Positions 1 through 64,000 of a DNA stretch of 64,000 bases are shown here, in pieces (the stretch's first letter is position 1; every line of letters starts with the position of its first letter). The translations under genes were made by a program, and so were the position numbers. The stretch is taken from positions 33,066 through 97,065 of the forward strand of contig CAZAKI010000001.1 in assembly GCA_964485855.1 (NCBI GenBank). The letters run 5' to 3'. The notes beneath the pieces were generated by a model. The model had not been told where the DNA came from. It did not search any database and saw nothing but the letters and a program-made list of their open reading frames with translations. This DNA comes from an uncultured Syntrophomonadaceae bacterium. GTDB lineage: Bacteria > Bacillota > Dethiobacteria > DTU022.

Positions 1-273
1 AAGTCTTTCTTCATCGCTGCTATCTAAAACAATAACTACTTTTGAACTAGTCGAAGAAAAAACCTGATTATCGACCAGTTCAGCCCCTTTAAGAAAAGTG
101 TATTTGCGGGGAATTGGTCCGGGTGTAAACATTTGCACCTTTTTACCAATTCTTTTTAACCCGGCGCCTAAAGCCAGCAGCGAACCAATACTATCACCAT
201 CAGGCAACATATGCGAAATTAAAGTGAAGTTATCGTCTTTCAGCAGGATTTCAATTATTTTCTCCCGATCGTT
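1..273 (-). CDS. nrnA: DHH-family phosphoesterase (NrnA-like oligoribonuclease/pAp phosphatase), N-terminal part; the gene runs off the window edge
   Basis: Translating the minus strand from the ATG at 273 gives MNDREKIIEILLKDDNFTLISHMLPDGDSIGSLLALGAG..., a typical DHH N-terminus with the DGD motif. The position after rbfA matches the conserved Firmicutes gene order. Confidence 0.6.
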
Positions 274-275
274 CA

Positions 276-632
276 TTAGATGTTCTCTTCATTATTCAAT
301 GATTTGATTACTTTTTCAATATGGGCACCGTATTCCATGGAATTATCGAGGAAAAAATTAATATCTGGTGTGTATCTTAACCTGATCCGCTTGCCAATTT
401 CGCTACGAATGAAGCCAGAAGCCCTGATTAATGTTTGTAACGTTTCATTTTTATCAGTATCACTTCCGTAAACACTGATATAAACAGAAGCATAGCGCAA
501 ATCCTTTGATAGCTCAACTCCTGTAACACTTGTCATCGCAACAATCCGCGGATCTTTAATTTCACCAGAAATAATAGAACTGATATCTTTTTTTATCTGT
601 TCGGCTACTCGCCGGACTCTGTTCTCAGACAT
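276..632 (-). CDS. rbfA: ribosome-binding factor A
   Basis: The 118 aa protein looks like RbfA, and it sits directly downstream of infB. Confidence 0.9.
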   Translation of the reverse strand: MSENRVRRVAEQIKKDISSIISGEIKDPRIVAMTSVTGVELSKDLRYASVYISVYGSDTDKNETLQTLIRASGFIRSEIGKRIRLRYTPDINFFLDNSMEYGAHIEKVIKSLNNEENI

Positions 633-681
633 CTTAAGCCTCCCACGCTCACTATAAACAACCGAGCCGGATCAACTTTTA

Positions 682-2778
682 TTAACGGGCCACTTGTTCC
701 ATAATATATGCTTCGACGATATCTCCCTCGTGTAAATCATTAAAGTTTTCCAGTAATATACCACACTCATATCCCGCTTGGACCTCGCGGACATCATCTT
801 TAAAACGTTTCAGTGAATCAATCTTCCCCGAGTCAAGTATAACCGTTCCGTCTCTAATCACCCTGATCAATGCATTGCGGTTAATCTTGCCTTCGGTAAC
901 ATGCGAGCCGGCAATATTCCCCAATCTTGATACTTTGAAAAGTTGGCGAACCTCAGCCTGACCTTGAATCACTTCTTTCATAATCGGTTTAAGTAAACCG
1001 GTTACGGCTGCCTTGATATCTTCTATCGCTTCATAAATAATTCGGTATAACCTGATATCAACTTGATCCTGTTCCGCCAACTTACGTGCATTATTATCCG
1101 GGCGGACATTAAAACCAATTACGATTGCATTTGAGGCTGAAGCCAGCATAATATCGGATTCACTGATCGCCCCGACACCTGTATGGATAATCTTAATCTG
1201 GACTTCTTCTAGACTTAACTTATAAAGAGCATCTTGCAAGGCTTCAACGGAACCATGAACATCGCCTTTTAAGATTAGATTCAAATCTTTAACTTCACCT
1301 TCCTGGATCTGTTTAAAAAGATCATCCAGGGTTACTCTTTGCGTATACCGAGTCGCCTCTTTTAGCTTCATGGATCTTTTTTGGGCTACCTGCCTGGCAA
1401 TGCGATCATCACTGACAACCTGAAAAAGATCTCCAGCTAGTGGAACTTCATTTAAGCCCTGTATTTCAACTGGAGTTGAAGGTCCGGCTGATTTAACTTT
1501 TTCTCCACGGTCATTAACCATTGCCCTTACTTTACCTGCTATTGAACCACAAATTATTGGATCGCCGACTCTCAAGGTACCATCCTGGACTAGAACAGTT
1601 GCTACTGGGCCGCGACCGCGGTCAAGTTTAGCCTCAATCACCGTTCCCCTACCAGATCTTTCGGGGCTTGCCTTTAATTCCGCAACTTCAGATAAAAGCA
1701 AGATCATCTCAAGCAATTCATCCAATCCGTCGCCCCGAATTGCGCTGACAGCGACAAATATAGTATCCCCACCCCACTCTTCAGCAACCAGGCCGTGTTC
1801 AGAAAGCTGTTGTTTAACGCGATCGGGATTAGCATCCGGTTTGTCAATTTTATTTACGGCAACCAAGATCGGTACCTGGGCAGCCTTAGCATGATTTATG
1901 GCTTCAATCGTTTGTGGCATGACACCGTCATCAGCTGCGACTACGAGAATTGCTAAATCAGTTACCTGGGCGCCCCTGGCGCGCATTGCCGTAAAGGCTT
2001 CATGACCGGGGGTGTCAAGGAAAACGATCTTTTTATCGTTGACCTTAACCTGGTAAGCACCAATATGCTGGGTAATACCACCAAATTCTCCTGCAGTTAC
2101 ATTGGCACTTCTAATGGCGTCCAGCAAAGATGTTTTACCGTGATCTACATGCCCCAACACGGTCACTACTGGTTTCCTGGGTAGTTCTTTCTTCTGATCG
2201 TCACCCTCAAAAGCAAGCAGTTCTTCTTCCACCGGATCTTCGATATAATCAAGATCATAGCCGTATTCATCTGCTACAAGCTCTATTGTCTCCTGATTCA
2301 AGGGTTGGTTAATATTGGCCATCACGCCTACTTCGAGCAAAAAACCGATCAATTGAGATGGTGTTATTTCCAGATGACCGGCAAGTTCACCGACAGAAAC
2401 CTGCCCTTCCAATTTAATGCTAGGCTTTTTTGCTTTTAGCAGAGCTGCCCTTTTTTCTTCTTGAATTGCTTTACGAGCCTTCCTACTCGGAGCAACTGCT
2501 TTTTCTTCAATTACTTTTTTTTCTTTCTTTTTAGCCGGTTTCGATGGTTCTTCTTCCTTCTCACTTGTTACTTTTTCTTTTTCTACTTTTGGAGAATCCT
2601 GCGGTGGTTTCTCATCAGACTGTCCAGTTAAAACTGACATCACTCTTTTAGCTTCGTCATCAGTCAAGGTACTCATATGGTTATTAACTATAATTTCCAT
2701 ACTTTCCATTACTTCAATTAACTTTTTACTGGTTATACCCAGCTCTTTTGCCAACTCATACACCCGTACTTTACTCAT
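682..2778 (-). CDS. infB: translation initiation factor IF-2
   Basis: 698 aa. It has the GTPase G-domain motifs GHVDHGKT and DTPGH, a lysine/glutamate-rich N-terminal region, and the conserved nusA-infB-rbfA context. Confidence 0.95.
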
Positions 2779-2812
2779 TAAAACACCTCCATCAAGTAAA
2801 CCCTCCCCGTTT

Positions 2813-3097
2813 TCAACCTTCTAAATGTCGGGTTTGTAACAAGAGTTCAATTAATTCAGCCTCCAACTCAGCCGATATCGGCTGCTGTAAATTCTTTTCC
2901 AGCCTCTTGCCCTTGATTGCATGCTTCAAGCAGTCTTCAAGGGGGCAAATATAAGCTCCTCTACCAGGTTTCTTACCGGTTAGATCAAGGACAATTTGCT
3001 GATCGGGAGTCCTTACTATTCGTATTAGCTCCCGTTTTGATTTTTGTTGTCGGCAACCAATGCAGGTTCGCATTGGAATTTTTCTTTTCCTAATCAT
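2813..3097 (-). CDS. ylxR: YlxR/RnpM family (DUF448) RNA-binding protein
   Basis: 94 aa with RTCIGCR near the N-terminus and the GRGAY motif. It lies between nusA and infB. Confidence 0.8.
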
Positions 3098-4277
3098 TAT
3101 TTTCTATTTCCTCTTCCGGATCAACTCCCGGGTTTGGATCTGGATCACTATCTTGGCTAAGATCTTCTACAGAGCTTTGATCGATATCAACTTCATTATC
3201 TTCATCTGATTTTTCAGCCAGTCCGATTGCTGAAAGACTTTTTTCTGTATATTGCGTCTCACTCGATATATCGACCTTCCATCCGGTAATTTTTGCGGAT
3301 AAGCGGGCATTTTGACCCTCTTTTCCTATAGCCAGTGACAGCTGGTTGTCAGGAACAACAACTGTTGCCAGTTTATTTTCCGAATCAAGCATTACCGATG
3401 CAACCTTCGCCGGACTGAGCGCATTAGCGATGTATTCTTCAGTTTCTTCACTCCATTTTACGATATCAATTTTTTCACCTTTTAGCTCGGTGCTAATTGC
3501 TTGAACTCTACTTCCTTTTGGCCCTACACAAGCCCCCACAGGATCAATATCTTTGTTGTTAGAATAAACCGCTAATTTTGAGCGATATCCGGCTTCGCGC
3601 GCAGCAGCTTTGATTTCAACAATGCCTTCATAAATCTCCGGTACTTCCATTTCAAATAAACGTTTTAGAAAACCGGTATGTGTCCGCGATACGATGATTT
3701 GGGGTCCCTTGGTTGTTTTTTTGACATCGACGATATACGCTTTAACTCTTTCTCCCTGCCGATACCGTTCGTGGTTTATCTGCTCTTCAATGGGCAATAT
3801 CGCTTCTGTTCTTCCCAAATCAATGATTACATTGCGCTGCTCGAATCTTCTTACCAATCCGGTAATAATCTCTTCTGTTCTGTCAACAAAACTTTCATAA
3901 ATAAGTTCGCGTTCTGCTTCCCTGATCCGCTGAATAACAACCTGTTTTGCAGTCTGGGCGGCAATTCTTCCGAATTCTTTCGGAGTTACTTCCATTTCAA
4001 TCAGATCACCAAGCTGGCAGCGTGGATCATATACTTTTGCTTCATAAAGGCTGACTTCCTGTTGTTCTGATTCAACATTCTCAACCACTTTAAGCTGGGA
4101 AAACACCTTAATCTCTCCGGTATCGCGGTCAATAGTAACACTTACCGCCGGGGCAGACTGATAATTTCTTTTATAAGCTGATATCAGTGCAACTTCGAGC
4201 GCATCAAACAGAATATCTTTACTAATCCCTTTCTCTTTTTCAAGGGAATCAAGAGCTGCAAAAAGCTCTTTATTCAT
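3090..4277 (-). CDS. nusA: transcription termination/antitermination factor NusA
   Basis: 395 aa with NusA N-terminal, S1 and KH regions, in the rimP-nusA-infB context. Confidence 0.95.
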   Translation of the reverse strand: MNKELFAALDSLEKEKGISKDILFDALEVALISAYKRNYQSAPAVSVTIDRDTGEIKVFSQLKVVENVESEQQEVSLYEAKVYDPRCQLGDLIEMEVTPKEFGRIAAQTAKQVVIQRIREAERELIYESFVDRTEEIITGLVRRFEQRNVIIDLGRTEAILPIEEQINHERYRQGERVKAYIVDVKKTTKGPQIIVSRTHTGFLKRLFEMEVPEIYEGIVEIKAAAREAGYRSKLAVYSNNKDIDPVGACVGPKGSRVQAISTELKGEKIDIVKWSEETEEYIANALSPAKVASVMLDSENKLATVVVPDNQLSLAIGKEGQNARLSAKITGWKVDISSETQYTEKSLSAIGLAEKSDEDNEVDIDQSSVEDLSQDSDPDPNPGVDPEEEIENND

Positions 4278-4299
4278 TTTCCGCTAAACCTCCTTTCTT

Positions 4300-4788
4300 T
4301 CATTTGCTTTTCATATTCTTCGTCCCTGGTTTAATAGACCATCGATGAGCTTTTTGAATTAAACCGAAGGGTATCTCGGTCTCTAGACCCCCCTCACTTT
4401 CAACTGTGATAAAACCAGCATTAACATTCTTCAGCTTTCCGGCAAACTTATCTTTTCCAAGAATTGCTTCCGAAGTTGATATCTTAACCATATCTCCGAT
4501 AAAACGCTTAAAATGTTCGATTTTTTTCAGAGGTCTTTCAGGTCCAGGTGAAGATACTTCAAGCAAGTAAGCATGAGGCAAAGGATCGTGTAAATCTAAA
4601 AGTCCTGAAATTGCTTTGCTAATTTCCTCACAATTTTCAATTGTCACCCCTGCGGAAGAATCAATACAGACAAATACTTTCCCCTGGCGCCCTGAATAGT
4701 AATTTAAATCGATCATTTCGAAACCCCTGTTCTCGATCAAAGGCTCAATCAATTCCACCAGTTTCTTTCTTGTATCTTCCCAGTTCAT
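4300..4788 (-). CDS. rimP: ribosome maturation factor RimP
   Basis: 162 aa immediately upstream of nusA. The N-terminus matches the RimP family. Confidence 0.9.
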   Translation of the reverse strand: MNWEDTRKKLVELIEPLIENRGFEMIDLNYYSGRQGKVFVCIDSSAGVTIENCEEISKAISGLLDLHDPLPHAYLLEVSSPGPERPLKKIEHFKRFIGDMVKISTSEAILGKDKFAGKLKNVNAGFITVESEGGLETEIPFGLIQKAHRWSIKPGTKNMKSK

Positions 4789-4912
4789 CTAAATTCCTCT
4801 TAAACAGTAAAAACCCTCTGTAACATGAAAGAGTGGGAAACCCCACCCTTCGCGAAAAATTCTTCCTTTTTTAATTTATCATAAAGAATCTCCGGATGCA
4901 ATAGCGGCAGCT

Positions 4913-4941
4913 ATTTTAGCCGGATATCTAAATCCTTGCAA
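4913..4941 (-). promoter_or_regulatory. candidate sigma-70-type promoter for the rimP-nusA-infB operon (-35 TTGCAA, 17-nt spacer, -10 TAAAAT)
   Basis: On the minus strand, TTGCAA sits at 4941..4936 and TAAAAT at 4918..4913. The pair lies just downstream of the GT2 stop and about 125 nt before the rimP start. Confidence 0.35.
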
Positions 4942-4945
4942 TCAG

Positions 4946-5590
4946 TTATTTACTATGATCAGCATTTAAAGCATAACGGATAATTTCCCAGTACATTCGT
5001 AATCTTGAAAATAAACCTTTCCAAAATCCGAGTTTTTCCTCTTTCATAATATGGGATAGATCCGGTAATTCTACGGTTACATTTTCAATATTCTGTTCCT
5101 CAACGTATTGGTGGAGGGCAACCTCAAGGCCAAAACGGGCCAGATCAAGATCGGAAAGATTTTCCAATATGTTTCGCTTTATCGCTCGTTGGCCTGAGAG
5201 AAATGGTGCAACTTTTTGTGCAAAATCAGTAATAATTCTACCTTTTTTAAAAACACCTGTTGTCATCAGCGCTTCCCCCTTAATCAGGGGAATGATTAAA
5301 GACTGAATATGCTCCGAGGTTAATCCGGTTAAATCAGCGTCAAGAATGAGAACGATTTCATTTTGACAATTATCAAGACCAGCTTTAACCGCACCACCCT
5401 TACCGCGATTCTCAAGCAATTCGATGATTCGGACTTCCTTAAAGGCTGAAGCGACCTGCACTGTCTGGTCCTCTGAACCATCACTAACAACTATGATTTC
5501 ATCAATCAGAGGCGTAGCGATAATCGTTTTCAAAACAGGACCAATATTATCTTCTTCATTAAAGGCCGGAATAATCACCGTAGTTTTCAA
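4946..5590 (-). CDS. family 2 glycosyltransferase (small, soluble GT-A fold)
   Basis: 214 aa starting MKTTVIIPAFNEE, with a DxD-like LDADL motif and no predicted membrane region. Confidence 0.7.
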   Translation of the reverse strand: MKTTVIIPAFNEEDNIGPVLKTIIATPLIDEIIVVSDGSEDQTVQVASAFKEVRIIELLENRGKGGAVKAGLDNCQNEIVLILDADLTGLTSEHIQSLIIPLIKGEALMTTGVFKKGRIITDFAQKVAPFLSGQRAIKRNILENLSDLDLARFGLEVALHQYVEEQNIENVTVELPDLSHIMKEEKLGFWKGLFSRLRMYWEIIRYALNADHSK

Positions 5591-6684
5591 TAATCTTTGC
5601 CTGCTCCTTTTTTGTGATCAATCCGTTCTTTTTCCAATTCTAAACTTAAAACATTTAGAAGCTGATCAAGGTTAACTCTTTTGATCACCTTACCTTTCTT
5701 AAAAAGCAATCCCTTTTTTTGGCCGGCGCAAACCCCGATATCAGCTTCCCTTGCTTCGCCCGGGCCATTGACAGCGCAACCCATAACAGCAACTGTCAGC
5801 GGCAAATCGTAGTGTTCTAAAATACTTTCAACTTCATTTGACAGGCTGACCAAATCTACCTGGCAACGACCGCAGGTAGGACATGAAATCAACTCAGCAT
5901 TAAAGCGGCGCAACTTCAGGGCCTGAAGAATTTTTTTGGCAATCTTAATCTCTTCAACCGGTGAAGCTGTCAGCGAGACCCTGATTGTGTCACCAATCCC
6001 TTCAGCCAAAAGCGTGCCTATGCCAATTGCTCCCTTAATCATCCCTGTCTCCAAGGGACCGGCTTCAGTAATTCCCAAATGTAAAGGATATTCAGTTTGG
6101 ACTGCAAAAAGACGATTAGCGTTAATTGTTTTCAAGACATCAGAATCCTTAATTGAAACTACAAAATTTTGATAATTTATTTTTTCTAGGCTCTCAACAA
6201 AACCAAACACTGAATTGACCAAAGCTTCCGAAGGAGAATGTTTGTAAAGGTCGTACCATTTTCTTTCGAGAGACCCGGAATTAACGCCGATCCGCATTGC
6301 TAAGCCAAGGTCTGCTGCTTTACGTGCAATCTCCAGAAATTTTTTGTAACCACCAATATTACCGGGATTGATCCTAACCTTGCAAATACCATTATCCATA
6401 GCCGCCAGGGCCAGTTTATAGTCAAAATGAATATCGGCAATTACCGGCAGCGGACTCCGGCTGGTTATTACTTTAAGGGCATCTGCTGCTTCAAAGTTTG
6501 GAACAGCAACACGAATCAGCTCACATCCATTTTCAGCCAAAAGCTTTATTTGCTCCAGAGTCGCAGCAGCATCAGTTGTTTCAGTATTGGTCATCGATTG
6601 GATTGAAACCGGCGCCTGACCGCCAATTTCGAGTGTTCCGACCTTAACTGTTCGTGTTTTTCTTCGATTTCCGGTACTATTCAT
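5587..6684 (-). CDS. ispG: 4-hydroxy-3-methylbut-2-enyl diphosphate synthase IspG (GcpE)
   Basis: 365 aa. The conserved N-terminal VGxxxIGGxAPxSxQSMT-like segment and the C-terminal Cys cluster (CPTCGRC) are present. Confidence 0.9.
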   Translation of the reverse strand: MNSTGNRRKTRTVKVGTLEIGGQAPVSIQSMTNTETTDAAATLEQIKLLAENGCELIRVAVPNFEAADALKVITSRSPLPVIADIHFDYKLALAAMDNGICKVRINPGNIGGYKKFLEIARKAADLGLAMRIGVNSGSLERKWYDLYKHSPSEALVNSVFGFVESLEKINYQNFVVSIKDSDVLKTINANRLFAVQTEYPLHLGITEAGPLETGMIKGAIGIGTLLAEGIGDTIRVSLTASPVEEIKIAKKILQALKLRRFNAELISCPTCGRCQVDLVSLSNEVESILEHYDLPLTVAVMGCAVNGPGEAREADIGVCAGQKKGLLFKKGKVIKRVNLDQLLNVLSLELEKERIDHKKGAGKDY

Positions 6685-6744
6685 TTTATTTTTGATTTAT
6701 GGTTAGCCCCTAAATCAGTTCTTCCCTTCGTTTTCGGTTGAAAA

Positions 6745-7764
6745 CTAGTTGCCAGGAATAACATCCCAGCGAATCAGATCCTGATAAGAAATAAATAGGA
6801 GATAGAAAATAAGCAAGGCAAAACCGATGAAATGAATTAAACCTTCTTTTTCCGGTTCGATTCTTTTACCCCTGATTGCTTCGACTGCTAAAAAGAAAAG
6901 GCGACCGCCATCTAAAGCGGGAATCGGTAACAAGTTCATAATTCCTAAGCTGATACTAATCAGAGCAGTTAATAACAGCAGGTTCACCAACCCGGTTTGC
7001 GCCACTTCACCGATGACAAATACAATCCCAACAGGACCGGTGACATCGAGTGGCGCCTGGCCGGTAACAACCTGGAATATTGAAGTAATAATCATCCCAA
7101 AGCGTTGAAAACTGTTACTTAAAGAGGCAACGAAACGATATTTTTCTACCGGCGGCGCAATCCCGATCATGCCGCGTCCAGATTCCGGATCGATAATTGT
7201 TGTTAAGCTGGTATTAAATTGATCCCCGTTTCTCTCAATCAGTAATTTGATCTCCTGCTCTGGCTTAACCGATATATAAGTCAGCACGTCATTCCAATCT
7301 TCCACAGCCTGCTCATTTACTGCGACGATCAGGTCACCGCTCTGTAGCCCCTCGGTTTCCGCAGGCATCCCTTCAATTACCGTTCCAATTCTTCCACTGG
7401 AGGTTGTTGGTATTCCAATGATAAAGAAAAAAATCATAAAAAAAACAGTTAAGGCTAAGACGAGATTCATGCCTGCACCTGAAATAAGGACAGCCGCACG
7501 GCTGATCAGCGGTTTTTGCGGAAAGCTATCCGGTTCTTCGGCTTCTTCGGGGTTTTCGCCCAACATTCGGCAAAAACCGCCGAGAGGAAATATTCTTAAA
7601 GAATAATCAATATCATTTTTTCTCCAACCGATTAATTTTGGGCCAAAACCGATAGCCAATTCAATGACTTTAATGCCGGTTAATCTGGCCACAAAGTAAT
7701 GACCAAGTTCATGAACCAGGATTAAAACCCCGAATATTAAAATTGAAGCAACGATCGTTTGCAT
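6745..7764 (-). CDS. rseP: RIP site-2 zinc metalloprotease RseP
   Basis: HELGHY zinc motif in the first transmembrane region and multiple membrane helices. The start is set at the internal ATG (MQTIVASIL...), which fits the family and avoids overlap with dxr. Confidence 0.85.
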   Translation of the reverse strand: MQTIVASILIFGVLILVHELGHYFVARLTGIKVIELAIGFGPKLIGWRKNDIDYSLRIFPLGGFCRMLGENPEEAEEPDSFPQKPLISRAAVLISGAGMNLVLALTVFFMIFFFIIGIPTTSSGRIGTVIEGMPAETEGLQSGDLIVAVNEQAVEDWNDVLTYISVKPEQEIKLLIERNGDQFNTSLTTIIDPESGRGMIGIAPPVEKYRFVASLSNSFQRFGMIITSIFQVVTGQAPLDVTGPVGIVFVIGEVAQTGLVNLLLLTALISISLGIMNLLPIPALDGGRLFFLAVEAIRGKRIEPEKEGLIHFIGFALLIFYLLFISYQDLIRWDVIPGN

Positions 7765-7768
7765 TTTA

Positions 7769-8932
7769 TCAATCCTTCCCACCAAATTGTTTCCCAATGT
7801 CTAAAGCCGTCATGCGTGCCCAATGATCAGCTTCAACAATATCATTTAGCTCAGGTGATTTAAGGTGTTGATGTTTGTTCATAACATCTTCAATCATAAG
7901 CGCAATCCCATTAAAGGAAAGCTCCTTTTTTAAAAACAGATTTACTGCTATTTCATTGGCGGCGTTTAAAACCGCAGGCATTGTTCCACCAAGCAATGCT
8001 GCCTGGCGTGCAAGCTTGAGACAAGGAAAATTATCCAGATCAGGTTTTTCAAAACTAAGGGTTGCCCCATAGGGGGAAAATGCTTCCACCTGACTTTTTT
8101 TCCGCTCAGGATAGGTTAGGGCAAATTGAATTGGTGTTCGCATATCCGGTACGCCTAACTGAGCAATTATCGATCCGTCAATATATTCTACCATAGAATG
8201 AACAATACTTTGACGGTGGACCACAACTTCAATCTGTTCAAGCTCAAGACCGAATAACCATCGTGCTTCCATTACTTCCAAGCCCTTGTTCATCATCGTT
8301 GCTGAATCAATCGTTATTTTAGCACCCATTTTCCAATTGGGATGCGCCAGGGCCTGTTCAGGACTGATTTTTTCAAGTTCTTTCCGCTTCATCCCGAAAA
8401 AAGGGCCGCCGGATGCCGTTAAATAGATGCGTAGAATCTCTTTTTTTGATAAAGCGGTCCATGACTGTTTGATGGCAGAATGTTCACTGTCAACCGGTAA
8501 AATCAATTTTTTACCGAGTAATCCCTCTCTCGCTAAGATTTCACCACCGACAACCAGGGATTCTTTATTCGCCAAGGCCACTGTTTTACCTGCTCTCAAA
8601 GCTGCCACAAGCGGCTCAAAACCGCTGAAACCGACGAGAGCTAAGACAATCAGATCAGCTTCAGGCCAGGTTGCCGCCATAATTTGACCTTGTGCACCAC
8701 TCTCAATCCGACACTCAGCATTTCCAATCAAACTAGCAATACTAGAGGCGCTCTTATGATCGCTGAGCACCACTAACTGCGGACTATAACGTCCGACTTG
8801 ATCAGCCAGCTTTTCATAATTGCGATTTGCGGTTAATGCAATAACTTTGTACTCGGGTTTTAAGCTGTCAACTACTTCAAGAGTCTGTTTGCCGATTGAC
8901 CCGGTTGAACCTAGAATAGCAATATTTTTCAA
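7769..8932 (-). CDS. dxr: 1-deoxy-D-xylulose 5-phosphate reductoisomerase
   Basis: 387 aa. The N-terminal MKNIAILGSTGSIGKQTL NADPH-binding motif is present. Confidence 0.95.
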   Translation of the reverse strand: MKNIAILGSTGSIGKQTLEVVDSLKPEYKVIALTANRNYEKLADQVGRYSPQLVVLSDHKSASSIASLIGNAECRIESGAQGQIMAATWPEADLIVLALVGFSGFEPLVAALRAGKTVALANKESLVVGGEILAREGLLGKKLILPVDSEHSAIKQSWTALSKKEILRIYLTASGGPFFGMKRKELEKISPEQALAHPNWKMGAKITIDSATMMNKGLEVMEARWLFGLELEQIEVVVHRQSIVHSMVEYIDGSIIAQLGVPDMRTPIQFALTYPERKKSQVEAFSPYGATLSFEKPDLDNFPCLKLARQAALLGGTMPAVLNAANEIAVNLFLKKELSFNGIALMIEDVMNKHQHLKSPELNDIVEADHWARMTALDIGKQFGGKD

Positions 8933-9744
8933 AGTTGAACTCCCTTAAGCAGGTTGATAAAAATAAAAAAATAGTAAACAAAGGGAGCTGACAGCAATAA
9001 ACTGTCCATTCGATCCAGGATCCCTCCGTGCCCCGGGATTAAACCTCCTGAATCTTTGACTTTTAGCTGTCTTTTTAGCGCAGATTCCAACAGATCGCCT
9101 AGCTGGGCAAATATAGCAATCCCCAACCCCAATATTGCCGCTTGCAGTGGATTAATTGGTAAGTAATCTGGCCAAAGAATTGTCATTGAAAAAAGAATCG
9201 TAGTCAATCCAAGAACTCCTGCCAACGAACCTTCCACCGATTTATTAGGGCTAATGAGCGGGGCAAACTTTCGCACTCCCCATTTAATGCCGATAAAATA
9301 GGCAAGTGTGTCATGAATCCATACGCTGAACAACAGAATATAAGTATAGAAAGTTCCTTCCGGAAGCATCCGCAAGGACACCATGTAACCTGCTAACACC
9401 CCGAGATAGATTATGCCCCATAACAGTAATGCAGATTCGGAAATACTAAACCGTCCCATATAAAACAAGGCATGTAAAGACAGTAGTACCAATAAGATCA
9501 TCAGAGCCGCATAAAGAAACTGCTGCTGCTCAAGATAAAAGATCCAGATCATCAAGGTAACTCCAACAAAGCCGAAGGAAATAGGCAAATAAAAGCCCTG
9601 GCTTTTAAACATTTTATAGTATTCAAAGATCCCTAAGTTAACAGCAATCATTAAAAGCAGGGTATACCAAATCCCACCTAGATAAACTGCCCCGATGACA
9701 ATCGGAATACCAATCAGAGCGGAAATAACTCGTAGATAAAACAT
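8929..9744 (-). CDS. cdsA: phosphatidate cytidylyltransferase
   Basis: 271 aa integral membrane protein between uppS and dxr, with a CTP-transferase C-terminal signature. Confidence 0.85.
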   Translation of the reverse strand: MFYLRVISALIGIPIVIGAVYLGGIWYTLLLMIAVNLGIFEYYKMFKSQGFYLPISFGFVGVTLMIWIFYLEQQQFLYAALMILLVLLSLHALFYMGRFSISESALLLWGIIYLGVLAGYMVSLRMLPEGTFYTYILLFSVWIHDTLAYFIGIKWGVRKFAPLISPNKSVEGSLAGVLGLTTILFSMTILWPDYLPINPLQAAILGLGIAIFAQLGDLLESALKRQLKVKDSGGLIPGHGGILDRMDSLLLSAPFVYYFFIFINLLKGVQL

Positions 9745-9764
9745 CTGATCACCTTTTCTCGTGC

Positions 9765-10505
9765 TTAAACTTTTCCGTATCTTCTTTTACGTTTCTGAAA
9801 TGCGTCGACCGCTTTTAGTAATTCCAGTTTTCCGAAATCAGGCCAATAAACATCTGTAAACCACAATTCAGTATAGGCCAGTTGCCATAATAAAAAGTTA
9901 CTAACCCGTAGCTCTCCACTGGTTCTGATCAATAGATCGGGATCGGGCAGATCTTTCGTATAGAGGTAGCGGGAAAAATGCTCTTCTGATATTTGATTAA
10001 TTTTTCCATCTTTAAAAGCTTTTTCAATCAAGCAATTGACTGCATTTAATATTTCAGCCCGCGAGCCGTAATTTAAGGCAAAGTTCAAGATCATACCGCT
10101 ATTATCCTTCGTTGCCTCAGCACCTTCAGCAATGACTTTCTTCACTTTGTGAGGCAATTTGCTCTGATCACCGATCATTTTTACCTGCACATTGTTTTTA
10201 ATTAATTCCGGCAGCTCTGTTTGAAAGTACTTTTCAGGCAAGCTCATCAGGTAATTCACTTCCCACACTGGCCGCTGCCAATTTTCAGTGGAAAACGCAA
10301 ACAAGGTCAAGATCTCTATACCCAGGCTGTTACAATACCTTACAGTACTGCGTACTGTTTCCACACCCTGACGATGACCTTCGTGACGAGCCAAATTATG
10401 TTCAGCTGCCCACCTGCCATTTCCATCCATGATGATCGCAATATGCACAGGCAATTTTTCTGTGCGGATATGTGTTTCCAGATCCTTGATTTGTTGTACC
10501 GTCAT
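9765..10505 (-). CDS. uppS: isoprenyl transferase (undecaprenyl diphosphate synthase)
   Basis: The DGNGRWA motif is present. The start is placed at the ATG at 10505 (MTVQQIKD...), which has a GGTGG Shine-Dalgarno 9 nt upstream. The extra 54 codons in the longer ORF-track version do not match UppS. Confidence 0.9.
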   Translation of the reverse strand: MTVQQIKDLETHIRTEKLPVHIAIIMDGNGRWAAEHNLARHEGHRQGVETVRSTVRYCNSLGIEILTLFAFSTENWQRPVWEVNYLMSLPEKYFQTELPELIKNNVQVKMIGDQSKLPHKVKKVIAEGAEATKDNSGMILNFALNYGSRAEILNAVNCLIEKAFKDGKINQISEEHFSRYLYTKDLPDPDLLIRTSGELRVSNFLLWQLAYTELWFTDVYWPDFGKLELLKAVDAFQKRKRRYGKV

Positions 10506-10678
10506 TATTAATAAACCACCGTCTAGATAATAAACGACTCTCCCTTGCATCAAAAGAGAGAGCCTCTTCTTGATCAGATTATACCCGCAAATTATACAAT
10601 CGGCTTGAAACCTCTGTCGCGTCAGCTCTCCCGGATTAATGCAGTAAAAACCATTAACATCTACCAAAACGATCTAAC

Positions 10679-11236
10679 TTAAACTTCCATAATCTCTTTT
10701 TCCTTTAAGTCAGTTATTTCGTCGATCTCAGTAATTTTCTGGTTGGTAATATCCTGAATTTTTTCCTGGGAACGTCTGTGCTCGTCTTCAGAGATATCGC
10801 CTGATTTTTCCAGCTGTTTAACTTCATCATTGGCATCGCGCCTGATATTGCGAATACTTACTTTACTTTCTTCAGCTTTCTTCCGCAGATACTTAACCAG
10901 CTCTTTCCTTCTTTCTTCAGTTAGCTGGGGAATCGCCAACCGGATTACTTCACCATCATTGTTTGGCGTTAGACCAAGATCTGATTTAAGAATTGCTTTT
11001 TCAATATCGCCAATTGATTGTTTATCCCATGGTTGAATTACCAGGAGTCTCGATTCAGGGGCTGAAATGCCCGCCAGCTGGTTCAAAGGTGTCACTGTCC
11101 CGTAATACTCTACTTCAATTCGGTCCAAGAGAGCGGGCGTTGCCCTGCCGGCGCGTAAAGAAGCCAATTCACGCTGGTAAGCGCCGGTTACCTTTTGCAT
11201 TCTTTCTTCGGTTTCGTTGTATACCAAGTCTAACAT
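10679..11236 (-). CDS. frr: ribosome recycling factor
   Basis: 185 aa with a typical Frr sequence, immediately downstream of pyrH. Confidence 0.95.
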
Positions 11237-11239
11237 AAA

Positions 11240-11980
<741 letters not shown>

Positions 11981-12038
11981 TTATTCGACATTTATTTTCT
12001 GACAACCTTCAAGCCAGTTCTATTTATCCAATAATCGC

Positions 12039-12065
12039 AAAAAAAAAGAACACTTTTCAGTGTTC
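12039..12065 (-). terminator. rho-independent terminator after tsf (bidirectional shape)
   Basis: A perfect 7-bp stem (GAACACT/AGTGTTC) with a 4-nt loop. It is flanked by a 9-A run on one side and TTTTT on the other, so a U-tract follows the hairpin on the minus strand. It starts 11 nt past the tsf stop. Confidence 0.6.
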
Positions 12066-12075
12066 TTTTTGACGA

Positions 12076-12699
12076 TTATTGGCAGCAGCCCGAATCTTCC
12101 TCGAGCCCTTCACCGATCTCAAAGCGCGTAAACCTTCTGATTACTATGTTTTCGCCAATTTTGGCAATCATTCCTGTTAACAGATCTTTTATCGTCTGCT
12201 CATCATCCTTAACATAATCTTGTTCCAGCAAACAATTCTCCCGATAATATTTTTCCAGTCTACCTTCGACAATCTTTTCAATTACTTTTTCCGGTTTTCC
12301 CTCATTTAAAGCTTGAGCCTTAATTATTTGACTTTCTTTGTCAATAACACCCTGGGGAACCTCTTCTTTTTTAAGGTAAAGAGGATTCGTTGCCGCAACT
12401 TGCAGACATATATTACGAACGAACTCACGGAATTCATCATTGCGGGCTACGAAATCGGTTTCGCAATTTACTTCCACCAGAACTCCAATTTTACCACCCA
12501 GATGGATATAGGAATCAACAATTCCCTGATTAGCTGCCCTTCCGGAACGACGGGCAGCTGCTGCTAAACCTTTTTCTCTTAAGATATCAATTGCTTTTTC
12601 TTCATTTCCATTCGATTCGGTCAGTGCTTTTTTGCAATCCATCATTCCGGCACCAGTTTTTTCTCTCAGCGCCTTGACCACTTTAGCCTCAATTTGCAT
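12076..12699 (-). CDS. tsf: elongation factor Ts (short form)
   Basis: 207 aa with [16 protein letters not shown] near the N-terminus. Confidence 0.95.
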
Positions 12700-12720
12700 C
12701 TATAGACACTCCTTAATTGA

Positions 12721-13641
12721 TTATTCTTCAGTAGTTACAGTTTCCTCGACCTGTTCCGCATCATTGGCCTTAGTTCCTTCGGTGTCATTACCATTTACAG
12801 ATGCATGAGCCAAAGTGCCTTCATTCACAACACTAGCTTCATTATTAACACTTTCAGTTTTTTCTAAGACCTCAAAGTTTTCCGCTCCACCGATTTCTTG
12901 CTCTTCTTTCTCTTCTTTCTCTTCTTTCTCTTCAGACTCCGTTACTTCCGGTGCTTCGCTGATCTGCTTACCTTCCAGGACAGCATCCGCCATTATTGAA
13001 GTGATCAGTTTAACAGCCCTGATTGCATCATCGTTACCGGGTATCAGATAATCGATTTCATCAGGGTCGCAATTAGTATCAACAATGGCAATTACCGGAA
13101 TATCAAGTTTACGAGCTTCGGCTACCGCAATTCTTTCTTTGCGGGGATCGACTATGTAAATAGCGTCAGGAATTTTTTTCATTTCACGAATACCGCGTAA
13201 GAATTTTAATAATCGCTCTTTTTCATTACGCAGGTTCAGAACTTCTTTTTTGGTCAATCTTTCAAATGTGCCATCTTCTTCCATTCGGTCAAGCTCAATC
13301 ATCCTGTCAATTCGGCGACGGATAGTGCTAAAGTTTGTCAGCATCCCTCCAAGCCAACGATGGTTAACATAGTGGGCTCCGCAGCGTTCCGACTCTGTCC
13401 GAATTGATTCCTGAGCCTGTTTCTTGGTGCCGACAAAAATAATACTTCCCCCATCAGCAACCATATCTCGAATATAATTGTAGGCAACATCCATTAGCTT
13501 AACGGTTTTTTGCAAATCAATGATATAAATCCCGTTACGCTCAGTAAAAATATAGTTTTTCATCTTGGGGTTCCAACGACGGGTTTGATGACCGAAATGG
13601 ACACCCGCTTCAAGCAATTGCTTCATACTTACTCTGGCCAA
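12721..13641 (-). CDS. rpsB: 30S ribosomal protein S2 with a long acidic C-terminal extension
   Basis: The S2 core ([22 protein letters not shown]) is present. The start is placed at TTG 13641, which sits 7 nt after an AAAGGAGG Shine-Dalgarno and gives [10 protein letters not shown]. The longer ORF-track N-terminus has no Shine-Dalgarno. The roughly 80-residue C-terminal tail is rich in E, K and T and includes [13 protein letters not shown]. Confidence 0.9.
12901..12933. repeat. tandem 9-bp repeat (CTCTTCTTT, about 3.7 copies) encoding the EEK repeats in the S2 tail
   Basis: Direct reading: ctcttctttctcttctttctcttctttctcttc. Confidence 0.7.
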
Positions 13642-13750
13642 TCTAATTCCTCCTTTTGTTTTTACCGCCGCCTGCTTCATAACCGTAACCGAGCATCGCG
13701 CCAACCGGTCTACGGTTCAACAAACGTGAGTATTTGAAATTACCAGAGGT

Positions 13751-13779
13751 AGTATAGCATAGTTAACGTTTGATGGCAA
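13751..13779 (-). promoter_or_regulatory. candidate sigma-70 promoter of rpsB-tsf (-35 TTGCCA, 17 nt, -10 TATACT)
   Basis: On the minus strand, TTGCCA is at 13779..13774 and TATACT at 13756..13751, about 110 nt upstream of the rpsB start. Confidence 0.5.
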
Positions 13780-13834
13780 TTTTTAAGGATAGCTGTGATC
13801 ATTTTAGTCCGGCAATCAGCTCAATGGATCCCTG

Positions 13835-13863
13835 TTGCAATACTGTTGAGCATATTATAGAAT
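13835..13863 (+). promoter_or_regulatory. candidate sigma-70 promoter of the DUF1015 gene (-35 TTGCAA, 17 nt, -10 TAGAAT)
   Basis: TTGCAA at 13835..13840 and TAGAAT at 13858..13863, 55 nt upstream of the ATG at 13918. Confidence 0.4.
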
Positions 13864-13917
13864 CTAGCCGTTATTACTGAACAAGAACACGCTAATCTGA
13901 AGGGCAGTATAAACTTA

Positions 13918-15189
13918 ATGATGGCTCGAATTCAACCGTTTAAAGGTATATATTACAATCAAAAGCAATCAGGTCCATTAGCTGATGTGATCACTCCTCC
14001 TTACGATGTATTAAGTATTGAAGAACAAGAAAGCCTTTATTCAAAAAGTCCCTTCAATCTAGTCCGTTTAGAGCAGGGTCTCAGTTACGCTGATGATCAC
14101 GAATACAACAACCGCTATACTCGTGCCGCAAAAACCTTTCAACAGTGGATTGATGAGCGGGTACTCATCCAAGACGATCATCCTTCATTTTACCTTCATG
14201 AACAATCTTTCAAGTACAGAGGCAGCCTATACACCAGAATAGGAATGATGGCGGCCCTGCGTTTAGAGCCTTTCGGCAAATCAGTTTTTCCTCATGAACG
14301 GACAATGACAGCGCCGAAAGAAGATCGTTACAAACTTTTAAAACATTTAATGGCCAACATCAGCCCTATTTTTATGTTGATGCGTGATCCTGACAAGCAA
14401 ATACTTTCTTTTTACAAGCAGTATCATTCAAAAGAACCTTCAATCGAGATATCTGAAACTAACGGCCACCAGCATCGGATTTGGAAAATAAAAAACCAGA
14501 AAGAACAGCAGTTTTTCAGCAACTATGCAGAAGAACAAAAGCTATTAATCGCCGATGGTCATCATCGCTATGAAACCGCATTAAAATTTAGCACACAAGA
14601 AGACAATAGTTTAAACCTTGAGTCATCATCGGTTTTAGTAACCCTGGTCAGTTCTGAAGATTCGGGTTTACTAATGTTGCCGACACACCGTTTGTTAAAT
14701 AACCTTGATCGTAAACAGCAAATGTTAATAAACGATTTGATCGATCAGAATTTCGAGATCCATAACCAGGGAAAACTTAAAAACATCGATCTAGTAAAAT
14801 ATTATGATCGGCTTTCAACTGAAAAAGACTACAGGGATAGTTTTGGCTATCTTACCAGGAATACTGGCTTTATTTTAGTGCCGAAGGTCAGAACCGACAG
14901 CTACCTGCTGCCTGTTGAACAGTTGCATAAATATGTTCTGGAGCCATTTATGAATGTACATAACGCAACCATGGCTGCAACGAAAATCTCTTACCCGCAT
15001 GAACTGGAGCAGATTGCAAGACAGGTTTATGAAAACAAATCTGGCGAAATTGCTTTCATTTTTGCCGATATCAGAATTGATACAGTCTGGGATCGTGCTT
15101 TGAAAAAAGGTGTAATGCCGCAAAAAACTACATTTTTTTATCCTAAGTTGCCCGGCGGCTTAATCTTGCGCAGTCTGAAGCATTGTTAA
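13918..15189 (+). CDS. DUF1015 domain-containing protein (conserved, function unknown)
   Basis: 423 aa. The N-terminus (MMARIQPFKGIYYN...ITPPYDV) matches how I remember the DUF1015 family. Confidence 0.7.
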   Translation: MMARIQPFKGIYYNQKQSGPLADVITPPYDVLSIEEQESLYSKSPFNLVRLEQGLSYADDHEYNNRYTRAAKTFQQWIDERVLIQDDHPSFYLHEQSFKYRGSLYTRIGMMAALRLEPFGKSVFPHERTMTAPKEDRYKLLKHLMANISPIFMLMRDPDKQILSFYKQYHSKEPSIEISETNGHQHRIWKIKNQKEQQFFSNYAEEQKLLIADGHHRYETALKFSTQEDNSLNLESSSVLVTLVSSEDSGLLMLPTHRLLNNLDRKQQMLINDLIDQNFEIHNQGKLKNIDLVKYYDRLSTEKDYRDSFGYLTRNTGFILVPKVRTDSYLLPVEQLHKYVLEPFMNVHNATMAATKISYPHELEQIARQVYENKSGEIAFIFADIRIDTVWDRALKKGVMPQKTTFFYPKLPGGLILRSLKHC

Positions 15190-16229
15190 ATATTCCAATA
15201 TTGTTTCTGTATTTTTTTAATCTCCTCAAATCGTCGCCTAAAATACTCTTTCGCTTCAGATTTTTCCTGTGGTTTATTAACCGGAAAACCCCACTGACCG
15301 ATTGCGTTTAAAATTTGAACAATGGCATCAGCTTGACCCTGGAGGTGATACCCACCTTCAAGGCAGAGTAGAAGCTTGCCTGCAGACCAGCGTTCAGATG
15401 CGCTAACAAGCTGCTCGGCCATCATTTGATAACCGTAATAAGATAGTGACATTCCGGCCAGGGGATCATCTAAATAAGCGTCCTGCCCGGCTGAGACAAT
15501 GATCAGTTCAGGTTTAAATTGATCGAGAATGGGGATTATTATTTCCCTAAAACAGATCTCATATTCAAAATCCCCGCAACCGGCAGGAAGAGGCAAGTTA
15601 ACAGTAAAACCCGTTCCCGGACCATTTCCCACCTCTTCAAGATTACCACTGCCTGGATAAGCCGGGCTTTGATGGATTGAAATAAATAGTGTTTGTGAGT
15701 CATCTTCGAAGCTGTGCTGTGTGCCGTTTCCATGATGAACATCCCAATCGACAATGGCTACCCGTTTTAGATCATATACACTATGAGCACTTTTAGCAGC
15801 GATAGCTACATTATTGAAAAGACAGAAACCCATTGCTTTGTTCTTTTCAGCATGATGGCCGGGCGGTCTGTTCAGGACAAAAGCTTTCCCTCTCTCTTCG
15901 GTCATCACCCTTTCAAGACCAGTAAGCGCTCCACCTGCGGACAGCAGGGCTACCTGGTATGATTCAGGAACCAGATAAGTATCCAGATCCAAATAATTCC
16001 GTCCGGAAAGACATGCCTTTTCAACTAAGGCAATATAATCCGGATCATGCACCTGGCTGATCGCGTTAAGAGAAGCCGGTACAGGTTCAATCAACTTGTA
16101 TTTAGCAGAAAGCCCTTTACCATTTAGTGTCGAAAGAATATACTCTAATCTTTCTTTTCGTTCTGGATGACCAGGTTGGTTATGAATCAGGTAATCTTGA
16201 TGATAAATGATGATCGGTTTAGAGAACAT
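15186..16229 (-). CDS. histone deacetylase-family amidohydrolase (AcuC / acetoin utilization protein or acetylpolyamine amidohydrolase-like)
   Basis: The arginase/deacetylase-fold motifs HHGNG and D..H zinc ligands are present. The start is set at ATG 16229 (MFSKPIIIYHQ), which follows an AAGGAGG Shine-Dalgarno. The longer TTG version has no Shine-Dalgarno. Confidence 0.8.
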   Translation of the reverse strand: MFSKPIIIYHQDYLIHNQPGHPERKERLEYILSTLNGKGLSAKYKLIEPVPASLNAISQVHDPDYIALVEKACLSGRNYLDLDTYLVPESYQVALLSAGGALTGLERVMTEERGKAFVLNRPPGHHAEKNKAMGFCLFNNVAIAAKSAHSVYDLKRVAIVDWDVHHGNGTQHSFEDDSQTLFISIHQSPAYPGSGNLEEVGNGPGTGFTVNLPLPAGCGDFEYEICFREIIIPILDQFKPELIIVSAGQDAYLDDPLAGMSLSYYGYQMMAEQLVSASERWSAGKLLLCLEGGYHLQGQADAIVQILNAIGQWGFPVNKPQEKSEAKEYFRRRFEEIKKIQKQYWNI

Positions 16230-16277
16230 TTTTCGACTAATCCTCCTTGTTTGTAAGATCACTACCTTCAATTGTGA

Positions 16278-18026
16278 TTAAAGAACATTAGCCTCACCAC
16301 GATAAATAAGTCCCCTGATTGGGTCAACAGTAATTGTTTCACCGTTCTTTAAAACCGAAAGCGCGTTATTTACTCCGACTACCGTTGGGATCCCTAGACT
16401 AACAGCGACAATAGCCGCATGTGAGGTAAGTCCTCCTTCTTCGGTGATGACAGCAGCCGCCTTCTTGATCGCACCCATCGTGTTAATATCAGTGCTTGCT
16501 ATAACCAAAACCTGTCCTGCTGAGAACTGTTCAAGGTCGCTTTCTGTCCTGGCAATGAATGCCTGGCCCGATGCCGCATCTTTGCCGATACCAGTTCCTT
16601 TTACAATAATTTCACCAACTGTTTCAACCCGTAATAAATTCGTTGTGCCGGCAATACCGACCGGCACACCGGCGGTTATCACCACTAGATCCCCATTTTT
16701 TATTAGTTTTTCAGCCATTGCGGCTTGAATGGCATTGGCAAACATTTCATCAGTCGAGCTAACCGGTGGACAGATAACGGTCCGCACTCCCCAGGTAAGC
16801 GTTAGTTGATTAGCGACCTGCTGACGAGATGAAACGGCTATAATCGGCGCCTTTGGCTTATACTTTGATACCATCCTGGCGGTCTGGCCCGATTGGGTAG
16901 CAGTAATAATGGCATCTGCGCCGAGCTCATATGCAGTGTGACAGGTAGCATAACTAATAGCATCAGTAACTGTTTTTTTAATTAACGGCCGCATATCTTC
17001 TAATATTTTCTTATAACCAAGACCGCTTTCGGTATGAACAGCAATCTTACTCATTGTTGATACGGACTCTACCGGAAATTTTCCAATGGCAGTTTCTCCG
17101 GATAACATAATAGCATCGGTTCCATCAAATATTGCATTGGCCACATCGCTGGCTTCCGCCCTGGTCGGACGGGGGTTACGGATCATGCTATCGAGCATCT
17201 GGGTTGCTGTAATTACCGGTTTGCCAAGACGGTTGCATTTTCGGATAAATTGCTTTTGGAGTAAAGGTACTTCTTCAGTCGGTATTTCCACACCAAGATC
17301 ACCCCTGGCCACCATTACCCCATCTGAAACAGACAAGATCGATTCAAAATTAGCGACTCCTTCCTGACTTTCTATTTTCGCTATCAGCATGATGCTGCCG
17401 CCTTTATCCTCAACAATTTTTCTGATTTCCAAGATATCCTCTGCACTGCGGGCAAAAGAAGCGGCAATAAAATTAATGTCATGCTCAACTGCCAGTTCAA
17501 TATCAACTCGATCTTCTGTACTCACCGCCGGTAGATTGATTCTCGTTCCTGGCGTATTTATCCCTTTATAGCTGCGTAACTCACCGCCATGGATTACCCT
17601 GCATTCGATGTTTCGATCGAAAACAGACAATACTTCAAGAGTAATCAAGCCATCGTCAATCAATACCTGGCAACCAGGATTAAGATCCTTGTGAAAATCT
17701 GGATAGGTTACTGAAACTATCTCACTATTTCCAGTTACCGTTTCTGTAGTTAAGATCAATCGTGCTCCTTCTACTAACTGGACAGAATCCTTTTCTAAAG
17801 GACCGGTTCGAACTTCCGGACCTCTCGTATCGAATAAAAATCCCACGTTGCTATTCATTTCTTCACTGACTGACCTGATCATTTTCAACCTGCGTAAATG
17901 ATCCTCGCGCTTGCCGTGGGATAAATTTAACCGTGCTACATCCATACCCGCTTCAATCATATCCCGGATCCGTTCTTCACCATCAATACTAGGCCCAATG
18001 GTACAAACTATCTTTGTTCTACGCAT
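16278..18026 (-). CDS. pyk: pyruvate kinase with a C-terminal PEP-utilizer (phosphohistidine-like) domain
   Basis: MRRTKIVCTIGP at the N-terminus. The C-terminal roughly 100 aa match the PEP-utilising-enzyme mobile domain seen in Bacillus-type pyruvate kinase. The start is at ATG 18026 after GGAGG. Confidence 0.9.
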   Translation of the reverse strand: MRRTKIVCTIGPSIDGEERIRDMIEAGMDVARLNLSHGKREDHLRRLKMIRSVSEEMNSNVGFLFDTRGPEVRTGPLEKDSVQLVEGARLILTTETVTGNSEIVSVTYPDFHKDLNPGCQVLIDDGLITLEVLSVFDRNIECRVIHGGELRSYKGINTPGTRINLPAVSTEDRVDIELAVEHDINFIAASFARSAEDILEIRKIVEDKGGSIMLIAKIESQEGVANFESILSVSDGVMVARGDLGVEIPTEEVPLLQKQFIRKCNRLGKPVITATQMLDSMIRNPRPTRAEASDVANAIFDGTDAIMLSGETAIGKFPVESVSTMSKIAVHTESGLGYKKILEDMRPLIKKTVTDAISYATCHTAYELGADAIITATQSGQTARMVSKYKPKAPIIAVSSRQQVANQLTLTWGVRTVICPPVSSTDEMFANAIQAAMAEKLIKNGDLVVITAGVPVGIAGTTNLLRVETVGEIIVKGTGIGKDAASGQAFIARTESDLEQFSAGQVLVIASTDINTMGAIKKAAAVITEEGGLTSHAAIVAVSLGIPTVVGVNNALSVLKNGETITVDPIRGLIYRGEANVL

Positions 18027-18071
18027 CAACAATGCCTCCAACAGTGATCTTCACCAATCGAATTAATCGCG

Positions 18072-21000
18072 CTAATTATCTTTAAGAAATGATTGATAAT
18101 TATTTCCTCTTTGCTCAATCACCGACCCCTTACCTAAGATGTTTTCTAACCGCTCGCGGCAAGCAGGGTGATCACGAACCCAAAATTCTTCTGCCAACAA
18201 TAAAGTTTTGTCATCCTGGCGAAAATAGATACAAACCGGCACATTGCCATTTTCTGCTACTAAAGTGTCTTTTAGGTTGGTTAAAAGGTTTTCATCATGC
18301 TGTTCATTGATCTCCAAAAGAAAGTATTTATCTTTACAGTTTAAGGAATATATTTTTTCCGCAAGTATCTTTACCTCTTCTTCTTCCTTCATATCGGTTC
18401 GACCTTCGACAATCACCAGGTTATCTTCACCGATCAGTGCAGAACATTTTTCGAACAGGTCTGGAAATATAACCACTTCAACACTGCCGGTCAGGTCTTC
18501 TAATTTCACAAAAGCCATCTGTTTTTTCGTTTTGGTATAAAAAATACGAACGGCAACGATGATTCCACCCAGTTTCACATGATGGTTGTCAGCGCTTTCG
18601 GAAAGTTCAGCACAACTTGATAAATCGTCATGCTTTTCCAAGATGCCACGATAAGGTTCCAACGGATGACCAGAAATGTATAAGCCAAGCATTTCTTTCT
18701 CCAGGGCGAGTTTTTCCATTTCGTCGAAGGGCTCAATTTCAACTAAACGATCGTCAATCATTTCCTCTTGAACTTTATGATCAAGCAAAGAAAACATCGA
18801 AATCTGACCGTTGTCTCTTTCCCTTTGATCAGCCTGGCCATAAGCTAAAACATCATCTAAAATTGCCAGATACTGAGACCTGTGCCCGCCCAGCAAATCG
18901 AAAGCACCACATTTTATTAGGCTTTCCAATACCTTTCGATTACAGAGCCTTAAATCAATCCTGGATACAAAATCACGTAGTGACTGAAACTTGCCTCCAT
19001 TGCTACGGGCTTGAATGATTGAATCAATCGCACCGAGACCTACATTTTTAACCGCAGCAAGGCCAAATCTTATTCGTTTTTCACCAATCACCGTAAAATG
19101 TTCTTCACTTTCATTGATATCCGGTGGTAAAACTTCAATCCCCATACGACGGCAATCAGCGATATAGAGAGCAACCTTATCGCTGTTAGCATAATATACT
19201 GTCATTAATGCCGACATATATTCAACCGGATAATTTGCTTTCAGGTAGGCAGTTTGATACGCGATTAGGGCATAAGCAGCCGCATGAGATTTATTGAACC
19301 CATATGACGCAAACTTTAAGATTAAATCGTAAATCTTGATTGCCAACTCTTTTGAATATCCGCTATTCAAACAACCTTCAACAAACATTTCCTGCTGTTG
19401 ATCTAAAAGATCTTTTTTCTTTTTTCCGATAGCCCGCCGGAGCAGATCAGCCTGGCTAAGCGTAAAACCGGCCATCCTGGCAGCTATTTCCATCACCTGT
19501 TCCTGGTAAACAATCACACCGTAAGTTTCATTGAGAATCGGTTCCAGGACAGGGTGAGCATATTTAATTTTCTTCTGTCCATGTTTACTTTTGATAAAAA
19601 CCGGTATCTGCTCCATCGGGCCAGGCCGGTAAAGCGCTACAACCGCAATAATATCTTCAAATTTATTTGGCATCAGTTCCCGAAGTACAGAACGCATGCC
19701 AGTGCTCTCAAGTTGAAATACTCCAGTTGTTTCCCCCTGGGATAATAGTTCATAGGTATTTTTATCCTGAAGGGTAATTTCTTCGATATTAATTTTTTTA
19801 CCGATCCGCTTATTGATATTTTTAAGCGCTTCACCAACAATACTGAGTGTCTTTAAGCCCAGAAAATCCATTTTTAGTAAGCCCAGATCTTCCAGGGTCA
19901 TCATCGGGAATTGAGTCACCACTGCGCTGTCAGACGTTTTATAGAGCGGAACCTGATTAACTAAGGGTTCTTTGGATATTACAACACCTGCCGCATGCGT
20001 CGAAGCATGCCTGGGCATTCCTTCTACTGCCATCGATGTATCAAGCAGCTTTCGGTAAGGTTCTTCCTGGTATTTCGACTGCAATTCCCTATTCTGTTCA
20101 AGAGCCCTGGCGATTGTCATCTTCGGCTCCATGGGAATAAGCTTTGCAATTTTGTCTACTTCGGCATAGGGTATCGCCATTGCCCTACCAACATCACGCA
20201 CCGCAGCCCTGGCAGCCATTGTTCCAAAAGTGATTATTTGGGCAACCTTTTCCTGCCCGTATTTTTCGCAGACGTAAGCCAAAATGCGATCTCTTTTATC
20301 ATCGCAGAAATCTATATCGATGTCAGGCATAGAAATCCGTTCGGGATTTAGAAACCTTTCAAACAGCAAACCATACCGCAGCGGTTCAATATTAGTTATA
20401 CCGAGACAATATGCAACCAGGCTACCTGCCGCCGAACCCCTTCCCGGTCCGACGATTACTGAAGATTTTTTTGCATATTCAATCAGATCCCAGACTATCA
20501 GGAAATAATTAGCATAATCCATCTGGCAGATTACTGTCAATTCATAATTTAGCCGTTTAATTAATTCTTCGTTTACTTCCGAATATCGTTTGTAGAGGCG
20601 TTCAAAACAGAGTTCTTTTAAATAATCACCTGCTTTAATCTCTTTTGGCAGAGGGTACGATGGTAAATGTCTTTGGTTAAAATCTCTTTCTACATTGCAA
20701 CGTTCAGCAATGATCAATGTGTTATCAATGGCTTCAGGGCAATCGGCAAAACGGGAGATCATTTCATCAGCAGTTTTCAAATAAAATTCAGGAGATTCAA
20801 AACGCATCCGTTCAGTTTCATCAATAGTTTTACCGGTTTGAATGCAGAGTAATACATCATGAACCATTGCATCTTCCCGTGATAAATAATGAACGTCATT
20901 TGATGCAACCAAAGGTATATTCAGTTCTGAGGCAATTTTTTTCAGTTCGGCATTAACAATTTTTTGTTCAGGCAAATTGTGATCATGAAGTTCTAGAAAA

Positions 21001-21518
21001 AAATTGTTTGTCCCAAAAATATCTTGATAAGATGCAGCAGCCTCTTTAGCCGCTTCAATTTGGCCACTAAGAATATTTGTTGGAATTTCACCGGCCAAAC
21101 ATGCGCTCATCCCAATTAATCCCTCACTGTGGGCAGCCAGTAGCTCGCGATCAATGCGCGGCTTATAATAAAATCCCTCAATGTAACCTGCAGACACTAG
21201 CTTCATCAAATTTTTATATCCTGTTTCATTTTCAGCAAGCAGAAGTAGATGGTATTGAGAATCATCTTTTTTTGCTTCCTTTTGAAAACGTGATCTTTTG
21301 GCTAAATAGACCTCACAACCTAGAATCGGTTTAATGCCGGCCTTTTTTGCCTCGCGATAGAAATCGATGACTCCAAACATTGTCCCGTGATCGGTTATAG
21401 CCAGTGCAGGCATATTCAGAGCCACTGCTTTTTTAATCATTTCATCAATCCTGGCTGCCCCGTCCAAAAGGCTATATTCACTGTGACAATGCAAGTGAAC
21501 AAAATTACCGGTATTCAA
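18072..21518 (-). CDS. dnaE: DNA polymerase III alpha subunit (DnaE type)
   Basis: 1148 aa. PHP domain with HLHCHSEYSLLDGA, polymerase core and OB fold. It uses a TTG start with a GGGGGA Shine-Dalgarno. Confidence 0.95.
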   Translation of the reverse strand: MNTGNFVHLHCHSEYSLLDGAARIDEMIKKAVALNMPALAITDHGTMFGVIDFYREAKKAGIKPILGCEVYLAKRSRFQKEAKKDDSQYHLLLLAENETGYKNLMKLVSAGYIEGFYYKPRIDRELLAAHSEGLIGMSACLAGEIPTNILSGQIEAAKEAAASYQDIFGTNNFFLELHDHNLPEQKIVNAELKKIASELNIPLVASNDVHYLSREDAMVHDVLLCIQTGKTIDETERMRFESPEFYLKTADEMISRFADCPEAIDNTLIIAERCNVERDFNQRHLPSYPLPKEIKAGDYLKELCFERLYKRYSEVNEELIKRLNYELTVICQMDYANYFLIVWDLIEYAKKSSVIVGPGRGSAAGSLVAYCLGITNIEPLRYGLLFERFLNPERISMPDIDIDFCDDKRDRILAYVCEKYGQEKVAQIITFGTMAARAAVRDVGRAMAIPYAEVDKIAKLIPMEPKMTIARALEQNRELQSKYQEEPYRKLLDTSMAVEGMPRHASTHAAGVVISKEPLVNQVPLYKTSDSAVVTQFPMMTLEDLGLLKMDFLGLKTLSIVGEALKNINKRIGKKINIEEITLQDKNTYELLSQGETTGVFQLESTGMRSVLRELMPNKFEDIIAVVALYRPGPMEQIPVFIKSKHGQKKIKYAHPVLEPILNETYGVIVYQEQVMEIAARMAGFTLSQADLLRRAIGKKKKDLLDQQQEMFVEGCLNSGYSKELAIKIYDLILKFASYGFNKSHAAAYALIAYQTAYLKANYPVEYMSALMTVYYANSDKVALYIADCRRMGIEVLPPDINESEEHFTVIGEKRIRFGLAAVKNVGLGAIDSIIQARSNGGKFQSLRDFVSRIDLRLCNRKVLESLIKCGAFDLLGGHRSQYLAILDDVLAYGQADQRERDNGQISMFSLLDHKVQEEMIDDRLVEIEPFDEMEKLALEKEMLGLYISGHPLEPYRGILEKHDDLSSCAELSESADNHHVKLGGIIVAVRIFYTKTKKQMAFVKLEDLTGSVEVVIFPDLFEKCSALIGEDNLVIVEGRTDMKEEEEVKILAEKIYSLNCKDKYFLLEINEQHDENLLTNLKDTLVAENGNVPVCIYFRQDDKTLLLAEEFWVRDHPACRERLENILGKGSVIEQRGNNYQSFLKDN

Positions 21519-21657
21519 TTAATATCCCCCTGTAGATGTTTACTCGCCTAGTTAATTTTCGCCTAAATGATGATCAGTTCCTTTAATTAGTAAAGGTTTT
21601 TTTCGTTCTCCGGTTATGATAAAATCTATCTGACAATTCATATTTGCCTCTAAAATA

Positions 21658-22758
21658 GTGAGCTACAAGGACGTGAAAGTTTTGCTACGGGACCGAGAAA
21701 CCATTCTTGCTTTGAAAATAATTCTGATCGTGGCAACAGTAATCCTTACCACCTGGGTCGTAATCAAACTGGCTCCAGTTATATCCTTAATGATCGTTGC
21801 TGTTTTCATCGTTTACACTATAAATCCCCTGGTCAATTACTTAATTAAAAACCATTTCAAGCCGGTTATTGCTGCGCTAATCTCATCTATGTTGATCTTA
21901 ATTGCAGTAATGCTGCTTTTTTATCTTTTAATTCCCGGCTTAATTTTTGAAATGCGTCAGTTAATCAGTTTTTTAACTACAGAATTCATTCAGGATCTAC
22001 CCAAAGTCACCGCACAGCTTGAAGAAATCGATCAGCGTTTTAAACTCGAACTTACTGCTGCCTTTGTTGAGTACGCCAACCAGTTCGTCCATCAGGTGCC
22101 AGGTAATATCCAGTTACTGCTACGCAACTTAACCGCTATCTCCCTGGGTGTAGTTACCCGCATTTGGATCATGCTCGCGCTTGTTTTTCTTGTTTTTTAC
22201 CTAGTTCAGGATCTTGAAAAAGCAAAACAAAATCTAACCCTGCTGTTTCCACAGATTTATAAGGAAAATGTCATTCATATTTTAGGTACCGTAGATCTTA
22301 AAGTTGGCGCCTATATTAGGGGAACACTCATGAAATGCCTTTTTGTCGGTCTTTTGATCTGGACCGGCCTCTCGCTGTTGGGGATGCCTTTCGCGATCTT
22401 ATTAGGTATTACTGCCGGTCTTTTTAATATTATCCTCTACATCGGCCCTTTTGCCGCCGCCATTCCAGCTCTTCTCTTAAGCATCATGCCTGCTACTCCA
22501 AGTTTTTTCCTGGTCGTGCTCCTCTATCTTATCGTTCAAATTTTGGATGCATTCCTTTTTACTCCACTGTTTTTGGGTAAAGCTACCGATTTGAGTCCGC
22601 TAACCGTTGTAGTTGCCATCTTAATCGGGGCACAGCTATGGGGTGTACTCGGAATCATCCTCGCTATTCCAATCACGGCAACCCTTAAAGTTCTTCTTGA
22701 TCATTACTACCTGAAGCAGCGGAAAGCCGAAGAAGATGCAACAACCCTTTTGTCTTAA
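21658..22758 (+). CDS. AI-2E family transporter (PerM/YhhT-like permease)
   Basis: 366 aa with about 8 transmembrane helices and typical AI-2E C-terminal motifs. The start is uncertain (GTG 21658, or TTG 21682 after AAGGA). Confidence 0.75.
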   Translation: MSYKDVKVLLRDRETILALKIILIVATVILTTWVVIKLAPVISLMIVAVFIVYTINPLVNYLIKNHFKPVIAALISSMLILIAVMLLFYLLIPGLIFEMRQLISFLTTEFIQDLPKVTAQLEEIDQRFKLELTAAFVEYANQFVHQVPGNIQLLLRNLTAISLGVVTRIWIMLALVFLVFYLVQDLEKAKQNLTLLFPQIYKENVIHILGTVDLKVGAYIRGTLMKCLFVGLLIWTGLSLLGMPFAILLGITAGLFNIILYIGPFAAAIPALLLSIMPATPSFFLVVLLYLIVQILDAFLFTPLFLGKATDLSPLTVVVAILIGAQLWGVLGIILAIPITATLKVLLDHYYLKQRKAEEDATTLLS

Positions 22759-23213
22759 ACCATAAAGGGAAAATTAAGCTGTCGTAAAGCTTCATACAGT
22801 ACTATCGCCACAGAATTACCCAGATTCAATGAACGTGGAATTTGTGCGATCATTGGAATTCGTAAAACATAATCGGCTTTTCTTAAAATAGTAGGAGCCA
22901 AACCTTTTGTTTCACTGCCAAAGATCAGGAAATCATCTTGCTTATAGGCAATTCGATCATAACGACTAAGGCTAGTGGTCGAGAAACAAATTAGCCTGGA
23001 CTGCCCCCTGACAGCTTCCAGTGATAAAAAATCCTCGTATACGGTCAGGTTCAAATAGGGCCAGTAGTCCAATCCAGAACGGCGGACTTCTTTTTCGGCA
23101 ATTGAAAAACCGAGAGGTTTGACAAGATGAAGTTTAGTTCCAGTCAACACACAAGTTCTGGCAATATTTCCTGTGTTTGGTGGTATTTCCGGTTCGACAA
23201 GAACAACATTCAT
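22755..23213 (-). CDS. trmL: tRNA (cytidine34/uridine34-2'-O)-methyltransferase TrmL (SpoU/TrmH family)
   Basis: 152 aa starting MNVVLVEPEIPPNTGNIARTC. It has the SPOUT fold. Confidence 0.85.
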   Translation of the reverse strand: MNVVLVEPEIPPNTGNIARTCVLTGTKLHLVKPLGFSIAEKEVRRSGLDYWPYLNLTVYEDFLSLEAVRGQSRLICFSTTSLSRYDRIAYKQDDFLIFGSETKGLAPTILRKADYVLRIPMIAQIPRSLNLGNSVAIVLYEALRQLNFPFMV

Positions 23214-25642
23214 TGATTATTTAACCTTCTGTTTTTGATCACTTCAGCTTTTTTATCCGGTTCATTTTTCATAATTTCGTTATAAGCTAATAATTTTTTC
23301 ATGACTTTATCGTTAAAAGTTCCAGCTTTATATTTGCCGCTTATATTTTTTTTACCGGTTTCGATTCCTGCCAGCAGGTTTAAACCATCGTCGATATTAC
23401 TGATAGTATAAATATGAAACTTTTTCTTTCTGACTGCTTCAACCACTTCTTTTTTGAGCATCAAATTTTTCTTGTTTTGCTCGGGGATGATCACCCCTTG
23501 CTTTCCAGTCAATTTTTTTGCTTTGCAGGCTAAGAAGAAACCCTCTATTTTACTGTTAATACCACCAACAGGCTGAATCTCTCCTTTTTGATTAATTGAT
23601 CCGGTTACCGCCAGATCCTGGCGCAGGGGAACCTCGGCTAGGCTTGACAGCAAACAGATTAACTCCGCCGCCGATGCACTGTCACCATCTACTCCGCCAT
23701 ATGATTGCTCGAAGCAGAGCGAAGCAGTCAGATTAATTGGAATTTGCGATCCGTAGCGCTCTCCAAGACAGCCACTCAAAATAAGGACTCCTTTATTATG
23801 GATTTTTCCGCTCAAATCACTTTCCCGCTCAATATTAATTAAACCTTTACGACCCACATAGGTTGATGCTGTTATCCTTGAAGGCCGGCCAAAACTGTAA
23901 TCACCCTGATCGATAACTGAAAGCGCATTCACCTGTCCTACTTTTTCTCCTTTCAGATCAATTAGGATTTGACCTTCGTTAATTGCTTCAATAATTTTCT
24001 GTTCATATTTATTTGAACGGTAGACCATTTCATTCAGCGCTTTTTCAACCTGTCGGCGGCTGACCGTTTTAACCCCGTCCAATTCAGCCCAGGTGTCCGC
24101 TTCAAATAAAATATCAACAATTTCATTAAACCGAGTACTTAATTTATCCTGTTTTTCTGCCAATCGGGTACTGTATTCAACTATTTCAGCAACTGCCGAT
24201 AAATCAAAGTGTCGTAAATTCTGCTTGTTACAGTGATAAGATATAAAACCAGCCATTTTTCGAATATTATCTTCCTGCCGTTCCATTTCAATATCAAAAT
24301 CAGCCTTTATTTTAAACAGCTTCCTGAAATCTTCATCGTAATGATAAAGAATTTGATAAAGGTAAGGACTGCCAATCATTACAACTTTCAGGTTGAGAGG
24401 AATAGATTGCGGTCTGAGCGTTGCCATTGCCACTAATCCAAAGTGTTCTCCAATATTTTCAATGCGGATCTCTCTTGTTCGCAACACTCTTTTTAATACA
24501 TCCCATGACTGCATAGCAGTTAAAACATCTCTGGCCTGCAGGATTAAATAGCCACCGTTTGCCTGGTGTAAAGCCCCTGCCTTGATCATCGAAAAATCTG
24601 TTACAACCATCCCAAAACGATTCTCATATTCTACCCTACCCAGCAGATTGTAATAGGAAGGATTAGTTTCATAGACCATTGGAGCGCCTTTAGTTTCACG
24701 ATTATCAACCAGCAAATTAACAGTATAACGCAATTCAGCCTGATCCTGACTTTGCCTTCTCAGCCAAAGCATTGAATTCTGCTGCTCCTCTTCTTCTTCA
24801 CGGAAATCGGCAAGATTGGATAAAACATCATTTTGATAATCCTGCAGATATTTAACGATCGAAGGGTAATCAGCATATTCTTCATTAAGTTCGCTGAAAA
24901 GATGGCCGATGGCTGCCATACCGATCCGTTGATCGAGTTTTTTCAATCTTTCTTTAAAATCCTTTTCAACCTTTTGAACCCGTCGCATGACTTCCATCGC
25001 TTTGATCTGCACTTCGTTTGATTTTTTCTCCAGCTCATCTTTTTCATTCTGATCCAACTTGGCATAGTCTTCCTCACTAATTTGTTCACCATTTTGCAGC
25101 GGTATGGTTACAAAGCCCGAACTAGTTCTTTTTAAGGCAAAACCCTGATCCTGGGCAGCCTTACTGAGTTCTTCAAGGAGTAATCCCCTGGCTTCCTGAA
25201 ATTCTTTGATGAAGATAGACTTCTGCCTTTCATAGTCATCTCCGTCAAAAGCCTTGGGGATGTTTTGTTTTAAATCTTCAAGCAGTTCCTTGATTTTTGT
25301 ACAAAAAGAGTAACCTGTGCCGGCCGGAAGGTTTAAAGCTATCGGTTCACCGGGATGATCAAAATTATAGACATATAACCAGTCATCAGGAACCGGCTCT
25401 TCAGCAGAAATTTTTTCGATAATTGATTGAGCATAGCTTGATTTACCGGTTCCAGTCAGGCCAGTCATAAAAATATTGTAACCATGTTTTTTAATCCGTA
25501 AACCAAACTCTGTCGCCTTCACTGCTCGCTCCTGGCCAATCATTCCTTCGAGCGGTGGGATTTCAGCCGTCGTTTTAAAGTCAATTTCGTTTGGTTCACA
25601 AATTAGTCTCAGCTCGTCAACACTTAACTCTTTCCAGGGCAT
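23210..25642 (-). CDS. Lon-like protease, LonC type: an AAA+ module carrying a large helical insertion plus a Lon Ser-Lys protease domain
   Basis: Walker A GLTGTGKSS; roughly 200-residue coiled-coil insertion; Lon protease domain with DGDSASAAE (catalytic Ser) and a downstream Lys. The start is set at ATG 25642, which has a GGAGAG Shine-Dalgarno and overlaps the nth stop as TAATG. Confidence 0.75.
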   Translation of the reverse strand: MPWKELSVDELRLICEPNEIDFKTTAEIPPLEGMIGQERAVKATEFGLRIKKHGYNIFMTGLTGTGKSSYAQSIIEKISAEEPVPDDWLYVYNFDHPGEPIALNLPAGTGYSFCTKIKELLEDLKQNIPKAFDGDDYERQKSIFIKEFQEARGLLLEELSKAAQDQGFALKRTSSGFVTIPLQNGEQISEEDYAKLDQNEKDELEKKSNEVQIKAMEVMRRVQKVEKDFKERLKKLDQRIGMAAIGHLFSELNEEYADYPSIVKYLQDYQNDVLSNLADFREEEEEQQNSMLWLRRQSQDQAELRYTVNLLVDNRETKGAPMVYETNPSYYNLLGRVEYENRFGMVVTDFSMIKAGALHQANGGYLILQARDVLTAMQSWDVLKRVLRTREIRIENIGEHFGLVAMATLRPQSIPLNLKVVMIGSPYLYQILYHYDEDFRKLFKIKADFDIEMERQEDNIRKMAGFISYHCNKQNLRHFDLSAVAEIVEYSTRLAEKQDKLSTRFNEIVDILFEADTWAELDGVKTVSRRQVEKALNEMVYRSNKYEQKIIEAINEGQILIDLKGEKVGQVNALSVIDQGDYSFGRPSRITASTYVGRKGLINIERESDLSGKIHNKGVLILSGCLGERYGSQIPINLTASLCFEQSYGGVDGDSASAAELICLLSSLAEVPLRQDLAVTGSINQKGEIQPVGGINSKIEGFFLACKAKKLTGKQGVIIPEQNKKNLMLKKEVVEAVRKKKFHIYTISNIDDGLNLLAGIETGKKNISGKYKAGTFNDKVMKKLLAYNEIMKNEPDKKAEVIKNRRLNNQ

Positions 25643-26304
25643 TAATTGTCTCTCCTCTCTCGCGCATAACGACATAGCGTCTCCAGGAAACAAGCTAGAC
25701 AGTCAGGTTTTCGGGCATGGCAAATTTTGCGACCGTGCCTGATCAGGCGGTGGTGAATTTCTGTCCATTCGCAAATAGGGATCACGGCCTGGAGCTGTTT
25801 TTCTACTTCAACAACATTATTACTGTCAGCAAGACCAAGCCTTCTACTAACTCTAAAAACATGGGTATCAACTGCAAGAGCCGGTTTTCCAAAAGCGCCG
25901 CTGATAATGACATTTGCCGTTTTTCGCCCCACTCCAGGTAAAGTCATTAATTGATCGAACTCATCTGGAACTTTACCGTCATACCGAGCAACAATAATCC
26001 TGCTTGCCGCTACCAGGTAACGACTTTTATTACGATAAAGACCGCACCCTTTCAAGTATGGCTCAAGATCCTGAGGTTCCAGGGAAGCTAATGCCTCGAT
26101 TGAGGGAATGGCTTGGAATAAACCAGCTGTTATCTTGTTCACCTGTTGATCAGTTGTTTGTGCTGATAAAACAGTGGCAACAAAAAGCTGGTACGGGTTT
26201 TGATAATTAAGGCTGGTTTTTGCATCCGGATAATAGCTTGCAAGTTTAAACCTAATTTGTTCAATTAAATCAGGATTTAAAATATAATTATGCTTTCTGG
26301 ACAT
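25642..26304 (-). CDS. nth: endonuclease III (DNA glycosylase/AP lyase)
   Basis: 220 aa. HhH-GPD motif LPGVGRKTA and C-terminal [4Fe-4S] Cys cluster C-x6-C-x2-C-x5-C. Confidence 0.9.
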   Translation of the reverse strand: MSRKHNYILNPDLIEQIRFKLASYYPDAKTSLNYQNPYQLFVATVLSAQTTDQQVNKITAGLFQAIPSIEALASLEPQDLEPYLKGCGLYRNKSRYLVAASRIIVARYDGKVPDEFDQLMTLPGVGRKTANVIISGAFGKPALAVDTHVFRVSRRLGLADSNNVVEVEKQLQAVIPICEWTEIHHRLIRHGRKICHARKPDCLACFLETLCRYARERRDN

Positions 26305-26309
26305 AAAAC

Positions 26310-26338
26310 ATTATAGATCGGGGTTGACGACAGGTAAA
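26310..26338 (-). promoter_or_regulatory. candidate promoter of nth (-35 TTTACC, 17 nt, -10 TATAAT); implies a leaderless or very short-leader transcript
   Basis: TATAAT on the minus strand ends 5 nt before the nth ATG. No Shine-Dalgarno can fit in that space. Confidence 0.35.
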
Positions 26339-26368
26339 GAAAAATATCTTTTGCAGCGAAAGACTTTT

Positions 26369-27568
26369 TTATGATCCGCTACGAATGATGCCTCTACTAT
26401 CTAGAACCTTAATTTCTTCTTCAGAATAATTAAGCTCAGTTAAGATTTGGCTGCTGTGTTCACCGTGGCGCGGTGGCTGCAGTCTTAAAGTACCTGGGTT
26501 TCCGGAAAACAGCAATGGAAAACCTGTTAACAACTCAACATGATCATTGGCCACCTTATTTTTTAGCCAAAAGTGATTTTCGATGCTGAGAGGATGTTCA
26601 ACCGATTCATCAAGTGAAAGGACCGGTTCGCAGCAGGCATCAACTTCCGCAAACGACTTGACCCACTGCTGCCTGGTTTTAGTCTTAAACAACTGTTGTA
26701 CTTCGATCAGCAATTTCTTCTGTTGTTGCGGATCGTATTGCTGTCCAATCCATTCCGGATGTTCAACCTTTTGACAAAAACGCTCCCAAAAAACGGGCTC
26801 CAAGGCCCCAAGACTGATGTATTTTCGATCTGCAGTCTGGTAAAGATTATAACAAGCATAAGCACCGGTGATCTGTCCCCGGTTTCGACCGGGAAGCCCT
26901 TTTCCATCAAACAATGTGGAAGCGGCATAGGCAAGCCAGGGCAAAAGCCCCCTGGTCATTGATATATCAACAAAACTTCCTTTTCCGCTCTTATCGCGAT
27001 CATGTAGGGCCATTAAGATCCCAATTACAGCCATTAACGAACCGGCGCCAATATCAGCGATTTGAACCGCGGGCATAACCGGTTCGCCACTTTCATTGGC
27101 GCTCAGTTCAAGAAGACCGGTAAGGGCAGTGTAATTGAGGTCGTGACCGGCTTTGTGCTTAAAACTGCCTAGCTGGCCGTACCCACTAATTGATGCGTAA
27201 ATCAGCCGGGAATTGACTCCTGCTAAAGAATCGTAATCTAAACCCAGTTTCTTCATCACGCCGGGACGAAAACCTTCAACTAAAACATCGGCCTGCTTTA
27301 TCAGCCGGTAAATTATCTCCCGTCCTTGTTCTGCTTTTAAGTTAACCGCAAGGCTGCGTTTATTCCGGTTAATCTGTCTGAAAAACGTTCCGCTACCTTC
27401 AATTTGGGAACCGATATGACGGGTTGGATCTCCATGATCTACATCTTCTATTTTAATCACGTCTGCCCCATAATCACCAAGCAGCATAGTGCATAATGGA
27501 CCTGGGAGCAAACGGGTCAGGTCTAAAACCAGCAAATCATTTAAGAGCGAAGGAACCATAAAGATCAC
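26369..27568 (-). CDS. family III CoA-transferase (CaiB/BaiF/Frc family)
   Basis: 399 aa starting LVLDLTRLLPGPLCTMLLGDYGADVIKIE, with a catalytic Asp region typical of family III. Confidence 0.8.
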   Translation of the reverse strand: MIFMVPSLLNDLLVLDLTRLLPGPLCTMLLGDYGADVIKIEDVDHGDPTRHIGSQIEGSGTFFRQINRNKRSLAVNLKAEQGREIIYRLIKQADVLVEGFRPGVMKKLGLDYDSLAGVNSRLIYASISGYGQLGSFKHKAGHDLNYTALTGLLELSANESGEPVMPAVQIADIGAGSLMAVIGILMALHDRDKSGKGSFVDISMTRGLLPWLAYAASTLFDGKGLPGRNRGQITGAYACYNLYQTADRKYISLGALEPVFWERFCQKVEHPEWIGQQYDPQQQKKLLIEVQQLFKTKTRQQWVKSFAEVDACCEPVLSLDESVEHPLSIENHFWLKNKVANDHVELLTGFPLLFSGNPGTLRLQPPRHGEHSSQILTELNYSEEEIKVLDSRGIIRSGS

Positions 27569-29169
27569 CGATGGGTGTAATGGGGAAGCAACATCGGACC
27601 GATCCTGTCGTTTGCAGCCCCAGTATCTTCCAATTCACGGTGGTAATGGTCGACATGCTGCAGGTTCAAGCCAACCGGTTTGTCAAGATCAAGGCTGACT
27701 TTGGCGGCATGTCGTCCAGAACGTCTTCCAAAAACAATAATATCAAGCAACGAATTGCCCATCAGGCGGTTAGTGCCGTGGATCCCACCTGCCGCTTCAC
27801 CAGCTACGTAAAGGTTCTCAACAGTACTGCGTCCGTTTTCATCGATTAGCAGGCCGCCGTTCTGGTAATGCAAGGTAGGATAAATCAGCATCGGTTCCTT
27901 ACGGATATCAACCCCAAACCGTTGAAACTGGCGCATCATGGCAGGCAGCTGGCGTTCGATAGTTCCCTCGCCGTGGATCATTTCAATTATTGGTGAATCA
28001 AGCCAGACCGCAATTAAGCCTGTTGGCAAGGGCACACCAAGATTTCTCTCGTGACATTCTCGCAAGATAGCCGATGACTCAACATCACGTGTTTCCAAGT
28101 GATAAACGAATTGTTCTCCATTAATATTAAGAGGTGTAGCCCCCAAACCCCTGGTTTTTTCTGTAACCAGAAGACCTAACAGTTGTGGCGGATAAGCACC
28201 GCCGGTTGGATGATACTGAATTGAGTCGGCATAAATCGTTTTTGCACCGGCCCGGTACCCAATGACCAATCCATCGGCTGTAGCCCCATAATGGTTGCTG
28301 GTTGGAAAACCGCGATAATGAAGCCTGCCGGAACCACCAGTTGCCAGAATTACTGTTTTTGCCCTTGCAACCAGATACTGTTCGGTTTCGACATTAAAAA
28401 GTACTGCGCCGGCTGCTCTTCCATTTTGATCGAGGATTACTTCAACAGCAGCACAGAATTCAACAATCGATATGCCTTTATTCAGCACCTCGTCACGTAG
28501 CGTGCGCATGATTTCCGCTCCGGTGTAATCGCGGGCAGCATGCATTCTCTTTCTTGACGTGCCTCCACCATGAATGGTGACCATCGTCCCATCATCTTTC
28601 TTATCAAACATGGTTCCCATGTTCTCGAGCCATTTAATCACCAGGGGAGCATCCATAACCAGGGCACGGGCCAGTTCGGGAACATTATCGAAGCGTCCGC
28701 CCCCGACTACATCCAGGTAGTGGATAGCCGGAGTATCATTTTCCTTATCGGCAGCCTGGATACCACCCTGCGCCATCATCGTATTGGCATCACCAAAACG
28801 CAATTTGGTAGCTATCATCACATTGGCCCCGGCTGCATGCGCCTCAAGGGCAGCGGAAGCACCGGCGCCCCCTCCGCCAATGATTAAAACGTCTACATCG
28901 TAGTCCGGTTCTGTTTCCAGATCCAGTTTTAGATCACGCAGGCGGCTCCATGATTCAAAAACATCAGCCATTTCAACAGGCATCCTGGCTCCCTTGCTGA
29001 CACCAACCTTGATCTCGCGGAAACCGTCGGGATTATAATCTGGGTGAAATTTTTCAAGCACTTCCTGTCGCTCTTCCTGAGTCATGCGTGGAAAATGAAC
29101 ACCAACCCGTGAGGCCCTGCTCTCTTCAACTTTTTTTACTAACTCACCAAGTTTACCGCTATATGCCAA
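27565..29169 (-). CDS. FAD flavoprotein of the succinate dehydrogenase/fumarate reductase (FrdA/SdhA/NadB) superfamily; non-covalent FAD type with an N-terminal extension of about 90 aa
   Basis: The GxGxxG motif (DVLIIGGGGAG) appears only after residue 90. Where the covalent-FAD His would be, the sequence is ANTMMAQGG, with no His. Fumarate-reductase-like active-site regions are present (HPTG, RxxE). Confidence 0.8.
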   Translation of the reverse strand: MAYSGKLGELVKKVEESRASRVGVHFPRMTQEERQEVLEKFHPDYNPDGFREIKVGVSKGARMPVEMADVFESWSRLRDLKLDLETEPDYDVDVLIIGGGGAGASAALEAHAAGANVMIATKLRFGDANTMMAQGGIQAADKENDTPAIHYLDVVGGGRFDNVPELARALVMDAPLVIKWLENMGTMFDKKDDGTMVTIHGGGTSRKRMHAARDYTGAEIMRTLRDEVLNKGISIVEFCAAVEVILDQNGRAAGAVLFNVETEQYLVARAKTVILATGGSGRLHYRGFPTSNHYGATADGLVIGYRAGAKTIYADSIQYHPTGGAYPPQLLGLLVTEKTRGLGATPLNINGEQFVYHLETRDVESSAILRECHERNLGVPLPTGLIAVWLDSPIIEMIHGEGTIERQLPAMMRQFQRFGVDIRKEPMLIYPTLHYQNGGLLIDENGRSTVENLYVAGEAAGGIHGTNRLMGNSLLDIIVFGRRSGRHAAKVSLDLDKPVGLNLQHVDHYHRELEDTGAANDRIGPMLLPHYTHR

Positions 29170-29196
29170 TGATCTAATACCTCCTCTCCAGGTTCG

Positions 29197-29895
29197 TTAT
29201 TCAATTTCTCTCTTGTTGTACATATCCTGCAGTGAATCGCGATCTGCAGAAACCAGGGCATCAATATCGGCGTTACATTCACCCGCTTCAATTGCCTTTG
29301 TGCGCTCTGCTAAAAATTGATCCGGCTTAGCTATGTAGCGGCTATATAGCCTCCTGGCAGTGAGGGCAGCGTTATAATGAACAATATTTGCCGGACAACG
29401 CGATACACAAAGACCGCACATCAGGCAGTCAAAAGATAAATCTGCTGCTTTCTCAAAATCACCACGCTGGATGTAAGCGATATACTGCATTACATCAATG
29501 TCTTGGGGGCAAACTTTCGTACAGGAACTACATCCCAGGCAGCGGTAAACTTCAGGATAAAGCTGGGCAAAATGGGCTACTGATGGTTTGATCTCATCTA
29601 AATCAAATGTTGCTTTACGGCCGGGGAAAAAGGGGATTTGAGCCAAATACATGCCATCTTCCACTTTTGTCTGGCAGGCCAGACCAACTTTTAACTCGTA
29701 ATCACCGGCCATTCGGTATACAGTCGCACATGCTCCGCAAAACCCGGCCCGACAGCCGCAACCACGCTTTAACTGGTATCCCGCATACTCCATGGAATCC
29801 ATGATGGTCAGGGATTCCGGAACTGTATATTTTTTACCCATAATATAAATATCAACCATCTTAATTTCGTCGCTCATATTATCCTCCTTTGGCAA
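29197..29895 (-). CDS. FrdB/SdhB-like iron-sulfur subunit ([2Fe-2S] plus two [4Fe-4S] motifs)
   Basis: C-x4-C-x2-C...C (CRAGFCGAC) plant-ferredoxin-like motif, then CLGCSSCTKVCP and CLMCGLCVSRCP. Confidence 0.8.
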   Translation of the reverse strand: MPKEDNMSDEIKMVDIYIMGKKYTVPESLTIMDSMEYAGYQLKRGCGCRAGFCGACATVYRMAGDYELKVGLACQTKVEDGMYLAQIPFFPGRKATFDLDEIKPSVAHFAQLYPEVYRCLGCSSCTKVCPQDIDVMQYIAYIQRGDFEKAADLSFDCLMCGLCVSRCPANIVHYNAALTARRLYSRYIAKPDQFLAERTKAIEAGECNADIDALVSADRDSLQDMYNKREIE

Positions 29896-29902
29896 AGCAG
29901 AC

Positions 29903-31249
29903 CTATTCGGCAGGTGGTGCAGGAATAAACCCTTTCTCCATTAACATTTGGGTCTGCTTCTGGGCTTTGCCGATCGATGTTTCGGCGAGCTTGTAGATTT
30001 CTTCTCTACTGAGCTTGATGCGGGCTACTCCCTCTTCAATTGCTTTCATCGCCGTCGCAGTTGCGACTCGGGGGAAGATATCCCACATGTCCATCGTCGG
30101 CAATATTTTCTCGGGATTCATACCGCCATCCGGAGCGCAGGCAGCCAGTTCCTCTGCAGCAGCTATACACATTGTATCAGTAATTTTTGTGGCTTGAACA
30201 TCCAAAACACCGCGGAAAATTGCCGGAAAGCCGAGCGAATTATTAACCTGGTTCGGAAAATCAGAACGCCCGGTTGATACTATTTTCGCCCCGGCTTCAA
30301 GAGCCTCCCAGGGCCAGATTTCTGGAATCGGGTTAGCGCAAGCGAAAACAATTGCATCCTTCGCCATGCTGGAGATCCATTCTTTTTTAATCGTGTCAGG
30401 ACCGGGAGTAGAAAGGGCAATGATTACATCGGCTCCGTTACAGGCATCAGCAGGTTGGCCAACCAGATTACCGGCGTTAGTAGTCTGACAAAGTTCCCAT
30501 TTGACCGGGTGTTTTTCCTTTAACTCCGTCCTACCCTTGTGTAATGTCCCCTTGCTGTCAAGCATGATGATCTTTGCCGGATCCACCCCGGCAGCAATAA
30601 TCAAACGGGCGGTGCAGATATTAGCTGCGCCGGCTCCCAGCATGACTACTTTTACTTCGCTCATCTTTTTACCAACTATTTTTAAAGCATTAATCAAACC
30701 GGCCAGATTAACCATGGCCGTTCCCTGCTGGTCATCATGCCAGACCGGAATGTGGCACTCTTCTTTCAGCCGATCCAGGATATCAAAACATTTCGGACTT
30801 GCAATGTCTTCAAGGTTAATCCCGCCAAAACAAGGTTGCAGCATTTTTACGAACTTAATGAACTCTTCAGGATCCTTAGTGTCAACACAAACTGGAAAAG
30901 CATCAACTCCACCCAGGTATTTAAAAAGTAGCGCTTTCCCCTCCATTACCGGCATGCTGGCTTCGGGACCGATATCACCCAATCCGAGAACTCTAGTTCC
31001 ATCTGATACAACCGCCAGCAAATTAGCCTTGTTGGTATATTTGTAAACATCTTCTTTATTCTTAGCTATCGCTTTGCAGGGTTCGGCTACACCCGGAGTG
31101 TACCAAATTGCAAAATCTTTAATATCCCGGACACAACACTTAAGATCCACTTGAATTTTTCCTTTATAAAAGGGATGCAATTTCATCGCATCCTCGGCCG
31201 GCTTTTTGGCTTTAGCCAGCAAATCTTCTTTATTCATGGTCATTATCAT
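29903..31249 (-). CDS. NAD(P)-dependent malic enzyme (short form, oxaloacetate-decarboxylating malate dehydrogenase)
   Basis: 448 aa. Malic enzyme N-terminal and NAD-binding domains (VMLGAGAAN). No phosphotransacetylase-like C-terminal domain. Confidence 0.85.
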   Translation of the reverse strand: MIMTMNKEDLLAKAKKPAEDAMKLHPFYKGKIQVDLKCCVRDIKDFAIWYTPGVAEPCKAIAKNKEDVYKYTNKANLLAVVSDGTRVLGLGDIGPEASMPVMEGKALLFKYLGGVDAFPVCVDTKDPEEFIKFVKMLQPCFGGINLEDIASPKCFDILDRLKEECHIPVWHDDQQGTAMVNLAGLINALKIVGKKMSEVKVVMLGAGAANICTARLIIAAGVDPAKIIMLDSKGTLHKGRTELKEKHPVKWELCQTTNAGNLVGQPADACNGADVIIALSTPGPDTIKKEWISSMAKDAIVFACANPIPEIWPWEALEAGAKIVSTGRSDFPNQVNNSLGFPAIFRGVLDVQATKITDTMCIAAAEELAACAPDGGMNPEKILPTMDMWDIFPRVATATAMKAIEEGVARIKLSREEIYKLAETSIGKAQKQTQMLMEKGFIPAPPAE

Positions 31250-31299
31250 TATCCCTGCCTTTATTATTTGGTGACTGCTTTTTTAGAGATCAGGTGCGG

Positions 31300-31851
31300 T
31301 TAGCGCGCATATTTTTTAGCTCCATCAGCATACAGATCATTGCCGTAGGCATCGTTGATCACAGTGGCCGGAAAATCTTTCACCTCGAGTTTGCGAATCG
31401 CTTCCGGCCCCAATTCCGGATAGGCAACAACTTCGCTTTTGATTATTCGTTTCGAGAGTAATGCTCCCGCCCCTCCCACTGCAGCCAAATAGACGCCCTT
31501 ATATTTCTTTAGCGCTTCTTTGACCGCCTGATTTCTTAAACCCTTACCGATACAGGCTTTCATCCCTTTTTCGAGCATCATTGGAGTATAAGCGTCCATC
31601 CGACCGCTGGTTGTCGGTCCGGCTGAACCAATTGCCTGTCCAGGTTTGGCCGGAGCCGGTCCCACGTAATAAATAAACTGTCCCTTTAAATCGATCGGCA
31701 GATCCTCATTTTTTTCCATCAACTCAATTAGTTTTTTATGCGCTGCGTCACGTGCCGTATATATGATTCCACTAATTAATACATTGTCTCCCGCTTTAAG
31801 TGCAAGCACATCCGCATCGCTCAGTGGTGCAGAAATTTTTTTCGGTTCCAT
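31300..31851 (-). CDS. class I (Fe-S) fumarate hydratase / tartrate dehydratase beta subunit
   Basis: 183 aa. Matches the Fe-S hydro-lyase beta (FumB/TtdB type) family. Confidence 0.85.
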   Translation of the reverse strand: MEPKKISAPLSDADVLALKAGDNVLISGIIYTARDAAHKKLIELMEKNEDLPIDLKGQFIYYVGPAPAKPGQAIGSAGPTTSGRMDAYTPMMLEKGMKACIGKGLRNQAVKEALKKYKGVYLAAVGGAGALLSKRIIKSEVVAYPELGPEAIRKLEVKDFPATVINDAYGNDLYADGAKKYAR

Positions 31852-31881
31852 TGTGCTGTCCTCCTTCCTGCTTTGATCAAA

Positions 31882-32727
31882 TTATATTTCTCGTTCCAGG
31901 TGGCGGCAGGCATGGCAATTAATATTGACTGCCGCTGCCATGCTGGCGATATGTGAAGGAAATGTTTCAATATGAACGGCAAGAGCAAAAGTCCTACCAC
32001 CGAAACCCTGGGGACCTACGCCTAGATCATTGATCTTGCTCAGTATTTTCGCTTCAAGCTCCGCGAAAACCGGATCGCCATGCTTTGAACCTATTTGGCG
32101 GAAAAGGGCTTTTTTGGCCATCACCGCAACCTTGTCAAAAGTACCACCTATGCCGACACCAACAACTATCGGGGGACAAGGATTCGGTCCGGCAGCTTTA
32201 ACGTGATTGACAACAAAGTCAATTACTCCGGCTTCACCATCCGACGGTTTCAGCATTTTTACCGTGCTCATATTTTCACTGCCGCCGCCTTTTGGGGCAA
32301 AAGAGATCTTCACTTTATCACCGGGTACAAGATCCGTATAAATTACCGCCGGGGTATTATCTCCGGTGTTTTTCCTCTGGTAGAGAGGATCATCGACAAT
32401 TGATTTGCGTAGATATCCTTCTTCATATCCTTTGCGCACACCAGCATGAATCGCTTCCTCAAGCGTTCCTCCCGTCAGATGCACTTCCTGTCCCCACTCG
32501 ACAAAAAAAACAGCAAACCCCGTATCCTGGCAGATCGGAATTTGCTCATTTCTGGCAATCTCAACGTTTTCAATCAGCTGTTTTAAGACTTCCTTACCTG
32601 TTGGCGATTCTTCAGTATCCATTGACTTTTTTAAGGCAGAAAAGACGTCTTCGCCTAAGTAGATGTTTGCTTTCTGGCACATCTCGGCCACATGATCACT
32701 AATAACAGACGCGGCAAGCTCCCGCAA
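31882..32727 (-). CDS. class I (Fe-S) fumarate hydratase / tartrate dehydratase alpha subunit
   Basis: Fe-S hydro-lyase alpha with Cys ligands. The start is set at TTG 32727 (MRELAASV...), 8 nt after GGGAGG. The GTG at 32736 overlaps the Shine-Dalgarno. Confidence 0.85.
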   Translation of the reverse strand: MRELAASVISDHVAEMCQKANIYLGEDVFSALKKSMDTEESPTGKEVLKQLIENVEIARNEQIPICQDTGFAVFFVEWGQEVHLTGGTLEEAIHAGVRKGYEEGYLRKSIVDDPLYQRKNTGDNTPAVIYTDLVPGDKVKISFAPKGGGSENMSTVKMLKPSDGEAGVIDFVVNHVKAAGPNPCPPIVVGVGIGGTFDKVAVMAKKALFRQIGSKHGDPVFAELEAKILSKINDLGVGPQGFGGRTFALAVHIETFPSHIASMAAAVNINCHACRHLEREI

Positions 32728-32856
32728 ACCAGACACCTCCCATGAAATTTCTGCAGTTGTACATTTATATTTCTTTTTCGGCCTGCATGGGGAAATTCCT
32801 GCCGCTAATTATAAAATTTATTATAATTCTAAAATTTATCATGGAAGGCTTGCCGG

Positions 32857-33744
32857 CTATTTTGCTACTTTAGCCATTAACTTTTTGTAATCCCGATCAA
32901 CTTCTGCCTGCAAGTGTTCTAATTTAGCTTGATCCATGTTCTTAAAACGTTTTTGTCTCCCCAAATATTCACTGAGTGGAACGCTTTTAATGTCAGCCTG
33001 AACGGTCATCCTCCAGGTGGTGCCATTATCTACTTCAAAAAGAGGGAAGAAACCGGTTGTAACCGCTAGCCTTGATATTTCAACGGTTTCTGATGATTCA
33101 GTCCCCCAGCCAGGCGGGCAGGGCGATAATATATGAATAAAGCGAAAGCCCTTTATCGCTTTGGCTTTCTTCAGTTTTGCATCCAAATCTTCAGGATAAG
33201 CGATCGTTGCCGTTGCTATATACGGTACACTATGCGCCGCCATGATCTGCATGATGTCTTTCTTTTCTCCCTCTTTGAAGAGTGGATAGGGCGCGGTGTT
33301 TGTCCTCGCACCAAAAGGTGTCGCCGAACTTGTTTGCATACCTGTATTCATATAAGCTTCGTTATCATAACAGACAAAAATGAAGTCTTCGTTTCTCTGG
33401 GCTGCTCCAGACAAGGCTTGAAGGCCGATATCAAAAGTACCGCCATCTCCGGCCAGCACGACAACTGTAGTCTCATGGTAACCTTTTGCCTCCAAGCCCC
33501 TTTTAAGCCCGCTCCCTACAGAACCGGCGCTGGGAAACGGACAGTGTAGGACAGGGCATTTTAAGGCATTTAAAGGAGGCATCCCGGCAATAATACTCCA
33601 GCAGGATGCAGTTAGCGCAACAGCAATATTGGATCCAAGAGCCTTGGTTAGAAAACGGACGGCGAGCGCAGCACCGCAGCCCGGACAGGCATTATGCCCG
33701 GAATAAACCATTTCCTGTTGATGGACTAATGCTTCCGGTTTCAT
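32857..33744 (-). CDS. 2-oxoacid:ferredoxin oxidoreductase beta subunit (TPP-binding)
   Basis: 295 aa. N-terminal CPGCG and TPP motif GDGG...N (VVVLAGDGGTFDIG...YDNEAYMNTG). Confidence 0.85.
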   Translation of the reverse strand: MKPEALVHQQEMVYSGHNACPGCGAALAVRFLTKALGSNIAVALTASCWSIIAGMPPLNALKCPVLHCPFPSAGSVGSGLKRGLEAKGYHETTVVVLAGDGGTFDIGLQALSGAAQRNEDFIFVCYDNEAYMNTGMQTSSATPFGARTNTAPYPLFKEGEKKDIMQIMAAHSVPYIATATIAYPEDLDAKLKKAKAIKGFRFIHILSPCPPGWGTESSETVEISRLAVTTGFFPLFEVDNGTTWRMTVQADIKSVPLSEYLGRQKRFKNMDQAKLEHLQAEVDRDYKKLMAKVAK

Positions 33745-34889
33745 TTTAGATGATCACCCCAGACTTCAAGATACTGGTCATTTGTCTCTGCGTTGCCTGC
33801 ACTGAGCATGTTCAAAAGCATATCTCCGGTTAAATCGATGCCGCCGGCCAAGATCAGATCCCTGATTACAGGCTTTACCGGCAACTGGTAAAGAGCTTGA
33901 CAGAGTTCCTGGGCAAATACTCCGCCGCTCCCGATTGAATAGTTGCGATCAAGAACAATAATCTCTTCCAGCTCATAAGCTTTGACGATCGCACGCAGTC
34001 TTTCGGCGGGAAAAGGTCTGAACATCCGCAGCTTGATTAGCCCGATATTTTCCAGGTCTGGCAAAGACCACTTTACCGTTTCTGCTAATGCCCCAACCGC
34101 CATAATAGCTTTTCTGGCACCGGCAGGAATATATTCCTCCACATCTTGGTAACTACGGCCGAAAACTTTTTTAAACTGTTTATTGATCTCGGCAAAAACT
34201 TCCGGCGCAAGATGCATCGCATCGTCGCGATTTTTTACCAACTTATGGACTGTTTCACCGGTTGACAATCCGTGCAAATTTTCCGGATATCCCGGAACAA
34301 CCTGGGCTTTAAAATTTGGCGGTCCGATTAAACTTTGCACCAAAGATTTTTCTGCAATATCGACCACCTCATAGGTATGAGAAATATAGAATCCGTCAAA
34401 TACCACCATGCAGGGCAAAAGCAATTTTTCAGCCAGCGAAAATGCCTGTAAAACAGTATCAAAGACTTCCTGGGCATTGGCACAATAAATCTGAAGCCAT
34501 CCTGTGTCCCGCTGGCTGAGACTGTCGCCCTGATCCGGATCGAGACACCAGGGGGCACCGATAGCCCGGTTCACGTTAACCATAACGATTGGCAGTCTTG
34601 CTCCGCTGGACCAATGAATCATTTCATGCATGTAGGCCAGACCATGTGAAGCAGTAGCGGTAAAGACCCTGGCTCCAGAAGCTGACGCACCGGTACAAAA
34701 GGCAAGAGCTGAATATTCAGACTCAACACTGACAAATTCGCCTCCCAACTCTCCCCTGGCATCAAAATCAGCTAAAGTTTCAACAATTGCCGTTTGCGGT
34801 GTAATCGGATAAGCAGCGATCAGATCAACACCAACTCTTTGAACGGCTGTTGCGGCGGCCTGGCTGCCACTAATCATCTCAAAAGTCAT
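33741..34889 (-). CDS. 2-oxoacid:ferredoxin oxidoreductase alpha subunit
   Basis: 382 aa POR/KOR alpha-type protein. Its coding sequence overlaps the beta gene by 4 nt and the upstream gene by 11 nt. Confidence 0.85.
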   Translation of the reverse strand: MTFEMISGSQAAATAVQRVGVDLIAAYPITPQTAIVETLADFDARGELGGEFVSVESEYSALAFCTGASASGARVFTATASHGLAYMHEMIHWSSGARLPIVMVNVNRAIGAPWCLDPDQGDSLSQRDTGWLQIYCANAQEVFDTVLQAFSLAEKLLLPCMVVFDGFYISHTYEVVDIAEKSLVQSLIGPPNFKAQVVPGYPENLHGLSTGETVHKLVKNRDDAMHLAPEVFAEINKQFKKVFGRSYQDVEEYIPAGARKAIMAVGALAETVKWSLPDLENIGLIKLRMFRPFPAERLRAIVKAYELEEIIVLDRNYSIGSGGVFAQELCQALYQLPVKPVIRDLILAGGIDLTGDMLLNMLSAGNAETNDQYLEVWGDHLK

Positions 34890-36435
34890 TCGCCGGCTCC
34901 TCCTTCATTTCCAAAGCTCTGGCCGGGCATTCGTTGACGCAGATGCCACAGCCCTTGCAATAGTCCAGGTTAAACTCAAAACGACCGTTTGCTATGACAA
35001 CAGCTAAATCAGGACAGTATAGATAACAGATACCGCATGAATTACAGGTTCCGCAACCAAGGCAGCGTTCTGCTTCTGCCACCGGGTTGTCGTCCCGCTG
35101 TTTTAAATCAAGATTATTTCTTGCAGCCAGATTTAAATATTCAAAGGTAACTGGATCACCATAATTGGCCTGGAAACTCAAATCTTTTAATTTTTCATCA
35201 ACATTTTTAATCGCCTCCGCCGCACAGTGTCCAGCTTTAATTGCTTCTGCCACTGTTGCCGGGCCACTGACTAAATCTCCTCCGGCAAAAATATTTTGAC
35301 TACTATTGATAGTACCCAATCCTGCTAAATCAGGAACCTGGCCAAGAGCCATAATTACGGATTGACAATCTTTAATAAAACTTCTATCCCGATCGACAAA
35401 CAAACCTTGTTTTTCAGTCCGACAGTAATCAATCCTTACACCAATTATTCTTTCTTCGGTTTTAATAATCTCACGTGGTAAAGCATTAAAAATAAACTCT
35501 ACGCCTTCCTGCTCTGCCAGATCAATTTCATGTTGATCGGCTGGCATCTCAGGTCTGCTGCGCCTGTAGATTAAAACAACATGTTGCACTCCGGCAATGC
35601 GTAGTGCACTACGTGCACTGTCGATTGCTGCATTACCACCGCCAATGACAACAACTGTTTTGCCAACCTCTGGGATCCTACTTTGATTGTATTGGCAGAG
35701 AAAGTCAAGAGCATTATAAACATAGCGACTTTCCGCACCCGGAATATTGGATTTGCGTGCAAGCCAGGCTCCAGTAGCCAGAAAAACCTGTTCATGCTGT
35801 TTGTATAGATCATCGAGCTGAAAATCTTTGCCCAAGGCGCTATTGGTTTTAAAAATAATGCCTTCCGCTTTCAAGATGGCCAGCTCTTGTCTTAGAATAT
35901 CACGTGGTAACCTGTATTCCGGGATGCCAAGCGCAAGCATACCACCGATTACTGCTGATCTTTCGTAAATGGTAACCCCATAGCCGGCTGAGGAGAGATA
36001 ATAGGCACAGCTTAAACCAGCCGGGCCGGAGCCGACAATAGCGATCTCCTTCTTTACTTCTTTGTTTCTTTCTGGCGGCTGATAATGATCAAGTCTCCAC
36101 AAACCAATTGCCTTTTCCACTGCTCTGATATTAATTCCCTGATCCAACTGAGTCCTGTTACAGTTTTGCTCACAGGGGTTAAAACAAACATAACCGGTAA
36201 TTGCCGGGAAAGGATTATAGCGGCTCATAATCTCCCAGGCTTCTGCCCATTTTTTTTGTTTTACCGCTTCAAGCCAAGCCGGTATTTCACCGTCCAAAAG
36301 ACAGCCCTGGCGACATGGTGATAACCGATTCATTTTGAAGGGAGTTAAAAAACGCCACTCCCCGGTCTTGTTGACCGTGATAGCTTTAGATCCACCGGCA
36401 AACAATGTTGGTACCTGGCTAGCGATCAACTGCAA
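34879..36435 (-). CDS. fusion protein: a GltD-like NAD(P)H-dependent FAD/Fe-S oxidoreductase module joined to an OFOR delta-type 2x[4Fe-4S] ferredoxin domain
   Basis: N-terminal Cys-rich helical ferredoxin-like segment (CRQGC...CFNPCEQNC). Two dinucleotide folds (IAIVGSGPAGLSCAYYL and VVVIGGGNAAIDSARSA). C-terminal CxxCxxCxxxCP motifs (CKGCGICVNECP). TTG start with an AAGGAGG Shine-Dalgarno. It overlaps the gamma gene by 17 nt. Confidence 0.75.
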   Translation of the reverse strand: MQLIASQVPTLFAGGSKAITVNKTGEWRFLTPFKMNRLSPCRQGCLLDGEIPAWLEAVKQKKWAEAWEIMSRYNPFPAITGYVCFNPCEQNCNRTQLDQGINIRAVEKAIGLWRLDHYQPPERNKEVKKEIAIVGSGPAGLSCAYYLSSAGYGVTIYERSAVIGGMLALGIPEYRLPRDILRQELAILKAEGIIFKTNSALGKDFQLDDLYKQHEQVFLATGAWLARKSNIPGAESRYVYNALDFLCQYNQSRIPEVGKTVVVIGGGNAAIDSARSALRIAGVQHVVLIYRRSRPEMPADQHEIDLAEQEGVEFIFNALPREIIKTEERIIGVRIDYCRTEKQGLFVDRDRSFIKDCQSVIMALGQVPDLAGLGTINSSQNIFAGGDLVSGPATVAEAIKAGHCAAEAIKNVDEKLKDLSFQANYGDPVTFEYLNLAARNNLDLKQRDDNPVAEAERCLGCGTCNSCGICYLYCPDLAVVIANGRFEFNLDYCKGCGICVNECPARALEMKEEPANDF

Positions 36436-37015
36436 GGTACGCCACCTCCTTTACACTAGCAAATCCCTCGGTGGTCGCATTAATATTAGCATCAAGGCTT
36501 ACTGAAACTCTTTTCTTAATCGATGCCGTCAAATGTTCCAGGTTGACCAATCCACTTACTTTAGCCATAGCCCCAAGCATCACCGTATTAACCATTGGAA
36601 AACTACCGATGGCCAGATTATTTTTCAAGGCAATTTCTTTAGCCTCAATTTGAAATACTTTATACTGGCAGAGATTAGTCCTATTTTTTTCGAATAGTTT
36701 CCGCCAATCTTCCCCGGCATTAATAATCAGATTTCCTTCCTCCTGCAGGCCAGAAAAAAGAGTCTGTCTGCTAATTGTTGCATCAAACACTACCACATAA
36801 TCAGGATGATAAATTCTGCTACGGGGCATCAGCCGCTCCGGACTAATTCTAATGAAAGCAGTTACCGGCGCACCGCGACGCTCAGCGCCAAAAAGGGAAA
36901 AAGCCCGGGCATATTTACCGCTTAAAAATACAGCTTCGGCAAAAATCGATGCGGCTACAACAATCCCCTGCCCCCCCCTGCCGTGTAACCTAAATTCGGT
37001 TATTCCTCTGCGCAT
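36419..37015 (-). CDS. 2-oxoacid:ferredoxin oxidoreductase gamma subunit
   Basis: 198 aa POR/KOR/VOR gamma-type protein with a GGGAGG Shine-Dalgarno. It is the first gene of a gamma/delta/alpha/beta order. Confidence 0.85.
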   Translation of the reverse strand: MRRGITEFRLHGRGGQGIVVAASIFAEAVFLSGKYARAFSLFGAERRGAPVTAFIRISPERLMPRSRIYHPDYVVVFDATISRQTLFSGLQEEGNLIINAGEDWRKLFEKNRTNLCQYKVFQIEAKEIALKNNLAIGSFPMVNTVMLGAMAKVSGLVNLEHLTASIKKRVSVSLDANINATTEGFASVKEVAYLAVDR

Positions 37016-37030
37016 TTACATTCCTCCCTA

Positions 37031-37071
37031 CAATATTTTGCAAGATGAAATAGTTTGCTTGCAAAATATTG
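37031..37071. promoter_or_regulatory. perfect 14-bp inverted repeat, CAATATTTTGCAAG-N13-CTTGCAAAATATTG, in the 5' leader just upstream of the gamma-subunit Shine-Dalgarno
   Basis: Direct reading. A third partial TTTTGCAA copy lies near 37239..37248, overlapping the -12 region of the sigma-54 promoter. Confidence 0.4.
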
Positions 37072-37242
37072 CATGGTTCTTTTTTAAAGTCTTTTCTGTC
37101 CCGCTTTTATTAACATCTAAAGCGTCTCTGCTCTAAGGCCTAAAACTCTCAATAACCTTCCTCAAGCTCTTTAGCCGCCATCCTGGCAAATATTTAACGA
37201 TCAGCATCTCTCCTTATCTCAATTGTTAGCTACAAAATTATT

Positions 37243-37259
37243 TTGCAATTTTCATGCCA
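37243..37259 (-). promoter_or_regulatory. sigma-54 (-24/-12) promoter, TGGCATGAAAATTGCAA, driving the oxidoreductase/TCA-branch operon
   Basis: On the minus strand, the GG and GC dinucleotides are spaced exactly as in the TGGCACG-N4-TTGCW consensus. The site lies 17 nt downstream of the stop of the adjacent sigma-54 activator gene, with a roughly 215-nt leader to the first structural gene. Confidence 0.55.
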
Positions 37260-37275
37260 TAAAAAAAGAGAAATT

Positions 37276-38676
37276 TTAAATTAGGTTTTGTTGGTGAAGT
37301 TTGTTGTAAAGATTGCGGATTGAAATATCGAGGATACGTGCTGCTTCGGCCTTGTTGCCTTTGGCTTCCAGCAAGGCTTGACGCAAAATACCTTTTTCCC
37401 AGCTTTTATGCAGATCTTTTAAACTGCCTAGCGGTTTCTCACTTTCTCCTGTTTCAGTTTTTCCTGTGATCAGGTCGGGCATCATTAAGTGAGATTCAGT
37501 GATCATATTTTCTGTCCGATCTAAGTTAATCACCGCGCGAGCCATTACATTTTGTAACTCCCTGATGTTACCCGGCCAGTCATAGGCTTTCAGTCGTTTA
37601 AATACTGTAGGGGCAATTTCCACTGAATTTAGGCCGTATTCCAGGGCGCAGCGGGAGGCAAAATAATTAGCCAGTAGGGGGATATCACTGAGCATCTCTT
37701 TCAGTGAAGGTAAATAAATCGGAAATACATTGAGACGATAATAAAGATCCTGTCGAAAATAATTATTTTCGACCAGCTTTTCCAGATTGGCATTCGTCGC
37801 CGCTATAATTCGCACATCGATCTGCCGGCTACGTGACTCGCCTACCCTGATTATTTCACCCTCTTGAAGTGCCCTCAGTAATTTGGCTTGAGCTTCCGGA
37901 CCCATCGCACCGATTTCATCTAAAAACAAAGTACCATCAGTAGCCTCTTCAAAATATCCCTTACGCCCTCCTTTTTTAGCACCCGTAAAAGCCCCATCAC
38001 CGTAACCAAAAAGTTCGCTTTCCAGAAGAGTGTCAGTCAGTGATGCGCAGTTAACCCTGATAAACGGTTGATCAGCCCTTTCACTGTCATGATGAATGGC
38101 ATGAGCAAAAAGTTCTTTACCAGTACCACACTCACCTCGTAATAATATGGATACCGGGGTTGAGGCAGCCTGCCTTGCTCGCTCTATAGCTTTGCGCAGT
38201 GACATGCTGTCACCGATAATGTCTTTAAAAGTATAACGAGATTCCAATTTCCGGACCAGCCGGCGAGTGCGTTCCAACTCTTCCATCACCAGCCTCAACT
38301 CAGAAATATCGTGAATTACTCCGACACTACCCTTGATCTCTTTATTTAAGAATAAGGGGGCACAGCTTACGATTACTTCTCTGCGCAGTGGTCCTACTTT
38401 CATTCGAACTCCGGTAATCGCTTTTCCACTTTCCAGGACTTTTAAGTGGACACTTTCTCCTTCTGCAATATCAACAGTTGCCGGTTTATTTAACACTTGT
38501 TCTCTGGTCATTCCCGTAATTCTGGTGTAAGCGCTATTAATCATCATTCCGTTCCCTTTTTCATCAACTATAGAGACCGCATCGGACAGTGAATCAATAA
38601 TGGCCTGAAGAAGAACCATAGAGTCTTTTCCATCATTTAATAACCTAAATTGACCCTTAGAAAGATTACTGATCAT
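37276..38676 (-). CDS. sigma-54-dependent transcriptional activator (PAS sensor + AAA+ sigma-54 interaction domain + Fis-type HTH)
   Basis: 466 aa. GAFTGA-type motif (GDGAFTGA), Walker A GECGTGKE, and a C-terminal HTH ([18 protein letters not shown]). Confidence 0.9.
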
Positions 38677-38688
38677 TGAAGGTTTTCC

Positions 38689-40731
<2,043 letters not shown>

Positions 40732-40922
40732 CTACTTAACTTTTTATCTTTAGTAATAAGTTCAATTTTATTTTATTATTCCCTTTTTTCCTTGCACAAT
40801 TTTGCACGATTCTTACATCGTTTGACCTGTTAAATTTCGTCTTGTTAACCTGGACTAAAATATTTTTATATATCATCAGCCCTTGCTTGTTTGCAGAATT
40901 TAGATTAAAATAATAAACATAA

Positions 40923-40932
40923 CGACCGGTCG
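40923..40932. promoter_or_regulatory. perfect 10-bp palindrome CGACCGGTCG, probably the TetR operator, 20 nt upstream of the tetR ATG
   Basis: Direct reading. It is located between an AT-rich promoter region and the Shine-Dalgarno (AGGAGA). Confidence 0.4.
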
Positions 40933-40952
40933 GTTTATTTTAGGAGACGGTA

Positions 40953-41555
40953 ATGAATAATTTGGAACGTAAAATTCAAACTAAAACAAACATTGTGCAA
41001 TCCGCCACATCGTTATTTGCCCGCAATGGTTATGAAGCAACCAGCGTTGCCGAAATCTGTACACTTGCCGGGGTTAGTAAAGGAGCTTTTTATTACCATT
41101 TTGAAAGCAAGGAAGCCGTTTTGTTTAAATTGATTGATTCCTGGTTAAAAACCATCGAGGAAAACCTTTCCGAAATTACATTTAAAGCCAAAACTGTGCC
41201 TGACGGCTTGATCGAAATGGCCGGTATGATGCAGACTGTCTTCGATCATAATCGATTTTTTATGGGTTTATTTCTAGAATTATGGACCAACGCGCATCGT
41301 AATGAAAAAATCCGCCAGGCAACCCTGGCTCCCTACGAACGGTTCAAAAATCTTTTTTCCGAACTGATAAACCGTGGTAGTGAAGAGAAATCTTTAAAAA
41401 CGGTCGATCCCGAAACGGCAGGCCAGCTCTTGCTGTCGCTCTCCAGTGGTTTCTTTTTACAGGCTGCTCTTGAACCAGATCGCCGTGATTGGGGCAGTAA
41501 GCTGCAGAAGAGTATTGAAATGTTATTAGATGGTTTAAAACGGGGGAATAGTTAG
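40953..41555 (+). CDS. TetR/AcrR family transcriptional regulator
   Basis: 200 aa with an N-terminal HTH (ATSVAEICTLAGVSKGAFYYHF). Confidence 0.85.
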   Translation: MNNLERKIQTKTNIVQSATSLFARNGYEATSVAEICTLAGVSKGAFYYHFESKEAVLFKLIDSWLKTIEENLSEITFKAKTVPDGLIEMAGMMQTVFDHNRFFMGLFLELWTNAHRNEKIRQATLAPYERFKNLFSELINRGSEEKSLKTVDPETAGQLLLSLSSGFFLQAALEPDRRDWGSKLQKSIEMLLDGLKRGNS

Positions 41556-42602
41556 ATGATATTGGTAACCGGCGCAGCAGGACATCTGGGTAACGTTCTG
41601 GTTCGAGAGCTCTTAGCAGCAGATGAAAAAGTTCGAGCCCTTGTTCACCCGGGCGAACCTCTTCATTCTTTACAGGGAATGCTGATTGAGGTTATTGTCG
41701 GCGACATCCTTGATCGTGATTTATTAAATCGGGCCATGTGGGGTATTGATACAGTTTTTCATTTAGCGGGGATCATTGCCATCAGACCCGGGATGGAAGA
41801 TCTGATGACCAAGGTTAATGTTGAAGGTGCCCGAAACGTGGCCGAAGCTGCTTTAAACAACCATGTTCGTCGCCTGGTTCATGTCAGCTCGGTTCATGCC
41901 TTTCGACGTGAACCGCTGGGTACTGTAATTGATGAACAGACACCCCTTGCTCTTGATAGCCCGATGGGTACCTATGATCGAACAAAAGCGGAAGGCACCA
42001 AAACAATCCTTGATTTTATCGCTAAAGGTCTTGATGCGGTTATTGTCTGTCCCAGCGGGATCATCGGTCTTCACGATTATCGGGGATCGGAAATTGGCAA
42101 AGCCCTGCTTTCTTTTGCCACCACTCGTCCTACCCTTCTGGTTGATGGTGCATACGATTTTGTTGATGTCCGTGATGTTGCCCGCGGTTTAATCCAAGCA
42201 AAAGATAAGGGTAAAAAGGGTGAAATCTATATATTGTCAGGCTCACAGGCATCGGTTGAAAACCTGTGCCAGATGGCCCAGCAGGCCAGCGGCACTAAAA
42301 GTGTGATGTATAAAATACCGATTCACTTTGCCATTCTAGTGCTCGGTTTATTGCAGGGACTGATTAGTTGGTTAAAAATTAAATCCAGATATACAGTTTA
42401 TTCCCTGCAAACCCTGCTTGGTAATTCTGTTTTTAGTTCACTCAAGGCCAAAAACGAGCTGGGGTACCAGGCAAGGCCGTTAAGCGAAGCAATTGCCGAT
42501 TATATCAATTGGAGCTACCAAAGATTTAAACTTGCAAGAACTAATACTAAGACAGTAAACAAATGCGTACCGTCCAAGAAAAATCCACCTTCGGTTGCTT
42601 AA
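41556..42602 (+). CDS. NAD(P)-dependent epimerase/dehydratase-family (extended SDR) oxidoreductase
   Basis: 348 aa with GAAGHLG Rossmann motif and YxxxK. Its ATG overlaps the tetR stop, so the two are likely co-transcribed. Confidence 0.75.
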
Positions 42603-42988
42603 AACCGACTGATTATATAACTGCAAATTTTTTCCAGTGAGTCCCCGGGTGTAAATATCTGGTCGGCGAAACCACCGGCAATCAATGCTTGCGAATCTTC
42701 TTCGGGAATAATCCCACCCACAACCAATGGGATCTCTTTCATCCCCATCTGCCCCAGAAGTTGCTTAATTTTAGGCACCAGGGTCATGTGGGCACCGGAT
42801 AAAATGCTTAAGCCAACAAGATCAACATCTTCCTGCATTGCTGCTTCTGCTACCTGTTCGGGTGTTTGGTGTAATCCGGTATAAATAACTTCCATTCCGG
42901 CGTCACGTAAGGCCCTTGCAACCACTCTCGCCCCACGATCGTGACCGTCAAGCCCAGGTTTTGCCAGTAAGACTCTTATTTTCTTCAT
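42599..42988 (-). CDS. icmB: B12-binding small subunit of a split adenosylcobalamin-dependent acyl-CoA mutase (IcmB-like)
   Basis: DxHxxG cobalamin-binding motif ([12 protein letters not shown]). About 129 aa if the start is ATG 42988 after GGAGG. Confidence 0.8.
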
Positions 42989-43109
42989 GACCAACCTCCG
43001 GGATATCATCCAACTAGTTAGACCGATTCAGCAAAAATGCCCCGGGTAGATCTCAAGTAAAGTAAGATTATTGAGATCAGCAACGCGGTTCCCAGTAAAT
43101 AATATAAAA

Positions 43110-44774
43110 TTAAAATAGCGGCTTTTCTTTATACTCGCCAAAAACCGCTTTCAACGCTTCTACTATTTCTCCTTCCGTGGCGTAACACTTCACCGCGTCG
43201 AGAATCTTAGGCATTAAATTATCGCTTCCGGCTGCTGATTGCTTTAAGTTTAAAAGGCTTTTTTTCACTGCATCTTGATCCCTTAGTACTTTCAGCTTTT
43301 CTAGTCTCTCAACTTGCTTCCTTTCGACTGTTGGATCAATTTTCAGCAATTCAATCTGCTGTTTTTCAGCATGACTGTAACAATTCACCCCAACTACGAT
43401 CCGCTTACCGCTGTCTACCGCCTGTTGATAGTCATAGGCTGCATCTGCTATTTCCTGTTGGAAGAATCCGCAATCAATTGCCTTTAAAACCCCACCCAGT
43501 TTCTCGATTCTTTCAAAATAGCTCTCCGCCTCTTTTTCCATTTGGTTAGTTAAAGCCTCGACGTAATACGAACCGGCTAAAGGGTCGATCGAGTTAACCA
43601 CTCCGCTCTCGTGGGCGATAACCTGCTGCGTCCGGAGGGCAATTTTCACTGCGTTTTCCGTTGGCAGCGCAAGAACTTCATCCATTGAATTTGTATGCAG
43701 TGACTGGGTTCCCCCCAATACAGCAGCTAATGCTTCCAACGCGGTACGGATAATATTATTTTCAGGCTCCTGTGCGGTCAGGCTGCAACCGGCAGTTTGG
43801 GTATGAAACCTCATCTTCAAAGACCGGGGATCATTGGCTCCATAATGTTCTTTCATCCGGCGAGCCCAAATTCTTCTGGCAGCCCTGTACTTGCAGATCT
43901 CTTCAAAAAAATCAAGATGGGCATTAAAAAAGAAAGAGAGACGCGGTGCAAAACTATCCACATTTAAGCCCGCTGCGATCCCCGCTTCGACGTAAGCAAA
44001 GCCATCCGCCAGGGTAAAAGCCAGTTCCTGGACCGCGGTTGAGCCCGCTTCCCTGATGTGATAACCGCTAATGCTAATTGTATTCCACCGTGGAACATGA
44101 TCGGAAGCAAAGGCAAATATATCGGTAATCAGGCGCAATGAAGGTCCGGGCGGGAAAATCCATGATTTTTGAGCGATATACTCTTTTAAAATATCGTTTT
44201 GAATCGTCCCTCCCACCCGATCTAAATTAATGCCTTTTTTCTCTGCGTTTGCCAAATACATACACCATAATATTGCGGCTGGACCATTGATGGTCATTGA
44301 AGTGGTAACCTGATCGAGCGGAATTTGATCAAAAAGAATTTCCATGTCGGCCAGTGAATCAATGGCAACACCACAACGGCCGACTTCGCCGGCGGATCTT
44401 TCGTGATTAGAATCATAGCCCATAATAGTCGGCAGATCAAAAGCGACTGAAAGACCGGTTTGACCCTGCTCCAAAAGATAGCGATAGCGACGGTTTGAAT
44501 CGTAGGCATCACCAAAACCGGAAAATTGCCTCATCGTCCAGAAACGACCCCGGTACATCGTATCCTGTACCCCACGCGTGTAAGGGTAATCACCGGGAAA
44601 TCCAAGTTCGTTGCTATAATCAAACTCACCAAGATCAAGAGGTGTATAAAGAGGCTTGACTTGTATGCCGGAAATAGTTTGAAAAATATTTTCTGCCTCT
44701 TCCTGTTTTGCAACTTTTTCCTTCCATCGCTTCATCTCTTGATGCAATTTTTGATTAACCCGATCTCTGCTCAA
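43110..44774 (-). CDS. icmA: large (substrate-binding TIM-barrel) subunit of an adenosylcobalamin-dependent acyl-CoA mutase with the isobutyryl-CoA mutase signature (IcmA-like)
   Basis: 554 aa. It aligns with the methylmalonyl-CoA mutase (MCM) catalytic domain. The two substrate-carboxylate residues of MCM are replaced: Tyr89 in TIRQYAG becomes Phe (TMRQFSG), and Arg207 in KEFMVRNTYIYPP becomes Gln ([13 protein letters not shown]). The Phe/Gln pair is characteristic of isobutyryl-CoA mutase. Confidence 0.7.
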
Positions 44775-44789
44775 ATGATCACCCGCTTT

Positions 44790-45734
44790 TTAACGATAAA
44801 AATTAATGTTTTCCAGTAGCTCGCAGGCTGAACTGTAGGGATCTTTTTTCCGTCCGGCAATTTCTTCAACCAGCTTGTCATAATCAATAGTTTCTTTGAT
44901 CTGCTCCCAAACCTTCTGTTTAACAAGATACTCAACCTGTTCAGTCAGTTCGCGGCGGATCCGCAACCGGCGGACACGGTCTAACTCCCCACTGGTCTCA
45001 AGGTACTGACGGTGTTTTTTAAGTGCTTCCCACAGCTCCGCTGCTCCTTCACCCCTGATTGATACAGCGGGTATTACCGGTGGTCTCCATGACTTATCTC
45101 CCTGCATATCAAGCATCATGTTGACCTCGGTAACTGTTCTTTCCATGCCAGGTAAATCGGCCTTATTAATCACAAAGACATCAGCTATTTCCATTATTCC
45201 CGCTTTAAGCGTTTGGACTGTGTCACCACCGGCCGGAGTAAGAACTACTACGGTCGTATCGGCTGTTTTTACGATATCCACCTCTGACTGTCCAACCCCG
45301 ACCGTTTCGATCAATACCAGATCTTTCCCAAACGCATCCAATACCTGAATTGCTTCCCTTGTTGATCTTGACAATCCGCCTAAACTACCTCTGGTGCCCA
45401 TACTGCGAATAAATATTTCCTGATCGAGGGCATGATCCTGCATCCTAATGCGATCGCCGAGAATCGCCCCTCCGCTAAATGGGCTGGTCGGATCCACTGC
45501 GATTACTCCCACGCTCAGCTTCTCGAACCTGATCTGCTGCAGTAATTGGTCGACCAGCGAGCTTTTTCCCGCTCCCGGAGCTCCGGTTATACCGATTACA
45601 TAGCTTCGCCCCGTGTGCGGAAACAGCTCTTTTAGCAGGTCATTTTTCTGTTTGTCATTATTTTCCACTAGGGTTATTAACCGTGCCGCGGCCCGCCTGT
45701 TTCCTGTTAATAGTTCCTCGACCAACTGCTGCAT
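44790..45734 (-). CDS. meaB: MeaB/ArgK-type G-protein chaperone of B12 mutases
   Basis: 314 aa. P-loop GITGAPGAGKSS, and it is adjacent to the mutase large subunit. Confidence 0.85.
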   Translation of the reverse strand: MQQLVEELLTGNRRAAARLITLVENNDKQKNDLLKELFPHTGRSYVIGITGAPGAGKSSLVDQLLQQIRFEKLSVGVIAVDPTSPFSGGAILGDRIRMQDHALDQEIFIRSMGTRGSLGGLSRSTREAIQVLDAFGKDLVLIETVGVGQSEVDIVKTADTTVVVLTPAGGDTVQTLKAGIMEIADVFVINKADLPGMERTVTEVNMMLDMQGDKSWRPPVIPAVSIRGEGAAELWEALKKHRQYLETSGELDRVRRLRIRRELTEQVEYLVKQKVWEQIKETIDYDKLVEEIAGRKKDPYSSACELLENINFYR

Positions 45735-45768
45735 TTTTTCACCCCATAGTTAAAAATAATCGTCGCTT

Positions 45769-46296
45769 TTAGTATTCGATTCCAGGACAGCAGCCGGCTC
45801 CCTGTTCGTAATGATGTTTGATTGCCAACACTTCGCTGACCAGATCAGCCCTTTTTACCAGTTCCGCAGAAGCATTACGTCCTGTGAGGACAACGGTAAC
45901 CCCATCGGGCTTTTCTTCGAGCAACTGCAGTAAATCATTTTCGCTAATCAGCTTATAATCAACAGCAACATTGATCTCATCCAGCACCACCAGGTCATAT
46001 TCACCGCTTAAAATTGCCTTCCGGGCTTTTGCAAATCCTGCCTGAGCCAGTTCAATATCAACCGGATCAGGATTATCACGATTAACAAAGTCATCGCGCC
46101 CGGCACGCACCAAGGTCAAATTGGGAAGCTGAGCTGTAGCTAAAAATTCTCCATAATCTCGACCTTTCATAAAGTGAATCATGTAAACCCTAAAACCGTG
46201 CCCTAAAGCCCTGATCGCCTGTCCAACAGCAGCCGTTGTTTTCCCTTTTCCGTCTCCGGTAAATACCATGATCAGGCCAGGCTTAGCATTATCCAT
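45769..46296 (-). CDS. cobO: ATP:cob(I)alamin adenosyltransferase (CobO/BtuR/CobA type)
   Basis: 175 aa with the P-loop-like TGDGKGKTTAA. Confidence 0.85.
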   Translation of the reverse strand: MDNAKPGLIMVFTGDGKGKTTAAVGQAIRALGHGFRVYMIHFMKGRDYGEFLATAQLPNLTLVRAGRDDFVNRDNPDPVDIELAQAGFAKARKAILSGEYDLVVLDEINVAVDYKLISENDLLQLLEEKPDGVTVVLTGRNASAELVKRADLVSEVLAIKHHYEQGAGCCPGIEY

Positions 46297-46392
46297 CAGT
46301 TATAAACACCTCTTTTGCCGATCTGAAGTAATCTACACCAGTAGCAAATAACTTGCCTCTTCTCTAGTTTATCCGTACAGCAATCGCGGGTT

Positions 46393-47532
46393 CTAGGCAA
46401 GAAGGTAGCGTGAAATTACCAGGCGTTGTACTTCACTTGTCCCTTCGTAAATTTGCGTAATTTTGGCATCCCGCATGTACCTCTCCACCGGGTAATCTTT
46501 AGTATAACCATAACCACCAAAAATCTGGACCGCATTGGTGGTTACCTCCATTGCCATTTCAGCGGCAAAAAGTTTAGCCATCGCCGATGCTTTTCCATAT
46601 GGCAGTCCTGCGCTTTCCAGGTAAGCGGCCTGATAGGTAAGCAGGCGAGCCGCTTCAATTTTGGTTCCCATGTCAGCCAGCATGAAAGATATTGCCTGAA
46701 AATTGGCGATCGGTTGCCCAAATTGTTCCCTGCTCTTAGCATAGTTAACCGCTTCCTCCATTGCGCCCTGGGCAATACCGACTGCCTGGGCTGCTATTCC
46801 GTTCCGGCCACCATCTAAAGTACTCATGGCAATCTTAAAACCTTCCCCTTCAGCGCCAAGCAGGTTTTCCTTGGGTACCCGGCAGTTTTCGAAGATTAGT
46901 TCCAGGGTGGGAGATGATCTTAAGCCCATTTTTCTCTCTTTTTTGCCAAAGGAAAACCCTTCCATGCCCTGCTCAACGATAAAGGCGCTGATCCCTTTAG
47001 CTTTTTTCGTTTTATCAGTAACTGCAAAGACAATATAGATTTCTGCATCGCCACCATTGGTAATAAATATTTTATTACCGTTCAACACATAGCTATCTTC
47101 TTCAAGTCTGGCCGTCGTACTTTGATTGGCGGCATCGGTTCCGGCCGCGGCTTCGGTTAAAGCATAAGCGCCAAGTTTTTCCCCTAAAGCCATCGGCTCT
47201 AAATATTTTTTCTTTTGCTCTTCGCTGCCATATTTATACAGCGGCCAACCGGCCAGAGAGGTGTGAGCCGATAGCGTGGTGCCAGTTGAGGCATCTACTC
47301 TTGAAAGTTCTTCCACCGCTATCACGTAGCTGATAAAGTCACAACCGGCTCCTCCATATTCTTCCGGCCAGGGTATTCCGGTCAGCCCTAGCTTGCCCAT
47401 CTGATCAAAAATAGCCCTTGAGAACTTTTCCTGGTCATCCCTTTCTTCCGCTCCTGGTTTTAGTTCTTTCTCAGCAAAATCACGCACCATTTTTTTGGTC
47501 ATTTCCTGTTCTTCGGTCAGCACAAAATTCAT
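46393..47532 (-). CDS. acyl-CoA dehydrogenase (short/branched-chain type)
   Basis: 379 aa ACAD fold with the C-terminal catalytic Glu region ([12 protein letters not shown]). Confidence 0.85.
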
Positions 47533-47570
47533 CGGCTATTCCTCCCACTTTAGTTATTGTCTTCAAGCCT

Positions 47571-48692
47571 CTAGCTCAATCTTTTTAGGAGCTCCCTGGC
47601 GATTACAATTCGTTGGATCTGGTTTGTTCCTTCGTAAATCTGTGTCGCCTTGGCATCACAGAAATAGCGGTTCAGCGGATTGTTCCCACCTTTTGAGGCC
47701 GGATAGAAAAGATCTAAACAGCGAGTTGCTGTTTCCATTGCCAGGTCCGTAGCAAAGAGTTTTGCCATCGATGCTTCCCGGGTGCAACGTTTGCCGCTTT
47801 CCTTGGCAAGTGCCGCCCTGTAAACCAGCAACCTGGCAGCTTCAATTTTTGCTGCCAGTTCGGCAATAATCAAAACAGACGAATGATTGGTTTGATTTGT
47901 AGTCCCTTTAACCTGTTGCAGATAGTTTAAAGTAAAATCTAGTGACGCCTGGGCCAGACCCAGTCCCTGTGCGGCAATCCCAATTCTTCCTCCATCCAGT
48001 AGGGACATGGCAATCTGGAAACCTTCCTTTTCAGCTCCTAACCTGTTCGACGTCGGAACAAAGAGATCCTCCAGCTGTAGTGCGGTCGTTTTTGAACGGG
48101 ATAAGCCCATTTTCTTTTCCGGCAAGCCTGCAACCAAGCCCGGCTGGTTTTTCTCAACCAGGAAAGCAGTAATCCCCCGGTGACCAAGCGATCGATCAAG
48201 AGTAGCAAAAACTGTAATCAGATCCGCTTCACCTCCCGCGGTGATAAAAAGCTTGCTCCCGTTCAGCCGGTATCCTCCTTCAACCACAACAGCTGAAGAA
48301 ATAAGCGCAGCTGCATCCGAACCCGCTCCCGCTTCTGTCAGCGCAAAGGCACCAAGCAGATCTCCACCGGCAAGTTTACCAAGATATTGTTTCTTTTGAT
48401 CAACTGTTCCGTAATAGAGCAAAGGAAAAGTCCCGACAGAGGTGTGAACTGAGAGGATCACTCCGGTTGAAGCACAAACTCTAGATACTTCCTCGATCAT
48501 TAAAATATAGGTCAGAAAATCTTCTCCCTGGCCATTCCAGCAACTGGGAATGGGCAATCCCATATAACCGCGCTGCCCGGCTTTAGCTAAATTCTCGCGG
48601 GGGAAATGATCCCCCGTATCCAATTCATGTTCGGCAAAATAACGGAATTCTTCGCGGCGATTTAAGTGGTGTTTGTTGAGGAGTAATTCCAA
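47571..48692 (-). CDS. acyl-CoA dehydrogenase, second paralog
   Basis: 373 aa ACAD fold (YEGTNQIQRIVI). Confidence 0.85.
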   Translation of the reverse strand: MELLLNKHHLNRREEFRYFAEHELDTGDHFPRENLAKAGQRGYMGLPIPSCWNGQGEDFLTYILMIEEVSRVCASTGVILSVHTSVGTFPLLYYGTVDQKKQYLGKLAGGDLLGAFALTEAGAGSDAAALISSAVVVEGGYRLNGSKLFITAGGEADLITVFATLDRSLGHRGITAFLVEKNQPGLVAGLPEKKMGLSRSKTTALQLEDLFVPTSNRLGAEKEGFQIAMSLLDGGRIGIAAQGLGLAQASLDFTLNYLQQVKGTTNQTNHSSVLIIAELAAKIEAARLLVYRAALAKESGKRCTREASMAKLFATDLAMETATRCLDLFYPASKGGNNPLNRYFCDAKATQIYEGTNQIQRIVIARELLKRLS

Positions 48693-48713
48693 AGATGCCA
48701 GCTCCTTCTTCCT

Positions 48714-49895
48714 CTAAACCTTTACAACAACAGCTTCACCCTGAGCAGCACCACTGCAGATCGTGGCCAGACCGTACCCCCCACCCCTTCTGCGCAACTC
48801 GGCAATCAAAGTAATCAGGATTCTGGCTCCACTGGCACCGATCGGATGGCCCAGGGCCACGGCTCCACCATTAACATTAACAATACTTTCATCCCATCTG
48901 CCAAGCTTGATGCAGGTTAGTGCTACCGCGGCAAACGCTTCATTTACTTCGATTAACTTCAGTTCTTTGCTCTTTAGACCGGCCTTACGAATGGCTTTTT
49001 CAGCAGCTGCAAATGGTACGGTAGCAATGTAACGTGGATCAAGTGATACCGCTGCCTGGGCTACCACTGTCGCTAAAGGCTTCAGGCTTAATTCAGCTGC
49101 CTTTTCACTTGAGGCCAGGATCAGGGCGGCTGCTCCATCACTAATTGCCGGGGCATTGCCAGCAGTGATTAAGCCTTCTGCTTCAAATGCCGGCGGCAGT
49201 TTAGCGAGCGATTCTAAACTGGTATCCGGGCGGGGTAACTCGTCCTTTTCAACGAGCAGACTAGCCCCTTTTCGCTGCGGAACCAGGACTGAAGCCAGCT
49301 CTTGATCAAATAATCCCAACTGCTGGGCCTTGACTGCTTTCTGATGACTATGCAGCGCAAAACGGTCCATCTGATCGCGAGTGATACCCTCTTCCGCCGG
49401 AACGGAACCACCGTGAACTCCCATATGAACATCGTAAAAAGGGCACCACAGTCCATCTTTGATCAGGCCGTCGATTAAACTGTTATCACCCATACGCAAA
49501 CCCGAACGCATCTGGTATAAAAAGTAAGGAACGGCGCTCATGTTTTCCATTCCTCCCGCGACGATTAAATCAGCTTCACCGGCGCGGATCAGGGCATCCC
49601 CGAGATTAACCGCCCTTAAACCCGATGCACAGACCTTGTTAATCGTTTCAGAAGGAACCTCGGGAGGCAACCCAGCTTTAATCGAAGCCTGTCGCGAAGG
49701 AATTTGACCGGCTCCTGCCTGGACTACCATCCCCAATAAAACATTATCGATTAACGCCCCTGAAAGACCTGAACGCCGTAGAGCTTGCTTCACAGCAATT
49801 GCGCCCAGTTCAACTGCGGGAATGGCACTTAAGGAACCCATAAATTTGCCGAAGGGAGTTCTTGCATAGCCGACGATTAGTGTTTCACGCCTCAA
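48714..49895 (-). CDS. acetyl-CoA C-acetyltransferase (thiolase II)
   Basis: 393 aa. Active-site Cys (NKVCASGL) and C-terminal GGGxG/Cys-His motifs. Confidence 0.9.
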   Translation of the reverse strand: MRRETLIVGYARTPFGKFMGSLSAIPAVELGAIAVKQALRRSGLSGALIDNVLLGMVVQAGAGQIPSRQASIKAGLPPEVPSETINKVCASGLRAVNLGDALIRAGEADLIVAGGMENMSAVPYFLYQMRSGLRMGDNSLIDGLIKDGLWCPFYDVHMGVHGGSVPAEEGITRDQMDRFALHSHQKAVKAQQLGLFDQELASVLVPQRKGASLLVEKDELPRPDTSLESLAKLPPAFEAEGLITAGNAPAISDGAAALILASSEKAAELSLKPLATVVAQAAVSLDPRYIATVPFAAAEKAIRKAGLKSKELKLIEVNEAFAAVALTCIKLGRWDESIVNVNGGAVALGHPIGASGARILITLIAELRRRGGGYGLATICSGAAQGEAVVVKV

Positions 49896-49930
49896 TAGAT
49901 CACCTCTTTAACCACTGCTCCAACTGGCCC

Positions 49931-51208
49931 TCACTTCAGGGCACGGTGGGCAATATCCCGTCTGCAATAAGCCCCTTCAAATTCGATTAAATCAACAGCC
50001 CGGTATGCTTTATTCACCGCTTCGCGCAGATCGCTGTCCCAGGCGGTTACCCCGAGTACCCTTCCACCGGCAGTGACTAAGGTTCCCTTCTCTAAAGCAG
50101 TTCCGGCCTGAAAAACAGTCACTTTACCCTCTCCGCTTTTCTCAGCTTCTTCCAATCCCCGGATTGGCCACCCTTTCTCATAGTGCCCGGGATAGCCTTT
50201 GGCGGCGATCACCACACAGACAGCCGGATCATCACTCCACTCGGCTTCAAGGTCATGAAAATTTCCACCTGCTGCAGCCAGTAAAAGAGGCAGCAGATCT
50301 GAATGTAAACGCGGCAGGATTACCTGGGTTTCAGGATCACCAAACCGCACATTAAATTCAAGAACATTTAACTGATCCCCGGAAATCATTAAACCGGCAT
50401 AGATCACTCCCCGAAAATTGATATTTTCATTTAGTAAGCCATTTAAAAGAGGTCTAAAGACTTTGTTTTCAGTCTTTAAGGCCAACTCCCGCTTATAAAC
50501 CGGTGCAGGCGAGTAGGCTCCCATCCCGCCGGTATTGGGTCCACTGTCTCCTGTCCCGATCGCCTTATGATCCTGCGCGGACGGCATCATGATCAAGCGG
50601 CTGCCATCACAAAGAGCTAGAACCGATACTTCTTCTCCGGTCAGGTATTGTTCAATAATAACCCGATTACCGGCAGACCCAAACTTTTTTTCAATCATAA
50701 TGTCATAGAGGGCCTGCTCAGCTTCAGCCGGCCCATTGGCAACGATTACTCCCTTTCCAGCGGCCAAACCATCTGCTTTGATTACAACCGAGCCGCCATA
50801 GAAACGAGCCAGGTGATGTCGAGCATCATCAAAATCATCAAAAACGGCAAAATCAGCAGTTGGGATTCCCCATTTTTTCATCTGCCGCTTCGACCATACT
50901 TTACTGCCTTCAAGCTGAGCTCCTGCTCTTCCCGGACCAAACACTTTCAGACCATTTTGGCGTAACCGATCGGCCAGGCCAAGAACCAATGGGGCTTCCG
51001 GTCCGATCACTACTAGATCAATCTTCATTTTTACGGCCCATTTTGTGATTCCGGCAAGATCATCGCCTGAGAGGTTGACTGTTTCGGCCAGCCCTTCCGT
51101 ACCTGGATTGCCGGGTGCACAGTATAACTTGGTTAACATAGGGCTGGTGGCCAGTTTCCAGGCTAAAGCATGTTCGCGCCCCCCGCTGCCTACGATTAAT
51201 ACCCGCAT
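49931..51208 (-). CDS. purD: phosphoribosylamine--glycine ligase
   Basis: ATP-grasp fold. The start is set at ATG 51208 (MRVLIVGSGGREHA) after GAGAGG. Confidence 0.9.
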   Translation of the reverse strand: MRVLIVGSGGREHALAWKLATSPMLTKLYCAPGNPGTEGLAETVNLSGDDLAGITKWAVKMKIDLVVIGPEAPLVLGLADRLRQNGLKVFGPGRAGAQLEGSKVWSKRQMKKWGIPTADFAVFDDFDDARHHLARFYGGSVVIKADGLAAGKGVIVANGPAEAEQALYDIMIEKKFGSAGNRVIIEQYLTGEEVSVLALCDGSRLIMMPSAQDHKAIGTGDSGPNTGGMGAYSPAPVYKRELALKTENKVFRPLLNGLLNENINFRGVIYAGLMISGDQLNVLEFNVRFGDPETQVILPRLHSDLLPLLLAAAGGNFHDLEAEWSDDPAVCVVIAAKGYPGHYEKGWPIRGLEEAEKSGEGKVTVFQAGTALEKGTLVTAGGRVLGVTAWDSDLREAVNKAYRAVDLIEFEGAYCRRDIAHRALK

Positions 51209-51256
51209 TTCGATCATCCTCTCTACTCGCTCTCACAGCTCAAAATCTTAATATCG

Positions 51257-52804
51257 TTAATGTTTAAAATAACGCCGGCCGGTAAAAATCATGGCCAGAC
51301 CATATTGATCACAGATCTCAATCGATTGGGAATCTTTTAAGGAACCACCCGGCTGGACTATGGCTGTAATCCCTGCTTTTGCCGCTTCCTCAACTCCATC
51401 GGGAAACGGGAAAAATGCATCGGAGCCAAGAACCGCTCCTTTAGTTTTCCCTTGGCCCTGTTCAATCGCGATTTTTGTTGCCGCCAGTCGGTTCATCTGA
51501 CCGGCTCCGATCCCGACAGTTTGTTCACCCCTGGCCAGCACAATAGCATTCGAACTAACATGTTTAACTACTTTCTGGGCAAACTCCAGGGAGATCCATT
51601 CATCTTTTGTCGGTTGGCGTTTGCTGACCACTCGGCCTGATTTAAGCTCCACCGGTTCTCGGTCGACAGTCTGAACCAGTAGTCCGCCGGAAACCGCTTT
51701 TAAATCGTCTTGTTCGAAAGGATCTCCAGTCAGGGGAATCTGGAGCACTCGCAGATCTTTTTTTAAACTAAGGATAGAAAGCGCTTCATCGGTGAATTGA
51801 GGAGCAGCAATAACTTCTAAGAACAGCTCTTTCATCTGATTAGCCGCCGAGCTGTCAATGAGAGTATTGGCAGCAATAATCCCGCCAAAGATCGAGATTG
51901 GATCGGCATCATGAGCCATTTCGAAGGCTTTACTGATCGTATCCGCAGATCCAACACCACAGGGATTTGCATGCTTAACAGCCACAACGGTTGGTTTATC
52001 AAATTCCCGCACCAAATCCCAGGCCGTACCAAGATCATTGAGGTTGTTAAAAGACAGTTCTTTTCCTTTCAGCTGGACTGCCGCTGCGAGCCCGTACTTC
52101 ATGCCCGGAAAAGCATAAAATGCCGCTTCCTGCTGTGGATTTTCACCATAACGCAAATCTGAAATTTTTTCCAAACCAATGGTGGCCTGAAGAGGGAATA
52201 ACCTTGTTTTTCCTTCAGGCAAGCGGTTAAAGTAAGCTGCAATGGCAGAATCGTAACAGGCAGTATGAGCGAAAGCTTCAGCGGCCAGCTTCAAACGGTT
52301 TTCAGAACTTATCTTCCCTTTGGCTTTCAGCTCCGCCACTAGAGCCTCATACCGATCCGGATTCACGACAATCGTTATATATCGATGGTTCTTTGCTGCT
52401 GCCCTAATCATGGTCGGACCGCCAATATCAATATTTTCAACCGCTTCTTCATGACTGAAACCCGTGCGGCTGATCGTAGCCGTAAAAGGATAAAGATTGA
52501 CGATGACAATCTCAATCGGCGTAATATTAAACCGCTTCAGTTCTTCCTGCTGTTCCATGATATCGGTCTGAGCCAGAATTGCGCCATGAATAGCAGGGTG
52601 CAAAGTCTTAACCCTTCCCTGTAAAATTTCTGGAAAACCGGTAACTTCAGATACGTTGGTCACTTCCAGACCGGCCTCGCGAATTACTTTAGCTGTCCCG
52701 CCAGTCGATAGTAGTTCGTAACCGAGTTCTGAAAGCCCCTGAGCCAAATCCTTGATGCCGCGTTTGTCAAAAACACTGATTAGGGCTCTTTTATTAGTGG
52801 TCAA
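51257..52804 (-). CDS. purH: bifunctional AICAR formyltransferase / IMP cyclohydrolase
   Basis: 515 aa with MGS-like and AICARFT domains. Confidence 0.95.
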   Translation of the reverse strand: MTTNKRALISVFDKRGIKDLAQGLSELGYELLSTGGTAKVIREAGLEVTNVSEVTGFPEILQGRVKTLHPAIHGAILAQTDIMEQQEELKRFNITPIEIVIVNLYPFTATISRTGFSHEEAVENIDIGGPTMIRAAAKNHRYITIVVNPDRYEALVAELKAKGKISSENRLKLAAEAFAHTACYDSAIAAYFNRLPEGKTRLFPLQATIGLEKISDLRYGENPQQEAAFYAFPGMKYGLAAAVQLKGKELSFNNLNDLGTAWDLVREFDKPTVVAVKHANPCGVGSADTISKAFEMAHDADPISIFGGIIAANTLIDSSAANQMKELFLEVIAAPQFTDEALSILSLKKDLRVLQIPLTGDPFEQDDLKAVSGGLLVQTVDREPVELKSGRVVSKRQPTKDEWISLEFAQKVVKHVSSNAIVLARGEQTVGIGAGQMNRLAATKIAIEQGQGKTKGAVLGSDAFFPFPDGVEEAAKAGITAIVQPGGSLKDSQSIEICDQYGLAMIFTGRRYFKH

Positions 52805-53402
52805 TAATATAACACCTTCTTCCTTCTACCTTTAACTTGTTACGGCAGAACAGATCAATTGCCGTCGGATAAATACGATGTTCGGCAGCTTGTATCCGCT
52901 GTTTAAGGGTTTCCAGGCTTTCTTTTTGAATTACCGGCACACTGGCCTGAAGAATAATCGGTCCGCTATCCAGCCCTTGATCAACAAAATGGACAGTACA
53001 TCCGGTTATTTTAACCCCGTATGCCCTAGCCTGTTCAATCCCATCCAGGCCTGGAAAAGCAGGAAGCAGCGAAGGATGGATGTTCATAATTTTTAAGAAA
53101 AAGGCCTCAACAAAACTAGCGGGGAGCAATCGCATATAGCCGGCCAAGACAACCAGGTCAATTTTTTTTCCCTTTAAAATCGAAACCAGGGTTTGATCGT
53201 AATTGTTCCTACCCTGAAATGAATTGGGATCCAGAAAAACAGATTCGATCTGGTGCTTTTCGGCCCTCTTAAGAGCGTAGGCAGAAGCACAATCACTAAC
53301 AACAAGCACAACCTGGCCGGCGATTTCTTTCCGGTCGCAGGCTTCAATAATTGCCTGCAGGTTAGTCCCCTGGCCGGAAGCAAGAACGGCCAATCGCTTC
53401 AT
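52794..53402 (-). CDS. purN: phosphoribosylglycinamide formyltransferase
   Basis: 202 aa starting LASGQGTNLQAI, with the HPSLLP motif. Confidence 0.9.
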   Translation of the reverse strand: MKRLAVLASGQGTNLQAIIEACDRKEIAGQVVLVVSDCASAYALKRAEKHQIESVFLDPNSFQGRNNYDQTLVSILKGKKIDLVVLAGYMRLLPASFVEAFFLKIMNIHPSLLPAFPGLDGIEQARAYGVKITGCTVHFVDQGLDSGPIILQASVPVIQKESLETLKQRIQAAEHRIYPTAIDLFCRNKLKVEGRRCYIIDH

Positions 53403-53512
53403 CTGTAAATCCTCCCGGATTGTTGATCTTCAAGGCAGGTTATTACTTCTCTTTTTAATTGGCCTAATCCTCTTCAGTTATTGCTCCAGTAATAACGAAA
53501 AGTAAAATCTGC

Positions 53513-54547
53513 TTATTTTAAAAATACCTCGCGCTCTCCGCTAACTATTCTTCCCAGGGGATAAGCTTGAATGTGATACCCAGAAAAGTGCCTGATTACA
53601 GATTCCGATTCTGTTTCCGGAACAATAAGGACATAACCGATCCCCATGTTAAATACTTTATACATCTCTTGATCACTGATTGAGCCCAGTTCAGCGATCA
53701 CTGCAAAGATTTTCTGCTTTGGCCATGCGGAGGTGTCAATTTCACCGGCAGTGCCTGCGGGTAGGATCCGCGGCAGATTTCCAACCAGGCCACCCCCGGT
53801 AACATGGGCCATGCCCTTTACAGGACAGCTTTTCAATAACGATCTGACCGACTTGACATAAATTACTGTCGGTTTTAATAATTCTTCAGCCAGGGTCAAT
53901 TCGAAAGCGCTTTGATAGTCGGTAAGTTTTAAATTGGCCTCTTCCAGCAAGACTCGTCTGGCCAATGAAAAACCGTTTGAATGAAGTCCTGAAGAGGCTA
54001 AACCAATAATGATGTCCCCTTTTCTGATTGTTGAACCGTCTATCAGCTCGGCTTTACTGACCATTCCAATGGCAAAACCAGCCAGATCATATTCACCCGG
54101 GGAATAAAAACCCGGCATTTCAGCAGTTTCGCCGCCAAGGAGAGCGCATCCGGCTTCCTGACAACCGGCGGCAATACCGCTGACAATTGATTCGACCTGT
54201 AGGGGATCCATCTTGCCAATCGCCAGGTAATCTAAGAAAAAAAGGGGTTCCGCCCCCTGGACCAGGATATCATTTACACACATCGCCACACAGTCAATAC
54301 CAATCGTGTCATGACGGTTTACAGCGAAGGCCAGTTTCAATTTTGTGCCCACCCCGTCACAGCCGGCAACTAAAATCGGATCGGTTACATTTGACAGGTT
54401 AGGCATAAACAACCCGCCAAAACCACCTATTCCCTGTAGAACCTCCCGCCGAGAAGTTAAATCAGCCACTTTCTTAATCCGTTCGACCGCCTGATCTCCA
54501 GCCTCAATATCGACTCCGGCTTTCTTGTAGTTGAGATCTTCAGCCAT
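53513..54547 (-). CDS. purM: phosphoribosylformylglycinamidine cyclo-ligase (AIR synthetase)
   Basis: 344 aa with a typical PurM sequence. Confidence 0.95.
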   Translation of the reverse strand: MAEDLNYKKAGVDIEAGDQAVERIKKVADLTSRREVLQGIGGFGGLFMPNLSNVTDPILVAGCDGVGTKLKLAFAVNRHDTIGIDCVAMCVNDILVQGAEPLFFLDYLAIGKMDPLQVESIVSGIAAGCQEAGCALLGGETAEMPGFYSPGEYDLAGFAIGMVSKAELIDGSTIRKGDIIIGLASSGLHSNGFSLARRVLLEEANLKLTDYQSAFELTLAEELLKPTVIYVKSVRSLLKSCPVKGMAHVTGGGLVGNLPRILPAGTAGEIDTSAWPKQKIFAVIAELGSISDQEMYKVFNMGIGYVLIVPETESESVIRHFSGYHIQAYPLGRIVSGEREVFLK

Positions 54548-54616
54548 ACAACTAACCCCTTCGCTTTTATAATCTGAAGCAGAAAGCCCGGCCGATGGCC
54601 GGGCTTCGCAAGCGTT

Positions 54617-56596
54617 TTAGAAAAAGAGTGGAGCAAATACCAGGGCAACGATGCTCATCAGTTTGATTAAGATATTCAAGGAAGGTCCTGCCGTATCTTT
54701 AAAAGGATCACCAACCGTATCACCAACTACGGCTGCTTTATGCGGATCGCTTCCCTTACCCCCCAAATTACCGGCCTCGATAAACTTTTTGGCATTATCC
54801 CAAGCTCCACCGGCATTGGCCATATTGATAGCCTGGAGCACACCGGTCACTAAGGCACCCGCTAACAATCCACCGAGAGCTTCCCGACCAAGAAAAGGAA
54901 TCAGGCCGACTGCCAAAGGAACTATCACCGCCATCAGACCAGGGACGACCATCTCTTTTAAAGCCGCCCTGGTACTGATATCAACACATTTGGCATATTC
55001 CGGACGGGCCTTACCTTCCATCAGTCCGGCAATTTCCTTGAACTGGCGGCGGATCTCCTCGATTAATGAATAGGCAGCATTACCAACTGCTTCCATGGTT
55101 CTGGAGGTGAAGAAGTAGGTCAGCATTCCACCAATTAACAGACCGGAAATAACCCGAGCGCTGGTAATATCAATGACACTAAGCTCAGCCACCTGGGCGT
55201 ATGCCGTGAACAGAGCCAGTGCGGTTAGCGCCGCCGAACCAATAGCAAAACCTTTACCGATAGCAGCGGTGGTATTACCTAATGAATCAAGTTGGTCGGT
55301 AATTTTGCGCACTTCCGGTTCAAGTTCGGCCATTTCGGCAATTCCACCGGCATTATCGGCTACCGGCCCATAAGCATCAACCGCTACGGTCATGCCAACC
55401 GTTGCCAGCATGCCAACCGCTGAGATGGCGATACCATAAATTCCGGCAAAGTAATAAGAAATCAGGATGGCAGCCACAATGGTCAGTGTCGGATATACGG
55501 TGCTTTTCATCCCGACAGCAAGGCCGCTGATGATATTGGTAGCCGGACCGGTTTGCGATGCCCTGGCTATATCCTGTACGGGCTTAAAATGATCGGAAGT
55601 ATAATATTCGGTAACCCTGCCGATGATTACTCCGGCTAAAAGACCGGCAACAACAGCATAAAAAGGTCCGAGATTCGGAAAAACACCCTGCGCTACAAAA
55701 GAGCGGACTACGAAAAAAGAAACTACCAGGACCACCAGGGCGCTGATCCAGATTCCTCTTTCCAGCACTGCGCCAAGCCTGACCCCTTCTTTCGCCCGAA
55801 CAAAGAAAAAAGCAAAAATGGAGGCCAGGATCCCGATTGAAGCTACGATTAGGGGCAGCAGGGTGCCACCCAGGCCGTACAAGACAACTCCCAGCGTCAT
55901 GGTAGCAATCATCGATCCAACATATGATTCAAAAAGGTCGGCACCCATGCCGGCAACATCACCGACATTGTCGCCAACGTTATCGGCTATGACCCCGGCA
56001 TTACGCGGATCATCTTCGGGGATACCCGCCTCAATCTTACCAACCAGATCGGCGCCAACATCGGCAGCCTTAGTATAAATACCGCCCCCGACCCGGGCAA
56101 AAAGAGCTATAGAGCTGGCTCCCAGCGCATAACCATTAATTACAGCCGGATCACGAATAATTAAATATAAGACCCCAAGACCAAGCAGACCGAGACCGGC
56201 AACCATCATACCCATAATTGTGCCACTGGAAAAAGCCACTCCAAGCGCCTCGTTTATTCCGGAACGGGCGGCATGTGCAGTTCGCACATTGGCGCTTGTC
56301 GCTACGGTCATCCCAATATAACCGGCGGTGGCGGAAAGAACTGCTCCGATGACAAAACTGATTGCGGTTAGTATATTGATCGCAACGGCAAGGACAACCG
56401 TCAATACAACAACAAAGATTGCCAGGTACATATATTCACGTTTCATGAAAGCCATGGCCCCCTCATGAATCGCAGCGGCAATTTCTTGCATCTTTTCGTT
56501 TCCGGCATCGGCTTTTACCATTTTAACCCAGAGAATTAAGGCAAAAATCAGCGCAATGACCGCACAAATTGGTGCAAGATAGAGCAAAACATTCAT
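54617..56596 (-). CDS. hppA: membrane-integral, K+-dependent-type ion-pumping pyrophosphatase (H+ or Na+ translocating)
   Basis: About 659 aa with roughly 16 transmembrane helices and the GDNVGD motifs. GNTTAA (Ala rather than Lys) indicates the K+-dependent class. Starts by tandem TTG/ATG at 56599/56596 after GGAGG. Confidence 0.9.
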
Positions 56597-56653
56597 CAAT
56601 CATCATCCTCCATCTGTGTGAGATTCTGATCATAATTTATCTAAAACTCCGGA

Positions 56654-58060
56654 TTATGGCAATACCGGGTAATCCCCGCTAAAGCAACCGGTACAAAGCT
56701 GACCTGGTGGCAGCCCGATGGCCTTAAAGGTGTTATTCAGACTCAGGTAGCCGACTGAATCGGCCCCAACCAATTGAGTAATCTCTGCAGGTTCATGCTG
56801 GTAGGCAATCAGATCCTGGGGGTCGGGAATATCAATACCGTAGAAACAAGAGCCGGTTACCGGCGGCGAACTGATCCGCAGGTGAACTTCCCGGGCTCCT
56901 GCCCTGCGCATAATTTTGATCAGTTTCAGACTGGTTGTTCCCCTGACAATTGAATCGTCCACTAAAACAACCCGCTTACCTTCAACAATCTTCTGCACAG
57001 CATTTAGTTTTAGATCAACCCCTTCTTCTCTCATTTTTTGGGTTGGTTTAATAAAGGTCCGGCCGATATAACGGTTCTTGACCAGGGCCATTTCGTACGG
57101 TAATCCTGCTTGTTCCGCAAATCCTGAAGCAGCGGCAATGCTTGAATCGGGAACCCCCGAAACAATATCGGCATCAACCGGATGTTCACGGGCCAAACTT
57201 CTTCCCAGCTCCCGCCTGACCAGATGGACATTCTTTCCCTGCAGGTTGCTATCCGGTCTGGCAAAATAGATGTATTCAAAGATGCAGAGCTTTGAAACAC
57301 TGTTCGTAATCACTTGCTTGCTCTTTAGTCCCCCGGCATTCAGCATCACCATTTCACCAGGTTCAAGATCCCGAATGTAATCAGCCTGTATTGTATCAAA
57401 AGCACAGGTTTCGGAAGCAAGAAAGTAGCCTCCTCCCTTCAGTCTTCCCAGTGAAAGCGGCCTGAATCCATGACCATCGCGTAGACCGACAACTTGATGT
57501 CCGTCGGTGACAATAAAGGCAAAAGCTCCTTTCAGGCGCGGGACTATTTCCATCAGAGCTTCTTCCAGCTGTTCGCTACCCTGTCTGGCGATCATGTGGG
57601 CCAACAGCTCTGAATCCGTATCGGTTTGAAATATGGCTCCTTTTTCCTCCAGCTCTGACCGCAATAAATTAGCATTTAAAAGATGTCCATTATGGGCTAC
57701 CGCTAGTTCGCCAAATCGGTAGCGTAGTTTAAGCGGCTGGCTATTTTCCGGGTTCCGCCCTTCCTGGCCGTAGGAATAACGCACGTGCCCGACAGCCAGC
57801 TTACATACTATCCCTTTTAAATCAGCGCTGTCGGGAAAAACTTCGGAAACTAAACCCATTCCCCTTTTTAACCATAATTTTCGCCCTTCACCCGGACCGG
57901 CAGTAATCCCGGCGCTTTCCTGACCACGATGCTGCAAAGCATAAAGAGCAAAACAGCTTAGATAAGCTAAAGGCTGGTTTTCGGCGTAACCGCCACATAC
58001 CCCACAAGCCTCACGCAAAAAGTGCTTCTTCCTGCAGGGAATTGTTAGGTCATAATCCAT
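56654..58060 (-). CDS. purF: amidophosphoribosyltransferase (with propeptide and [4Fe-4S] type C-terminus)
   Basis: 468 aa. A propeptide ends at the catalytic Cys (EACGVCG). PRTase domain present. Confidence 0.95.
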
Positions 58061-60243
58061 TGAAAAGCCTCCTCGTATGCCTTTTTTGCTCTTTTTAAAT
58101 CTTGCTGAACCAGCAGATCATCACCACAAAACATCAAAAGCGCATCTCCCTTGACCTGTCCTAGCTCGTGCAAGGGAACTGCATAAGCAGCAGCTTCTTT
58201 TTGTACTGCTTCCATTCTAGCGGGACTGACAGAAATTAAAATTCTGGATGGCCCTTCACCAAAAAATGCAACTTCCGGTCGGTCCGTCGCAGGCAGTCTA
58301 ACACTAGCTCCTAACCCTGCAGCCATTGAACACTCGGCCAGCGAAACAGCTAATCCTCCCTCTGCTAAATCATGGGCTGACTCGATGGCAGCAGCTAAAA
58401 TTAATTTTCTTACCAGCAGTTGTAACCGCTTTTCCAGCATCAGATCAATTTTAGCCAAGGCTCCCTTGATTTGGCCGTGAACTGTTTTCAGCAATTGGCT
58501 GCCGCCCAAAGTAATCTCGTCTGCACCAAGCAGGCAGATCAAATCGCCCCTATTTCTGAAGGCAATTCGTCCCTGAATTTCGTAATTATCCAACAGACCA
58601 ACCACCCCGATTACCGGGGTTGGATAGATTGCCTCTCCTTCAACTTCATTATAGAAACTGACATTACCGCCGACAACAGGAACATCCAATTGAGCACAGG
58701 CCTCAGCCATACCGGATACAGCGTTCCTAAACTGCCAGTAGATTTCTGGTTTTTCCGGATTACCGAAGTTTAGACAATCGGTGATCCCCAGAGGCTCGGC
58801 GCCACAGCAGCTGATATTGCGGGTTGCTTCAGCAACGGCAAGCATTCCACCCAAATAAGGATCAAGGTAAACCTGGCGGCTATTTCCATCAACAGACATA
58901 GCCAGGGCTTTACCATTTTCCCTGATTCTGATTACTGCTGCATCTCCCCCCGGACCCTGAACTGTACAGGTCCGAACCAGATAATCATAGCGCCGCCAAA
59001 CCCATTCCTTCGAAGCGATATCAGGATCTCTCAATAGATCGAGCAGTGCCTGATTATAGTCTTTGATCTTAGGCAGTGTTAGTGGATCAAAAGCCGCTAG
59101 TTCTTTAAAATAATCGGGTTCCTTCGCTTTAGGCTGGTAAGTGGGAGAGCCGCCGGATACGCTTTGCGCCGGAACATTGACTACCTCTTCTCCACCGAAC
59201 CGGGCTACTACCTTGCCGCTTGCGGTTACCTTGCCGAGAACAACCGGAGCAAGTTCCCAGCGCTTGAATACCGCTTCTACCGCTTCGAATTTATCGGGCT
59301 CTACAATTAAGAGCATTCTTTCCTGTGATTCGGAAGTAAGAATTTCAAAAGGTTGCATCCCCGCTTCGCGTAATGGCACCTGATCAAGATCGATATCAAC
59401 ACCCGATCCGGCCCGGGCTGCTGTTTCAGTAAGAGCACAAGTCAAACCCGCTCCGCCCAGATCCTGGACTCCGGTAACCAGTTTTTTGGCGATCACTTCA
59501 AGGGTACCTTCCAACAGGAGTTTTCCCAGGAACGGATCCCCCACCTGGACGGCAGGACGTCGCTCTTCCGATTGCTCCGAAAGCTCTTCCGATGCAAAGG
59601 TCACCCCGTGAATTCCATCACGTCCAGTTCTGGCACCCACCAGGACTACCAGGTTACCTTCACCTGAAGCTTTACCCAAAACCAGACGCTCTAACGGCAT
59701 GATCCCCACGCACATTGCATTAACCAGGGGATTGCCACGATAACATTCTTCAAAGTATATTTCTCCGGCTACTGTTGGGATCCCGACACAATTGCCGTAC
59801 CCACCAATACCGGCGATCACCCCGTCAAAAAGATAACGACTGCGCAGATCATCAAGCTTGCCGAACCGCAGGGAGTTTAAAAAAGCAATCGGTTGAGCAC
59901 CCATTGTAAAAATATCCCTGAGAATCCCTCCAATACCGGTCGCCGCTCCCTGGTACGGTTCAACGGCAGAAGGATGATTGTGGCTTTCAATTTTAAAAAC
60001 AGCCGCCCATCCGTCACCGAGATCAACTACCCCGGCATTTTCTCCCGGCCCCTGAATTACCTGAGGACCGCTGGTTGGGAAAAGGCTGAGCGCTGATCGC
60101 GAATGTTTATAACTGCAGTGCTCAGACCACATAACACTGTACATATTTAATTCAATCAGGTTTGGTTCTCGTCCCAGCTGATTGACAATCATCTCGTATT
60201 CGCGGTCGCTGAGACCCATTTGAAGCCAGGGGCGATCAATCAC
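58045..60243 (-). CDS. purL: FGAM synthase II (large subunit)
   Basis: 732 aa PurL-type protein. Confidence 0.95.
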
Positions 60244-60952
60244 GAATAAAAGCCCCCTCTCTTTCCAGGTAACTGAGCAGTGATTTAAAAATAATCAAGC
60301 CATCAGCGGAACCTAAAATATTTTCTCCGGCCCGTTCGGGATGAGGCATTAAGCCGGCCACATTGCCTTTGCGGTTACAGACCCCGGCAATATTGTCAAG
60401 CGATCCGTTTGGGTTGGCTTCAGTGGTCGCTTCGCCACTTTCATCGACGTAACGGAAAAGAATCTGCCCGTGCGCTTCCATTTCATTTTGCTGGTCCGGC
60501 GAAGCGTAATAATTACCGTCTCCATGGGCAATCGGCATCTTTAAGATTTCTTGGTTACCAGCAGCATTGGTGAAAGGTGTTTTGTTGTTTTCAACCCGGA
60601 TATTGACCTGCTGGCAACGAAACTGTAGGTGATTATTACGGTATAAAGCGCCGGGCAGCAGACCGGCTTCAGTCAGAACCTGGAAACCATTACAGATACC
60701 AAGCACCAGGCCTCCGGCTGCCGCAAATGTCTCTACCGCGGTCATGATTTTGCTAAAACGGGCAATTGCTCCCGAGCGTAGATAATCTCCATATGAAAAT
60801 CCTCCGGGCAAGATCACCAGATCGCAATCACCGAGTGATAAAGCATCATGCCGAATATAAACTGCCTGCTTATGCAACTGATCCCGGATCAGGTGATAAG
60901 CATCGAGATCACAGTTTGAACCGGGAAAAACAATTACGCCAAATTTCATCAA
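60236..60952 (-). CDS. purQ: FGAM synthase I (glutaminase subunit)
   Basis: 238 aa class I glutamine amidotransferase (GICNGFQ with catalytic Cys; HPE). Confidence 0.95.
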
Positions 60953-61248
60953 CCGGCCTCCTGTAAACTATAACTGAAGTCTTCTATCACCGGATTACTC
61001 AGCAGGCGGCGCGACATATCTTCGACCAACTCTGCCGCCTCTTCCCTGTCGGCGGCATCCAGTGTCAGCTCCAAGTACTTGCCAACCCTGACCTGTCCGA
61101 TCTGCTCATAACCGAGAGCTTTTAATGAATTTTCAACCGCTACACCCTGCGGATCAAGGACTGATTTCTTTAAAGTAACCTCGACCTTAGCTTTCCACTG
61201 CAGGATCTCCGCCTCCCTCCAGACGTTTAAGGACCTCGCGGTAAGCAT
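60949..61248 (-). CDS. purS: FGAM synthase PurS subunit
   Basis: The PurS core ([17 protein letters not shown]...) is present. The ORF-track version is 131 aa and runs about 50 codons into purC. I place the start at ATG 61248 (or the TTG just upstream), about 60 nt inside the purC 3' end. The exact start is uncertain. Confidence 0.65.
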
Positions 61249-61915
61249 CAACCACTCCGCCCAGATCACGGCGAAAACGGTCTTTATCCAACTTCTCACC
61301 GCTGCTGCTATCCCAGAAACGACAGGTATCAGGCGAGATTTCATCCCCGAGAATCACCTTGCCCTGGTGCCGACCGAATTCCAGCTTGAAATCAACAAGT
61401 GTAATCCCTTTTTCCTCTAAAAAAGGAATCAGGATCTCGTTGACACGCAGCGCTGCTTTTTCGATCGTTGCCATCTCTTCAGCATTAGCCAGTTCAAGGG
61501 CATAAATATGATAATGGTTGATCATGGGGTCATGCAATTCATCATTTTTTAATGAAAACTCAAGGACTGTCTTTTTTAGCCTGATCCCTTCGGCAATCCC
61601 GAGCCGCTTCGACATACTGCCGGCGGCGATATTGCGAACGATGACTTCAACTGGAATAATCTCAAGAGCTTTAACCAGCATTTCGCGTTCACTGGTTGTT
61701 TTTAGATAATGAGTTTCTATGCCATTTTTTTCCAGCAACTGAAAAAATATCGCCGACAATCTATTGTTCAAAATTCCCTTATCGGCCAGGCTGTCTTTTT
61801 TGATTCCATCAAAAGCTGTAGCATCATCTTTAAACTCTACCAGCAAATAATCAGGGTCATCAGTTCGATAAATTTTTTTTGCCTTTCCTTCGTACAAAAA
61901 TTCTCCTTTCATCAC
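61187..61915 (-). CDS. purC: SAICAR synthetase
   Basis: 242 aa starting [16 protein letters not shown]. Confidence 0.95.
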
Positions 61916-61951
61916 AGTCGCCTCCTTGAAAAATAATGATTAGACCAATCC

Positions 61952-63244
61952 TTAAAGCCCCAAGCGGCTGTAGATATAATCAACCCGCTTCAGGTAATAA
62001 TCGGGTGAAAAACAGGACTCCAGTTTTTGCTTTTCAATTTGACTGTTAACCAGCTTGTCATTAGCCAGCAATGCTTTGAAAGATTTGCCGCTTTCCCATG
62101 ATTGCATAGCGTAACGCTGAACCAAATCGTAGGCTTCTTCCCTGGACATACCGCTTTCAACCAGTTCAAGCAATACCCGCTGTGAATAGATTAGACCACC
62201 GGTTAAATCGAGATTCTTTGAAAGCTGAGCCTCGTTCACCCTAATCCCCGCCACCACTTTAATGGTCTGCTGCAGCATATGATCAACAGCTGATGTACTG
62301 TCAGGAAAAATTACGCGTTCAACAGATGAATGTGAAATATCGCGTTCATGCCAGAGAGCATTATTTTCCAATGCTGTCGTAGCGTATCCGCGCAGCAGGC
62401 GTGCCAAACCGCAGATCTTTTCGCAGGTTACCGGGTTTCGCTTGTGGGGCATGGCTGAAGAACCTTTTTGCCCGCTGTAAAAAGGTTCTTCTAACTCCCT
62501 TGTTTCGGTACGCTGCAGGTTACGGACCTCCAAAGCAATCTTTTCGAGGCTGCTCCCGATAATGGCGATGGTCGCAAGGTATTCAGCGTGGCGATCCCTT
62601 TGCAAAATCTGGGTTGATACCAGGGCCGGCTTTAAATTCAGTTTATGGCACACATACTCTTCAATAAATGGATCGATATGGGCATAATTACCTACCGCCC
62701 CGGAAATTTTACCAACTCCTACTACTTCGGTTGCGCGTTCTAATCTTTGGCTATTACGGCGCATCTCAGCCAGCCAGAGGACAAATTTAAGACCAAGGCT
62801 GGTCGGTTCGGCATGCACTCCGTGAGTTCTTCCGACAATCGGGGTTAACTTGTAACGCCTTGCCTGTTCAGTTAAAACGGCTTCCAGCTCACTTAAACCT
62901 TTTTTGATCAGATCGGCAGCTTCTACAAGCAACACCGATAATGCGGTATCGACAATATCGTAAGAAGTTAGGCCGTAGTGAAAATAACGGCTTTCTTCTC
63001 CTAATGATTCGGCGACACTGCGGGTAAAGGCAACGACATCATGGCGGGTCTCTTTTTCTAAACTTTCGATCCTCTGCAGATCAAAGCAAGCCTTCTCGGC
63101 AATGGCCTGTGCTGCTTTTTTGGGAATAACCCCCAGTTCAGCCCATGCTTCGGCTGCCAAGATCTCCACCTGCAAAAATTTTTGATAACGGTTTTCCAAA
63201 CTCCAAATGCGGCCCATCTCCATGCCTGTATAGCGTTCGATCAT
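61952..63244 (-). CDS. purB: adenylosuccinate lyase
   Basis: 430 aa starting MIERYTGMEM, with the fumarate-lyase signature GSSAMPHKRNP. Confidence 0.95.
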   Translation of the reverse strand: MIERYTGMEMGRIWSLENRYQKFLQVEILAAEAWAELGVIPKKAAQAIAEKACFDLQRIESLEKETRHDVVAFTRSVAESLGEESRYFHYGLTSYDIVDTALSVLLVEAADLIKKGLSELEAVLTEQARRYKLTPIVGRTHGVHAEPTSLGLKFVLWLAEMRRNSQRLERATEVVGVGKISGAVGNYAHIDPFIEEYVCHKLNLKPALVSTQILQRDRHAEYLATIAIIGSSLEKIALEVRNLQRTETRELEEPFYSGQKGSSAMPHKRNPVTCEKICGLARLLRGYATTALENNALWHERDISHSSVERVIFPDSTSAVDHMLQQTIKVVAGIRVNEAQLSKNLDLTGGLIYSQRVLLELVESGMSREEAYDLVQRYAMQSWESGKSFKALLANDKLVNSQIEKQKLESCFSPDYYLKRVDYIYSRLGL

Positions 63245-63771
63245 TGCCCTGCACCTGGTTCAACTTGATTAGATTGGCTGAACTTAAGCCGCAGGGCGTT
63301 ATCTTTTTCTTCTACCCTGGCTGCCAGCTTCTGACGGTAGCTTTGCAGGCGGTGACGCAAACTTTCATCCGCTATGGCCAGGATCTGCACAGCCAGCAAA
63401 CCGGCATTAAAAGCGCCGTTTACGGCAACAGTGGCCACCGGTATTCCCTGGGGCATCTGGACGATTGAATAGAGAGAATCGATGCCCATCAGCGGTTCAA
63501 TCGCAACCGGTACCCCGATTACCGGCAAGTGGGTCATCGAAGCAATTACTCCCGGAAGGTGAGCCGCTCCGCCCGCTCCGGCAATGATTACTTTCAGTCC
63601 CGCTTCAGCGGCGCCACGGGCATAGCGGGCTGTTTTCTCCGGGTGTCGGTGCGCACTGGAGATCACCATCTCCCAGCCAATTCCAAATTCATCGAGGGCA
63701 TCGGCACATTTTTGCATGATCGGCAAATCCGAATCACTGCCCATTACAATCCCTACTTGCATCTCTTTCAT
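63241..63771 (-). CDS. purE: N5-carboxyaminoimidazole ribonucleotide mutase
   Basis: GIVMGSDSD motif. The start is set at ATG 63771 (MKEMQVGIVMG) after GGAG. The TTG at 63786 adds 5 residues of uncertain reality. Confidence 0.9.
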   Translation of the reverse strand: MKEMQVGIVMGSDSDLPIMQKCADALDEFGIGWEMVISSAHRHPEKTARYARGAAEAGLKVIIAGAGGAAHLPGVIASMTHLPVIGVPVAIEPLMGIDSLYSIVQMPQGIPVATVAVNGAFNAGLLAVQILAIADESLRHRLQSYRQKLAARVEEKDNALRLKFSQSNQVEPGAGQ

Positions 63772-63950
63772 CTTTATCAACTCCAACCGATTATTAATCT
63801 TGATTACACGATGATCATTAGTTTATCTTTTACCTGGATAACTGGCCATATATGAAAGTTTTACCAGCTCGAGTAATCAGTTCCTATACAAATTAGCAAA
63901 AGTTTTTCCTGCAAACCTGTAACTAAGACGATCAATTCACCCCTCCCGGT

Positions 63951-64000
63951 AAAAAATAAAACCCAGGCAGATAGGCATCGAGTGAAACCTACCCGCCTGG
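63951..64000 (-). terminator. possible rho-independent terminator or riboswitch expression platform at the window edge, about 180 nt upstream of purE
   Basis: On the minus strand, CCAGGCGGG...CUGCCUGGG pairs into a 6-7 bp stem with a large loop, followed by UUUUAUUUUUU. The element is cut off by the window end. Confidence 0.3.

Follow-up and report, generated by a model that had tools for sequence, protein, structure and literature searches.

In Clostridia, enhancer-binding proteins of the PAS type govern amino-acid oxidation operons such as tyrB-iorAB-butK (PMC6615313). The succinate producer P. thermosuccinogenes carries in its 'succinate operon' the same family of fumarate reductase as the one described below (PMC7282089), and anaerobic succinate oxidation requires a membrane-bound SDH together with reverse electron transport (PMC8892533). 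PadEFGI, a known NAD-linked OFOR, was among the profile matches of the OFOR set found in the window, by which we mean the whole stretch of 64,000 nucleotides that was analyzed. An earlier note on this DNA had read the ten genes downstream of a PAS sigma-54 activator as a single sigma-54 operon connecting 2-oxoglutarate, succinyl-CoA, succinate, fumarate, malate and pyruvate, serving either the breakdown of glutamate-derived 2-oxoglutarate or the reductive synthesis of 2-oxoglutarate. The analysis presented here makes it most likely that the locus, from an uncultured Firmicute of soda lakes, consists of two adjacent units and that it does not encode a 2-oxoglutarate-to-pyruvate pathway.

Gene content of the locus

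All eleven ORFs between positions 26369 and 38676 were found on the minus strand (as are all features given below) at the coordinates first described, and the domain content, as determined with Pfam and NCBIfam profiles, agreed with the earlier description, which had overlooked only the flavoprotein part of the 'delta' gene and the leader behind the promoter (both described below). The proposed ten-gene content and the -24/-12 promoter, which is conserved in relatives, were borne out, and every enzyme class needed for the 2-oxoglutarate pathway can indeed be read into these genes. From OFOR gamma to the last gene, the junctions measure -17, -11, -4, +129, +30, +56, +25, +27 and -4 nt, with the starts of fumA, the malic enzyme gene and frdB taken from the ENA gene calls. 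The junctions had been described as short or overlapping, and this holds for all but the 129-nt gap separating OFOR beta from fumA.

The first unit (module 1) would comprise the activator, the sigma-54 promoter, a leader with dyads and the genes for OFOR gamma, a GltD/NfnB-delta fusion, OFOR alpha and OFOR beta. The second (module 2) would comprise fumAB, the malic enzyme gene, frdBA and probably the racemase-like last gene, under a conserved sigma-H-like promoter of its own.

Predicted sigma-54 control of the OFOR genes

The activator (37276..38676) is a sigma-54 enhancer-binding protein of 466 aa with PAS, AAA+ and Fis-type HTH (HTH_8) domains (Pfam PF00989, PF00158 and PF02954) and a GAFTGA loop in the AAA+ domain. 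Its best NCBIfam model was PrdR, with 410 bits, under the cut-off of 795. Orthologues sharing 55-71% identity are found at the head of the corresponding locus in L016, L091 and L094-L096. The -24/-12 promoter TGGCATGAAAATTGCA (37259-37244) lies 16 nt past the activator stop codon. Matches to such an element with one mismatch are expected by chance about 2.2 times per window; an equivalent element was present directly 3' of the orthologous activator gene in all nine related loci for which the region after that gene was available. The earlier placement of a sigma-54/PAS activator and a -24/-12 promoter upstream of the OFOR genes is therefore supported. This type of control had been called unusual, whereas it is the norm for catabolic operons in Clostridia (PMC6615313).

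The promoter is followed by a leader of 228 nt containing conserved dyad repeats, namely two TGCAA-N4-TTGCA dyads (37029..37073) spaced 31 bp centre to centre, right before the RBS of OFOR gamma. These dyads are kept in L001, L009, L010, L013-L016, L091 and L094, in each case with the sigma-54 promoter on one side and an RBS on the other, and may serve the activator as an operator or as an enhancer located downstream. The leader had no match in Rfam, and its overall folding was not unusual.

The OFOR belongs to the Por/Vor clade

OFOR gamma (36419..37015; PF01558) scored 172 bits against TIGR02175 (PorC_KorC, pyruvate/2-ketoisovalerate family; cut-off 81). The next gene encodes a 518-aa protein (34879..36435; Fer4_20, Pyr_redox_2 and Fer4) in which a GltD/NfnB-like NAD(P)H-FAD-2x[4Fe-4S] module is fused to an OFOR delta 2x[4Fe-4S] ferredoxin domain. 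TIGR02179 (PorD) matched its residues 450-513 with 62.3 bits (cut-off 60.05), NF009410 scored 427 bits, below the cut-off of 516, and the closest solved chains for residues 19-412 were 9n5u (an entry named NfnA), 9bov and the NfnI large subunit 5jca_L. OFOR alpha (33741..34889; POR_N) scored 342 bits with PorA_Arch and 324 bits with VorA against 88 bits with 2-oxoglutarate synthase alpha (88-123 bits over the Kor/Oor models), and OFOR beta (32857..33744; TPP) scored 363 bits with the VorB-type model and 339 bits with PorB against 46 bits with KorB; the Kor/Oor score of the gamma subunit was 36 bits. Among PDB entries, alpha was closest to the four-subunit PFOR 9bt4_B (218 bits), and a 2-oxoglutarate synthase alpha scored 74 bits. 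These scores place the OFOR in the Por/Vor clade and not with Kor, while Por and Vor specificities are not separable by score. Module 1 would then be inducible and would form an acyl-CoA by oxidative decarboxylation of a 2-oxoacid of the pyruvate or branched-chain type, with the fused NfnB-like flavoprotein allowing electrons to exit as NAD(P)H and not solely by way of free ferredoxin.

The 2-oxoglutarate end of the proposed pathway finds no support in these values (36-123 bits for Kor/Oor versus 172-363 bits for Por/Vor), nor in the gene content of relatives. A gene of the LeuDH type separates the sigma-54 promoter from the OFOR genes in L009, L010, L013 (two copies), L014, L015, L091 and L094-L096, and so comes first in the sigma-54 unit in 9 of the 11 related loci with an available region upstream of the OFOR. 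The Dethiobacteria relatives with this arrangement include the cultured Dethiobacter alkaliphilus. Dethiobacteria are a class of Firmicutes from soda lakes and alkaline habitats. The encoded protein matched a leucine dehydrogenase of known structure with 381 bits, and at the site of the Lys of glutamate dehydrogenases it carries GPALGG, so the dehydrogenase found in cis is leucine-type and not glutamate-type. In the Dethiobacter group, genes for an aminotransferase and an EamA transporter are located 3' of the OFOR. In most relatives, the 2-oxoacid would come from the LeuDH-type enzyme encoded in cis, and in the Dethiobacter group from the aminotransferase as well. Neither an amino-acid dehydrogenase nor an aminotransferase gene was found at the window locus, where a search for a remnant detected none, and the window organism must then use pyruvate or 2-oxoacids from elsewhere. 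L016 also lacks an amino-acid dehydrogenase gene. The genes missing from the window locus count against an amino-acid-oxidizing module 1, as does the reported inability of the cultured relative D. alkaliphilus Z-1002 to ferment either amino acids or peptides (PMC10376724).

Where this reductase family is part of a genuine 2-oxoglutarate branch, the gene set is another one. The family does serve a reductive 2-oxoglutarate branch in L025, a point in favor of the original reading; however, FrdBA is followed there by KorABC and SucCD, KorA scores 574 bits, above its cut-off, and SucCD is used where the window has a family III protein. Taken with the evidence given below, we consider a single 2-oxoglutarate operon very unlikely.

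A promoter-like element ahead of fumA

The region ahead of fumA (32776..32831) is promoter-like and conserved across loci. Within it, an AT-rich block carrying the inverted repeat AATTATAA-N6-TTATAATT (32828-32807) is followed by GCAGGAATT (32802-32794), 11 nt and GCCGAAA (32782-32776), the last two elements resembling the -35 and -10 of sigma-H promoters (consensus RNAGGAWWW / RNNGAATWW; PMC8510167). One match to this pattern is not above chance, and in the window lineage the -10 deviates, with GAAA or GAAG and not GAAT. Ahead of fumA, GCAGGAWTT is invariant in 13 of 13 loci, including L019 and L026, which carry module 2 without the OFOR. L014 and L015 have an intrinsic terminator between the modules, and transporters or an aminotransferase occupy the boundary in other lineages. 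All this argues against one ten-gene sigma-54 operon, and module 2 may be read from a sigma-H-like promoter. The boundary transporter in L090 is a TAXI-TRAP system, of a class that can transport dicarboxylates or 2-oxoglutarate, and would fit the 2-oxoglutarate reading. In the window, no terminator was found to separate OFOR beta from fumA, and transcription from the sigma-54 promoter may therefore continue into module 2.

A predicted reductive route to succinate

The class I fumarate hydratase alpha subunit (31882..32727, with a TTG start per the ENA gene call in an ORF extending to 32736) scored 408 bits with NF004885 (cut-off 276) and 188 bits with the L-tartrate dehydratase alpha model, under the cut-off of 365; the beta subunit (31300..31851) scored 276 bits with NF005310 (cut-off 238). 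The NAD(P) malic enzyme (29903..31243; PF00390 and PF03949) is a short form without the PTA domain. The fumarate reductase iron-sulfur subunit (29197..29877), with a [2Fe-2S] site and two CxxCxxCxxxCP motifs (2x[4Fe-4S]), is paired in all related loci with the soluble flavoprotein (27565..29169; PF00890, FAD_binding_2), which has an N-terminal extension of ~90 aa and lacks both a Succ_DH_flav_C domain and a membrane anchor. Since fumarase, malic enzyme and a soluble enzyme of the Frd type are genuinely encoded, the succinate-fumarate-malate-pyruvate part of the earlier pathway is supported; its 2-oxoglutarate end, single operon, oxidative direction and succinyl-CoA transferase role are not.

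In an alignment with E. coli SdhA, the FAD-linking H45 is replaced by N129, and H320, T336, E337, R340, R361, H434 and R468 are kept. Asn was found at this position in 101 of 101 motif-matched homologues; 19 further homologues had no motif match. This substitution favors fumarate reduction and, with the missing membrane anchor, makes the enzyme unsuited to succinate oxidation. The flavoprotein belongs to a family of soluble clostridial fumarate reductases for which a link to Flx-Hdr is usual. Linkage of the family to fumarase was seen in 47 of 54 genome loci, and of 54 other genome loci whose upstream flank was long enough, 46 have Flx-Hdr genes next to the reductase. Module 2 would run reductively, from pyruvate, CO2 and NAD(P)H to malate, fumarate and succinate, the final step being catalyzed by the soluble, non-covalent-FAD reductase. 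L094 has an Ldh/Mdh-family (malate dehydrogenase-family) gene in place of that for malic enzyme, and making malate therefore fits better than feeding pyruvate to the OFOR.

An oxidative role, as the later half of a pathway of the methylmalonyl-CoA type in which the CoA-transferase frees succinate from succinyl-CoA for conversion through fumarate, malate and pyruvate to acetyl-CoA, is extremely improbable. The gene set resembles the Pelotomaculum mmc operon in having a regulator, a fumarase of two subunits, CoA-dependent steps and an OFOR, the locus is 4 kb from a B12 mutase cluster, and with Fe(III) or thiosulfate D. alkaliphilus strains can use succinate and propionate as donors. However, the nearby mutase has the Phe/Gln signature of isobutyryl-CoA mutase and not the Tyr/Arg of methylmalonyl-CoA mutase, the annotated parts of the window contain no succinyl-CoA synthetase, epimerase or transcarboxylase, and the window reductase is not the membrane-bound SDH, coupled to reverse electron transport, on which succinate oxidation depends in such organisms.

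The last gene (26369..27568; PF02515, 349 bits) encodes a family III CoA-transferase-fold protein resembling alpha-methylacyl-CoA racemases, which were its top PDB matches (191 bits) and share its AGHDLNY, ADIGAGS and GALEPVFW motifs. This likeness also counts against the 2-oxoglutarate operon. The gene follows frdA in the window lineage, L094 and L096, is missing there in L090 and L026, and adjoins nth in L092 and L093, where none of the other locus genes are present. The gene probably belongs with module 2, although its place in the pathway is uncertain.

Linkage of the two modules

fumAB, a malic enzyme or malate dehydrogenase-family gene and frdBA were found downstream of every GltD-delta OFOR locus examined (12 of 12), with divergence down to 43% identity of the GltD-delta protein. 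No Flx-Hdr genes were present in the 10-kb flanks examined at these loci. Deamination and decarboxylation of one amino acid, or oxidation of two pyruvates, would provide four reducing equivalents, exactly the need of one pyruvate reduced to succinate. From this match, we infer that module 2 is probably the electron sink of module 1. We hold with about even confidence that the locus combines a module for 2-oxoacid/amino-acid oxidation with a reductive succinate module and that the two are kept together in Dethiobacteria.

The same genes could instead support a dismutation of malate/fumarate (or pyruvate), in which amino acids have no special part in this organism: malic enzyme would convert malate to pyruvate, the OFOR would form acetyl-CoA with NAD(P)/ferredoxin, the four electrons would reduce two fumarate to succinate, and the last gene would move CoA from acetyl-CoA to succinate. 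The balance closes with window genes only (3 malate to 2 succinate, acetate and 2 CO2), and the absence of an amino-acid dehydrogenase in the window and L016, the PFOR-like alpha subunit and the lack of a terminator blocking read-through all agree with it. Nevertheless, we find it unlikely, as the malate dehydrogenase-family gene of L094 would feed no OFOR, a LeuDH-type gene opens most related sigma-54 units and the window locus has no dicarboxylate transporter.

The separate conserved promoter elements also fit modules that are functionally unrelated neighbors, an inducible 2-oxoacid/amino-acid catabolic operon and an anaplerotic succinate branch with a housekeeping or sporulation-phase role sharing a conserved slot. 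L019 and L026 have module 2 by itself at this chromosomal position, so module 1 is not a strict requirement for it. Among relatives, module 2 proteins share 79-90% identity versus 53-76% for module 1 proteins, suggesting different selective regimes, and the CoA-transferase-fold gene remains beside nth where both modules are missing. The adjacency in all 12 loci despite their divergence, and the absence of flanking Flx-Hdr genes in these lineages when most other loci of the family have them, render such independence quite unlikely and speak for the coupled modules. The slot itself is conserved for both modules, with ligA/gatAB on one side and nth-lonC-dnaE on the other.

Gene Content and Surroundings

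Eleven minus-strand genes lie between ligA (38689-40698) and nth (25642-26304). Pfam and NCBIfam matches give, in gene order, a PAS/AAA+/HTH sigma-54 activator, the gamma subunit of a 2-oxoacid oxidoreductase (OFOR), a 518-aa GltD/NfnB-delta protein, OFOR alpha, OFOR beta, class I fumarase alpha and beta, a short malic enzyme, a [2Fe-2S] + 2x[4Fe-4S] protein, a 534-aa FAD_binding_2 flavoprotein and a CoA_transf_3 protein (hereafter the last gene). The genes and the -24/-12 element TGGCATGAAAATTGCA are as the earlier note described them, with two details overlooked. The protein that had been read as an OFOR delta subunit does carry the ferredoxin domain, but it is fused to an NAD(P)H-flavoprotein module whose closest solved chains are NfnB-type (residues 19-412, 200-248 bits; two [4Fe-4S] clusters, FAD and an NAD(P)H site). 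The junctions, said to be short or overlapping, include a gap of 129 nt between OFOR beta and fumA.

Soda-lake MAGs labelled Syntrophomonadaceae or Bacillota are the nearest genome relatives of the window; for the last gene, homologues carry the label Dethiobacteria. Because the spore genes ytrH and ytrI are found nearby in relatives, the organism is probably a spore former. A conserved housekeeping backbone surrounds the locus (window 1-26304, and the relatives' loci L089, L090 and L092), with nth, a LonC-like protease gene, trmL, an AI-2E transporter gene, dnaE and pyk, continuing through rpsB-tsf-pyrH-frr-uppS-cdsA-dxr-rseP-ispG to nusA-infB. A gene for a 660-aa membrane H+/Na+-pyrophosphatase and purD (54617-56599 and 49931-51217, both on the minus strand) belong to a long row of co-oriented genes; a database look-up of the protein encoded at 49931-51217 returned no match.

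Clade and Substrate of the OFOR

Two of the four OFOR components score above subfamily cut-offs, gamma with the pyruvate/2-ketoisovalerate model TIGR02175 (172 bits against a cut-off of 81) and the delta domain with TIGR02179 (62.3 against 60.05). Alpha and beta reach no substrate-naming equivalog cut-off in NCBIfam: alpha gave 342 bits with PorA (cut-off 550) and 324 with VorA (646), and beta 363 bits with a VorB-type model and 339 with PorB (405 in both cases). These scores name the Por/Vor clade but no single substrate within it. Among solved structures, alpha matched a four-subunit PFOR best (218 bits), against 74 bits for a 2-oxoglutarate synthase alpha. The models of the 2-oxoglutarate (Kor/Oor) type stayed below cut-off for alpha (123 bits against 411 and 88 against 579), for beta with KorB (46 against 364) and for gamma (36 against 216). 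Subfamily cut-offs and best hits place the enzyme in the PorABCD/VorABCD clade, and no sequence measure marks it as a 2-oxoglutarate enzyme.

The context of the OFOR genes in relatives points to hydrophobic 2-oxoacids. In nine loci (L009, L010, L013, L014, L015, L091, L094, L095 and L096), a gene for an ELFV-family dehydrogenase of ~350 aa stands between the sigma-54 promoter and OFOR gamma. Compared with solved structures, this protein scores 381 bits with leucine dehydrogenase, 306 with tryptophan dehydrogenase and 201 with phenylalanine dehydrogenase, and it carries a GPALGG motif at the position of the glutamate dehydrogenase Lys that binds the gamma-carboxylate. The Dethiobacter group (L091, which is Dethiobacter alkaliphilus, L094 and L095) has a class I/II aminotransferase gene and an EamA exporter gene after OFOR beta, and L096 has the EamA gene only. 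The dehydrogenase gene is absent from the window and from L016, and blastx and tblastn found no remnant of it in the 260-nt activator-OFOR region or in the rest of the window. In L013 (positions 1-1920), the leucine-dehydrogenase-type gene is present upstream of the OFOR as two tandem copies, the first cut by the end of the locus. A few genes before the activator, L094 (4009-5382) and L095 (2875-4215) carry a gene of the tryptophanase/tyrosine phenol-lyase family (Beta_elim_lyase), which might supply pyruvate in cis.

The window also encodes, at 42599-49895 on the minus strand, a thiolase, two acyl-CoA dehydrogenases, an ATP:corrinoid adenosyltransferase, MeaB and a two-subunit B12-dependent acyl-CoA mutase (554 + 136 aa). 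In the large mutase subunit, RQFSGFG and AQK give the Phe/Gln signature of isobutyryl-CoA mutase, which suggests an interconversion of isobutyryl- and butyryl-CoA leading into beta-oxidation; a Vor-type OFOR producing isobutyryl-CoA from valine would suit such a role. A methylmalonyl-CoA or succinate-to-propionate role of this mutase was rejected, as the Tyr/Arg of methylmalonyl-CoA mutase are missing.

The earlier note had proposed a TCA branch between 2-oxoglutarate and pyruvate. Its 2-oxoglutarate end finds no support on either count, the OFOR scoring as Por/Vor, far below the Kor/Oor cut-offs, and the relatives' context being that of hydrophobic 2-oxoacids. A positive control for the idea exists in an uncultured Bacillota (L025:4100-11312), where Hdr/MvhD genes and FrdBA are followed by KorA (574 bits, above cut-off), KorB, KorC and SucCD, a complete gene set for fumarate to succinate, succinyl-CoA and 2-oxoglutarate. 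The L025 FrdBA is of the same family as that of the window (58-63% identical), but the window has its Por/Vor-type OFOR upstream and lacks a succinyl-CoA synthetase. We regard the 2-oxoglutarate branch as very unlikely.

Two known systems resemble the OFOR in part. In the NADH-dependent phenylglyoxylate dehydrogenase PadEFGHI (NF045762-66), as in the window, a Por-clade OFOR carries an extra FAD/NAD-binding component and the 2-oxoacid is oxidized with pyridine nucleotide. However, the window gamma, delta, alpha and beta score only 134, 48, 220 and 221 bits with PadE, PadF, PadG and PadI, none of which comes near the Pad cut-offs. The window flavoprotein is part of the delta protein where Pad has a separate subunit, and the setting is one of amino-acid and C4 metabolism instead of phenylacetate metabolism. 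Within the family of NfnAB and the glutamate synthase small subunit, the window protein differs in having no NfnA partner and in being fused C-terminally to the OFOR delta ferredoxin domain.

Probable Sigma-54 Control of the OFOR Genes

The activator matches PF00158 (228 bits) and PF02954 (37 bits) and its translation contains the GAFTGA loop, features that identify it as a bacterial sigma-54 enhancer-binding protein. A sigma-54 promoter was defined as a GG-N10-GC register within TGGCAC-N5-TTGCW, upstream of the regulated gene and kept in orthologous loci. The element TGGCATGAAAATTGCA (37259-37244, minus strand) lies 16 nt past the activator stop codon, and a -24/-12 element is found directly 3' of the activator gene in all nine related loci with the region available. 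Its conservation makes sigma-54 control of the OFOR unit, as proposed earlier, credible.

The B. subtilis bkd operon (BkdR/SigL) and the clostridial tyrB-iorAB-butK operon (ZypR) share with the locus a one-component PAS-type enhancer-binding protein and a -24/-12 promoter that drives the operon. The likeness extends to the operon of the relatives, which opens with a leucine-dehydrogenase-type enzyme or an aminotransferase, followed by an enzyme for oxidative decarboxylation of the 2-oxoacid so formed to an acyl-CoA. For this step, however, the window encodes an OFOR of four subunits whose delta is fused to an NfnB/GltD-like flavoprotein, not a lipoamide dehydrogenase complex or IorAB; ptb/buk are absent, the dehydrogenase gene was lost or never present, and the dyads that might serve as enhancers are found 3' of the promoter. 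In Clostridiales, one-component proteins of the PAS type dominate among the sigma-54 activators, typically with amino-acid catabolism under their control, and their targets include an operon of an aminotransferase and a 2-oxoacid:ferredoxin oxidoreductase (PMC6615313, which also describes the ZypR regulon of tyrB-iorAB-butK), so that control of this type is ordinary for the phylum.

Two or three TGCAA-N4-TTGCA dyads are present in every lineage, 100-190 nt downstream of the -24/-12 element or past the dehydrogenase gene, just before the ribosome-binding site (window 37029-37073, minus strand; also L009, L010, L013-L016, L091 and L094). Their centers are 31-32 bp apart where measured (window, L010 and L016). 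L010 and L015 have them after the dehydrogenase gene and before OFOR gamma; in L013 they separate the two copies of the dehydrogenase gene. The dyads are conserved in sequence, without covariation, and we infer that they are protein-binding sites, maybe a downstream enhancer for the activator or an operator. The alternative that they form a degenerate sigma-54 promoter was rejected because no GG-N10-GC register fits. A scan of 25.5-39 kb for riboswitches, T-boxes and similar elements gave no Rfam match at E <= 1, and the leader overall is not unusually structured (z = -0.95).

The Fumarate Reductase and Its Probable Direction

Both fumarase subunits exceed their curated cut-offs (alpha, 408 bits against 276; beta, 276 against 238), and the tartrate dehydratase models stay below theirs (TtdA, 188 against 365; TtdB, 89 against 264), identifying the two-subunit enzyme by profile as a class I (Fe-S) fumarate hydratase.

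The adjacent Fe-S protein and flavoprotein are 59-69% identical to counterparts in C. estertheticum, Acetoanaerobium, Marinisporobacter, Sporomusa and gut Clostridia. The family was surveyed in 54 species-level genome loci that include sufficient upstream sequence: it comes after HdrB/C-HdrA-MvhD-FeS-FeS-NAD-binding genes in 46 and occurs with a class I or class II-like fumarase in 47. By sequence and fumarase adjacency, the pair is a clostridial soluble fumarate reductase of the "succinate operon" type. That operon, in the succinate producer Pseudoclostridium thermosuccinogenes, comprises fumarase, FlxABCD-HdrABC and a novel soluble fumarate reductase, whose coupling to Flx-Hdr and ferredoxin reduction, as an electron-bifurcating partner, has been proposed (PMC7282089). 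The window shares with it the reductase family, the place of the reductase beside fumarase and, as often in this family, beside malic enzyme, and the proposed direction from fumarate to succinate. It differs in its redox neighbor, which is the OFOR with its NfnB-like subunit: a search for FlxABCD-HdrABC-MvhD genes was negative for the window and for all 12 OFOR-linked loci. Other differences are that the window module has a sigma-H-like promoter of its own and is followed by the racemase-like gene of CoA-transferase fold.

The dicarboxylate-binding and catalytic residues of the reductase (H320, T336, E337, R340, R361, H434 and R468, equivalent to H242, T254, E255, R258, R286, H354 and R399 of E. 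coli SdhA) are all invariant in the family alignment. The FAD-linking His45 of SdhA is replaced by Asn129, and Asn is found in all 101 homologues with a matchable motif. No PF02910 (Succ_DH_flav_C) match was obtained for the flavoprotein, which also falls short of the classical models TIGR01812 (260 bits against 567) and TfrA (330 against 718). Non-covalent binding of FAD lowers the flavin potential, and such enzymes reduce fumarate and are poor at oxidizing succinate. In L094, the malic enzyme is replaced by an Ldh/Mdh-family gene, a swap in keeping with malate production for fumarate reduction and not with a supply of pyruvate to the OFOR. As a fumarate reductase, the pair probably runs in the reductive direction. 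The C4 branch of the earlier note is encoded as described (class I fumarase, malic enzyme and Frd-type pair), but its oxidative direction is not supported, given the Asn in place of the covalent-FAD His and the Mdh-family swap. An mmc-like oxidative pathway, which these same C4 enzymes might bring to mind, appears extremely unlikely; anaerobes that oxidize succinate need a membrane-bound SDH and reverse electron transport (PMC8892533; PMC10308238).

The flavoprotein starts with an N-terminal extension before the FAD domain (residues 1-90; 28900-29169, minus strand) that has no Pfam match. It is well conserved in Flx-Hdr-linked and OFOR-linked members, with K12, V14, E15, R18, R21, R28, M29 and P43-D44 invariant, and may be a docking element. 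Twenty-nine Flx-Hdr-linked loci of gut and rumen Clostridia (within L030-L088) carry a class II-fold "fumarase" that is 37-40% identical to Acetoanaerobium FumC and could be an aspartate ammonia-lyase giving fumarate from aspartate. In an Anaerolineales MAG (L062:3635-5122), a GltD-like gene 33% identical to the window GltD-delta lies inside an Hdr-MvhD-FrdBA cluster, which suggests that GltD-type NAD(P)H modules were recruited to this reductase family more than once.

Autonomy of the Fumarase-Reductase Module

Upstream of fumA, all 13 loci examined have an AT-rich block ending TTATAAT-like, then an invariant GCAGGA(A/T)TT, with xxxGAA(T/A/G) 11 or 12 nt beyond it. The -35 and -10 elements of sigma-H promoters are subject to a spacing rule, which was applied here. 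The element fits the sigma-H consensus RNAGGAWWW / RNNGAATWW (quoted in PMC8510167), a single match of this kind being not above chance. It is kept whatever lies upstream, be it OFOR beta, a TAXI-TRAP transporter gene (L090), EamA (Dethiobacter group) or gatB (L019), and it is still present in L019 and L026, where the fumarase-reductase genes occur without any OFOR. A strong terminator separates the two gene groups in L014 and L015. In the window no intrinsic terminator was predicted, whether in the gap from OFOR beta to fumA or past the last gene, which leaves room for read-through; no second sigma-54 promoter was found upstream of fumA, the sole weak match being in L014. Among the soda-lake relatives, the proteins from fumarase to reductase are 79-90% identical, while those of the activator-OFOR module, the last gene and nth are 53-76% identical.

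By these comparisons fumAB, the malic enzyme gene and frdBA are a separate module. The single ten-gene sigma-54 operon of the earlier note finds no support, given the fumA element in 13 of 13 loci, the OFOR-less modules of L019 and L026 and the terminators of L014 and L015. As a caution for annotation, a "TCA-like" gene row behind a sigma-54 promoter need not be one operon or one linear pathway.

Possible Coupling of the Two Modules

In all 12 GltD-delta OFOR loci examined, with GltD-delta identity down to 43%, the fumarase-reductase module is downstream and Flx-Hdr is absent. The simplest explanation of this linkage would be that the OFOR module is the oxidative arm, and the fumarase-reductase module the reductive arm, of one redox-balanced metabolism: deamination plus decarboxylation of one amino acid, or oxidation of two pyruvates, would yield 4 [H], and the conversion of pyruvate and CO2 to succinate would consume 4 [H]. 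Against coupling, amino-acid fermentation is reported to be absent in D. alkaliphilus Z-1002, and the reductive module can occur alone. That the modules are simply unrelated neighbors is a reading we hold to be rather unlikely given their association in every GltD-delta locus examined. A dismutation of malate or pyruvate with the OFOR acting as a PFOR would keep the two arms and dispense with amino acids, and a PFOR is the best structural match of alpha; the leucine-dehydrogenase-type genes of the relatives and the Ldh/Mdh swap point elsewhere, and we judge dismutation unlikely.

A more specific form of the coupling is speculative, and we think it quite improbable as a whole. In Dethiobacteria, the NfnB/GltD-like flavoprotein on OFOR delta would replace Flx-Hdr and wire the OFOR straight to the soluble fumarate reductase. 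The resulting 2-oxoacid:fumarate oxidoreductase system, which might use flavin-based bifurcation or confurcation with NAD(P)(H), would couple the very exergonic reduction of fumarate to 2-oxoacid/acyl-CoA chemistry, and the reductive C4 branch would be the acceptor arm of an amino-acid fermentation resembling the Stickland type.

Every part of the locus is of a known kind. What is new is their combination, a soluble fumarate reductase without Flx-Hdr kept beside an NfnB-fused Por/Vor-type OFOR in Dethiobacteria. These loci are a natural variant in which the reductase always neighbors an OFOR with an NfnB-like NAD(P)H module, and one member, Dethiobacter alkaliphilus, is cultured. They offer a tractable system for asking which donor supplies this reductase family with electrons, and whether internal succinate formation balances amino-acid or pyruvate oxidation in alkaliphilic anaerobes.

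The Last Gene

The last gene (26369-27568), a possible member of the fumarase-reductase module, encodes a protein of CoA_transf_3 fold (PF02515, 349 bits). Alpha-methylacyl-CoA racemases are its best match among solved structures (191 bits), and it shares with them AGHDLNY, ADIGAGS and GALEPVFW (general forms AGHD(L/I)NY, (A/G)D(I/F)G(A/G)GS and GA(L/I)EP(V/Q)F(W/Y)), which carry the racemase catalytic His, Asp and Glu. These motifs are kept in the L096 orthologue, and GHDxNY in 117 of 120 homologues. The window protein is, however, ~40 residues longer than the racemases (MCR/AMACR), and succinate-hydroxymethylglutarate CoA-transferase aligns with it over the full length (178 bits). The models for succinyl-CoA-dependent transferases stayed below cut-off (succinyl-CoA:mesaconate, 184 bits against 700; succinate-glutarate, 183 against 750). 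As no curated family cut-off is reached, racemase and transferase are indistinguishable for this protein.

The gene lies 3' of frdA in the window lineage and in L096 (42% identity), and in L094 a CoA_transf_3 gene cut by the end of the locus takes the same position. It is missing after frdA in L090 and L026, and in L092/L093, where both modules are absent, it adjoins nth-lonC. In L026, a Dethiobacter MAG, its position after frdA is occupied by a gene for an acetyl-CoA synthetase-like AMP-forming ligase (12080-14038).

What the first reader, a model, noticed from the sequence alone, without database searches (positions are those of the whole stretch)
32857..37015. 2-oxoacid:ferredoxin oxidoreductase operon whose delta ferredoxin is fused to a GltD-like NAD(P)H flavoprotein
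The operon has the classical gamma/delta/alpha/beta order seen in porGDAB or korGDAB. Here the delta position holds a 518-aa fusion protein. It carries an N-terminal Cys-rich module and two dinucleotide-binding folds (GSGPAG and GGGNAA), as in the glutamate synthase small subunit, SudA or NfnB. The delta-type 2x[4Fe-4S] motifs follow at its C-terminus. All four genes overlap by 4-17 nt, which implies a single complex. This architecture predicts a 2-oxoacid oxidoreductase or synthase wired directly to NAD(P)H, possibly confurcating with ferredoxin, rather than one that is purely ferredoxin-dependent. Such enzymes are poorly characterised.
Basis: partly seen in the sequence, partly recalled or inferred. 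Interest (0 to 1): 0.7.

Follow-up and report, generated by a model that had tools for sequence, protein, structure and literature searches.

The report
NADP-linked 2-oxoacid oxidoreductase operon
A four-gene 2-oxoacid:ferredoxin oxidoreductase operon in which the small ferredoxin (delta) subunit has a complete NADP(H)-binding flavoprotein built into it, so the enzyme probably passes electrons from 2-oxoacid oxidation directly to NADP+ instead of to free ferredoxin; the type is common in databases but has never been studied biochemically.

Summary
Four overlapping minus-strand genes (gamma 36419-37015, 518-aa delta fusion 34879-36435, alpha 33741-34889, beta 32857-33744) encode an OFOR of the pyruvate/2-ketoisovalerate family.

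- **Architecture.** The delta gene is not a simple end-to-end fusion. A GltD/NfnB-type FeS flavoprotein sits inside PorD, between its N-terminal NKTGxWR arm and its 2x[4Fe-4S] core. The flavoprotein's first CxxC pair has moved behind the FAD domain, directly before the PorD cluster motif.
- **Not an artefact.** The exact protein occurs in at least 10 assemblies. At least 119 full-length homologues exist, plus about 150 representatives of 50%-identity clusters. The gene lay between gamma and alpha in all 11 contexts examined. Some relatives also fuse gamma, or IorA-like catalytic domains, to the module.
- **Regulation and context.** A conserved sigma-54 promoter and a PAS activator precede the operon. 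Relatives usually carry a Leu/Val/Phe-type amino-acid dehydrogenase as first gene, which is lost here.
- **Best reading.** TPP, then five [4Fe-4S] clusters, then FAD, then NADP+ (YRR motif): a 2-oxoacid:NADP+ oxidoreductase acting on branched-chain 2-oxoacids and/or pyruvate.
- **Open.** Bifurcation or confurcation is neither supported nor excluded.

It is a new variant of a known kind and is uncharacterised.

The parts
37276..38676 (-). Sigma-54-dependent transcriptional activator (PAS sensor, AAA+ domain, Fis-type HTH), directly upstream of the operon
   Evidence: Pfam Sigma54_activat 227.9 bits, PAS, AAA_lid_14 and HTH_8. The best NCBIfam match is PrdR at 410 bits, below its cutoff of 795. 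The same gene precedes the operon in L081-L086.
37244..37259 (-). Sigma-54 (-24/-12) promoter TGGCATGAAAATTGCA
   Evidence: This is the only match to TGGCAYN5TTGCW in the 64-kb window, where 0.29 are expected by chance. It lies in the 260-bp gap between the activator and gamma. Relatives L081-L086 all carry TGGTAY-N5-TTGCR at the equivalent place.
37027..37076 (-). Perfect 16-18 bp hairpin in the 5' leader, ending 2 nt before the gamma ribosome-binding site. Role unknown.
   Evidence: RNA fold -20.2 kcal/mol, z = -3.16 against shuffles; sequence read.
36419..37015 (-). OFOR gamma subunit (198 aa)
   Evidence: Pfam POR 131 bits. TIGR02175 PorC_KorC 172 bits, above its 81.1 cutoff.
34879..36435 (-). 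Delta* subunit (518 aa): PorD with an inserted, circularly permuted GltD/NfnB-type FeS flavoprotein
   Evidence: The AF2 model has pLDDT 89.1 and pTM 0.88.
36340..36375 (-). PorD N-terminal arm, residues 21-32 (NKTGEWRFLTP)
   Evidence: Aligns with ANKTGGWRNFRP of the solved PFOR delta subunit 9bt4_G. T24, G25 and P32 are invariant, and N22, W27 and R28 are at least 90% conserved in 119 homologues. A deletion construct extends the PorD_Arch match to profile positions 15-84 and raises the score from 66.6 to 74.1 bits.
35203..36321 (-). GltD/NfnB-like module, residues 39-411. It holds Cys 41, 45, 84, 88, 92 and Glu107 (FeS ligands), the FAD fold GSGPAG, the NADP(H) fold GGGNAA and the YRR motif at 290-292.
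   Evidence: Pfam Fer4_20 + Pyr_redox_2. phmmer to NfnL/NfnB/GltD chains gives E 1e-72 to 1e-52. Foldseek TM 0.73-0.75 (normalised by target length) to NfnI-L, NfnB and GltD at 3.0-3.3 A rmsd. The YRR motif is read as an NADP indicator following PMC7596348.
35053..35202 (-). Linker, residues 412-461, ending in EAERC458LGC461, the relocated first CxxC of the GltD FeS domain
   Evidence: C458 and C461 are invariant. The motif aligns with TEAQRCMSCG, which follows the NfnL-like domain in 9n5u_A. The two arrangements are complementary: 23 of 23 canonical GltD-like ORFs have an N-terminal CxxC and no post-FAD motif, whereas 22 of 37 ORFs without the N-terminal CxxC have [ED]AxRCxxC after the FAD domain.
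34897..35052 (-). PorD ferredoxin core, residues 462-513: C464xxC467xxC470xxxC474P and C493xxC496xxC499xxxC503P
   Evidence: TIGR02179 and PorD_Arch matches. 9bt4_G matches at E 2e-15. All eight Cys are invariant.
33741..34889 (-). OFOR alpha subunit (382 aa)
   Evidence: Pfam POR_N 209.5 bits + PFOR_II. The closest solved chain is PFOR alpha 9bt4_B, E 2e-63.
32857..33744 (-). OFOR beta subunit (295 aa). It carries the TPP motif GDG...NEAYMNTG and the Cys of the intramolecular [4Fe-4S] cluster (C20, C23, C48, C208).
   Evidence: Pfam TPP_enzyme_C. The closest solved chain is PFOR beta 9bt4_C, E 6.5e-65, with these motifs aligned.
26369..32736 (-). Six co-oriented downstream genes, probably in the same transcript: class-I fumarase alpha (31882-32736) and beta (31300-31851), malic enzyme (29903-31249), SdhB-like FeS protein (29197-29895), TfrA/FrdA-like flavoprotein (27565-29169) and family-III CoA-transferase (26369-27568)
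   Evidence: Pfam and NCBIfam. There are no intergenic terminator-like sites on this strand, and a sigma-70-like promoter appears only after the CoA-transferase, at 26310-26338. The same gene order occurs in L082 and L084.

Best explanation
The four genes encode one heterotetrameric (probably dimeric) 2-oxoacid oxidoreductase of the pyruvate/2-ketoisovalerate family with a built-in ferredoxin:NADP+ reductase.

**Proposed electron path (inferred).** The 2-oxoacid is decarboxylated on TPP in alpha/beta. Its two electrons leave one at a time through the beta [4Fe-4S] cluster, then the two PorD-type clusters of delta* (C464-C503). From there they enter the 'distal' GltD-type cluster, proposed to be held by C458/C461 of the same peptide together with C41/C92. 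They continue to the Glu107-ligated 'proximal' cluster (C45, C84, C88) and reach FAD. FAD collects both electrons and hands a hydride to NADP+.

**Net reaction.** 2-oxoacid + CoA + NADP+ gives acyl-CoA + CO2 + NADPH. This is strongly exergonic and needs no free ferredoxin.

**Regulation.** Expression is driven from a sigma-54 promoter by the adjacent PAS-domain activator.

**Physiological role.** In the family as a whole, the enzyme is the step after an NAD(P)-dependent Leu/Val/Phe-type amino-acid dehydrogenase. That makes it an anaerobic counterpart of the B. subtilis bkd operon (recalled, not tested here), with the GltD module playing the role of E3. In this genome that dehydrogenase has been lost. 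The enzyme is instead co-transcribed with fumarase, malic enzyme, a soluble fumarate-reductase-like pair and a CoA-transferase, so pyruvate is a likely additional or main substrate.

**Shown versus inferred.** Shown: domain content, fold, conserved ligands, gene order, promoter and distribution. Inferred: cluster assignment of C458/C461, direction of electron flow, NADP specificity and substrate.
For: - **Domains and fold.**; the AF2 model has pLDDT 89.1 and pTM 0.88, so the ferredoxin domain is confidently docked on the flavoprotein.
- **Insertion into PorD.**
- **Permuted CxxC.** C458xxC461 directly abuts the PorD motif C464xxC467xxC470xxxC474P. The N-terminal and post-FAD CxxC arrangements are complementary across GltD-like ORFs. 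The same permuted module is reported to bind two [4Fe-4S] clusters in the solved StnC and NfnABC structures (PMC10482914 and PMC11829005).
- **One complex.** The gene lay between gamma and alpha (beta following wherever the contig reached) in 11 of 11 contexts, spanning 41-99% identity and further 50% clusters. Natural gamma-delta* fusions exist (P0130, P0149, P0226), as do IorA-like-GltD-Fer4 fusions (P0187, P0244).
- **NADP.** Y290 and R292 are invariant and R291 is at least 90% conserved. YRR is described as indicating NADP binding (PMC7596348).
- **Precedent for the chemistry.** The standalone GltD-like CAC0764 is a strictly NADP(H)-specific, non-bifurcating ferredoxin:NADP+ reductase (PMC9365771).
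- **Catabolic context.** The sigma-54 promoter is conserved. An ELFV dehydrogenase lies upstream in 5 of the 11 contexts (6 loci, as L082 and L083 hold the same protein), plus one pseudogene remnant, once together with a Liv-type branched-chain amino-acid ABC transporter. These dehydrogenases are of the Leu/Val/Phe/Trp type, not GDH.
- **Catalytic motifs.** The alpha and beta motifs are intact.
Against: - There is no biochemical evidence for any family member.
- I could not read model coordinates, so the proposed C458/C461-C41/C92 cluster is unverified. Loffler et al. propose Ser/Thr/Arg ligands for the equivalent DsrL cluster instead.
- The proximal cluster keeps the Glu ligand typical of bifurcating NfnB rather than the Lys of non-bifurcating StnC. 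A more complex redox role therefore cannot be dismissed.
- Sending -500 mV electrons to NADP+ wastes energy, which seems odd for an anaerobe of a lineage that includes syntrophs.
- The substrate is not determined. NCBIfam Por and Vor equivalog scores are similar and all fall below their cutoffs.
- The delta* ferredoxin domain might still also serve free ferredoxin.
Confidence: 0.65

Rival explanations
1. Flavin-based electron confurcation or bifurcation at the delta* FAD, along the lines the first reader suggested. In this reading the low-potential OFOR branch is coupled at the flavin with a second, higher-potential branch. In this operon that branch could be the co-transcribed [2Fe-2S]/FAD fumarate-reductase-like pair, acting like NfnA. 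NADP(H) turnover would then be linked to two half-reactions, for example NADPH driving pyruvate synthesis plus fumarate reduction, or the reverse.
For: The module is closest to NfnB/NfnL-type proteins. It keeps the Glu (E107) ligand of the NfnB proximal cluster and the Arg (R175) equivalent to NfnB R201. The window, L082 and L084 co-encode a soluble Fer2/Fer4 protein and a flavoprotein in the same operon.
Against: - The conserved core in L085-L089, L091 and L092 has no NfnA-like or Sdh-like partner.
- No [2Fe-2S] site lies within delta*.
- The same permuted GltD module is non-bifurcating in StnC and NfnABC.
- Standalone CAC0764 is non-bifurcating.
- R175 is also conserved in non-bifurcating StnC, so it does not discriminate.
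Confidence: 0.08
2. The complex works physiologically in the reductive direction, as an NADPH-fed 2-oxoacid synthase (acyl-CoA + CO2 gives 2-oxoacid). With the ELFV dehydrogenase running as a reductive aminase, it would supply branched-chain amino acids or, via malic enzyme, C4 acids.
For: OFORs are reversible, and ELFV dehydrogenases are reversible (established knowledge). In GltD, electrons flow from NADPH to the clusters. The downstream flavoprotein lacks the covalent-FAD histidine (Asn instead), as fumarate reductases and NadB do. This hints that the C4 branch may run reductively.
Against: - NADPH (about -320 mV) cannot drive reductive carboxylation (about -500 mV) without extra coupling, and no coupling device is encoded in the core.
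- Sigma-54/PAS activators of this type typically control catabolic operons.
- A Liv uptake transporter lies upstream in L092, and TRAP transporters flank the operon in L087 and L088. Both suggest substrate import for degradation.
Confidence: 0.1
3. Delta* keeps the ordinary role of PorD (electron exit to free ferredoxin). Its flavoprotein part would be an auxiliary ferredoxin:NADP+ reductase that merely travels with the complex, so the enzyme reduces either ferredoxin or NADP+ depending on supply.
For: The PorD core is fully conserved and scores above the PorD_KorD cutoff. CAC0764 shows that GltD-like proteins exchange electrons with ferredoxins.
Against: The contiguous ligand string C458-C474 and the high pTM of 0.88 argue for a fixed internal wire rather than a loosely attached module. 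No ferredoxin gene is conserved in the operons examined. This rival overlaps largely with the best explanation and differs only in exclusivity.
Confidence: 0.15
4. Artefact: a pseudo-fusion created by a frameshift or assembly error joining a gltD-like gene and porD.
For: None found.
Against: The identical 518-aa product occurs in at least 10 independent assemblies. There are 119 full-length homologues with invariant junction residues and about 150 representatives of 50%-identity clusters, most covering nearly the whole profile. The PorD arm sits at the N-terminus and the PorD core at the C-terminus, which a single frameshift cannot produce.
Confidence: 0.01

Closest known systems
Four-subunit pyruvate/2-ketoisovalerate:ferredoxin oxidoreductases (PorGDAB/VorGDAB; solved example PDB 9bt4)
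   Same: The gamma-delta-alpha-beta gene order is the same. Alpha, beta and gamma are homologous (E 2e-63 and 6.5e-65 to 9bt4_B and 9bt4_C). The delta N-arm and the 2x[4Fe-4S] core are conserved.
   Different: Delta is 518 aa instead of about 85-105 aa, because a flavoprotein is inserted. The predicted acceptor is NADP+ rather than free ferredoxin. The Por and Vor equivalog models all score below their cutoffs.
GltD / NfnB (NfnL) / standalone FNOR CAC0764 family of FeS flavoproteins
   Same: The fold matches (TM 0.73-0.75 normalised by target length). Fer4_20 + Pyr_redox_2 are present, with two dinucleotide folds, a Glu-ligated proximal cluster position and the YRR NADP motif. CAC0764 carries out the same half-reaction, from a ferredoxin-type cluster to NADP+.
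   Different: The first CxxC is circularly permuted to behind the FAD domain. There is no GltB or NfnA partner. The module is embedded in an OFOR subunit.
NfnL-like/GltD-like domain of StnC and of NfnA in Bfu-type NfnABC (PDB 8oh5, 9bov, 9n5u)
   Same: These are the best sequence and structure matches (E 1e-72, Foldseek E 7e-41). They share the permuted arrangement with a post-FAD EAxRCxxC motif. The FAD acts as a simple NADPH entry point wired to a long FeS chain.
   Different: In those proteins the module is fused to NuoG/Fdh-like domains and serves a HydBC-type bifurcating core. The proximal cluster ligand there is Lys, whereas here it is Glu.
DsrL (NAD(P)H:acceptor oxidoreductase of dissimilatory sulfur metabolism)
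   Same: The domain order is identical: FeS domain, FAD/NAD(P) domain, linker, C-terminal 2x[4Fe-4S] ferredoxin. A DsrL-like protein from Ca. Sulfotelmatobacter (L006) shares even the TGNWR...P arm and the RCxxCGTCNxCxxCYxxCP string.
   Different: DsrL has a linker of about 100 aa described as flexible, and it works with DsrAB. Loffler et al. explicitly exclude genes linked to POR/VOR genes from DsrL. No dsr genes were seen among the window genes annotated here.
Pyruvate:NADP+ oxidoreductase (PNO) of Euglena, Cryptosporidium and Blastocystis, and NAD+-dependent phenylglyoxylate dehydrogenase PadEFGHI of Aromatoleum/Azoarcus (both recalled from the literature, not tested beyond the NCBIfam names)
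   Same: The functional idea is the same: an OFOR whose electrons end on a pyridine nucleotide through an attached flavoprotein.
   Different: PNO uses a C-terminal cytochrome-P450-reductase-type FMN/FAD module, which is an unrelated fold. The Pad gamma, delta, alpha and beta models match at only 134, 48-53, 220 and 221 bits, against cutoffs of 300, 150, 700 and 700, so this is not a Pad orthologue.

Membership tests
OFOR, pyruvate/2-ketoisovalerate family (four-subunit type) | Gamma subunit matching TIGR02175 above its curated cutoff | tested here: met
   172.2 bits against a cutoff of 81.1
OFOR, pyruvate/2-ketoisovalerate family (four-subunit type) | Alpha with POR_N + PFOR_II; beta with the TPP-binding GDG...NN motif and the Cys of the intramolecular [4Fe-4S] | tested here: met
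   Pfam; alignments to 9bt4_B and 9bt4_C with the motifs conserved
OFOR, pyruvate/2-ketoisovalerate family (four-subunit type) | Delta subunit: N-terminal arm plus two CxxCxxCxxxCP motifs, matching TIGR02179 | tested here: met
   62.3 bits against a cutoff of 60.05 in the native protein. With the insert removed the score is 71.4 bits, covering profile positions 8-77 of 78.
OFOR, pyruvate/2-ketoisovalerate family (four-subunit type) | Equivalog-level identity as Por or Vor (substrate assignment) | tested here: not met
   PorA_Arch 342/550, VorA PRK08366 324/646, beta NF008818 363/405 and PorB 339/405; all are below their cutoffs
OFOR, pyruvate/2-ketoisovalerate family (four-subunit type) | Ferredoxin as physiological electron acceptor | not testable with these tools
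   Requires an enzyme assay
GltD/NfnB-type FeS flavoprotein | Fer4_20 + Pyr_redox_2 domains, FAD and NAD(P)H Rossmann motifs, GltD fold | tested here: met
   Pfam scores above the gathering thresholds; Foldseek TM 0.73-0.75 (normalised by target length) and rmsd 3.0-3.3 A to 5jfc_L, 4ylf_B and 6s6s_E
GltD/NfnB-type FeS flavoprotein | Canonical N-terminal CxxCx4CxxxCP supplying four ligands | tested here: not met
   Only C41xxxC45 is present at the N-terminus. The Fer4_20 match starts at profile position 30. The CxxC is relocated to 458/461.
GltD/NfnB-type FeS flavoprotein | Adjacent partner gene (gltB for glutamate synthase; nfnA for Nfn) | tested here: not met
   The neighbours are OFOR gamma and alpha in all 11 contexts
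NCBIfam NF009410 (PRK12771, 'NAD(P)-binding protein' subfamily) | Full-length match above the curated cutoff | tested here: inconclusive
   The alignment is end-to-end (residues 22-513 against profile 31-565 of 566), but 427.4 bits is below the cutoff of 516
DsrL | Domain order: N-terminal FeS domain, FAD/NAD(P) domain, linker, C-terminal 2x[4Fe-4S] | tested here: met
   definition taken from PMC7596348
DsrL | Organism carries dsrAB, and the gene is not linked to POR/VOR subunit genes (criteria 1 and 3 of Loffler et al. 2020) | tested here: not met
   The gene lies inside an OFOR operon. No dsr genes were seen among the window genes annotated.
NADH-dependent phenylglyoxylate dehydrogenase PadEFGHI | Subunits matching the Pad equivalog models above their cutoffs | tested here: not met
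   134/300 (gamma), 47.9/150 (delta), 220/700 (alpha) and 221/700 (beta)
Electron-bifurcating NfnAB | NfnA-type [2Fe-2S]/FAD subunit forming the high-potential branch | tested here: not met
   No such gene lies in the operon or in the conserved core of relatives. The rest of the genome was not available.

The most novel reading that the evidence does not exclude
In this operon type (window, L082, L084) the delta* flavin could be a confurcation or bifurcation node. It would join the low-potential OFOR branch with the co-transcribed soluble [2Fe-2S]/FAD fumarate-reductase-like pair, which would act as an NfnA analogue. Pyruvate/acyl-CoA, fumarate/succinate and NADP(H) would then be coupled in one soluble supercomplex. 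That would give a membrane-independent solution to the succinate/fumarate step of methylmalonyl-CoA-type pathways.

A second, more modest novel reading is that DsrL descends from such OFOR delta* subunits, since it shares the PorD N-arm and the six-Cys string.
Probability: 0.06. Interest if true: 0.85.

Novelty: new variant of a known kind. Interest (0 to 1): 0.55.

Why it matters
OFORs are textbook ferredoxin-dependent enzymes. A widespread bacterial variant that hard-wires them to NADP+ would change how redox budgets are reconstructed for many uncultured anaerobes. Such genes are currently annotated as 'FAD-dependent oxidoreductase' or 'glutamate synthase beta-like' plus ordinary POR/VOR subunits. 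Metabolic models that assume reduced ferredoxin is produced, and used for H2 formation or bifurcation partners, would be wrong for these organisms.

The variant would be the bacterial counterpart of eukaryotic pyruvate:NADP+ oxidoreductase, built from a different flavoprotein. It would also be an anaerobic analogue of the branched-chain 2-oxoacid dehydrogenase complex.

The architecture offers a compact, testable model of how electron wires are assembled by domain insertion: a PorD split by a circularly permuted GltD module, with six consecutive Cys feeding two clusters. It also points to a possible origin for DsrL. For metabolic engineering, an oxygen-sensitive but ferredoxin-independent route from 2-oxoacids to acyl-CoA plus NADPH would be useful.

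Tried and rejected
- **Methylmalonyl-CoA (mmc) cluster of Pelotomaculum.** I first suspected this cluster. It was rejected because the mmc clusters described in PMC8892533 and PMC6046458 have a different gene set and a different PFOR gene, mmcM.
- **Genome-contig scan with alignment A1.** The tool chose the generic GltD motifs as patterns. The loci were reused as a comparison set for the CxxC permutation test.
- **Literature searches for a characterised GltD-OFOR fusion**. These found no biochemical study. I could not establish the nature of PadH.
- **Coordinate-level check of Cys-Cys distances in the AF2 model.** Not possible, because the tool returns no coordinates.
- **ELFV dehydrogenase remnant in the window's 260-bp leader.** None was detectable, in contrast to L081.
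- **2-oxoglutarate specificity (kor).** Rejected: the Kor, Oor and OGOR models score far lower than the Por and Vor models.
- **Organism identification.** This reached only 'uncultured Bacillota, nearest named Dethiobacter/Dethiobacteria'.

Full report
**1.

The ORF list shows four consecutive minus-strand ORFs at the reported positions:

| Subunit | Coordinates | Length |
|---|---|---|
| gamma | 36419-37015 | 198 aa |
| delta fusion | 34879-36435 | 518 aa, TTG start |
| alpha | 33741-34889 | 382 aa |
| beta | 32857-33744 | 295 aa |

The genes overlap by 17, 11 and 4 nt. The TTG start of the fusion is preceded by AAGGAGGTG at a 7-nt spacing. The alpha ATG is preceded by AAGGAGGAG, and alpha/beta share an ATGA overlap.

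Pfam assigns POR to gamma, POR_N + PFOR_II to alpha and TPP_enzyme_C to beta. The 518-aa protein receives Fer4_20 (residues 39-111), Pyr_redox_2 (130-402) and a Fer4 dicluster (463-510).

NCBIfam places gamma in the pyruvate/2-ketoisovalerate family, with TIGR02175 at 172 bits against a cutoff of 81. The C-terminus of the fusion matches PorD_KorD, with TIGR02179 at 62.3 bits against a cutoff of 60.05. The Kor, Oor and OGOR models score far lower. Alpha and beta are most similar to the solved four-subunit PFOR 9bt4 (E 2e-63 and 6.5e-65). The TPP motif and the Cys of the beta cluster are conserved.

**2. The fusion is real and conserved.**

- The exact 518-aa sequence is recorded from NCBI, JGI, ENA and Logan assemblies, and all ten members of its 90% cluster are 518 aa.
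- A protein search returned more than 100 full-length homologues of 509-580 aa, down to 41% identity.
- In the 119-sequence alignment, the dinucleotide motifs, all FeS ligands and the junction residues are invariant.
- A profile search of 1.84 billion cluster representatives gave 6687 hits at E <= 1e-30. That count includes ordinary GltD/NfnB proteins. Among the best 150, all with E <= 1e-119, most span profile positions of about 10-514, which is the whole architecture.

A frameshift artefact is therefore excluded.

**3. The architecture is an insertion plus a circular permutation.**

*(a) The N-terminus is a PorD arm.* Residues 21-32 (NKTGEWRFLTP) are not part of the GltD module. They align with ANKTGGWRNFRP at the N-terminus of the solved PFOR delta subunit 9bt4_G. 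I made a virtual deletion construct of residues 1-38 joined to 453-518. It matches the PorD_Arch profile over positions 15-84 of 85 at 74.1 bits, against 66.6 bits for the C-terminal part alone. It matches TIGR02179 over positions 8-77 of 78. T24, G25 and P32 are invariant, and N22, W27 and R28 are nearly so. The flavoprotein therefore sits inside PorD, between its arm and its ferredoxin core.

*(b) Two cluster ligands are missing at the N-terminus.* The N-terminal FeS part has only five Cys (41, 45, 84, 88, 92) plus the conserved Glu107. By the NfnB numbering quoted in PMC7596348, these correspond to C47, C51, C90, C96, C100 and E117. The two ligands equivalent to NfnB C39 and C42 are absent at the N-terminus, and the Fer4_20 match starts only at profile position 30.

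*(c) The missing pair has moved behind the FAD domain.* Two extra invariant Cys, in EAERC458LGC461, lie immediately before the first PorD motif C464xxC467xxC470xxxC474P.

- I compared GltD-like ORFs from 60 unrelated loci. All 23 with the canonical N-terminal CxxCx4CxxxC lack a post-FAD motif. Of the 37 without the N-terminal CxxC, 22 carry [ED]AxRCxxC about 100 residues after the FAD GD motif.
- From my own knowledge of GltD/NfnB sequences (not checked here), a similar EAxRCxxC string opens the canonical Fer4_20 domain.
- It aligns with TEAQRCMSCG, which follows the NfnL-like domain of the solved NfnABC subunit 9n5u_A.
- The StnC and NfnABC papers report two [4Fe-4S] clusters in that permuted domain (PMC10482914 and PMC11829005).

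I infer that C458 and C461 complete the distal GltD-type cluster. On that reading one continuous peptide (C458-C474) ligates two adjacent clusters, forming a hard-wired junction between the OFOR and flavoprotein electron chains.

The AF2 model is confident (pLDDT 89.1, pTM 0.88), which implies a fixed position for the ferredoxin domain. Foldseek confirms the GltD/NfnB fold: TM 0.73-0.75 (normalised by target length) at 3.0-3.3 A to NfnI-L, NfnB and GltD, with the best hits being NfnABC and StnC. I could not read coordinates, so the ligand assignment remains an inference.

**4. It belongs to one complex.**

- The gene lay between a POR-gamma gene and POR alpha (beta followed wherever the contig reached) in all 11 contexts examined. 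These were the window, L081 (76% identity), L082/L083 (60%), L084 (57%), L085 (51%), L086 (Dethiobacter alkaliphilus, 43%), L087 (44%), L088 (42%) and L089 (43%), plus two representatives of other 50% clusters, L091 and L092.
- 'Rosetta-stone' fusions exist. P0130, P0149 and P0226 are POR-gamma + GltD + Fer4 in one chain. P0187 and P0244 combine POR_N + TPP_enzyme_C (IorA-like) with the GltD module and Fer4.

**5. Regulation and context.**

- *Promoter and activator.* A PAS/AAA+/HTH sigma-54 activator (37276-38676) lies directly upstream. The only match in the window to the -24/-12 consensus TGGCAYN5TTGCW is at 37244-37259, between the activator and gamma, where 0.29 matches per window are expected by chance. 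All six related loci have TGGTAY-N5-TTGCR at the same place.
- *Amino-acid dehydrogenase.* In L082-L086 and L092 the first gene after the promoter is an ELFV-family dehydrogenase of 319-356 aa (two copies in L084). The four I scanned (L082, both L084 copies, L086) match NCBIfam Trp_DH_ScyB best, at about 345 bits and below its cutoff. That places them in the Leu/Val/Phe/Trp type rather than GDH. L092 adds a Liv-type branched-chain amino-acid ABC transporter.
- *Loss in this lineage.* L081 retains only a frameshifted, internally deleted remnant of that gene (E 6e-14). The window has none, so this lineage has lost the dehydrogenase.
- *Downstream genes.* With no intergenic terminator-like sites, the window continues with class-I fumarase alpha and beta, a malic enzyme (best NCBIfam match 'NADP-dependent malic enzyme'), an SdhB-like 2Fe-2S + 2x4Fe-4S protein, a TfrA/FrdA-like flavoprotein and a family-III CoA-transferase. 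The flavoprotein has Asn where SdhA has the histidine for covalent FAD. L082 and L084 share this extension.
- *Upstream genes.* These are LigA, a two-subunit acyl-CoA mutase with MeaB and a corrinoid adenosyltransferase, two acyl-CoA dehydrogenases and a thiolase.
- *Organism.* DnaE relatives place the organism among uncultured Bacillota. The nearest named relatives are Dethiobacter and Dethiobacteria, at 61-68% identity.

**6. Most likely mechanism.**

- *Electron path (inferred).* Electrons from TPP-bound 2-oxoacid pass the beta cluster, the two PorD clusters and the two GltD-type clusters, and are collected by FAD, which reduces NADP+.
- *NADP preference.* This is predicted from the invariant YRR motif (residues 290-292), read as in PMC7596348.
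- *Precedent for the second half of the chain.* CAC0764 is a standalone GltD-like protein shown to be a strictly NADP(H)-specific, non-bifurcating ferredoxin:NADP+ reductase (PMC9365771). In StnC and NfnABC the same permuted module is a plain NADPH port.
- *Functional analogues.* The enzyme would be the bacterial analogue of eukaryotic pyruvate:NADP+ oxidoreductase, which uses a different flavoprotein (from my own knowledge). With the sigma-54 activator and amino-acid dehydrogenase, it would also be an anaerobic analogue of the B. subtilis bkd operon (also from my own knowledge).
- *Substrate.* This is not resolved. The Por and Vor equivalog models score similarly and all fall below their cutoffs. 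The ELFV and Liv context points to branched-chain or aromatic 2-oxoacids. In this window the malic-enzyme context points to pyruvate.

**7. Rivals.**

- *Bifurcation or confurcation.* This cannot be excluded. The module keeps the NfnB-type Glu ligand (E107) rather than the StnC Lys. However, the conserved core encodes no NfnA-like high-potential branch. The fumarate-reductase-like pair that could play that role is present only in a subset of operons.
- *NADPH-driven synthase direction.* This is thermodynamically unfavourable without such coupling.
- *Dual ferredoxin/NADP+ output.* This is compatible with the data and differs only in degree from the best explanation.
- *Membership of DsrL or PadEFGHI.* DsrL shares the domain order, and a DsrL-like protein (L006) shares the PorD arm and six-Cys string. 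That suggests common descent. Membership is rejected on context (criteria). PadEFGHI is rejected on scores.

**8. Novelty.**

- The family is abundant and is auto-annotated. [quoted passage not shown]
- NCBIfam PRK12771 covers the protein end-to-end, though below its cutoff.
- Loffler et al. mention such genes in passing.
- I found no biochemical or structural study in the searchable literature.

It is best classed as a new, uncharacterised variant of a known kind of enzyme, with a noteworthy insertion and permutation architecture.

Noticed in passing
L081:6937-7421, compared with window 37016-37275: The closest distinct relative (76% identity) carries a decayed, frameshifted and internally deleted remnant of the ELFV amino-acid dehydrogenase gene between the sigma-54 promoter and gamma (tblastn E 6e-14). 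The window has lost it completely, and no ELFV gene lies anywhere in the 64 kb. This looks like recent loss of the operon's first gene in this lineage.
   Followed up: yes
window 37027-37076 (-): A perfect 16-18 bp hairpin (CAAUAUUUUGCAAG...CUUGCAAAAUAUUG; -20.2 kcal/mol, z = -3.16) ends 2 nt before the gamma ribosome-binding site. Similar TGCAAAATATT-like repeats occur in the leaders of L081 and L086. It could be an operator, an RNA stability element or a translational control element.
   Followed up: partly
window 27565-29169 (-) and 29197-29895 (-): The soluble SdhA/TfrA-like flavoprotein has an extra N-terminal segment of about 90 aa. It has Asn where SdhA carries the histidine for covalent FAD (GDANTMMAQGG against GKAHTVMAEGG). 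It is paired with a 232-aa 2Fe-2S + 2x(CxxCxxCxxxCP) protein, and no membrane anchor gene is present. This points to a soluble fumarate reductase with an unknown electron donor, co-transcribed with the OFOR.
   Followed up: partly
window 42599-49895 (-): An upstream catabolic block holds a thiolase, two acyl-CoA dehydrogenases, a corrinoid adenosyltransferase, MeaB and a two-subunit acyl-CoA mutase (554 + 136 aa). I did not determine whether the mutase acts on methylmalonyl-CoA or isobutyryl-CoA. Either would fit degradation of branched-chain or odd-chain substrates.
   Followed up: partly
P0130, P0149, P0226; P0187, P0244, P0201 (database proteins): Further natural fusions exist: POR-gamma + GltD module + Fer4 in one chain (about 720-780 aa), and IorA-like POR_N + TPP_enzyme_C + GltD module + Fer4 (about 1000-1130 aa). 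The GltD module has therefore been joined to OFOR parts in several separate architectures.
   Followed up: partly
L006:226-2058 (Ca. Sulfotelmatobacter sp. contig JASHRE010000235): A 610-aa DsrL-like protein shares the PorD-type TGNWRAIRP arm, the five-Cys N-terminal pattern and the string RCFSCGTCNACDNCYLVCP. This suggests that DsrL-type proteins and OFOR delta* subunits share a common chimeric ancestor. The extra CxxC may be an overlooked pair of ligands for the DsrL 'distal' cluster.
   Followed up: partly
window 40953-42602 (+): A TetR-family regulator and an NAD-dependent epimerase/dehydratase-like gene lie on the opposite strand, interrupting the otherwise co-oriented catabolic region. 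The same pair is present in L081 but absent from L082.
   Followed up: no
whole window: GC skew is negative throughout, and nearly all long ORFs are on the minus strand. GC content rises from about 0.41 (1-26 kb) to about 0.49 (48-64 kb). DnaE relatives indicate an uncultured Bacillota lineage whose nearest named relatives are Dethiobacter/Dethiobacteria.
   Followed up: partly

Follow-up and report, generated by a model that had tools for sequence, protein, structure and literature searches.

Activator sites placed downstream of a promoter are known from Caulobacter, in which FlbD sites lie downstream of some flagellar promoters, and from Bacillus subtilis, whose rocG downstream enhancer is the closest precedent for the locus analysed here. 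As described in PMC4941409, the sigma-L promoter of rocG depends on a RocR site located 1.5 kb downstream, the rocG-rocA intergenic region functions as an activating sequence from upstream as well as from downstream, and the RocR site still works when it is moved 15 kb. The same source presents the SoxR-dependent soxC promoter of Bacillus thuringiensis and NtrC at glnAp2 with displaced sites as cases in which activator sites work at distances of at least 1 kb. The Bacillus BkdR/bkd operon, as covered in PMC4428206 and PMC4941409, represents sigma-L-dependent catabolism of branched-chain amino acids. The analysis of Clostridiales sigma-54 regulons by Nie et al. 2019 placed most activator sites 100-250 bp upstream; no ldh-OFOR regulon was listed there, and the sites were sought only from -400 to +50 of start codons.

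The window, i.e., the whole 64-kb stretch of DNA that was analysed, contains a candidate sigma-54 promoter located between the gene of a sigma-54 activator and the genes of a 2-oxoacid oxidoreductase (OFOR). According to the reading that we favour, to which we assign a probability of about 0.65, the element TGGCATGAAAATTGCAA is a functional sigma-54 promoter for the OFOR genes, served by the activator encoded upstream and by an enhancer in the leader, and the layout resulted from the loss of ldh, a gene for a Leu/Val-type amino-acid dehydrogenase. The preliminary description had regarded this layout as atypical; it is indeed uncommon, yet the downstream enhancer of rocG, as described in PMC4941409, provides a precedent.

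The candidate promoter and its neighbouring genes

On the minus strand, positions 37259-37243 read TGGCATGAAAATTGCAA, with GG at 37258-37257 and GC at 37246-37245, which is the spacing of TGGCAYG-N4-TTGCW. The preliminary description had called the element near-consensus, and the search confirmed the spacing and revealed an exact match (TGGCATGAAAATTGCA, 37259-37244), the only one on both strands of the window, where 0.07 are expected; at least one exact match was obtained in 7 of 100 shuffled windows. The element also fits the looser published consensus YGGCMYRNNNNYYGCW, whose two matches in the window against 1.04 expected are not significant by themselves. When two mismatches were allowed, the number of matches was near chance (23 versus 19.8 expected), and weaker matches are therefore uninformative. 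A match with one mismatch at 29641-29656 was rejected as a further promoter as it lies inside the ORF 29197-29895, and so was the second YGGCMYR match, at 29745, which is GC-rich and located on the other strand. An RpoN-box ORF is absent from the 64-kb window. As the promoter motif alone is only suggestive, the argument is carried by its context and conservation.

The element is non-coding and lies between the stop of the activator gene (37276) and the OFOR gamma gene (37015), on the same strand as both. It begins about 17 nt past the activator stop codon TAA (37278-37276), with aatttctcttttttta in between. The transcription start is predicted at about 37233, taken as about 12 nt beyond the C of the -12 element, which gives a leader of about 215-218 nt. 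Both the earlier placement of the element and the earlier estimate of a leader of about 215 nt agree with these coordinates (about 218 nt from the predicted start). Neither a sigma-70-like promoter nor a terminator-like site was found on the minus strand of the 260-nt spacer between the activator and OFOR gamma genes.

The upstream gene (37276-38676, minus strand) encodes a sigma-54 enhancer-binding protein of 466 aa composed of PAS, AAA+ and HTH_8 domains (Pfam PF00989, PF00158 and PF02954, respectively). The presumed identity of this activator was borne out by the match to the sigma-54 interaction domain (PF00158, 7.8e-68), together with the GAFTGA motif at residue 228, Walker A (GECGTGKE) and Walker B (FLDE). 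The recognition helix ISIRNLY(N/Y)KL is common to the activators of the clade defined below and to BkdR-like homologues from Bacillaceae, in which it has the form I/LS-I/L/V-RNLYYKL, while more distant activators carry IHRSGLYQKM or a similar sequence.

The activator gene begins 12 nt past the stop of ligA, which encodes the NAD-dependent DNA ligase (40698-38689, minus strand), and this pairing (38676-38689) is kept across the clade; a catabolic regulator thus seems to share a transcript with a housekeeping gene for replication. In the syntenic relatives, a divergent tetR gene is followed by ligA and the activator gene. A strongly conserved palindrome, AAACCGACCGGTCGTTAT, at 40919-40936 adjoins the divergent TetR-family gene (40953-41555) and is found in the same place in loci L161, L163, L165, L167 and L168; it is probably the operator of the TetR-family repressor.

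The genes downstream of the element (32857-37015, minus strand) all encode OFOR subunits of the pyruvate/2-ketoisovalerate type according to Pfam and NCBIfam. They comprise OFOR gamma (37015-36419), a GltD-like NAD(P)/FAD protein fused to the OFOR delta ferredoxin domain (36435-34879), OFOR alpha (34889-33741) and OFOR beta (33744-32857). The identification of the first of them as OFOR gamma in the preliminary description holds, with matches to PF01558 and TIGR02175 (172 bits versus a cut-off of 81). TIGR02175 and TIGR02179, both above their cut-offs, assign the subunits to the pyruvate/2-ketoisovalerate subfamily, and the best NCBIfam match of OFOR beta, 3-methyl-2-oxobutanoate dehydrogenase beta, is below the cut-off. 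The part joined to the delta ferredoxin domain (34879-36435, minus strand) is a 450-aa GltD/NfnB-like NAD(P)- and FAD-binding protein, and the OFOR subunits also have sub-threshold matches to PadE/F/G/I of the NADH-dependent phenylglyoxylate dehydrogenase. The enzyme may hand electrons straight to NAD(P)+ instead of free ferredoxin. The genes of class I fumarase alpha and beta and of malic enzyme (29903-32736, minus strand) come next on this strand, 120 nt beyond OFOR beta, and the scan detected no terminator-like site in the gap; these genes may or may not share the OFOR transcript.

Conservation of the element and the tandem palindromes

The relatives of the locus were gathered from species-representative genomes, metagenome contigs and contigs encoding close homologues, and the count of tandem palindromes covered 170 fetched loci (denoted by L numbers). 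The clade set consists of 19 loci with activators 68-100% identical, which come from uncultured Syntrophomonadaceae, other Bacillota MAGs and metagenome contigs, some of them from soda-lake sediments. The outer set contains the homologues from Bacillaceae and Atribacterota, whose activators are 50-53% identical.

All 19 loci with an activator at least 68% identical carry the motif TGG[CT]A[CT]R-N4-TTGC 3' of the activator gene and in the same orientation, most commonly in the form TGGTATGAAAATTGCAAA. Across these loci the element lies 10-364 nt beyond the aligned end of the activator, and its flanks have diverged. As the element is kept in 19 loci in spite of the diverged flanks, it constitutes a clear phylogenetic footprint, above chance. 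Based on this comparison, TGGCATGAAAATTGCAA is very likely a real sigma-54 promoter for the 2-oxoacid oxidoreductase operon.

The leader carries two candidate enhancer sites on the minus strand, which were found by inspection of the sequence and by alignment. Site 1, TGCAATATTTTGCA (37060-37073), has perfect palindromic half-sites and is centred at about +166, and site 2, TGCAAAATATTGTA (37029-37042), is centred at about +197. Both are 14-bp palindromes of the form TGCAA-N4-TTGCA, located exactly 31 bp apart, and site 2 adjoins the OFOR gamma RBS GGGAGG (37028-37023). When 12 loci were aligned, neither the half-sites nor the 31-bp spacing varied, in contrast to the four central bases, which differ even in orientation; in site 1, 10 of 14 positions are invariant and the other four are conserved to at least 90%. 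Nowhere else in the window does the tandem pattern occur, and none of 100 shuffles of the window produced it. The exact tandem TGCA-N6-TGCA-N17-TGCA-N6-TGCA occurs once per locus in 16 of the 170 fetched loci, all belonging to the clade, and always 3' of ldh or of an ldh remnant. The window, L081 (contig Ga0180431_10006515, whose activator gene is identical to that of the window) and L161 depart from the exact tandem by one base in site 2, and the sequences of L082, L085, L087 and L162 end short of its expected position. The 17-bp spacer between the palindromes, aGCAAACAATTrCAA (alignment columns 15-31, window 37059-37043), is itself conserved and contains a further ATTGCA half-site in several loci, which hints at a third, overlapping binding unit.

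The preliminary description had proposed that the binding sites of the activator lie either inside the 3' end of its own coding sequence or in the leader. The leader does contain suitable sites, namely the two palindromes at 37073-37029. The placement in the coding sequence was rejected, as neither the window nor any other clade locus has a match of at least 9/10 to TGCAA-N4-TTGCA in the activator gene, its 3' end included, or from there to the first promoter.

The palindromes are most likely the enhancer of the activator, as judged from their distribution among the loci. L083 and L084 carry the same palindrome pair between ldh1 and a second promoter (TGGTATGAAAATTGCG and TGGTAAGAAAATTGCG, respectively), which is followed by ldh2; the distance to this promoter is about 150-185 bp, so that the palindromes there take the canonical upstream position. 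Likewise, in the Bacillaceae homologues, sites similar to TGCAA-N4-TTGCA are located about 35-145 bp upstream of the predicted start, just past the activator stop, for example CATGCAATTTATTGCAAG in L007 and two copies in L009, with the promoter TTGGCACG-N4-TTGCAT. The genes downstream of these promoters are a ptb-like gene and then ldh, or ldh first. Two points count against the enhancer reading: the centres of the L168 sites, at only about +32 and +63, would make looping awkward, and an activator bound within the transcription unit could hinder elongation.

Several other features of the palindromes and of the loci that carry them were noted. The two tandem ldh paralogues of L083 (4681-6408) and L084 (4731-7055) each stand behind a near-identical sigma-54 promoter, with a single enhancer between them, and in L084 OFOR gamma follows ldh2 after a spacer without palindromes. 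A further copy of the palindrome is conserved in the Bacillaceae homologues about 700 bp upstream of the activator start (L006 5268, L007 5292, L011 5254 and L062 5292). In the window, a single TGCAA-N4-TTGCA palindrome, TGCACAATTTTGCA, at 40793-40806 (plus strand) lies about 95-110 nt upstream of the ligA start, and its counterpart occurs about 80-130 nt upstream of ligA in all syntenic loci (L161 1373, L163 1352, L165 1385, L167 1361 and L168 1358). As the right half of this palindrome is a possible -35-like TTGCAA for the ligA-activator operon, autoregulation is suggested, and the palindrome may be an autoregulatory site of that operon.

Loss of ldh and the proposed mechanism

In the intact loci (L163, L165, L169, L170 and L001), the order is activator, promoter, ldh, two palindromes and OFOR gamma, with the palindromes 1.1-1.5 kb beyond the promoter. 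L163 and L165 have a leader of about 45 nt after the promoter, then a gene for a dehydrogenase of the Glu/Leu/Phe/Val family (347-349 aa), a spacer of 74-76 nt and OFOR gamma. The gap between ldh and OFOR gamma in the intact operons is only about 65-110 nt and contains no promoter.

In the window, a remnant of about 135 nt of a gene of the same family was recognised at 37080-37215 (minus strand) by alignment with the ldh genes of the relatives. It retains the RBS AAGGAGAG (37215-37208), the ATG codon (37207-37205) and about 20 recognisable codons, which carry a 1-nt deletion causing a frameshift, and the sequence beyond them is decayed. It aligns with the 5' ends of ldh from L163, L165, L170 and L082 and with the pseudogene of L161, in which the activator is 85% identical and ldh is a frameshifted remnant of 480 nt. 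No second copy of ldh was found elsewhere in the 64-kb window. As the ldh of the window has decayed, the leader passes through a pseudogene stub.

The gene was also lost in L002, L167 and L168, whose spacers measure about 250, 280 and 124 nt, respectively, and the remnants in these three loci, L161 and the window range from 0 to about 480 nt. In the NJ tree of activators, the loci without ldh fall on at least three separate branches, in each of which the promoter and the palindromes are kept. This distribution points to at least three independent losses or pseudogenisations of ldh within the clade, with OFOR, promoter and palindromes retained. The ancestral unit would have consisted of activator, promoter, ldh, enhancer and OFOR, the distance from the promoter down to the enhancer being 1.1-1.5 kb. 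The odd layout of the window is thus explained by the deletion of the ldh gene that once separated the promoter from the candidate activator-binding sites, and the retention of promoter and enhancer through independent deletions of ldh suggests that both are still used.

The motifs, their positions and conservation and the ldh pseudogene are direct results of sequence comparison; the binding of the activator, looping and the dependence on sigma-54 belong to the model that we propose on this basis. Dimers of the activator would bind to the two TGCAA-N4-TTGCA palindromes, whose distance of 31 bp corresponds to three helical turns, at about +166 and +197. The bound activator would assemble into an oligomer, which would loop back over about 170-200 bp to the closed complex of the sigma-54 holoenzyme, and ATP hydrolysis by the activator would open the promoter. 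RNA polymerase would then read through the enhancer into OFOR gamma, as it must if the enhancer lies inside the transcription unit.

We also lean, with somewhat less assurance than for the locus itself, towards a generalisation of this model to the whole clade. The sole activator sites would lie inside the activated unit, between its first and second cistrons and 1.1-1.5 kb downstream of the promoter, and would continue to serve it after repeated loss of the first gene (at +430, +166 and even +32); in some genomes a second promoter would also use them as its upstream enhancer. If this is true, the polymerase must displace its own activator in every round of transcription, and how strongly ldh is expressed relative to OFOR could be set by the bound activator or by an RNA hairpin.

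Alternative explanations and comparison with described systems

The palindromes could instead act in RNA, as a stem-loop 5' of the OFOR gamma RBS that affects mRNA stability, processing or translation, with the activator binding elsewhere or without nearby sites. In both the MFE and the centroid folds of the leader, the two palindromes pair into a 16-bp hairpin that ends beside the RBS, and site 2 adjoins the RBS in most loci. However, the covariation test showed that 91.7% of cells pair as compared with 91.2% in column shuffles, with 229 of 500 shuffles reaching 91.7%, and the central positions of the palindromes change without compensation. In L083 the central pairing is even spoiled, as TATT stands at the centre of both sites, which are direct repeats of each other. 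Moreover, the palindromes of L083 and L084 are followed by a spacer of 120-150 nt and a promoter, not by an RBS, the same motif stands upstream of promoters in Bacillaceae, and the leader as a whole folds with no unusual stability (z = -0.7), all of which makes a role in RNA unlikely. A riboswitch or attenuator in the leader was rejected based on the same z value, the lack of covariation above shuffles, the absence of a terminator-like site and the Rfam search of the leader, which gave no match at E<=1.

Less likely still is that the palindromes are operators of another regulator, e.g., the divergent TetR-family protein, which would act as a roadblock ahead of the OFOR genes. Such a role would fit the copy of the motif found between tetR and ligA, both in the window and in syntenic loci, as well as the position of the palindromes between promoter and genes, where repressors often act. 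However, a separate and better conserved palindrome, ACCGACCGGTCGTT, adjoins the tetR start and is the likelier TetR operator, while L002, L169, L170, L083 and L084 keep the palindrome pair with no TetR gene in the fetched flanks. The motif co-occurs with the activators of the clade, and with sigma-54 promoters in Bacillaceae, and no sigma-70-type promoter overlaps the palindromes. The least probable of the three alternatives treats the promoter as a relic left by the deletion of ldh, with OFOR expressed mainly by read-through of the ligA-activator transcript. The gene originally behind the promoter is indeed dead, and from the activator stop to OFOR gamma there is no terminator-like site, so that read-through may also contribute to OFOR expression. 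Against a relic stands the finding that promoter and enhancer are essentially unchanged in at least three independent lineages without ldh, in which the intervening sequence decays or disappears. Moreover, the OFOR genes are already served by this promoter in the intact operons, as follows from the short promoterless gap behind ldh.

The functional promoter with an enhancer in the leader, which we prefer to these alternatives, shares several features with rocG as it is described in PMC4941409. Both are sigma-54 promoters of Bacillota with activator sites (candidate ones in the clade) downstream of the start and none upstream, and a gene for a dehydrogenase of the Glu/Leu/Phe/Val family separates promoter and enhancer, by 1.1-1.5 kb in the intact relatives. 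The palindromes of L083 and L084 double as upstream sites for the next promoter, like the rocG-rocA intergenic region. Unlike that of rocG, according to the same description, the proposed enhancer of the clade would itself be transcribed, being situated between two cistrons of the unit or, as in the window, in its 5' leader; regulator, binding motif and target pathway are different as well. The soxC and glnAp2 cases, as presented in that source, share position-independent enhancer action with the model proposed for the locus, but they concern distance, not a conserved intra-operonic site beyond the start.

The second relationship is with BkdR. According to the descriptions cited above, in both systems a PAS-AAA+-HTH_8 activator is encoded just upstream of its sigma-54 promoter in the same direction, and the targets start the breakdown of branched-chain amino acids by a dehydrogenase followed by oxidative decarboxylation of the 2-oxoacid, the substrates of the clade enzymes being predicted. 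When the locus was compared with a BkdR-type regulon, the domain architecture was present and the relatives were found to have ldh and a POR/VOR-type OFOR, and the best NCBIfam matches at the substrate level were below the cut-off. The BkdR-like homologues from Bacillaceae that were compared, 50-53% identical, have the same recognition helix and palindrome motif. The systems differ in that the sites are upstream of the promoter in Bacillaceae and downstream of it in the clade, and in that the dehydrogenase gene was lost in the window. Moreover, the 2-oxoacid step of the clade is assigned to a ferredoxin-type OFOR with a fused GltD-like subunit, whereas the bkd operon, as described in these sources, relies on a lipoamide dehydrogenase complex.

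As a kind, a sigma-54 promoter with a downstream enhancer is already known; in this case the enhancer would lie inside the transcribed region. The system would add a second natural, family-wide example of a sigma-54 enhancer acting from downstream of the start. As the repeated deletions of ldh vary the distance between promoter and enhancer from about 30 bp to 1.5 kb, the clade offers a natural series for studying the effect of distance. Such cases would escape annotation pipelines that look for activator sites only on the upstream side of a sigma-54 promoter. With the proposed model, the apparently anomalous layout of the promoter becomes explained, and a testable regulon is obtained for a group of uncultured anaerobes, in which a BkdR-like activator would control an amino-acid dehydrogenase together with a ferredoxin/NAD(P)-linked 2-oxoacid oxidoreductase.

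Follow-up and report, generated by a model that had tools for sequence, protein, structure and literature searches.

The 64-kb window, meaning the whole stretch of DNA analysed here, carries a minus-strand cluster of seven genes (positions 42599-49895) in which a split acyl-CoA mutase is combined with two acyl-CoA dehydrogenases (ACADs) and a thiolase. A preliminary description of this DNA had listed a two-subunit mutase, a MeaB-type chaperone, an adenosyltransferase, two ACADs and a thiolase; gene assignment with Pfam and NCBIfam profiles recovered all seven at the positions it gave, with separate genes for the large and small mutase subunits. Read along the minus strand, the cluster begins with an acetyl-CoA C-acetyltransferase (acetoacetyl-CoA thiolase) of 393 aa (48714..49895), which possesses Thiolase_N and Thiolase_C domains and scores 550.9 bits against the equivalog model NF006086, above its cutoff of 526. 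It is followed by ACAD-B, a divergent short-chain-type enzyme of 373 aa with Pfam ACAD N, M and C domains (47571..48692), and by ACAD-A, a butyryl-CoA dehydrogenase (Bcd)-type enzyme of 379 aa with PDB matches and all canonical motifs (46393..47532). Cofactor handling is represented by a CobA/CobO/BtuR-type ATP:corrinoid adenosyltransferase of 175 aa (45769..46296; PF02572, 200 bits), whose scores against the NCBIfam cobA models fall slightly under their cutoffs, and by a MeaB-type G-protein chaperone of 314 aa (44790..45734; TIGR00750, 365 bits against a cutoff of 240.75; PF03308, 318 bits) with the P-loop GAPGAGKSS. The large, substrate-binding mutase subunit spans 554 aa from a TTG start (43110..44774; PF01642, 759 bits; TIGR00641, 789), and the small, B12-binding subunit 129-136 aa (42599..43009; PF02310, 96.5 bits; TIGR00640, 162 bits). 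The latter displays its DxHxxG (His-on) motif as DGHDRG, and JGI gene calls start it at the second ATG (129 aa, 42599-42988).

The surroundings are housekeeping in nature, with the pur operon on one side and ligA on the other. The thiolase starts 35 nt 3' of purD, and no promoter or regulator belonging to the cluster itself was recognised. A POR/VOR-type oxidoreductase lies near the cluster, and a group of genes for fumarase, a TfrA-like fumarate reductase and a family III CoA-transferase is found about 11-16 kb from the mutase. As the preliminary description had noted for the operon, genes for ETF, enoyl-CoA hydratase (crotonase) and 3-hydroxyacyl-CoA dehydrogenase (Hbd) are missing; a scan of the 64-kb window, covering 52 of its 54 ORFs with a length of 140 aa or more, revealed none, the two others being located in the distal part of the pur operon. 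Within the cluster, there is likewise no gene for an epimerase, a carboxyltransferase or a 2-HIBA-CoA ligase. Gene order is conserved in all relatives examined except one (L090), and the thiolase keeps its position throughout relatives L081-L090. The exceptional locus lacks MeaB and the mutase and retains thiolase-ACAD-B-ACAD-A-CobO; therefore, the dehydrogenase/thiolase part can function without the mutase. Relatives also carry, near the cluster, a Leu/Val/Phe-type amino-acid dehydrogenase and a POR/VOR-type 2-oxoacid oxidoreductase operon, and in one of them an AtoDA-type CoA-transferase is placed before the thiolase.

The identity of the mutase hinges on residues of its large subunit. Tyr89 and Arg207 of methylmalonyl-CoA mutase (MCM) are taken here to bind the substrate carboxylate, and Phe and Gln at these two positions to be the signature of isobutyryl-CoA mutase (ICM, EC 5.4.99.13). 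Both motifs on which the preliminary description had based its claim of a Tyr-to-Phe and Arg-to-Gln replacement, TMRQFSG and KEYIAQKS, are located in this subunit. A phmmer comparison with the P. shermanii MCM, gapless and of high posterior, sets Phe84 on the Tyr89 column, and this same column is exactly where the wild-type structure 1REQ and the Y89F mutant 5REQ differ. Gln202 falls, again in a gapless alignment, on the Arg207 column (chain index 206, with an offset of +1), so that the alignments contain no misalignment of the Phe/Gln positions and the replacement holds. The SGYH motif, presumably equivalent to MCM Tyr243/His244, is kept. Phe84 and Ala111 occupy the columns of Ile90 and Asp117, which we take to be the defining residues of 2-hydroxyisobutyryl-CoA mutase (HCM; indices 101 and 128 in 4R3U, where an 11-residue tag shifts the numbering of residues 90 and 117). 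Among solved structures, the best match is HcmA (4R3U, 575.7 bits), followed by human MCM (516) and IcmF (318). The score against the NCBIfam MCM equivalog NF006944 (680) lies below its cutoff of 876, and that against the IcmF model NF045497 (372) is far under the cutoff of 1500.

Without exception, the 120 nearest homologues (77-100% identity) show this Phe/Gln (F/Q) pair, and across 107 sequences F/Q (71) and Tyr/Arg (Y/R; 36) covary perfectly, so a chance substitution can be discarded. The two types otherwise share about 60% identity, and no columns separate them completely apart from these two and that of residue 203, directly after the Gln, which is Lys in F/Q and Gly in Y/R mutases. A neighbour-joining tree of split F/Q and Y/R mutases, fused MCMs and HcmA gathers the F/Q mutases, including the query, into one clade (bootstrap 77/100), with the split Y/R MCMs as its sister group and with fused MCMs and HcmA likewise separate; IcmF, the one characterised ICM in the analysis, was compared by score. 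The phylogeny that the preliminary description had proposed thus places the query within a monophyletic F/Q group. HcmA branches outside it on a long branch, and a grouping of F/Q mutases with HcmA appears in 8 of 100 bootstraps. The rarity attributed to such enzymes was, however, overstated: F/Q split mutases account for 50 of the 80 genome loci recovered, distributed over many bacterial and archaeal phyla, and the module has already been annotated as ICM in Syntrophothermus lipocalidus (PMC5017805).

Comparative genomics strengthens the tie between the mutase and beta-oxidation-like steps. An ACAD lies within 10 kb of the mutase in 12 of 50 F/Q loci and in none of 30 Y/R loci (Fisher p = 0.0027), while the corresponding difference for thiolases (9/50 versus 1/30) is not significant (p = 0.08). 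ACADs near F/Q mutases occur in other phyla too, and distant F/Q loci display fuller C4 gene sets, including thiolase-Hbd-crotonase-ACAD-ACAD-CobO-large-small (L036), thiolase-ACAD-ACAD-Hbd (L018), EtfA, EtfB, ACAD and thiolase (L021), and crotonase, Hbd and thiolase (L034). These arrangements, along with Y/R loci devoid of ACADs, support the earlier proposal that the mutase feeds such steps.

Taken together, the cluster probably encodes a split adenosylcobalamin (AdoCbl)-dependent ICM of an uncultured, anaerobic member of the Bacillota, interconverting isobutyryl-CoA and n-butyryl-CoA and feeding C4 beta-oxidation. The choice of an ICM type over an MCM type, made earlier from the two residues, is well supported by both carboxylate sites, by the absence of the HCM residues Ile90 and Asp117, by clade and by gene context, from which we infer the substrate, the pathway role and the direction. 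Since Phe and Gln replace the carboxylate-binding Tyr and Arg of MCM, the pocket would suit an uncharged C4 acyl group. In the proposed mechanism, the IcmA-like large and IcmB-like small subunits would carry out the 1,2-shift through the usual 5'-deoxyadenosyl radical, with AdoCbl produced by the CobA/CobO-type adenosyltransferase and loaded and guarded by the MeaB GTPase. The Bcd-type ACAD-A, possibly with the degenerate ACAD-B, would then interconvert butyryl-CoA and crotonyl-CoA, and the thiolase would act at the end of the straight-chain side, between acetoacetyl-CoA and two acetyl-CoA; crotonase, Hbd and Etf would have to come from other parts of the genome. The most likely role is the channelling of isobutyryl-CoA, derived from valine or isobutyrate, into C4 beta-oxidation.

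The mutase reaction has been described as reversible (PMC10832561), so the same enzyme could also run in the opposite direction. It would then serve anabolism: butyryl-CoA, formed from acetyl-CoA by the thiolase-to-Bcd steps operating in reverse, would be turned into isobutyryl-CoA, which would prime iso-branched fatty acids or undergo reductive carboxylation to 2-oxoisovalerate for valine synthesis. The setting between the pur operon and ligA, the lack of a detected promoter or regulator and the nearby POR/VOR-type oxidoreductase would fit this role, and in isobutyrate-producing clostridia the mutase has been proposed to convert butyryl-CoA into isobutyryl-CoA (PMC7764203). However, the direction is catabolic in the sole cultured organism with both the module and a known phenotype (PMC5017805), and the AtoDA-type CoA-transferase of one relative suits acid activation, leaving anabolism a serious but secondary possibility.

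An ICM-like enzyme acting mainly on another uncharged acyl-CoA, such as the isovaleryl-CoA/pivalyl-CoA (PCM-like) or valeryl-CoA/2-methylbutyryl-CoA pairs, is rather improbable. IcmF, which we take to share the F/Q pair, reportedly converts isovaleryl-CoA and pivalyl-CoA as well (PMC10481361). Two ACAD paralogues could mean more than one acyl substrate, and the amino-acid dehydrogenase and POR/VOR-type operon of the relatives would be in keeping with this. Nevertheless, the Hbd, crotonase and acetoacetyl-CoA-type thiolase genes of related F/Q loci describe a C4 pathway, ACAD-A is closest to butyryl-CoA dehydrogenases, and the pocket residues are those that we take to be canonical for ICM.

An enzyme of HCM or RCM type, interconverting 2-hydroxyisobutyryl-CoA and 3-hydroxybutyryl-CoA and linked to the thiolase via acetoacetyl-CoA, is very unlikely. 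While HcmA is the best structural match, shares the Gln at the Arg207 position and would find a thiolase next door, the query replaces Ile90 with Phe and Asp117 with Ala, HcmA stays outside the F/Q clade, the cluster offers neither Hbd nor a 2-HIBA-CoA ligase, and this chemistry would not need two ACADs. Least tenable of all is an ordinary MCM interconverting succinyl-CoA and methylmalonyl-CoA: the automated name of the homologues ('methylmalonyl-CoA mutase family protein'), the identity of about 60-62% to split Y/R mutases, the 516 bits against human MCM and the fumarase/fumarate reductase/CoA-transferase genes are outweighed by the clade-wide, invariant loss of both Tyr89 and Arg207, the score under the NF006944 cutoff, the absence of epimerase and carboxyltransferase genes from the cluster, and the ACADs that adjoin F/Q, not Y/R, mutases.

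Returning to the predicted ICM and its partners, the two dehydrogenases differ markedly in their motifs. ACAD-A best matches the C. difficile Bcd of the Bcd-EtfAB complex (5ol2_C, 519.6 bits) and the A. fermentans Bcd (4l1f, 518 bits), and is 86-89% identical in relatives whose mutases are 78-80% identical. ACAD-B, which adjoins ACAD-A in all relatives examined, has 5lnx and 5ol2_C as its best PDB matches (about 325 bits) and retains the flavin-ring motifs TEAGAGSDA and FITAGG together with the catalytic Glu (YEGT). It lacks RxQFG...Q and Q-I-x-GGxG[YF], which are also absent in 113-120 of 120 homologues (54-100% identity), whereas RxQFG...Q and GGxG[YF] are both present in every other ACAD compared. 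The two missing motifs are presumably contacts to the FAD of the partner subunit, and their loss hints at a heteromeric dehydrogenase. A more specific version is tentative: the mutase may feed a heteromeric dehydrogenase in which ACAD-A and ACAD-B are obligate partners and the subunits outnumber the FAD sites. Within such a heteromer, ACAD-B would be active only when paired with ACAD-A, because its own flavin pocket and Glu are kept while the partner-FAD motifs are lost. Should this be true, an alpha/beta-type ACAD would for the first time be known beyond steroid catabolism, in this case tied to an anaerobic route from valine or isobutyrate through butyryl-CoA to acetyl-CoA. The degenerate ACAD-B provides a modest starting point, open to experiment, for work on heteromeric dehydrogenases of short-chain acyl-CoAs.

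Although these results do not overturn current understanding, they have consequences for annotation. Automated pipelines name the query and hundreds of its relatives methylmalonyl-CoA mutase, while the evidence indicates an ICM type, and re-reading them accordingly alters how the metabolism of many uncultured anaerobes is reconstructed. Carbon from valine or isobutyrate would enter straight-chain C4 metabolism instead of the propionate/succinate pathway. Two adjacent-pocket residues and one neighbour, which separate split mutase types of about 60% identity, supply a rule for re-annotating genomes.

Comparison with known systems places the cluster among several relatives. The split Y/R MCMs of anaerobes and archaea share its architecture and about 59-64% identity, often with MeaB adjacent; the consistent differences are confined to Tyr/Phe, Arg/Gln and the next residue, and their neighbourhoods are devoid of ACADs. 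HcmA/HcmB of Aquincola tertiaricarbonis (PDB 4R3U) is also split and has Gln at the Arg207 position, but differs from the query at Ile90 and Asp117 and in its placement outside the F/Q clade. IcmF of Cupriavidus metallidurans (PDB 4XC6), which we take to share the F/Q chemistry, combines the same functions, namely a B12 domain, a MeaB-like G domain (about 150 bits against the MeaB of the window) and a substrate domain. It does so, however, in one polypeptide of 1,113 residues (construct length) in place of three separate genes, and its substrate domain, at 318 bits, resembles the query far less than HcmA or MCM do. IcmA/IcmB of Streptomyces cinnamonensis is the characterised split ICM, with Phe/Gln at the MCM Tyr89/Arg207 positions and large and small subunits of similar sizes; unlike the query, it belongs to an aerobic actinomycete and a polyketide-precursor context.

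For the dehydrogenases, the nearest parallels are the steroid-catabolism ACADs ChsE4-ChsE5 and ChsE1-ChsE2, alpha2beta2 enzymes in which one subunit gives the ADP-ribose contacts to the FAD of the other (PMC11153573). As in these pairs, two ACAD genes are adjacent, and the motifs lost from ACAD-B are presumably exactly those that make such partner contacts; in contrast, catalytic Glu and flavin-ring site, both of which ACAD-B possesses, are missing from the beta subunit of the steroid enzymes, and the pairing suggested here is read from sequence only. The closest counterpart of the mutase module is the predicted ICM cluster Slip_0757-0760 of Syntrophothermus lipocalidus TGB-C1 (Narihiro et al. 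2016; PMC5017805), a syntroph reported to isomerise isobutyrate to butyrate. At the level of gene families, both comprise an adenosyltransferase (Slip_0757), the large and small mutase subunits and a MeaB-like GTPase, in an anaerobic Bacillota host with isobutyryl-CoA to butyryl-CoA conversion proposed ahead of beta-oxidation. Gene order is adenosyltransferase-large-small-MeaB in S. lipocalidus and adenosyltransferase-MeaB-large-small here. The four-gene mutase module is therefore already known from S. lipocalidus, and the cluster is a fairly ordinary example of a module described in other anaerobes.

A B12-dependent acyl-CoA mutase operon occupies the minus strand of the window at 42599-49895, where Pfam and NCBIfam searches identified seven genes with gaps of 15-121 nt between them. 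The first gene starts 35 nt downstream of purD, with which a pur operon ends, and encodes an acetyl-CoA C-acetyltransferase (thiolase; 48714-49895; NF006086, 550.9 bits against a cutoff of 526). It is followed by two acyl-CoA dehydrogenase (ACAD) paralogues, ACAD-B (47571-48692) and ACAD-A (46393-47532), both with the ACAD N, M and C domains of Pfam, and by a CobA/CobO-type adenosyltransferase (45769-46296; PF02572, 200 bits). The remaining genes encode the chaperone MeaB (44790-45734; TIGR00750, 365 bits, cutoff 240.75), a mutase large subunit of 554 aa (43110-44774; PF01642, 759 bits) and a B12-binding small subunit (42599-43009; TIGR00640), whose DGHDRG fits the DxHxxG motif and whose start lies at 42988 in the JGI gene calls. 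The surroundings are those of an ordinary chromosome, with infB, nusA, rpsB, tsf, dnaE, pyk and pur genes in the same window. Four JGI metagenome contigs bear an identical mutase, and the near relatives are labeled as Bacillota or Dethiobacteria MAGs. Within the pur operon, a membrane H+-pyrophosphatase gene (54617-56599, minus strand) lies between purF and purM, a placement common to four relatives (L081, L083, L088 and L090).

The large subunit carries the motifs TMRQFSG and KEYIAQKS. In this enzyme family, Phe/Gln at the two substrate-contacting positions corresponds to isobutyryl-CoA mutase (ICM) and Tyr/Arg to methylmalonyl-CoA mutase (MCM); the pair of 2-hydroxyisobutyryl-CoA mutase (HCM) is Ile at the first of these positions and Asp at a different column. 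The phmmer alignments with the MCMs of P. shermanii, human and M. tuberculosis, and with HcmA (PDB 4R3U), were gapless through both sites. The column of Phe84 is exactly where 1REQ and the Y89F mutant 5REQ differ, which identifies it as the Tyr89 column, and counting along 1REQ places Arg207 opposite Gln202. These results exclude a misalignment of the Phe and Gln positions, and the mutase operon with a Phe/Gln pair proposed in the preliminary description is upheld. HcmA has Ile and Gln at the columns of Phe84 and Gln202, while its Asp (GISTDFD) aligns with Ala111 of the query (GLSVAFD). After removal of an 11-residue tag, the 4R3U chain indices 101 and 128 of the Ile and Asp become residues 90 and 117, in agreement with the published numbering of the HCM signature. 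At the signature columns, the large subunit thus bears the ICM pair and neither the MCM nor the HCM pair. PDB searches with chimeric MeaB and mutase queries ranked the fused ICM, IcmF, 8th and then 3rd (with the G domain alone aligned), and the plasmid matches found by tblastn were for the most part MCMs of the ScpA type, none of them annotated as ICM.

The same pair was found in all 120 nearest homologues (77-100% identity). A wider genome scan, with a search pattern conserved in all mutases, yielded at least 80 loci with 57-69% identity to the query, in which Phe/Gln and Tyr/Arg types were mixed across many bacterial and archaeal phyla; the loci listed, among which the source organism and S. 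lipocalidus do not appear, served as the set for later comparisons. Pairing was perfect in an alignment of 108 sequences, made up of the query with 20 close homologues, 83 proteins encoded at the loci listed and four sequences from the PDB: Phe always occurred with Gln and Tyr with Arg, the sole Ile/Gln combination being that of HcmA. Only the columns of query residues 84, 202 and 203 consistently discriminated the 71 Phe/Gln from the 36 Tyr/Arg sequences. A neighbor-joining tree gathered all Phe/Gln sequences, including the query, into one clade (bootstrap 77/100), sister to the split Tyr/Arg mutases, with fused MCMs as the outgroup and HcmA apart on a long branch; the Bacillota lineage holding the query had a bootstrap of 100. 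As far as alignment and tree can tell, the two residues mark a clade and are no accident. In three Chloroflexota/Anaerolineae MAGs (L028, L057 and L066), Phe/Gln and Tyr/Arg large-subunit genes lie within ~4 kb on the same strand; these genomes apparently maintain the two specificities next to each other. Archaeal and Asgard MAGs also hold Phe/Gln split mutases (L021, an Aenigmatarchaeota MAG, L034, L047, L048 and L052), in L021 together with EtfAB, an ACAD and a thiolase, which suggests either movement of the module between domains or mis-binning of some contigs.

The genes around the mutase support an uncharged C4 substrate. When the 80 loci listed were searched by tblastn with the window's proteins, 12 of 50 Phe/Gln loci and none of 30 Tyr/Arg loci had an ACAD no more than 10 kb from the mutase (Fisher p=0.0027); the difference for a thiolase at that distance (9/50 versus 1/30, p=0.08) was not significant. 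Fuller gene sets came to light when the gaps in four distant Phe/Gln loci were scanned with Pfam: thiolase-Hbd-crotonase-ACAD-ACAD-CobO-large-small followed by ACAD-MeaB in L036; ACAD, CobO-large-small-MeaB, crotonase, Hbd and thiolase in L034; thiolase, EtfA, EtfB, ACAD and CobO-large, then MeaB and small, in L021; and thiolase-ACAD-ACAD-Hbd, then MeaB-large-small, in L018. These sets indicate that Phe/Gln split mutases have repeatedly been wired to enzymes interconverting butyryl-CoA, acetoacetyl-CoA and acetyl-CoA. In the window, ACAD-A is nearest to clostridial butyryl-CoA dehydrogenases (5ol2_C, 520 bits; 4l1f, 518 bits). Signature, clade and ACAD neighbors together support the earlier proposal of an ICM-type enzyme feeding β-oxidation-like steps. 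Also borne out was the reported lack of electron-transfer flavoprotein, enoyl-CoA hydratase and hydroxyacyl-CoA dehydrogenase genes: of the window's 54 ORFs that reach 140 aa, 52 were scanned, and no Etf, crotonase or Hbd occurred among them; these functions must be encoded elsewhere in the genome.

The order purM-purN-purH-purD/thiolase/ACAD-B/ACAD-A/CobO/MeaB/large/small/ligA is conserved in the relatives examined, down to an ACAD-B identity of 54%, and in one of them AtoDA-type CoA-transferase genes precede the thiolase. The exception is L090 (GCA_002049705.1, MTKW01000147.1, 6789-13164), which keeps thiolase-ACAD-B-ACAD-A-CobO after the loss of MeaB and of the large- and small-subunit genes, with ligA directly after cobO; dehydrogenases and thiolase can therefore be separated from the mutase. 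In the window, a convergent SDR/epimerase gene (41556-42602) and a TetR gene (40953-41555) lie 3' of the cluster, before ligA. They were rejected as parts of the system: among three relatives (L085-L087, ~78-80% identity), TetR is missing in all and the SDR in two. A search of the window with Rfam gave neither riboswitches nor other RNA elements. The number of sites from promoter and terminator scans did not exceed the chance expectation, and the spacer from purD to the thiolase held none. A sigma-54-like site with two mismatches, AGGCAAGTTATTTGCT (46343-46358, minus strand), lies in the ACAD-A/cobO spacer upstream of cobO; it is probably a chance match, since 32 sites of this stringency were found against 33.5 expected from shuffled sequence and the site is not conserved in relatives.

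ACAD-B retains TEAGAGSDA, FITAGG and QIYEGT, the last with the catalytic Glu, and lacks the RxQFG...Q and Q-I-x-GGxG[YF] motifs, both invariant in ACAD-A and in 13 of 13 other aligned ACADs, including the second ACADs of distant Phe/Gln loci. Among 120 ACAD-B homologues (54-100% identity), GGxG is missing in all and RxQFG in 113, while YEG is kept in all. In MCAD structures, the motifs lost here touch the ADP portion of the FAD held by the partner subunit. In the α2β2 ACADs of steroid catabolism, binding of the flavin ring falls to one subunit and binding of the ADP-ribose to the other (PMC11153573). An intact ACAD-A always adjoins ACAD-B and is the more conserved of the two in relatives (86-89% versus 64-67% identity). 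A plausible hypothesis is that A and B form a heteromeric short-chain ACAD, with some but not all of its FAD sites complete.

Elsewhere in the window, a sigma-54/PAS activator gene (37276-38676) is nearest to PrdR, with a score under the cutoff of that model. Just downstream of it and before the gene at 36419-37015, the sigma-54 promoter-like site TGGCATGAAAATTGCA (37244-37259, minus strand) precedes a POR/VOR-type 2-oxoacid:ferredoxin oxidoreductase operon (gamma, alpha, beta; 32857-37015, minus strand; all NCBIfam scores below cutoff), in which a 518-aa GltD-like NAD(P)-binding/ferredoxin subunit replaces the simple delta subunit. Three relatives, L085, L086 and L087, share the site in front of an amino-acid dehydrogenase/2-oxoacid oxidoreductase operon, where a Leu/Val/Phe/Trp-type dehydrogenase gene (345-354 aa) stands between promoter and oxidoreductase; the window lacks this gene. 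That the operon provides branched acyl-CoA from amino acids is speculation. Downstream, genes at 26369-32736 (minus strand) encode a two-subunit fumarase, malic enzyme, an Fe-S protein, a TfrA-like soluble fumarate reductase flavoprotein and a family III CoA-transferase, and may constitute a C4-dicarboxylate branch.

By family resemblance, the adenosyltransferase would synthesize AdoCbl, whose loading into the small subunit would be gated by MeaB. The acyl-CoA would be bound in the large-subunit pocket with Phe84 and Gln202 in place of the carboxylate clamp, and isobutyryl-CoA and n-butyryl-CoA would be interconverted through a 1,2 shift driven by Co-C homolysis. Gene context suggests that the Bcd-type ACAD-A would oxidize butyryl-CoA, with eventual cleavage by the thiolase. 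The mutase may serve anabolism, as a source of isobutyryl-CoA for iso-fatty acids or valine; the catabolic direction, from valine or isobutyrate to acetyl-CoA, is favored by analogy with S. lipocalidus, in which isobutyrate is isomerized to butyrate ahead of β-oxidation (PMC5017805).

The rarity attributed to such systems holds for characterized enzymes but not for genomes, as 50 of the 80 loci listed, from many phyla, are of the Phe/Gln type. The cluster is an ordinary case for the field, and its chief value lies in the annotation correction and the ACAD-B lead. Narihiro et al. described a predicted ICM cluster in S. lipocalidus, with the adenosyltransferase, both mutase subunits and a MeaB-like GTPase, and noted homologous clusters in other anaerobes (PMC5017805); mutase-dependent isomerization of butyrate and isobutyrate has been discussed for isobutyrate-forming clostridia (PMC7764203, PMC10832561), which places the window's module within an already known type.
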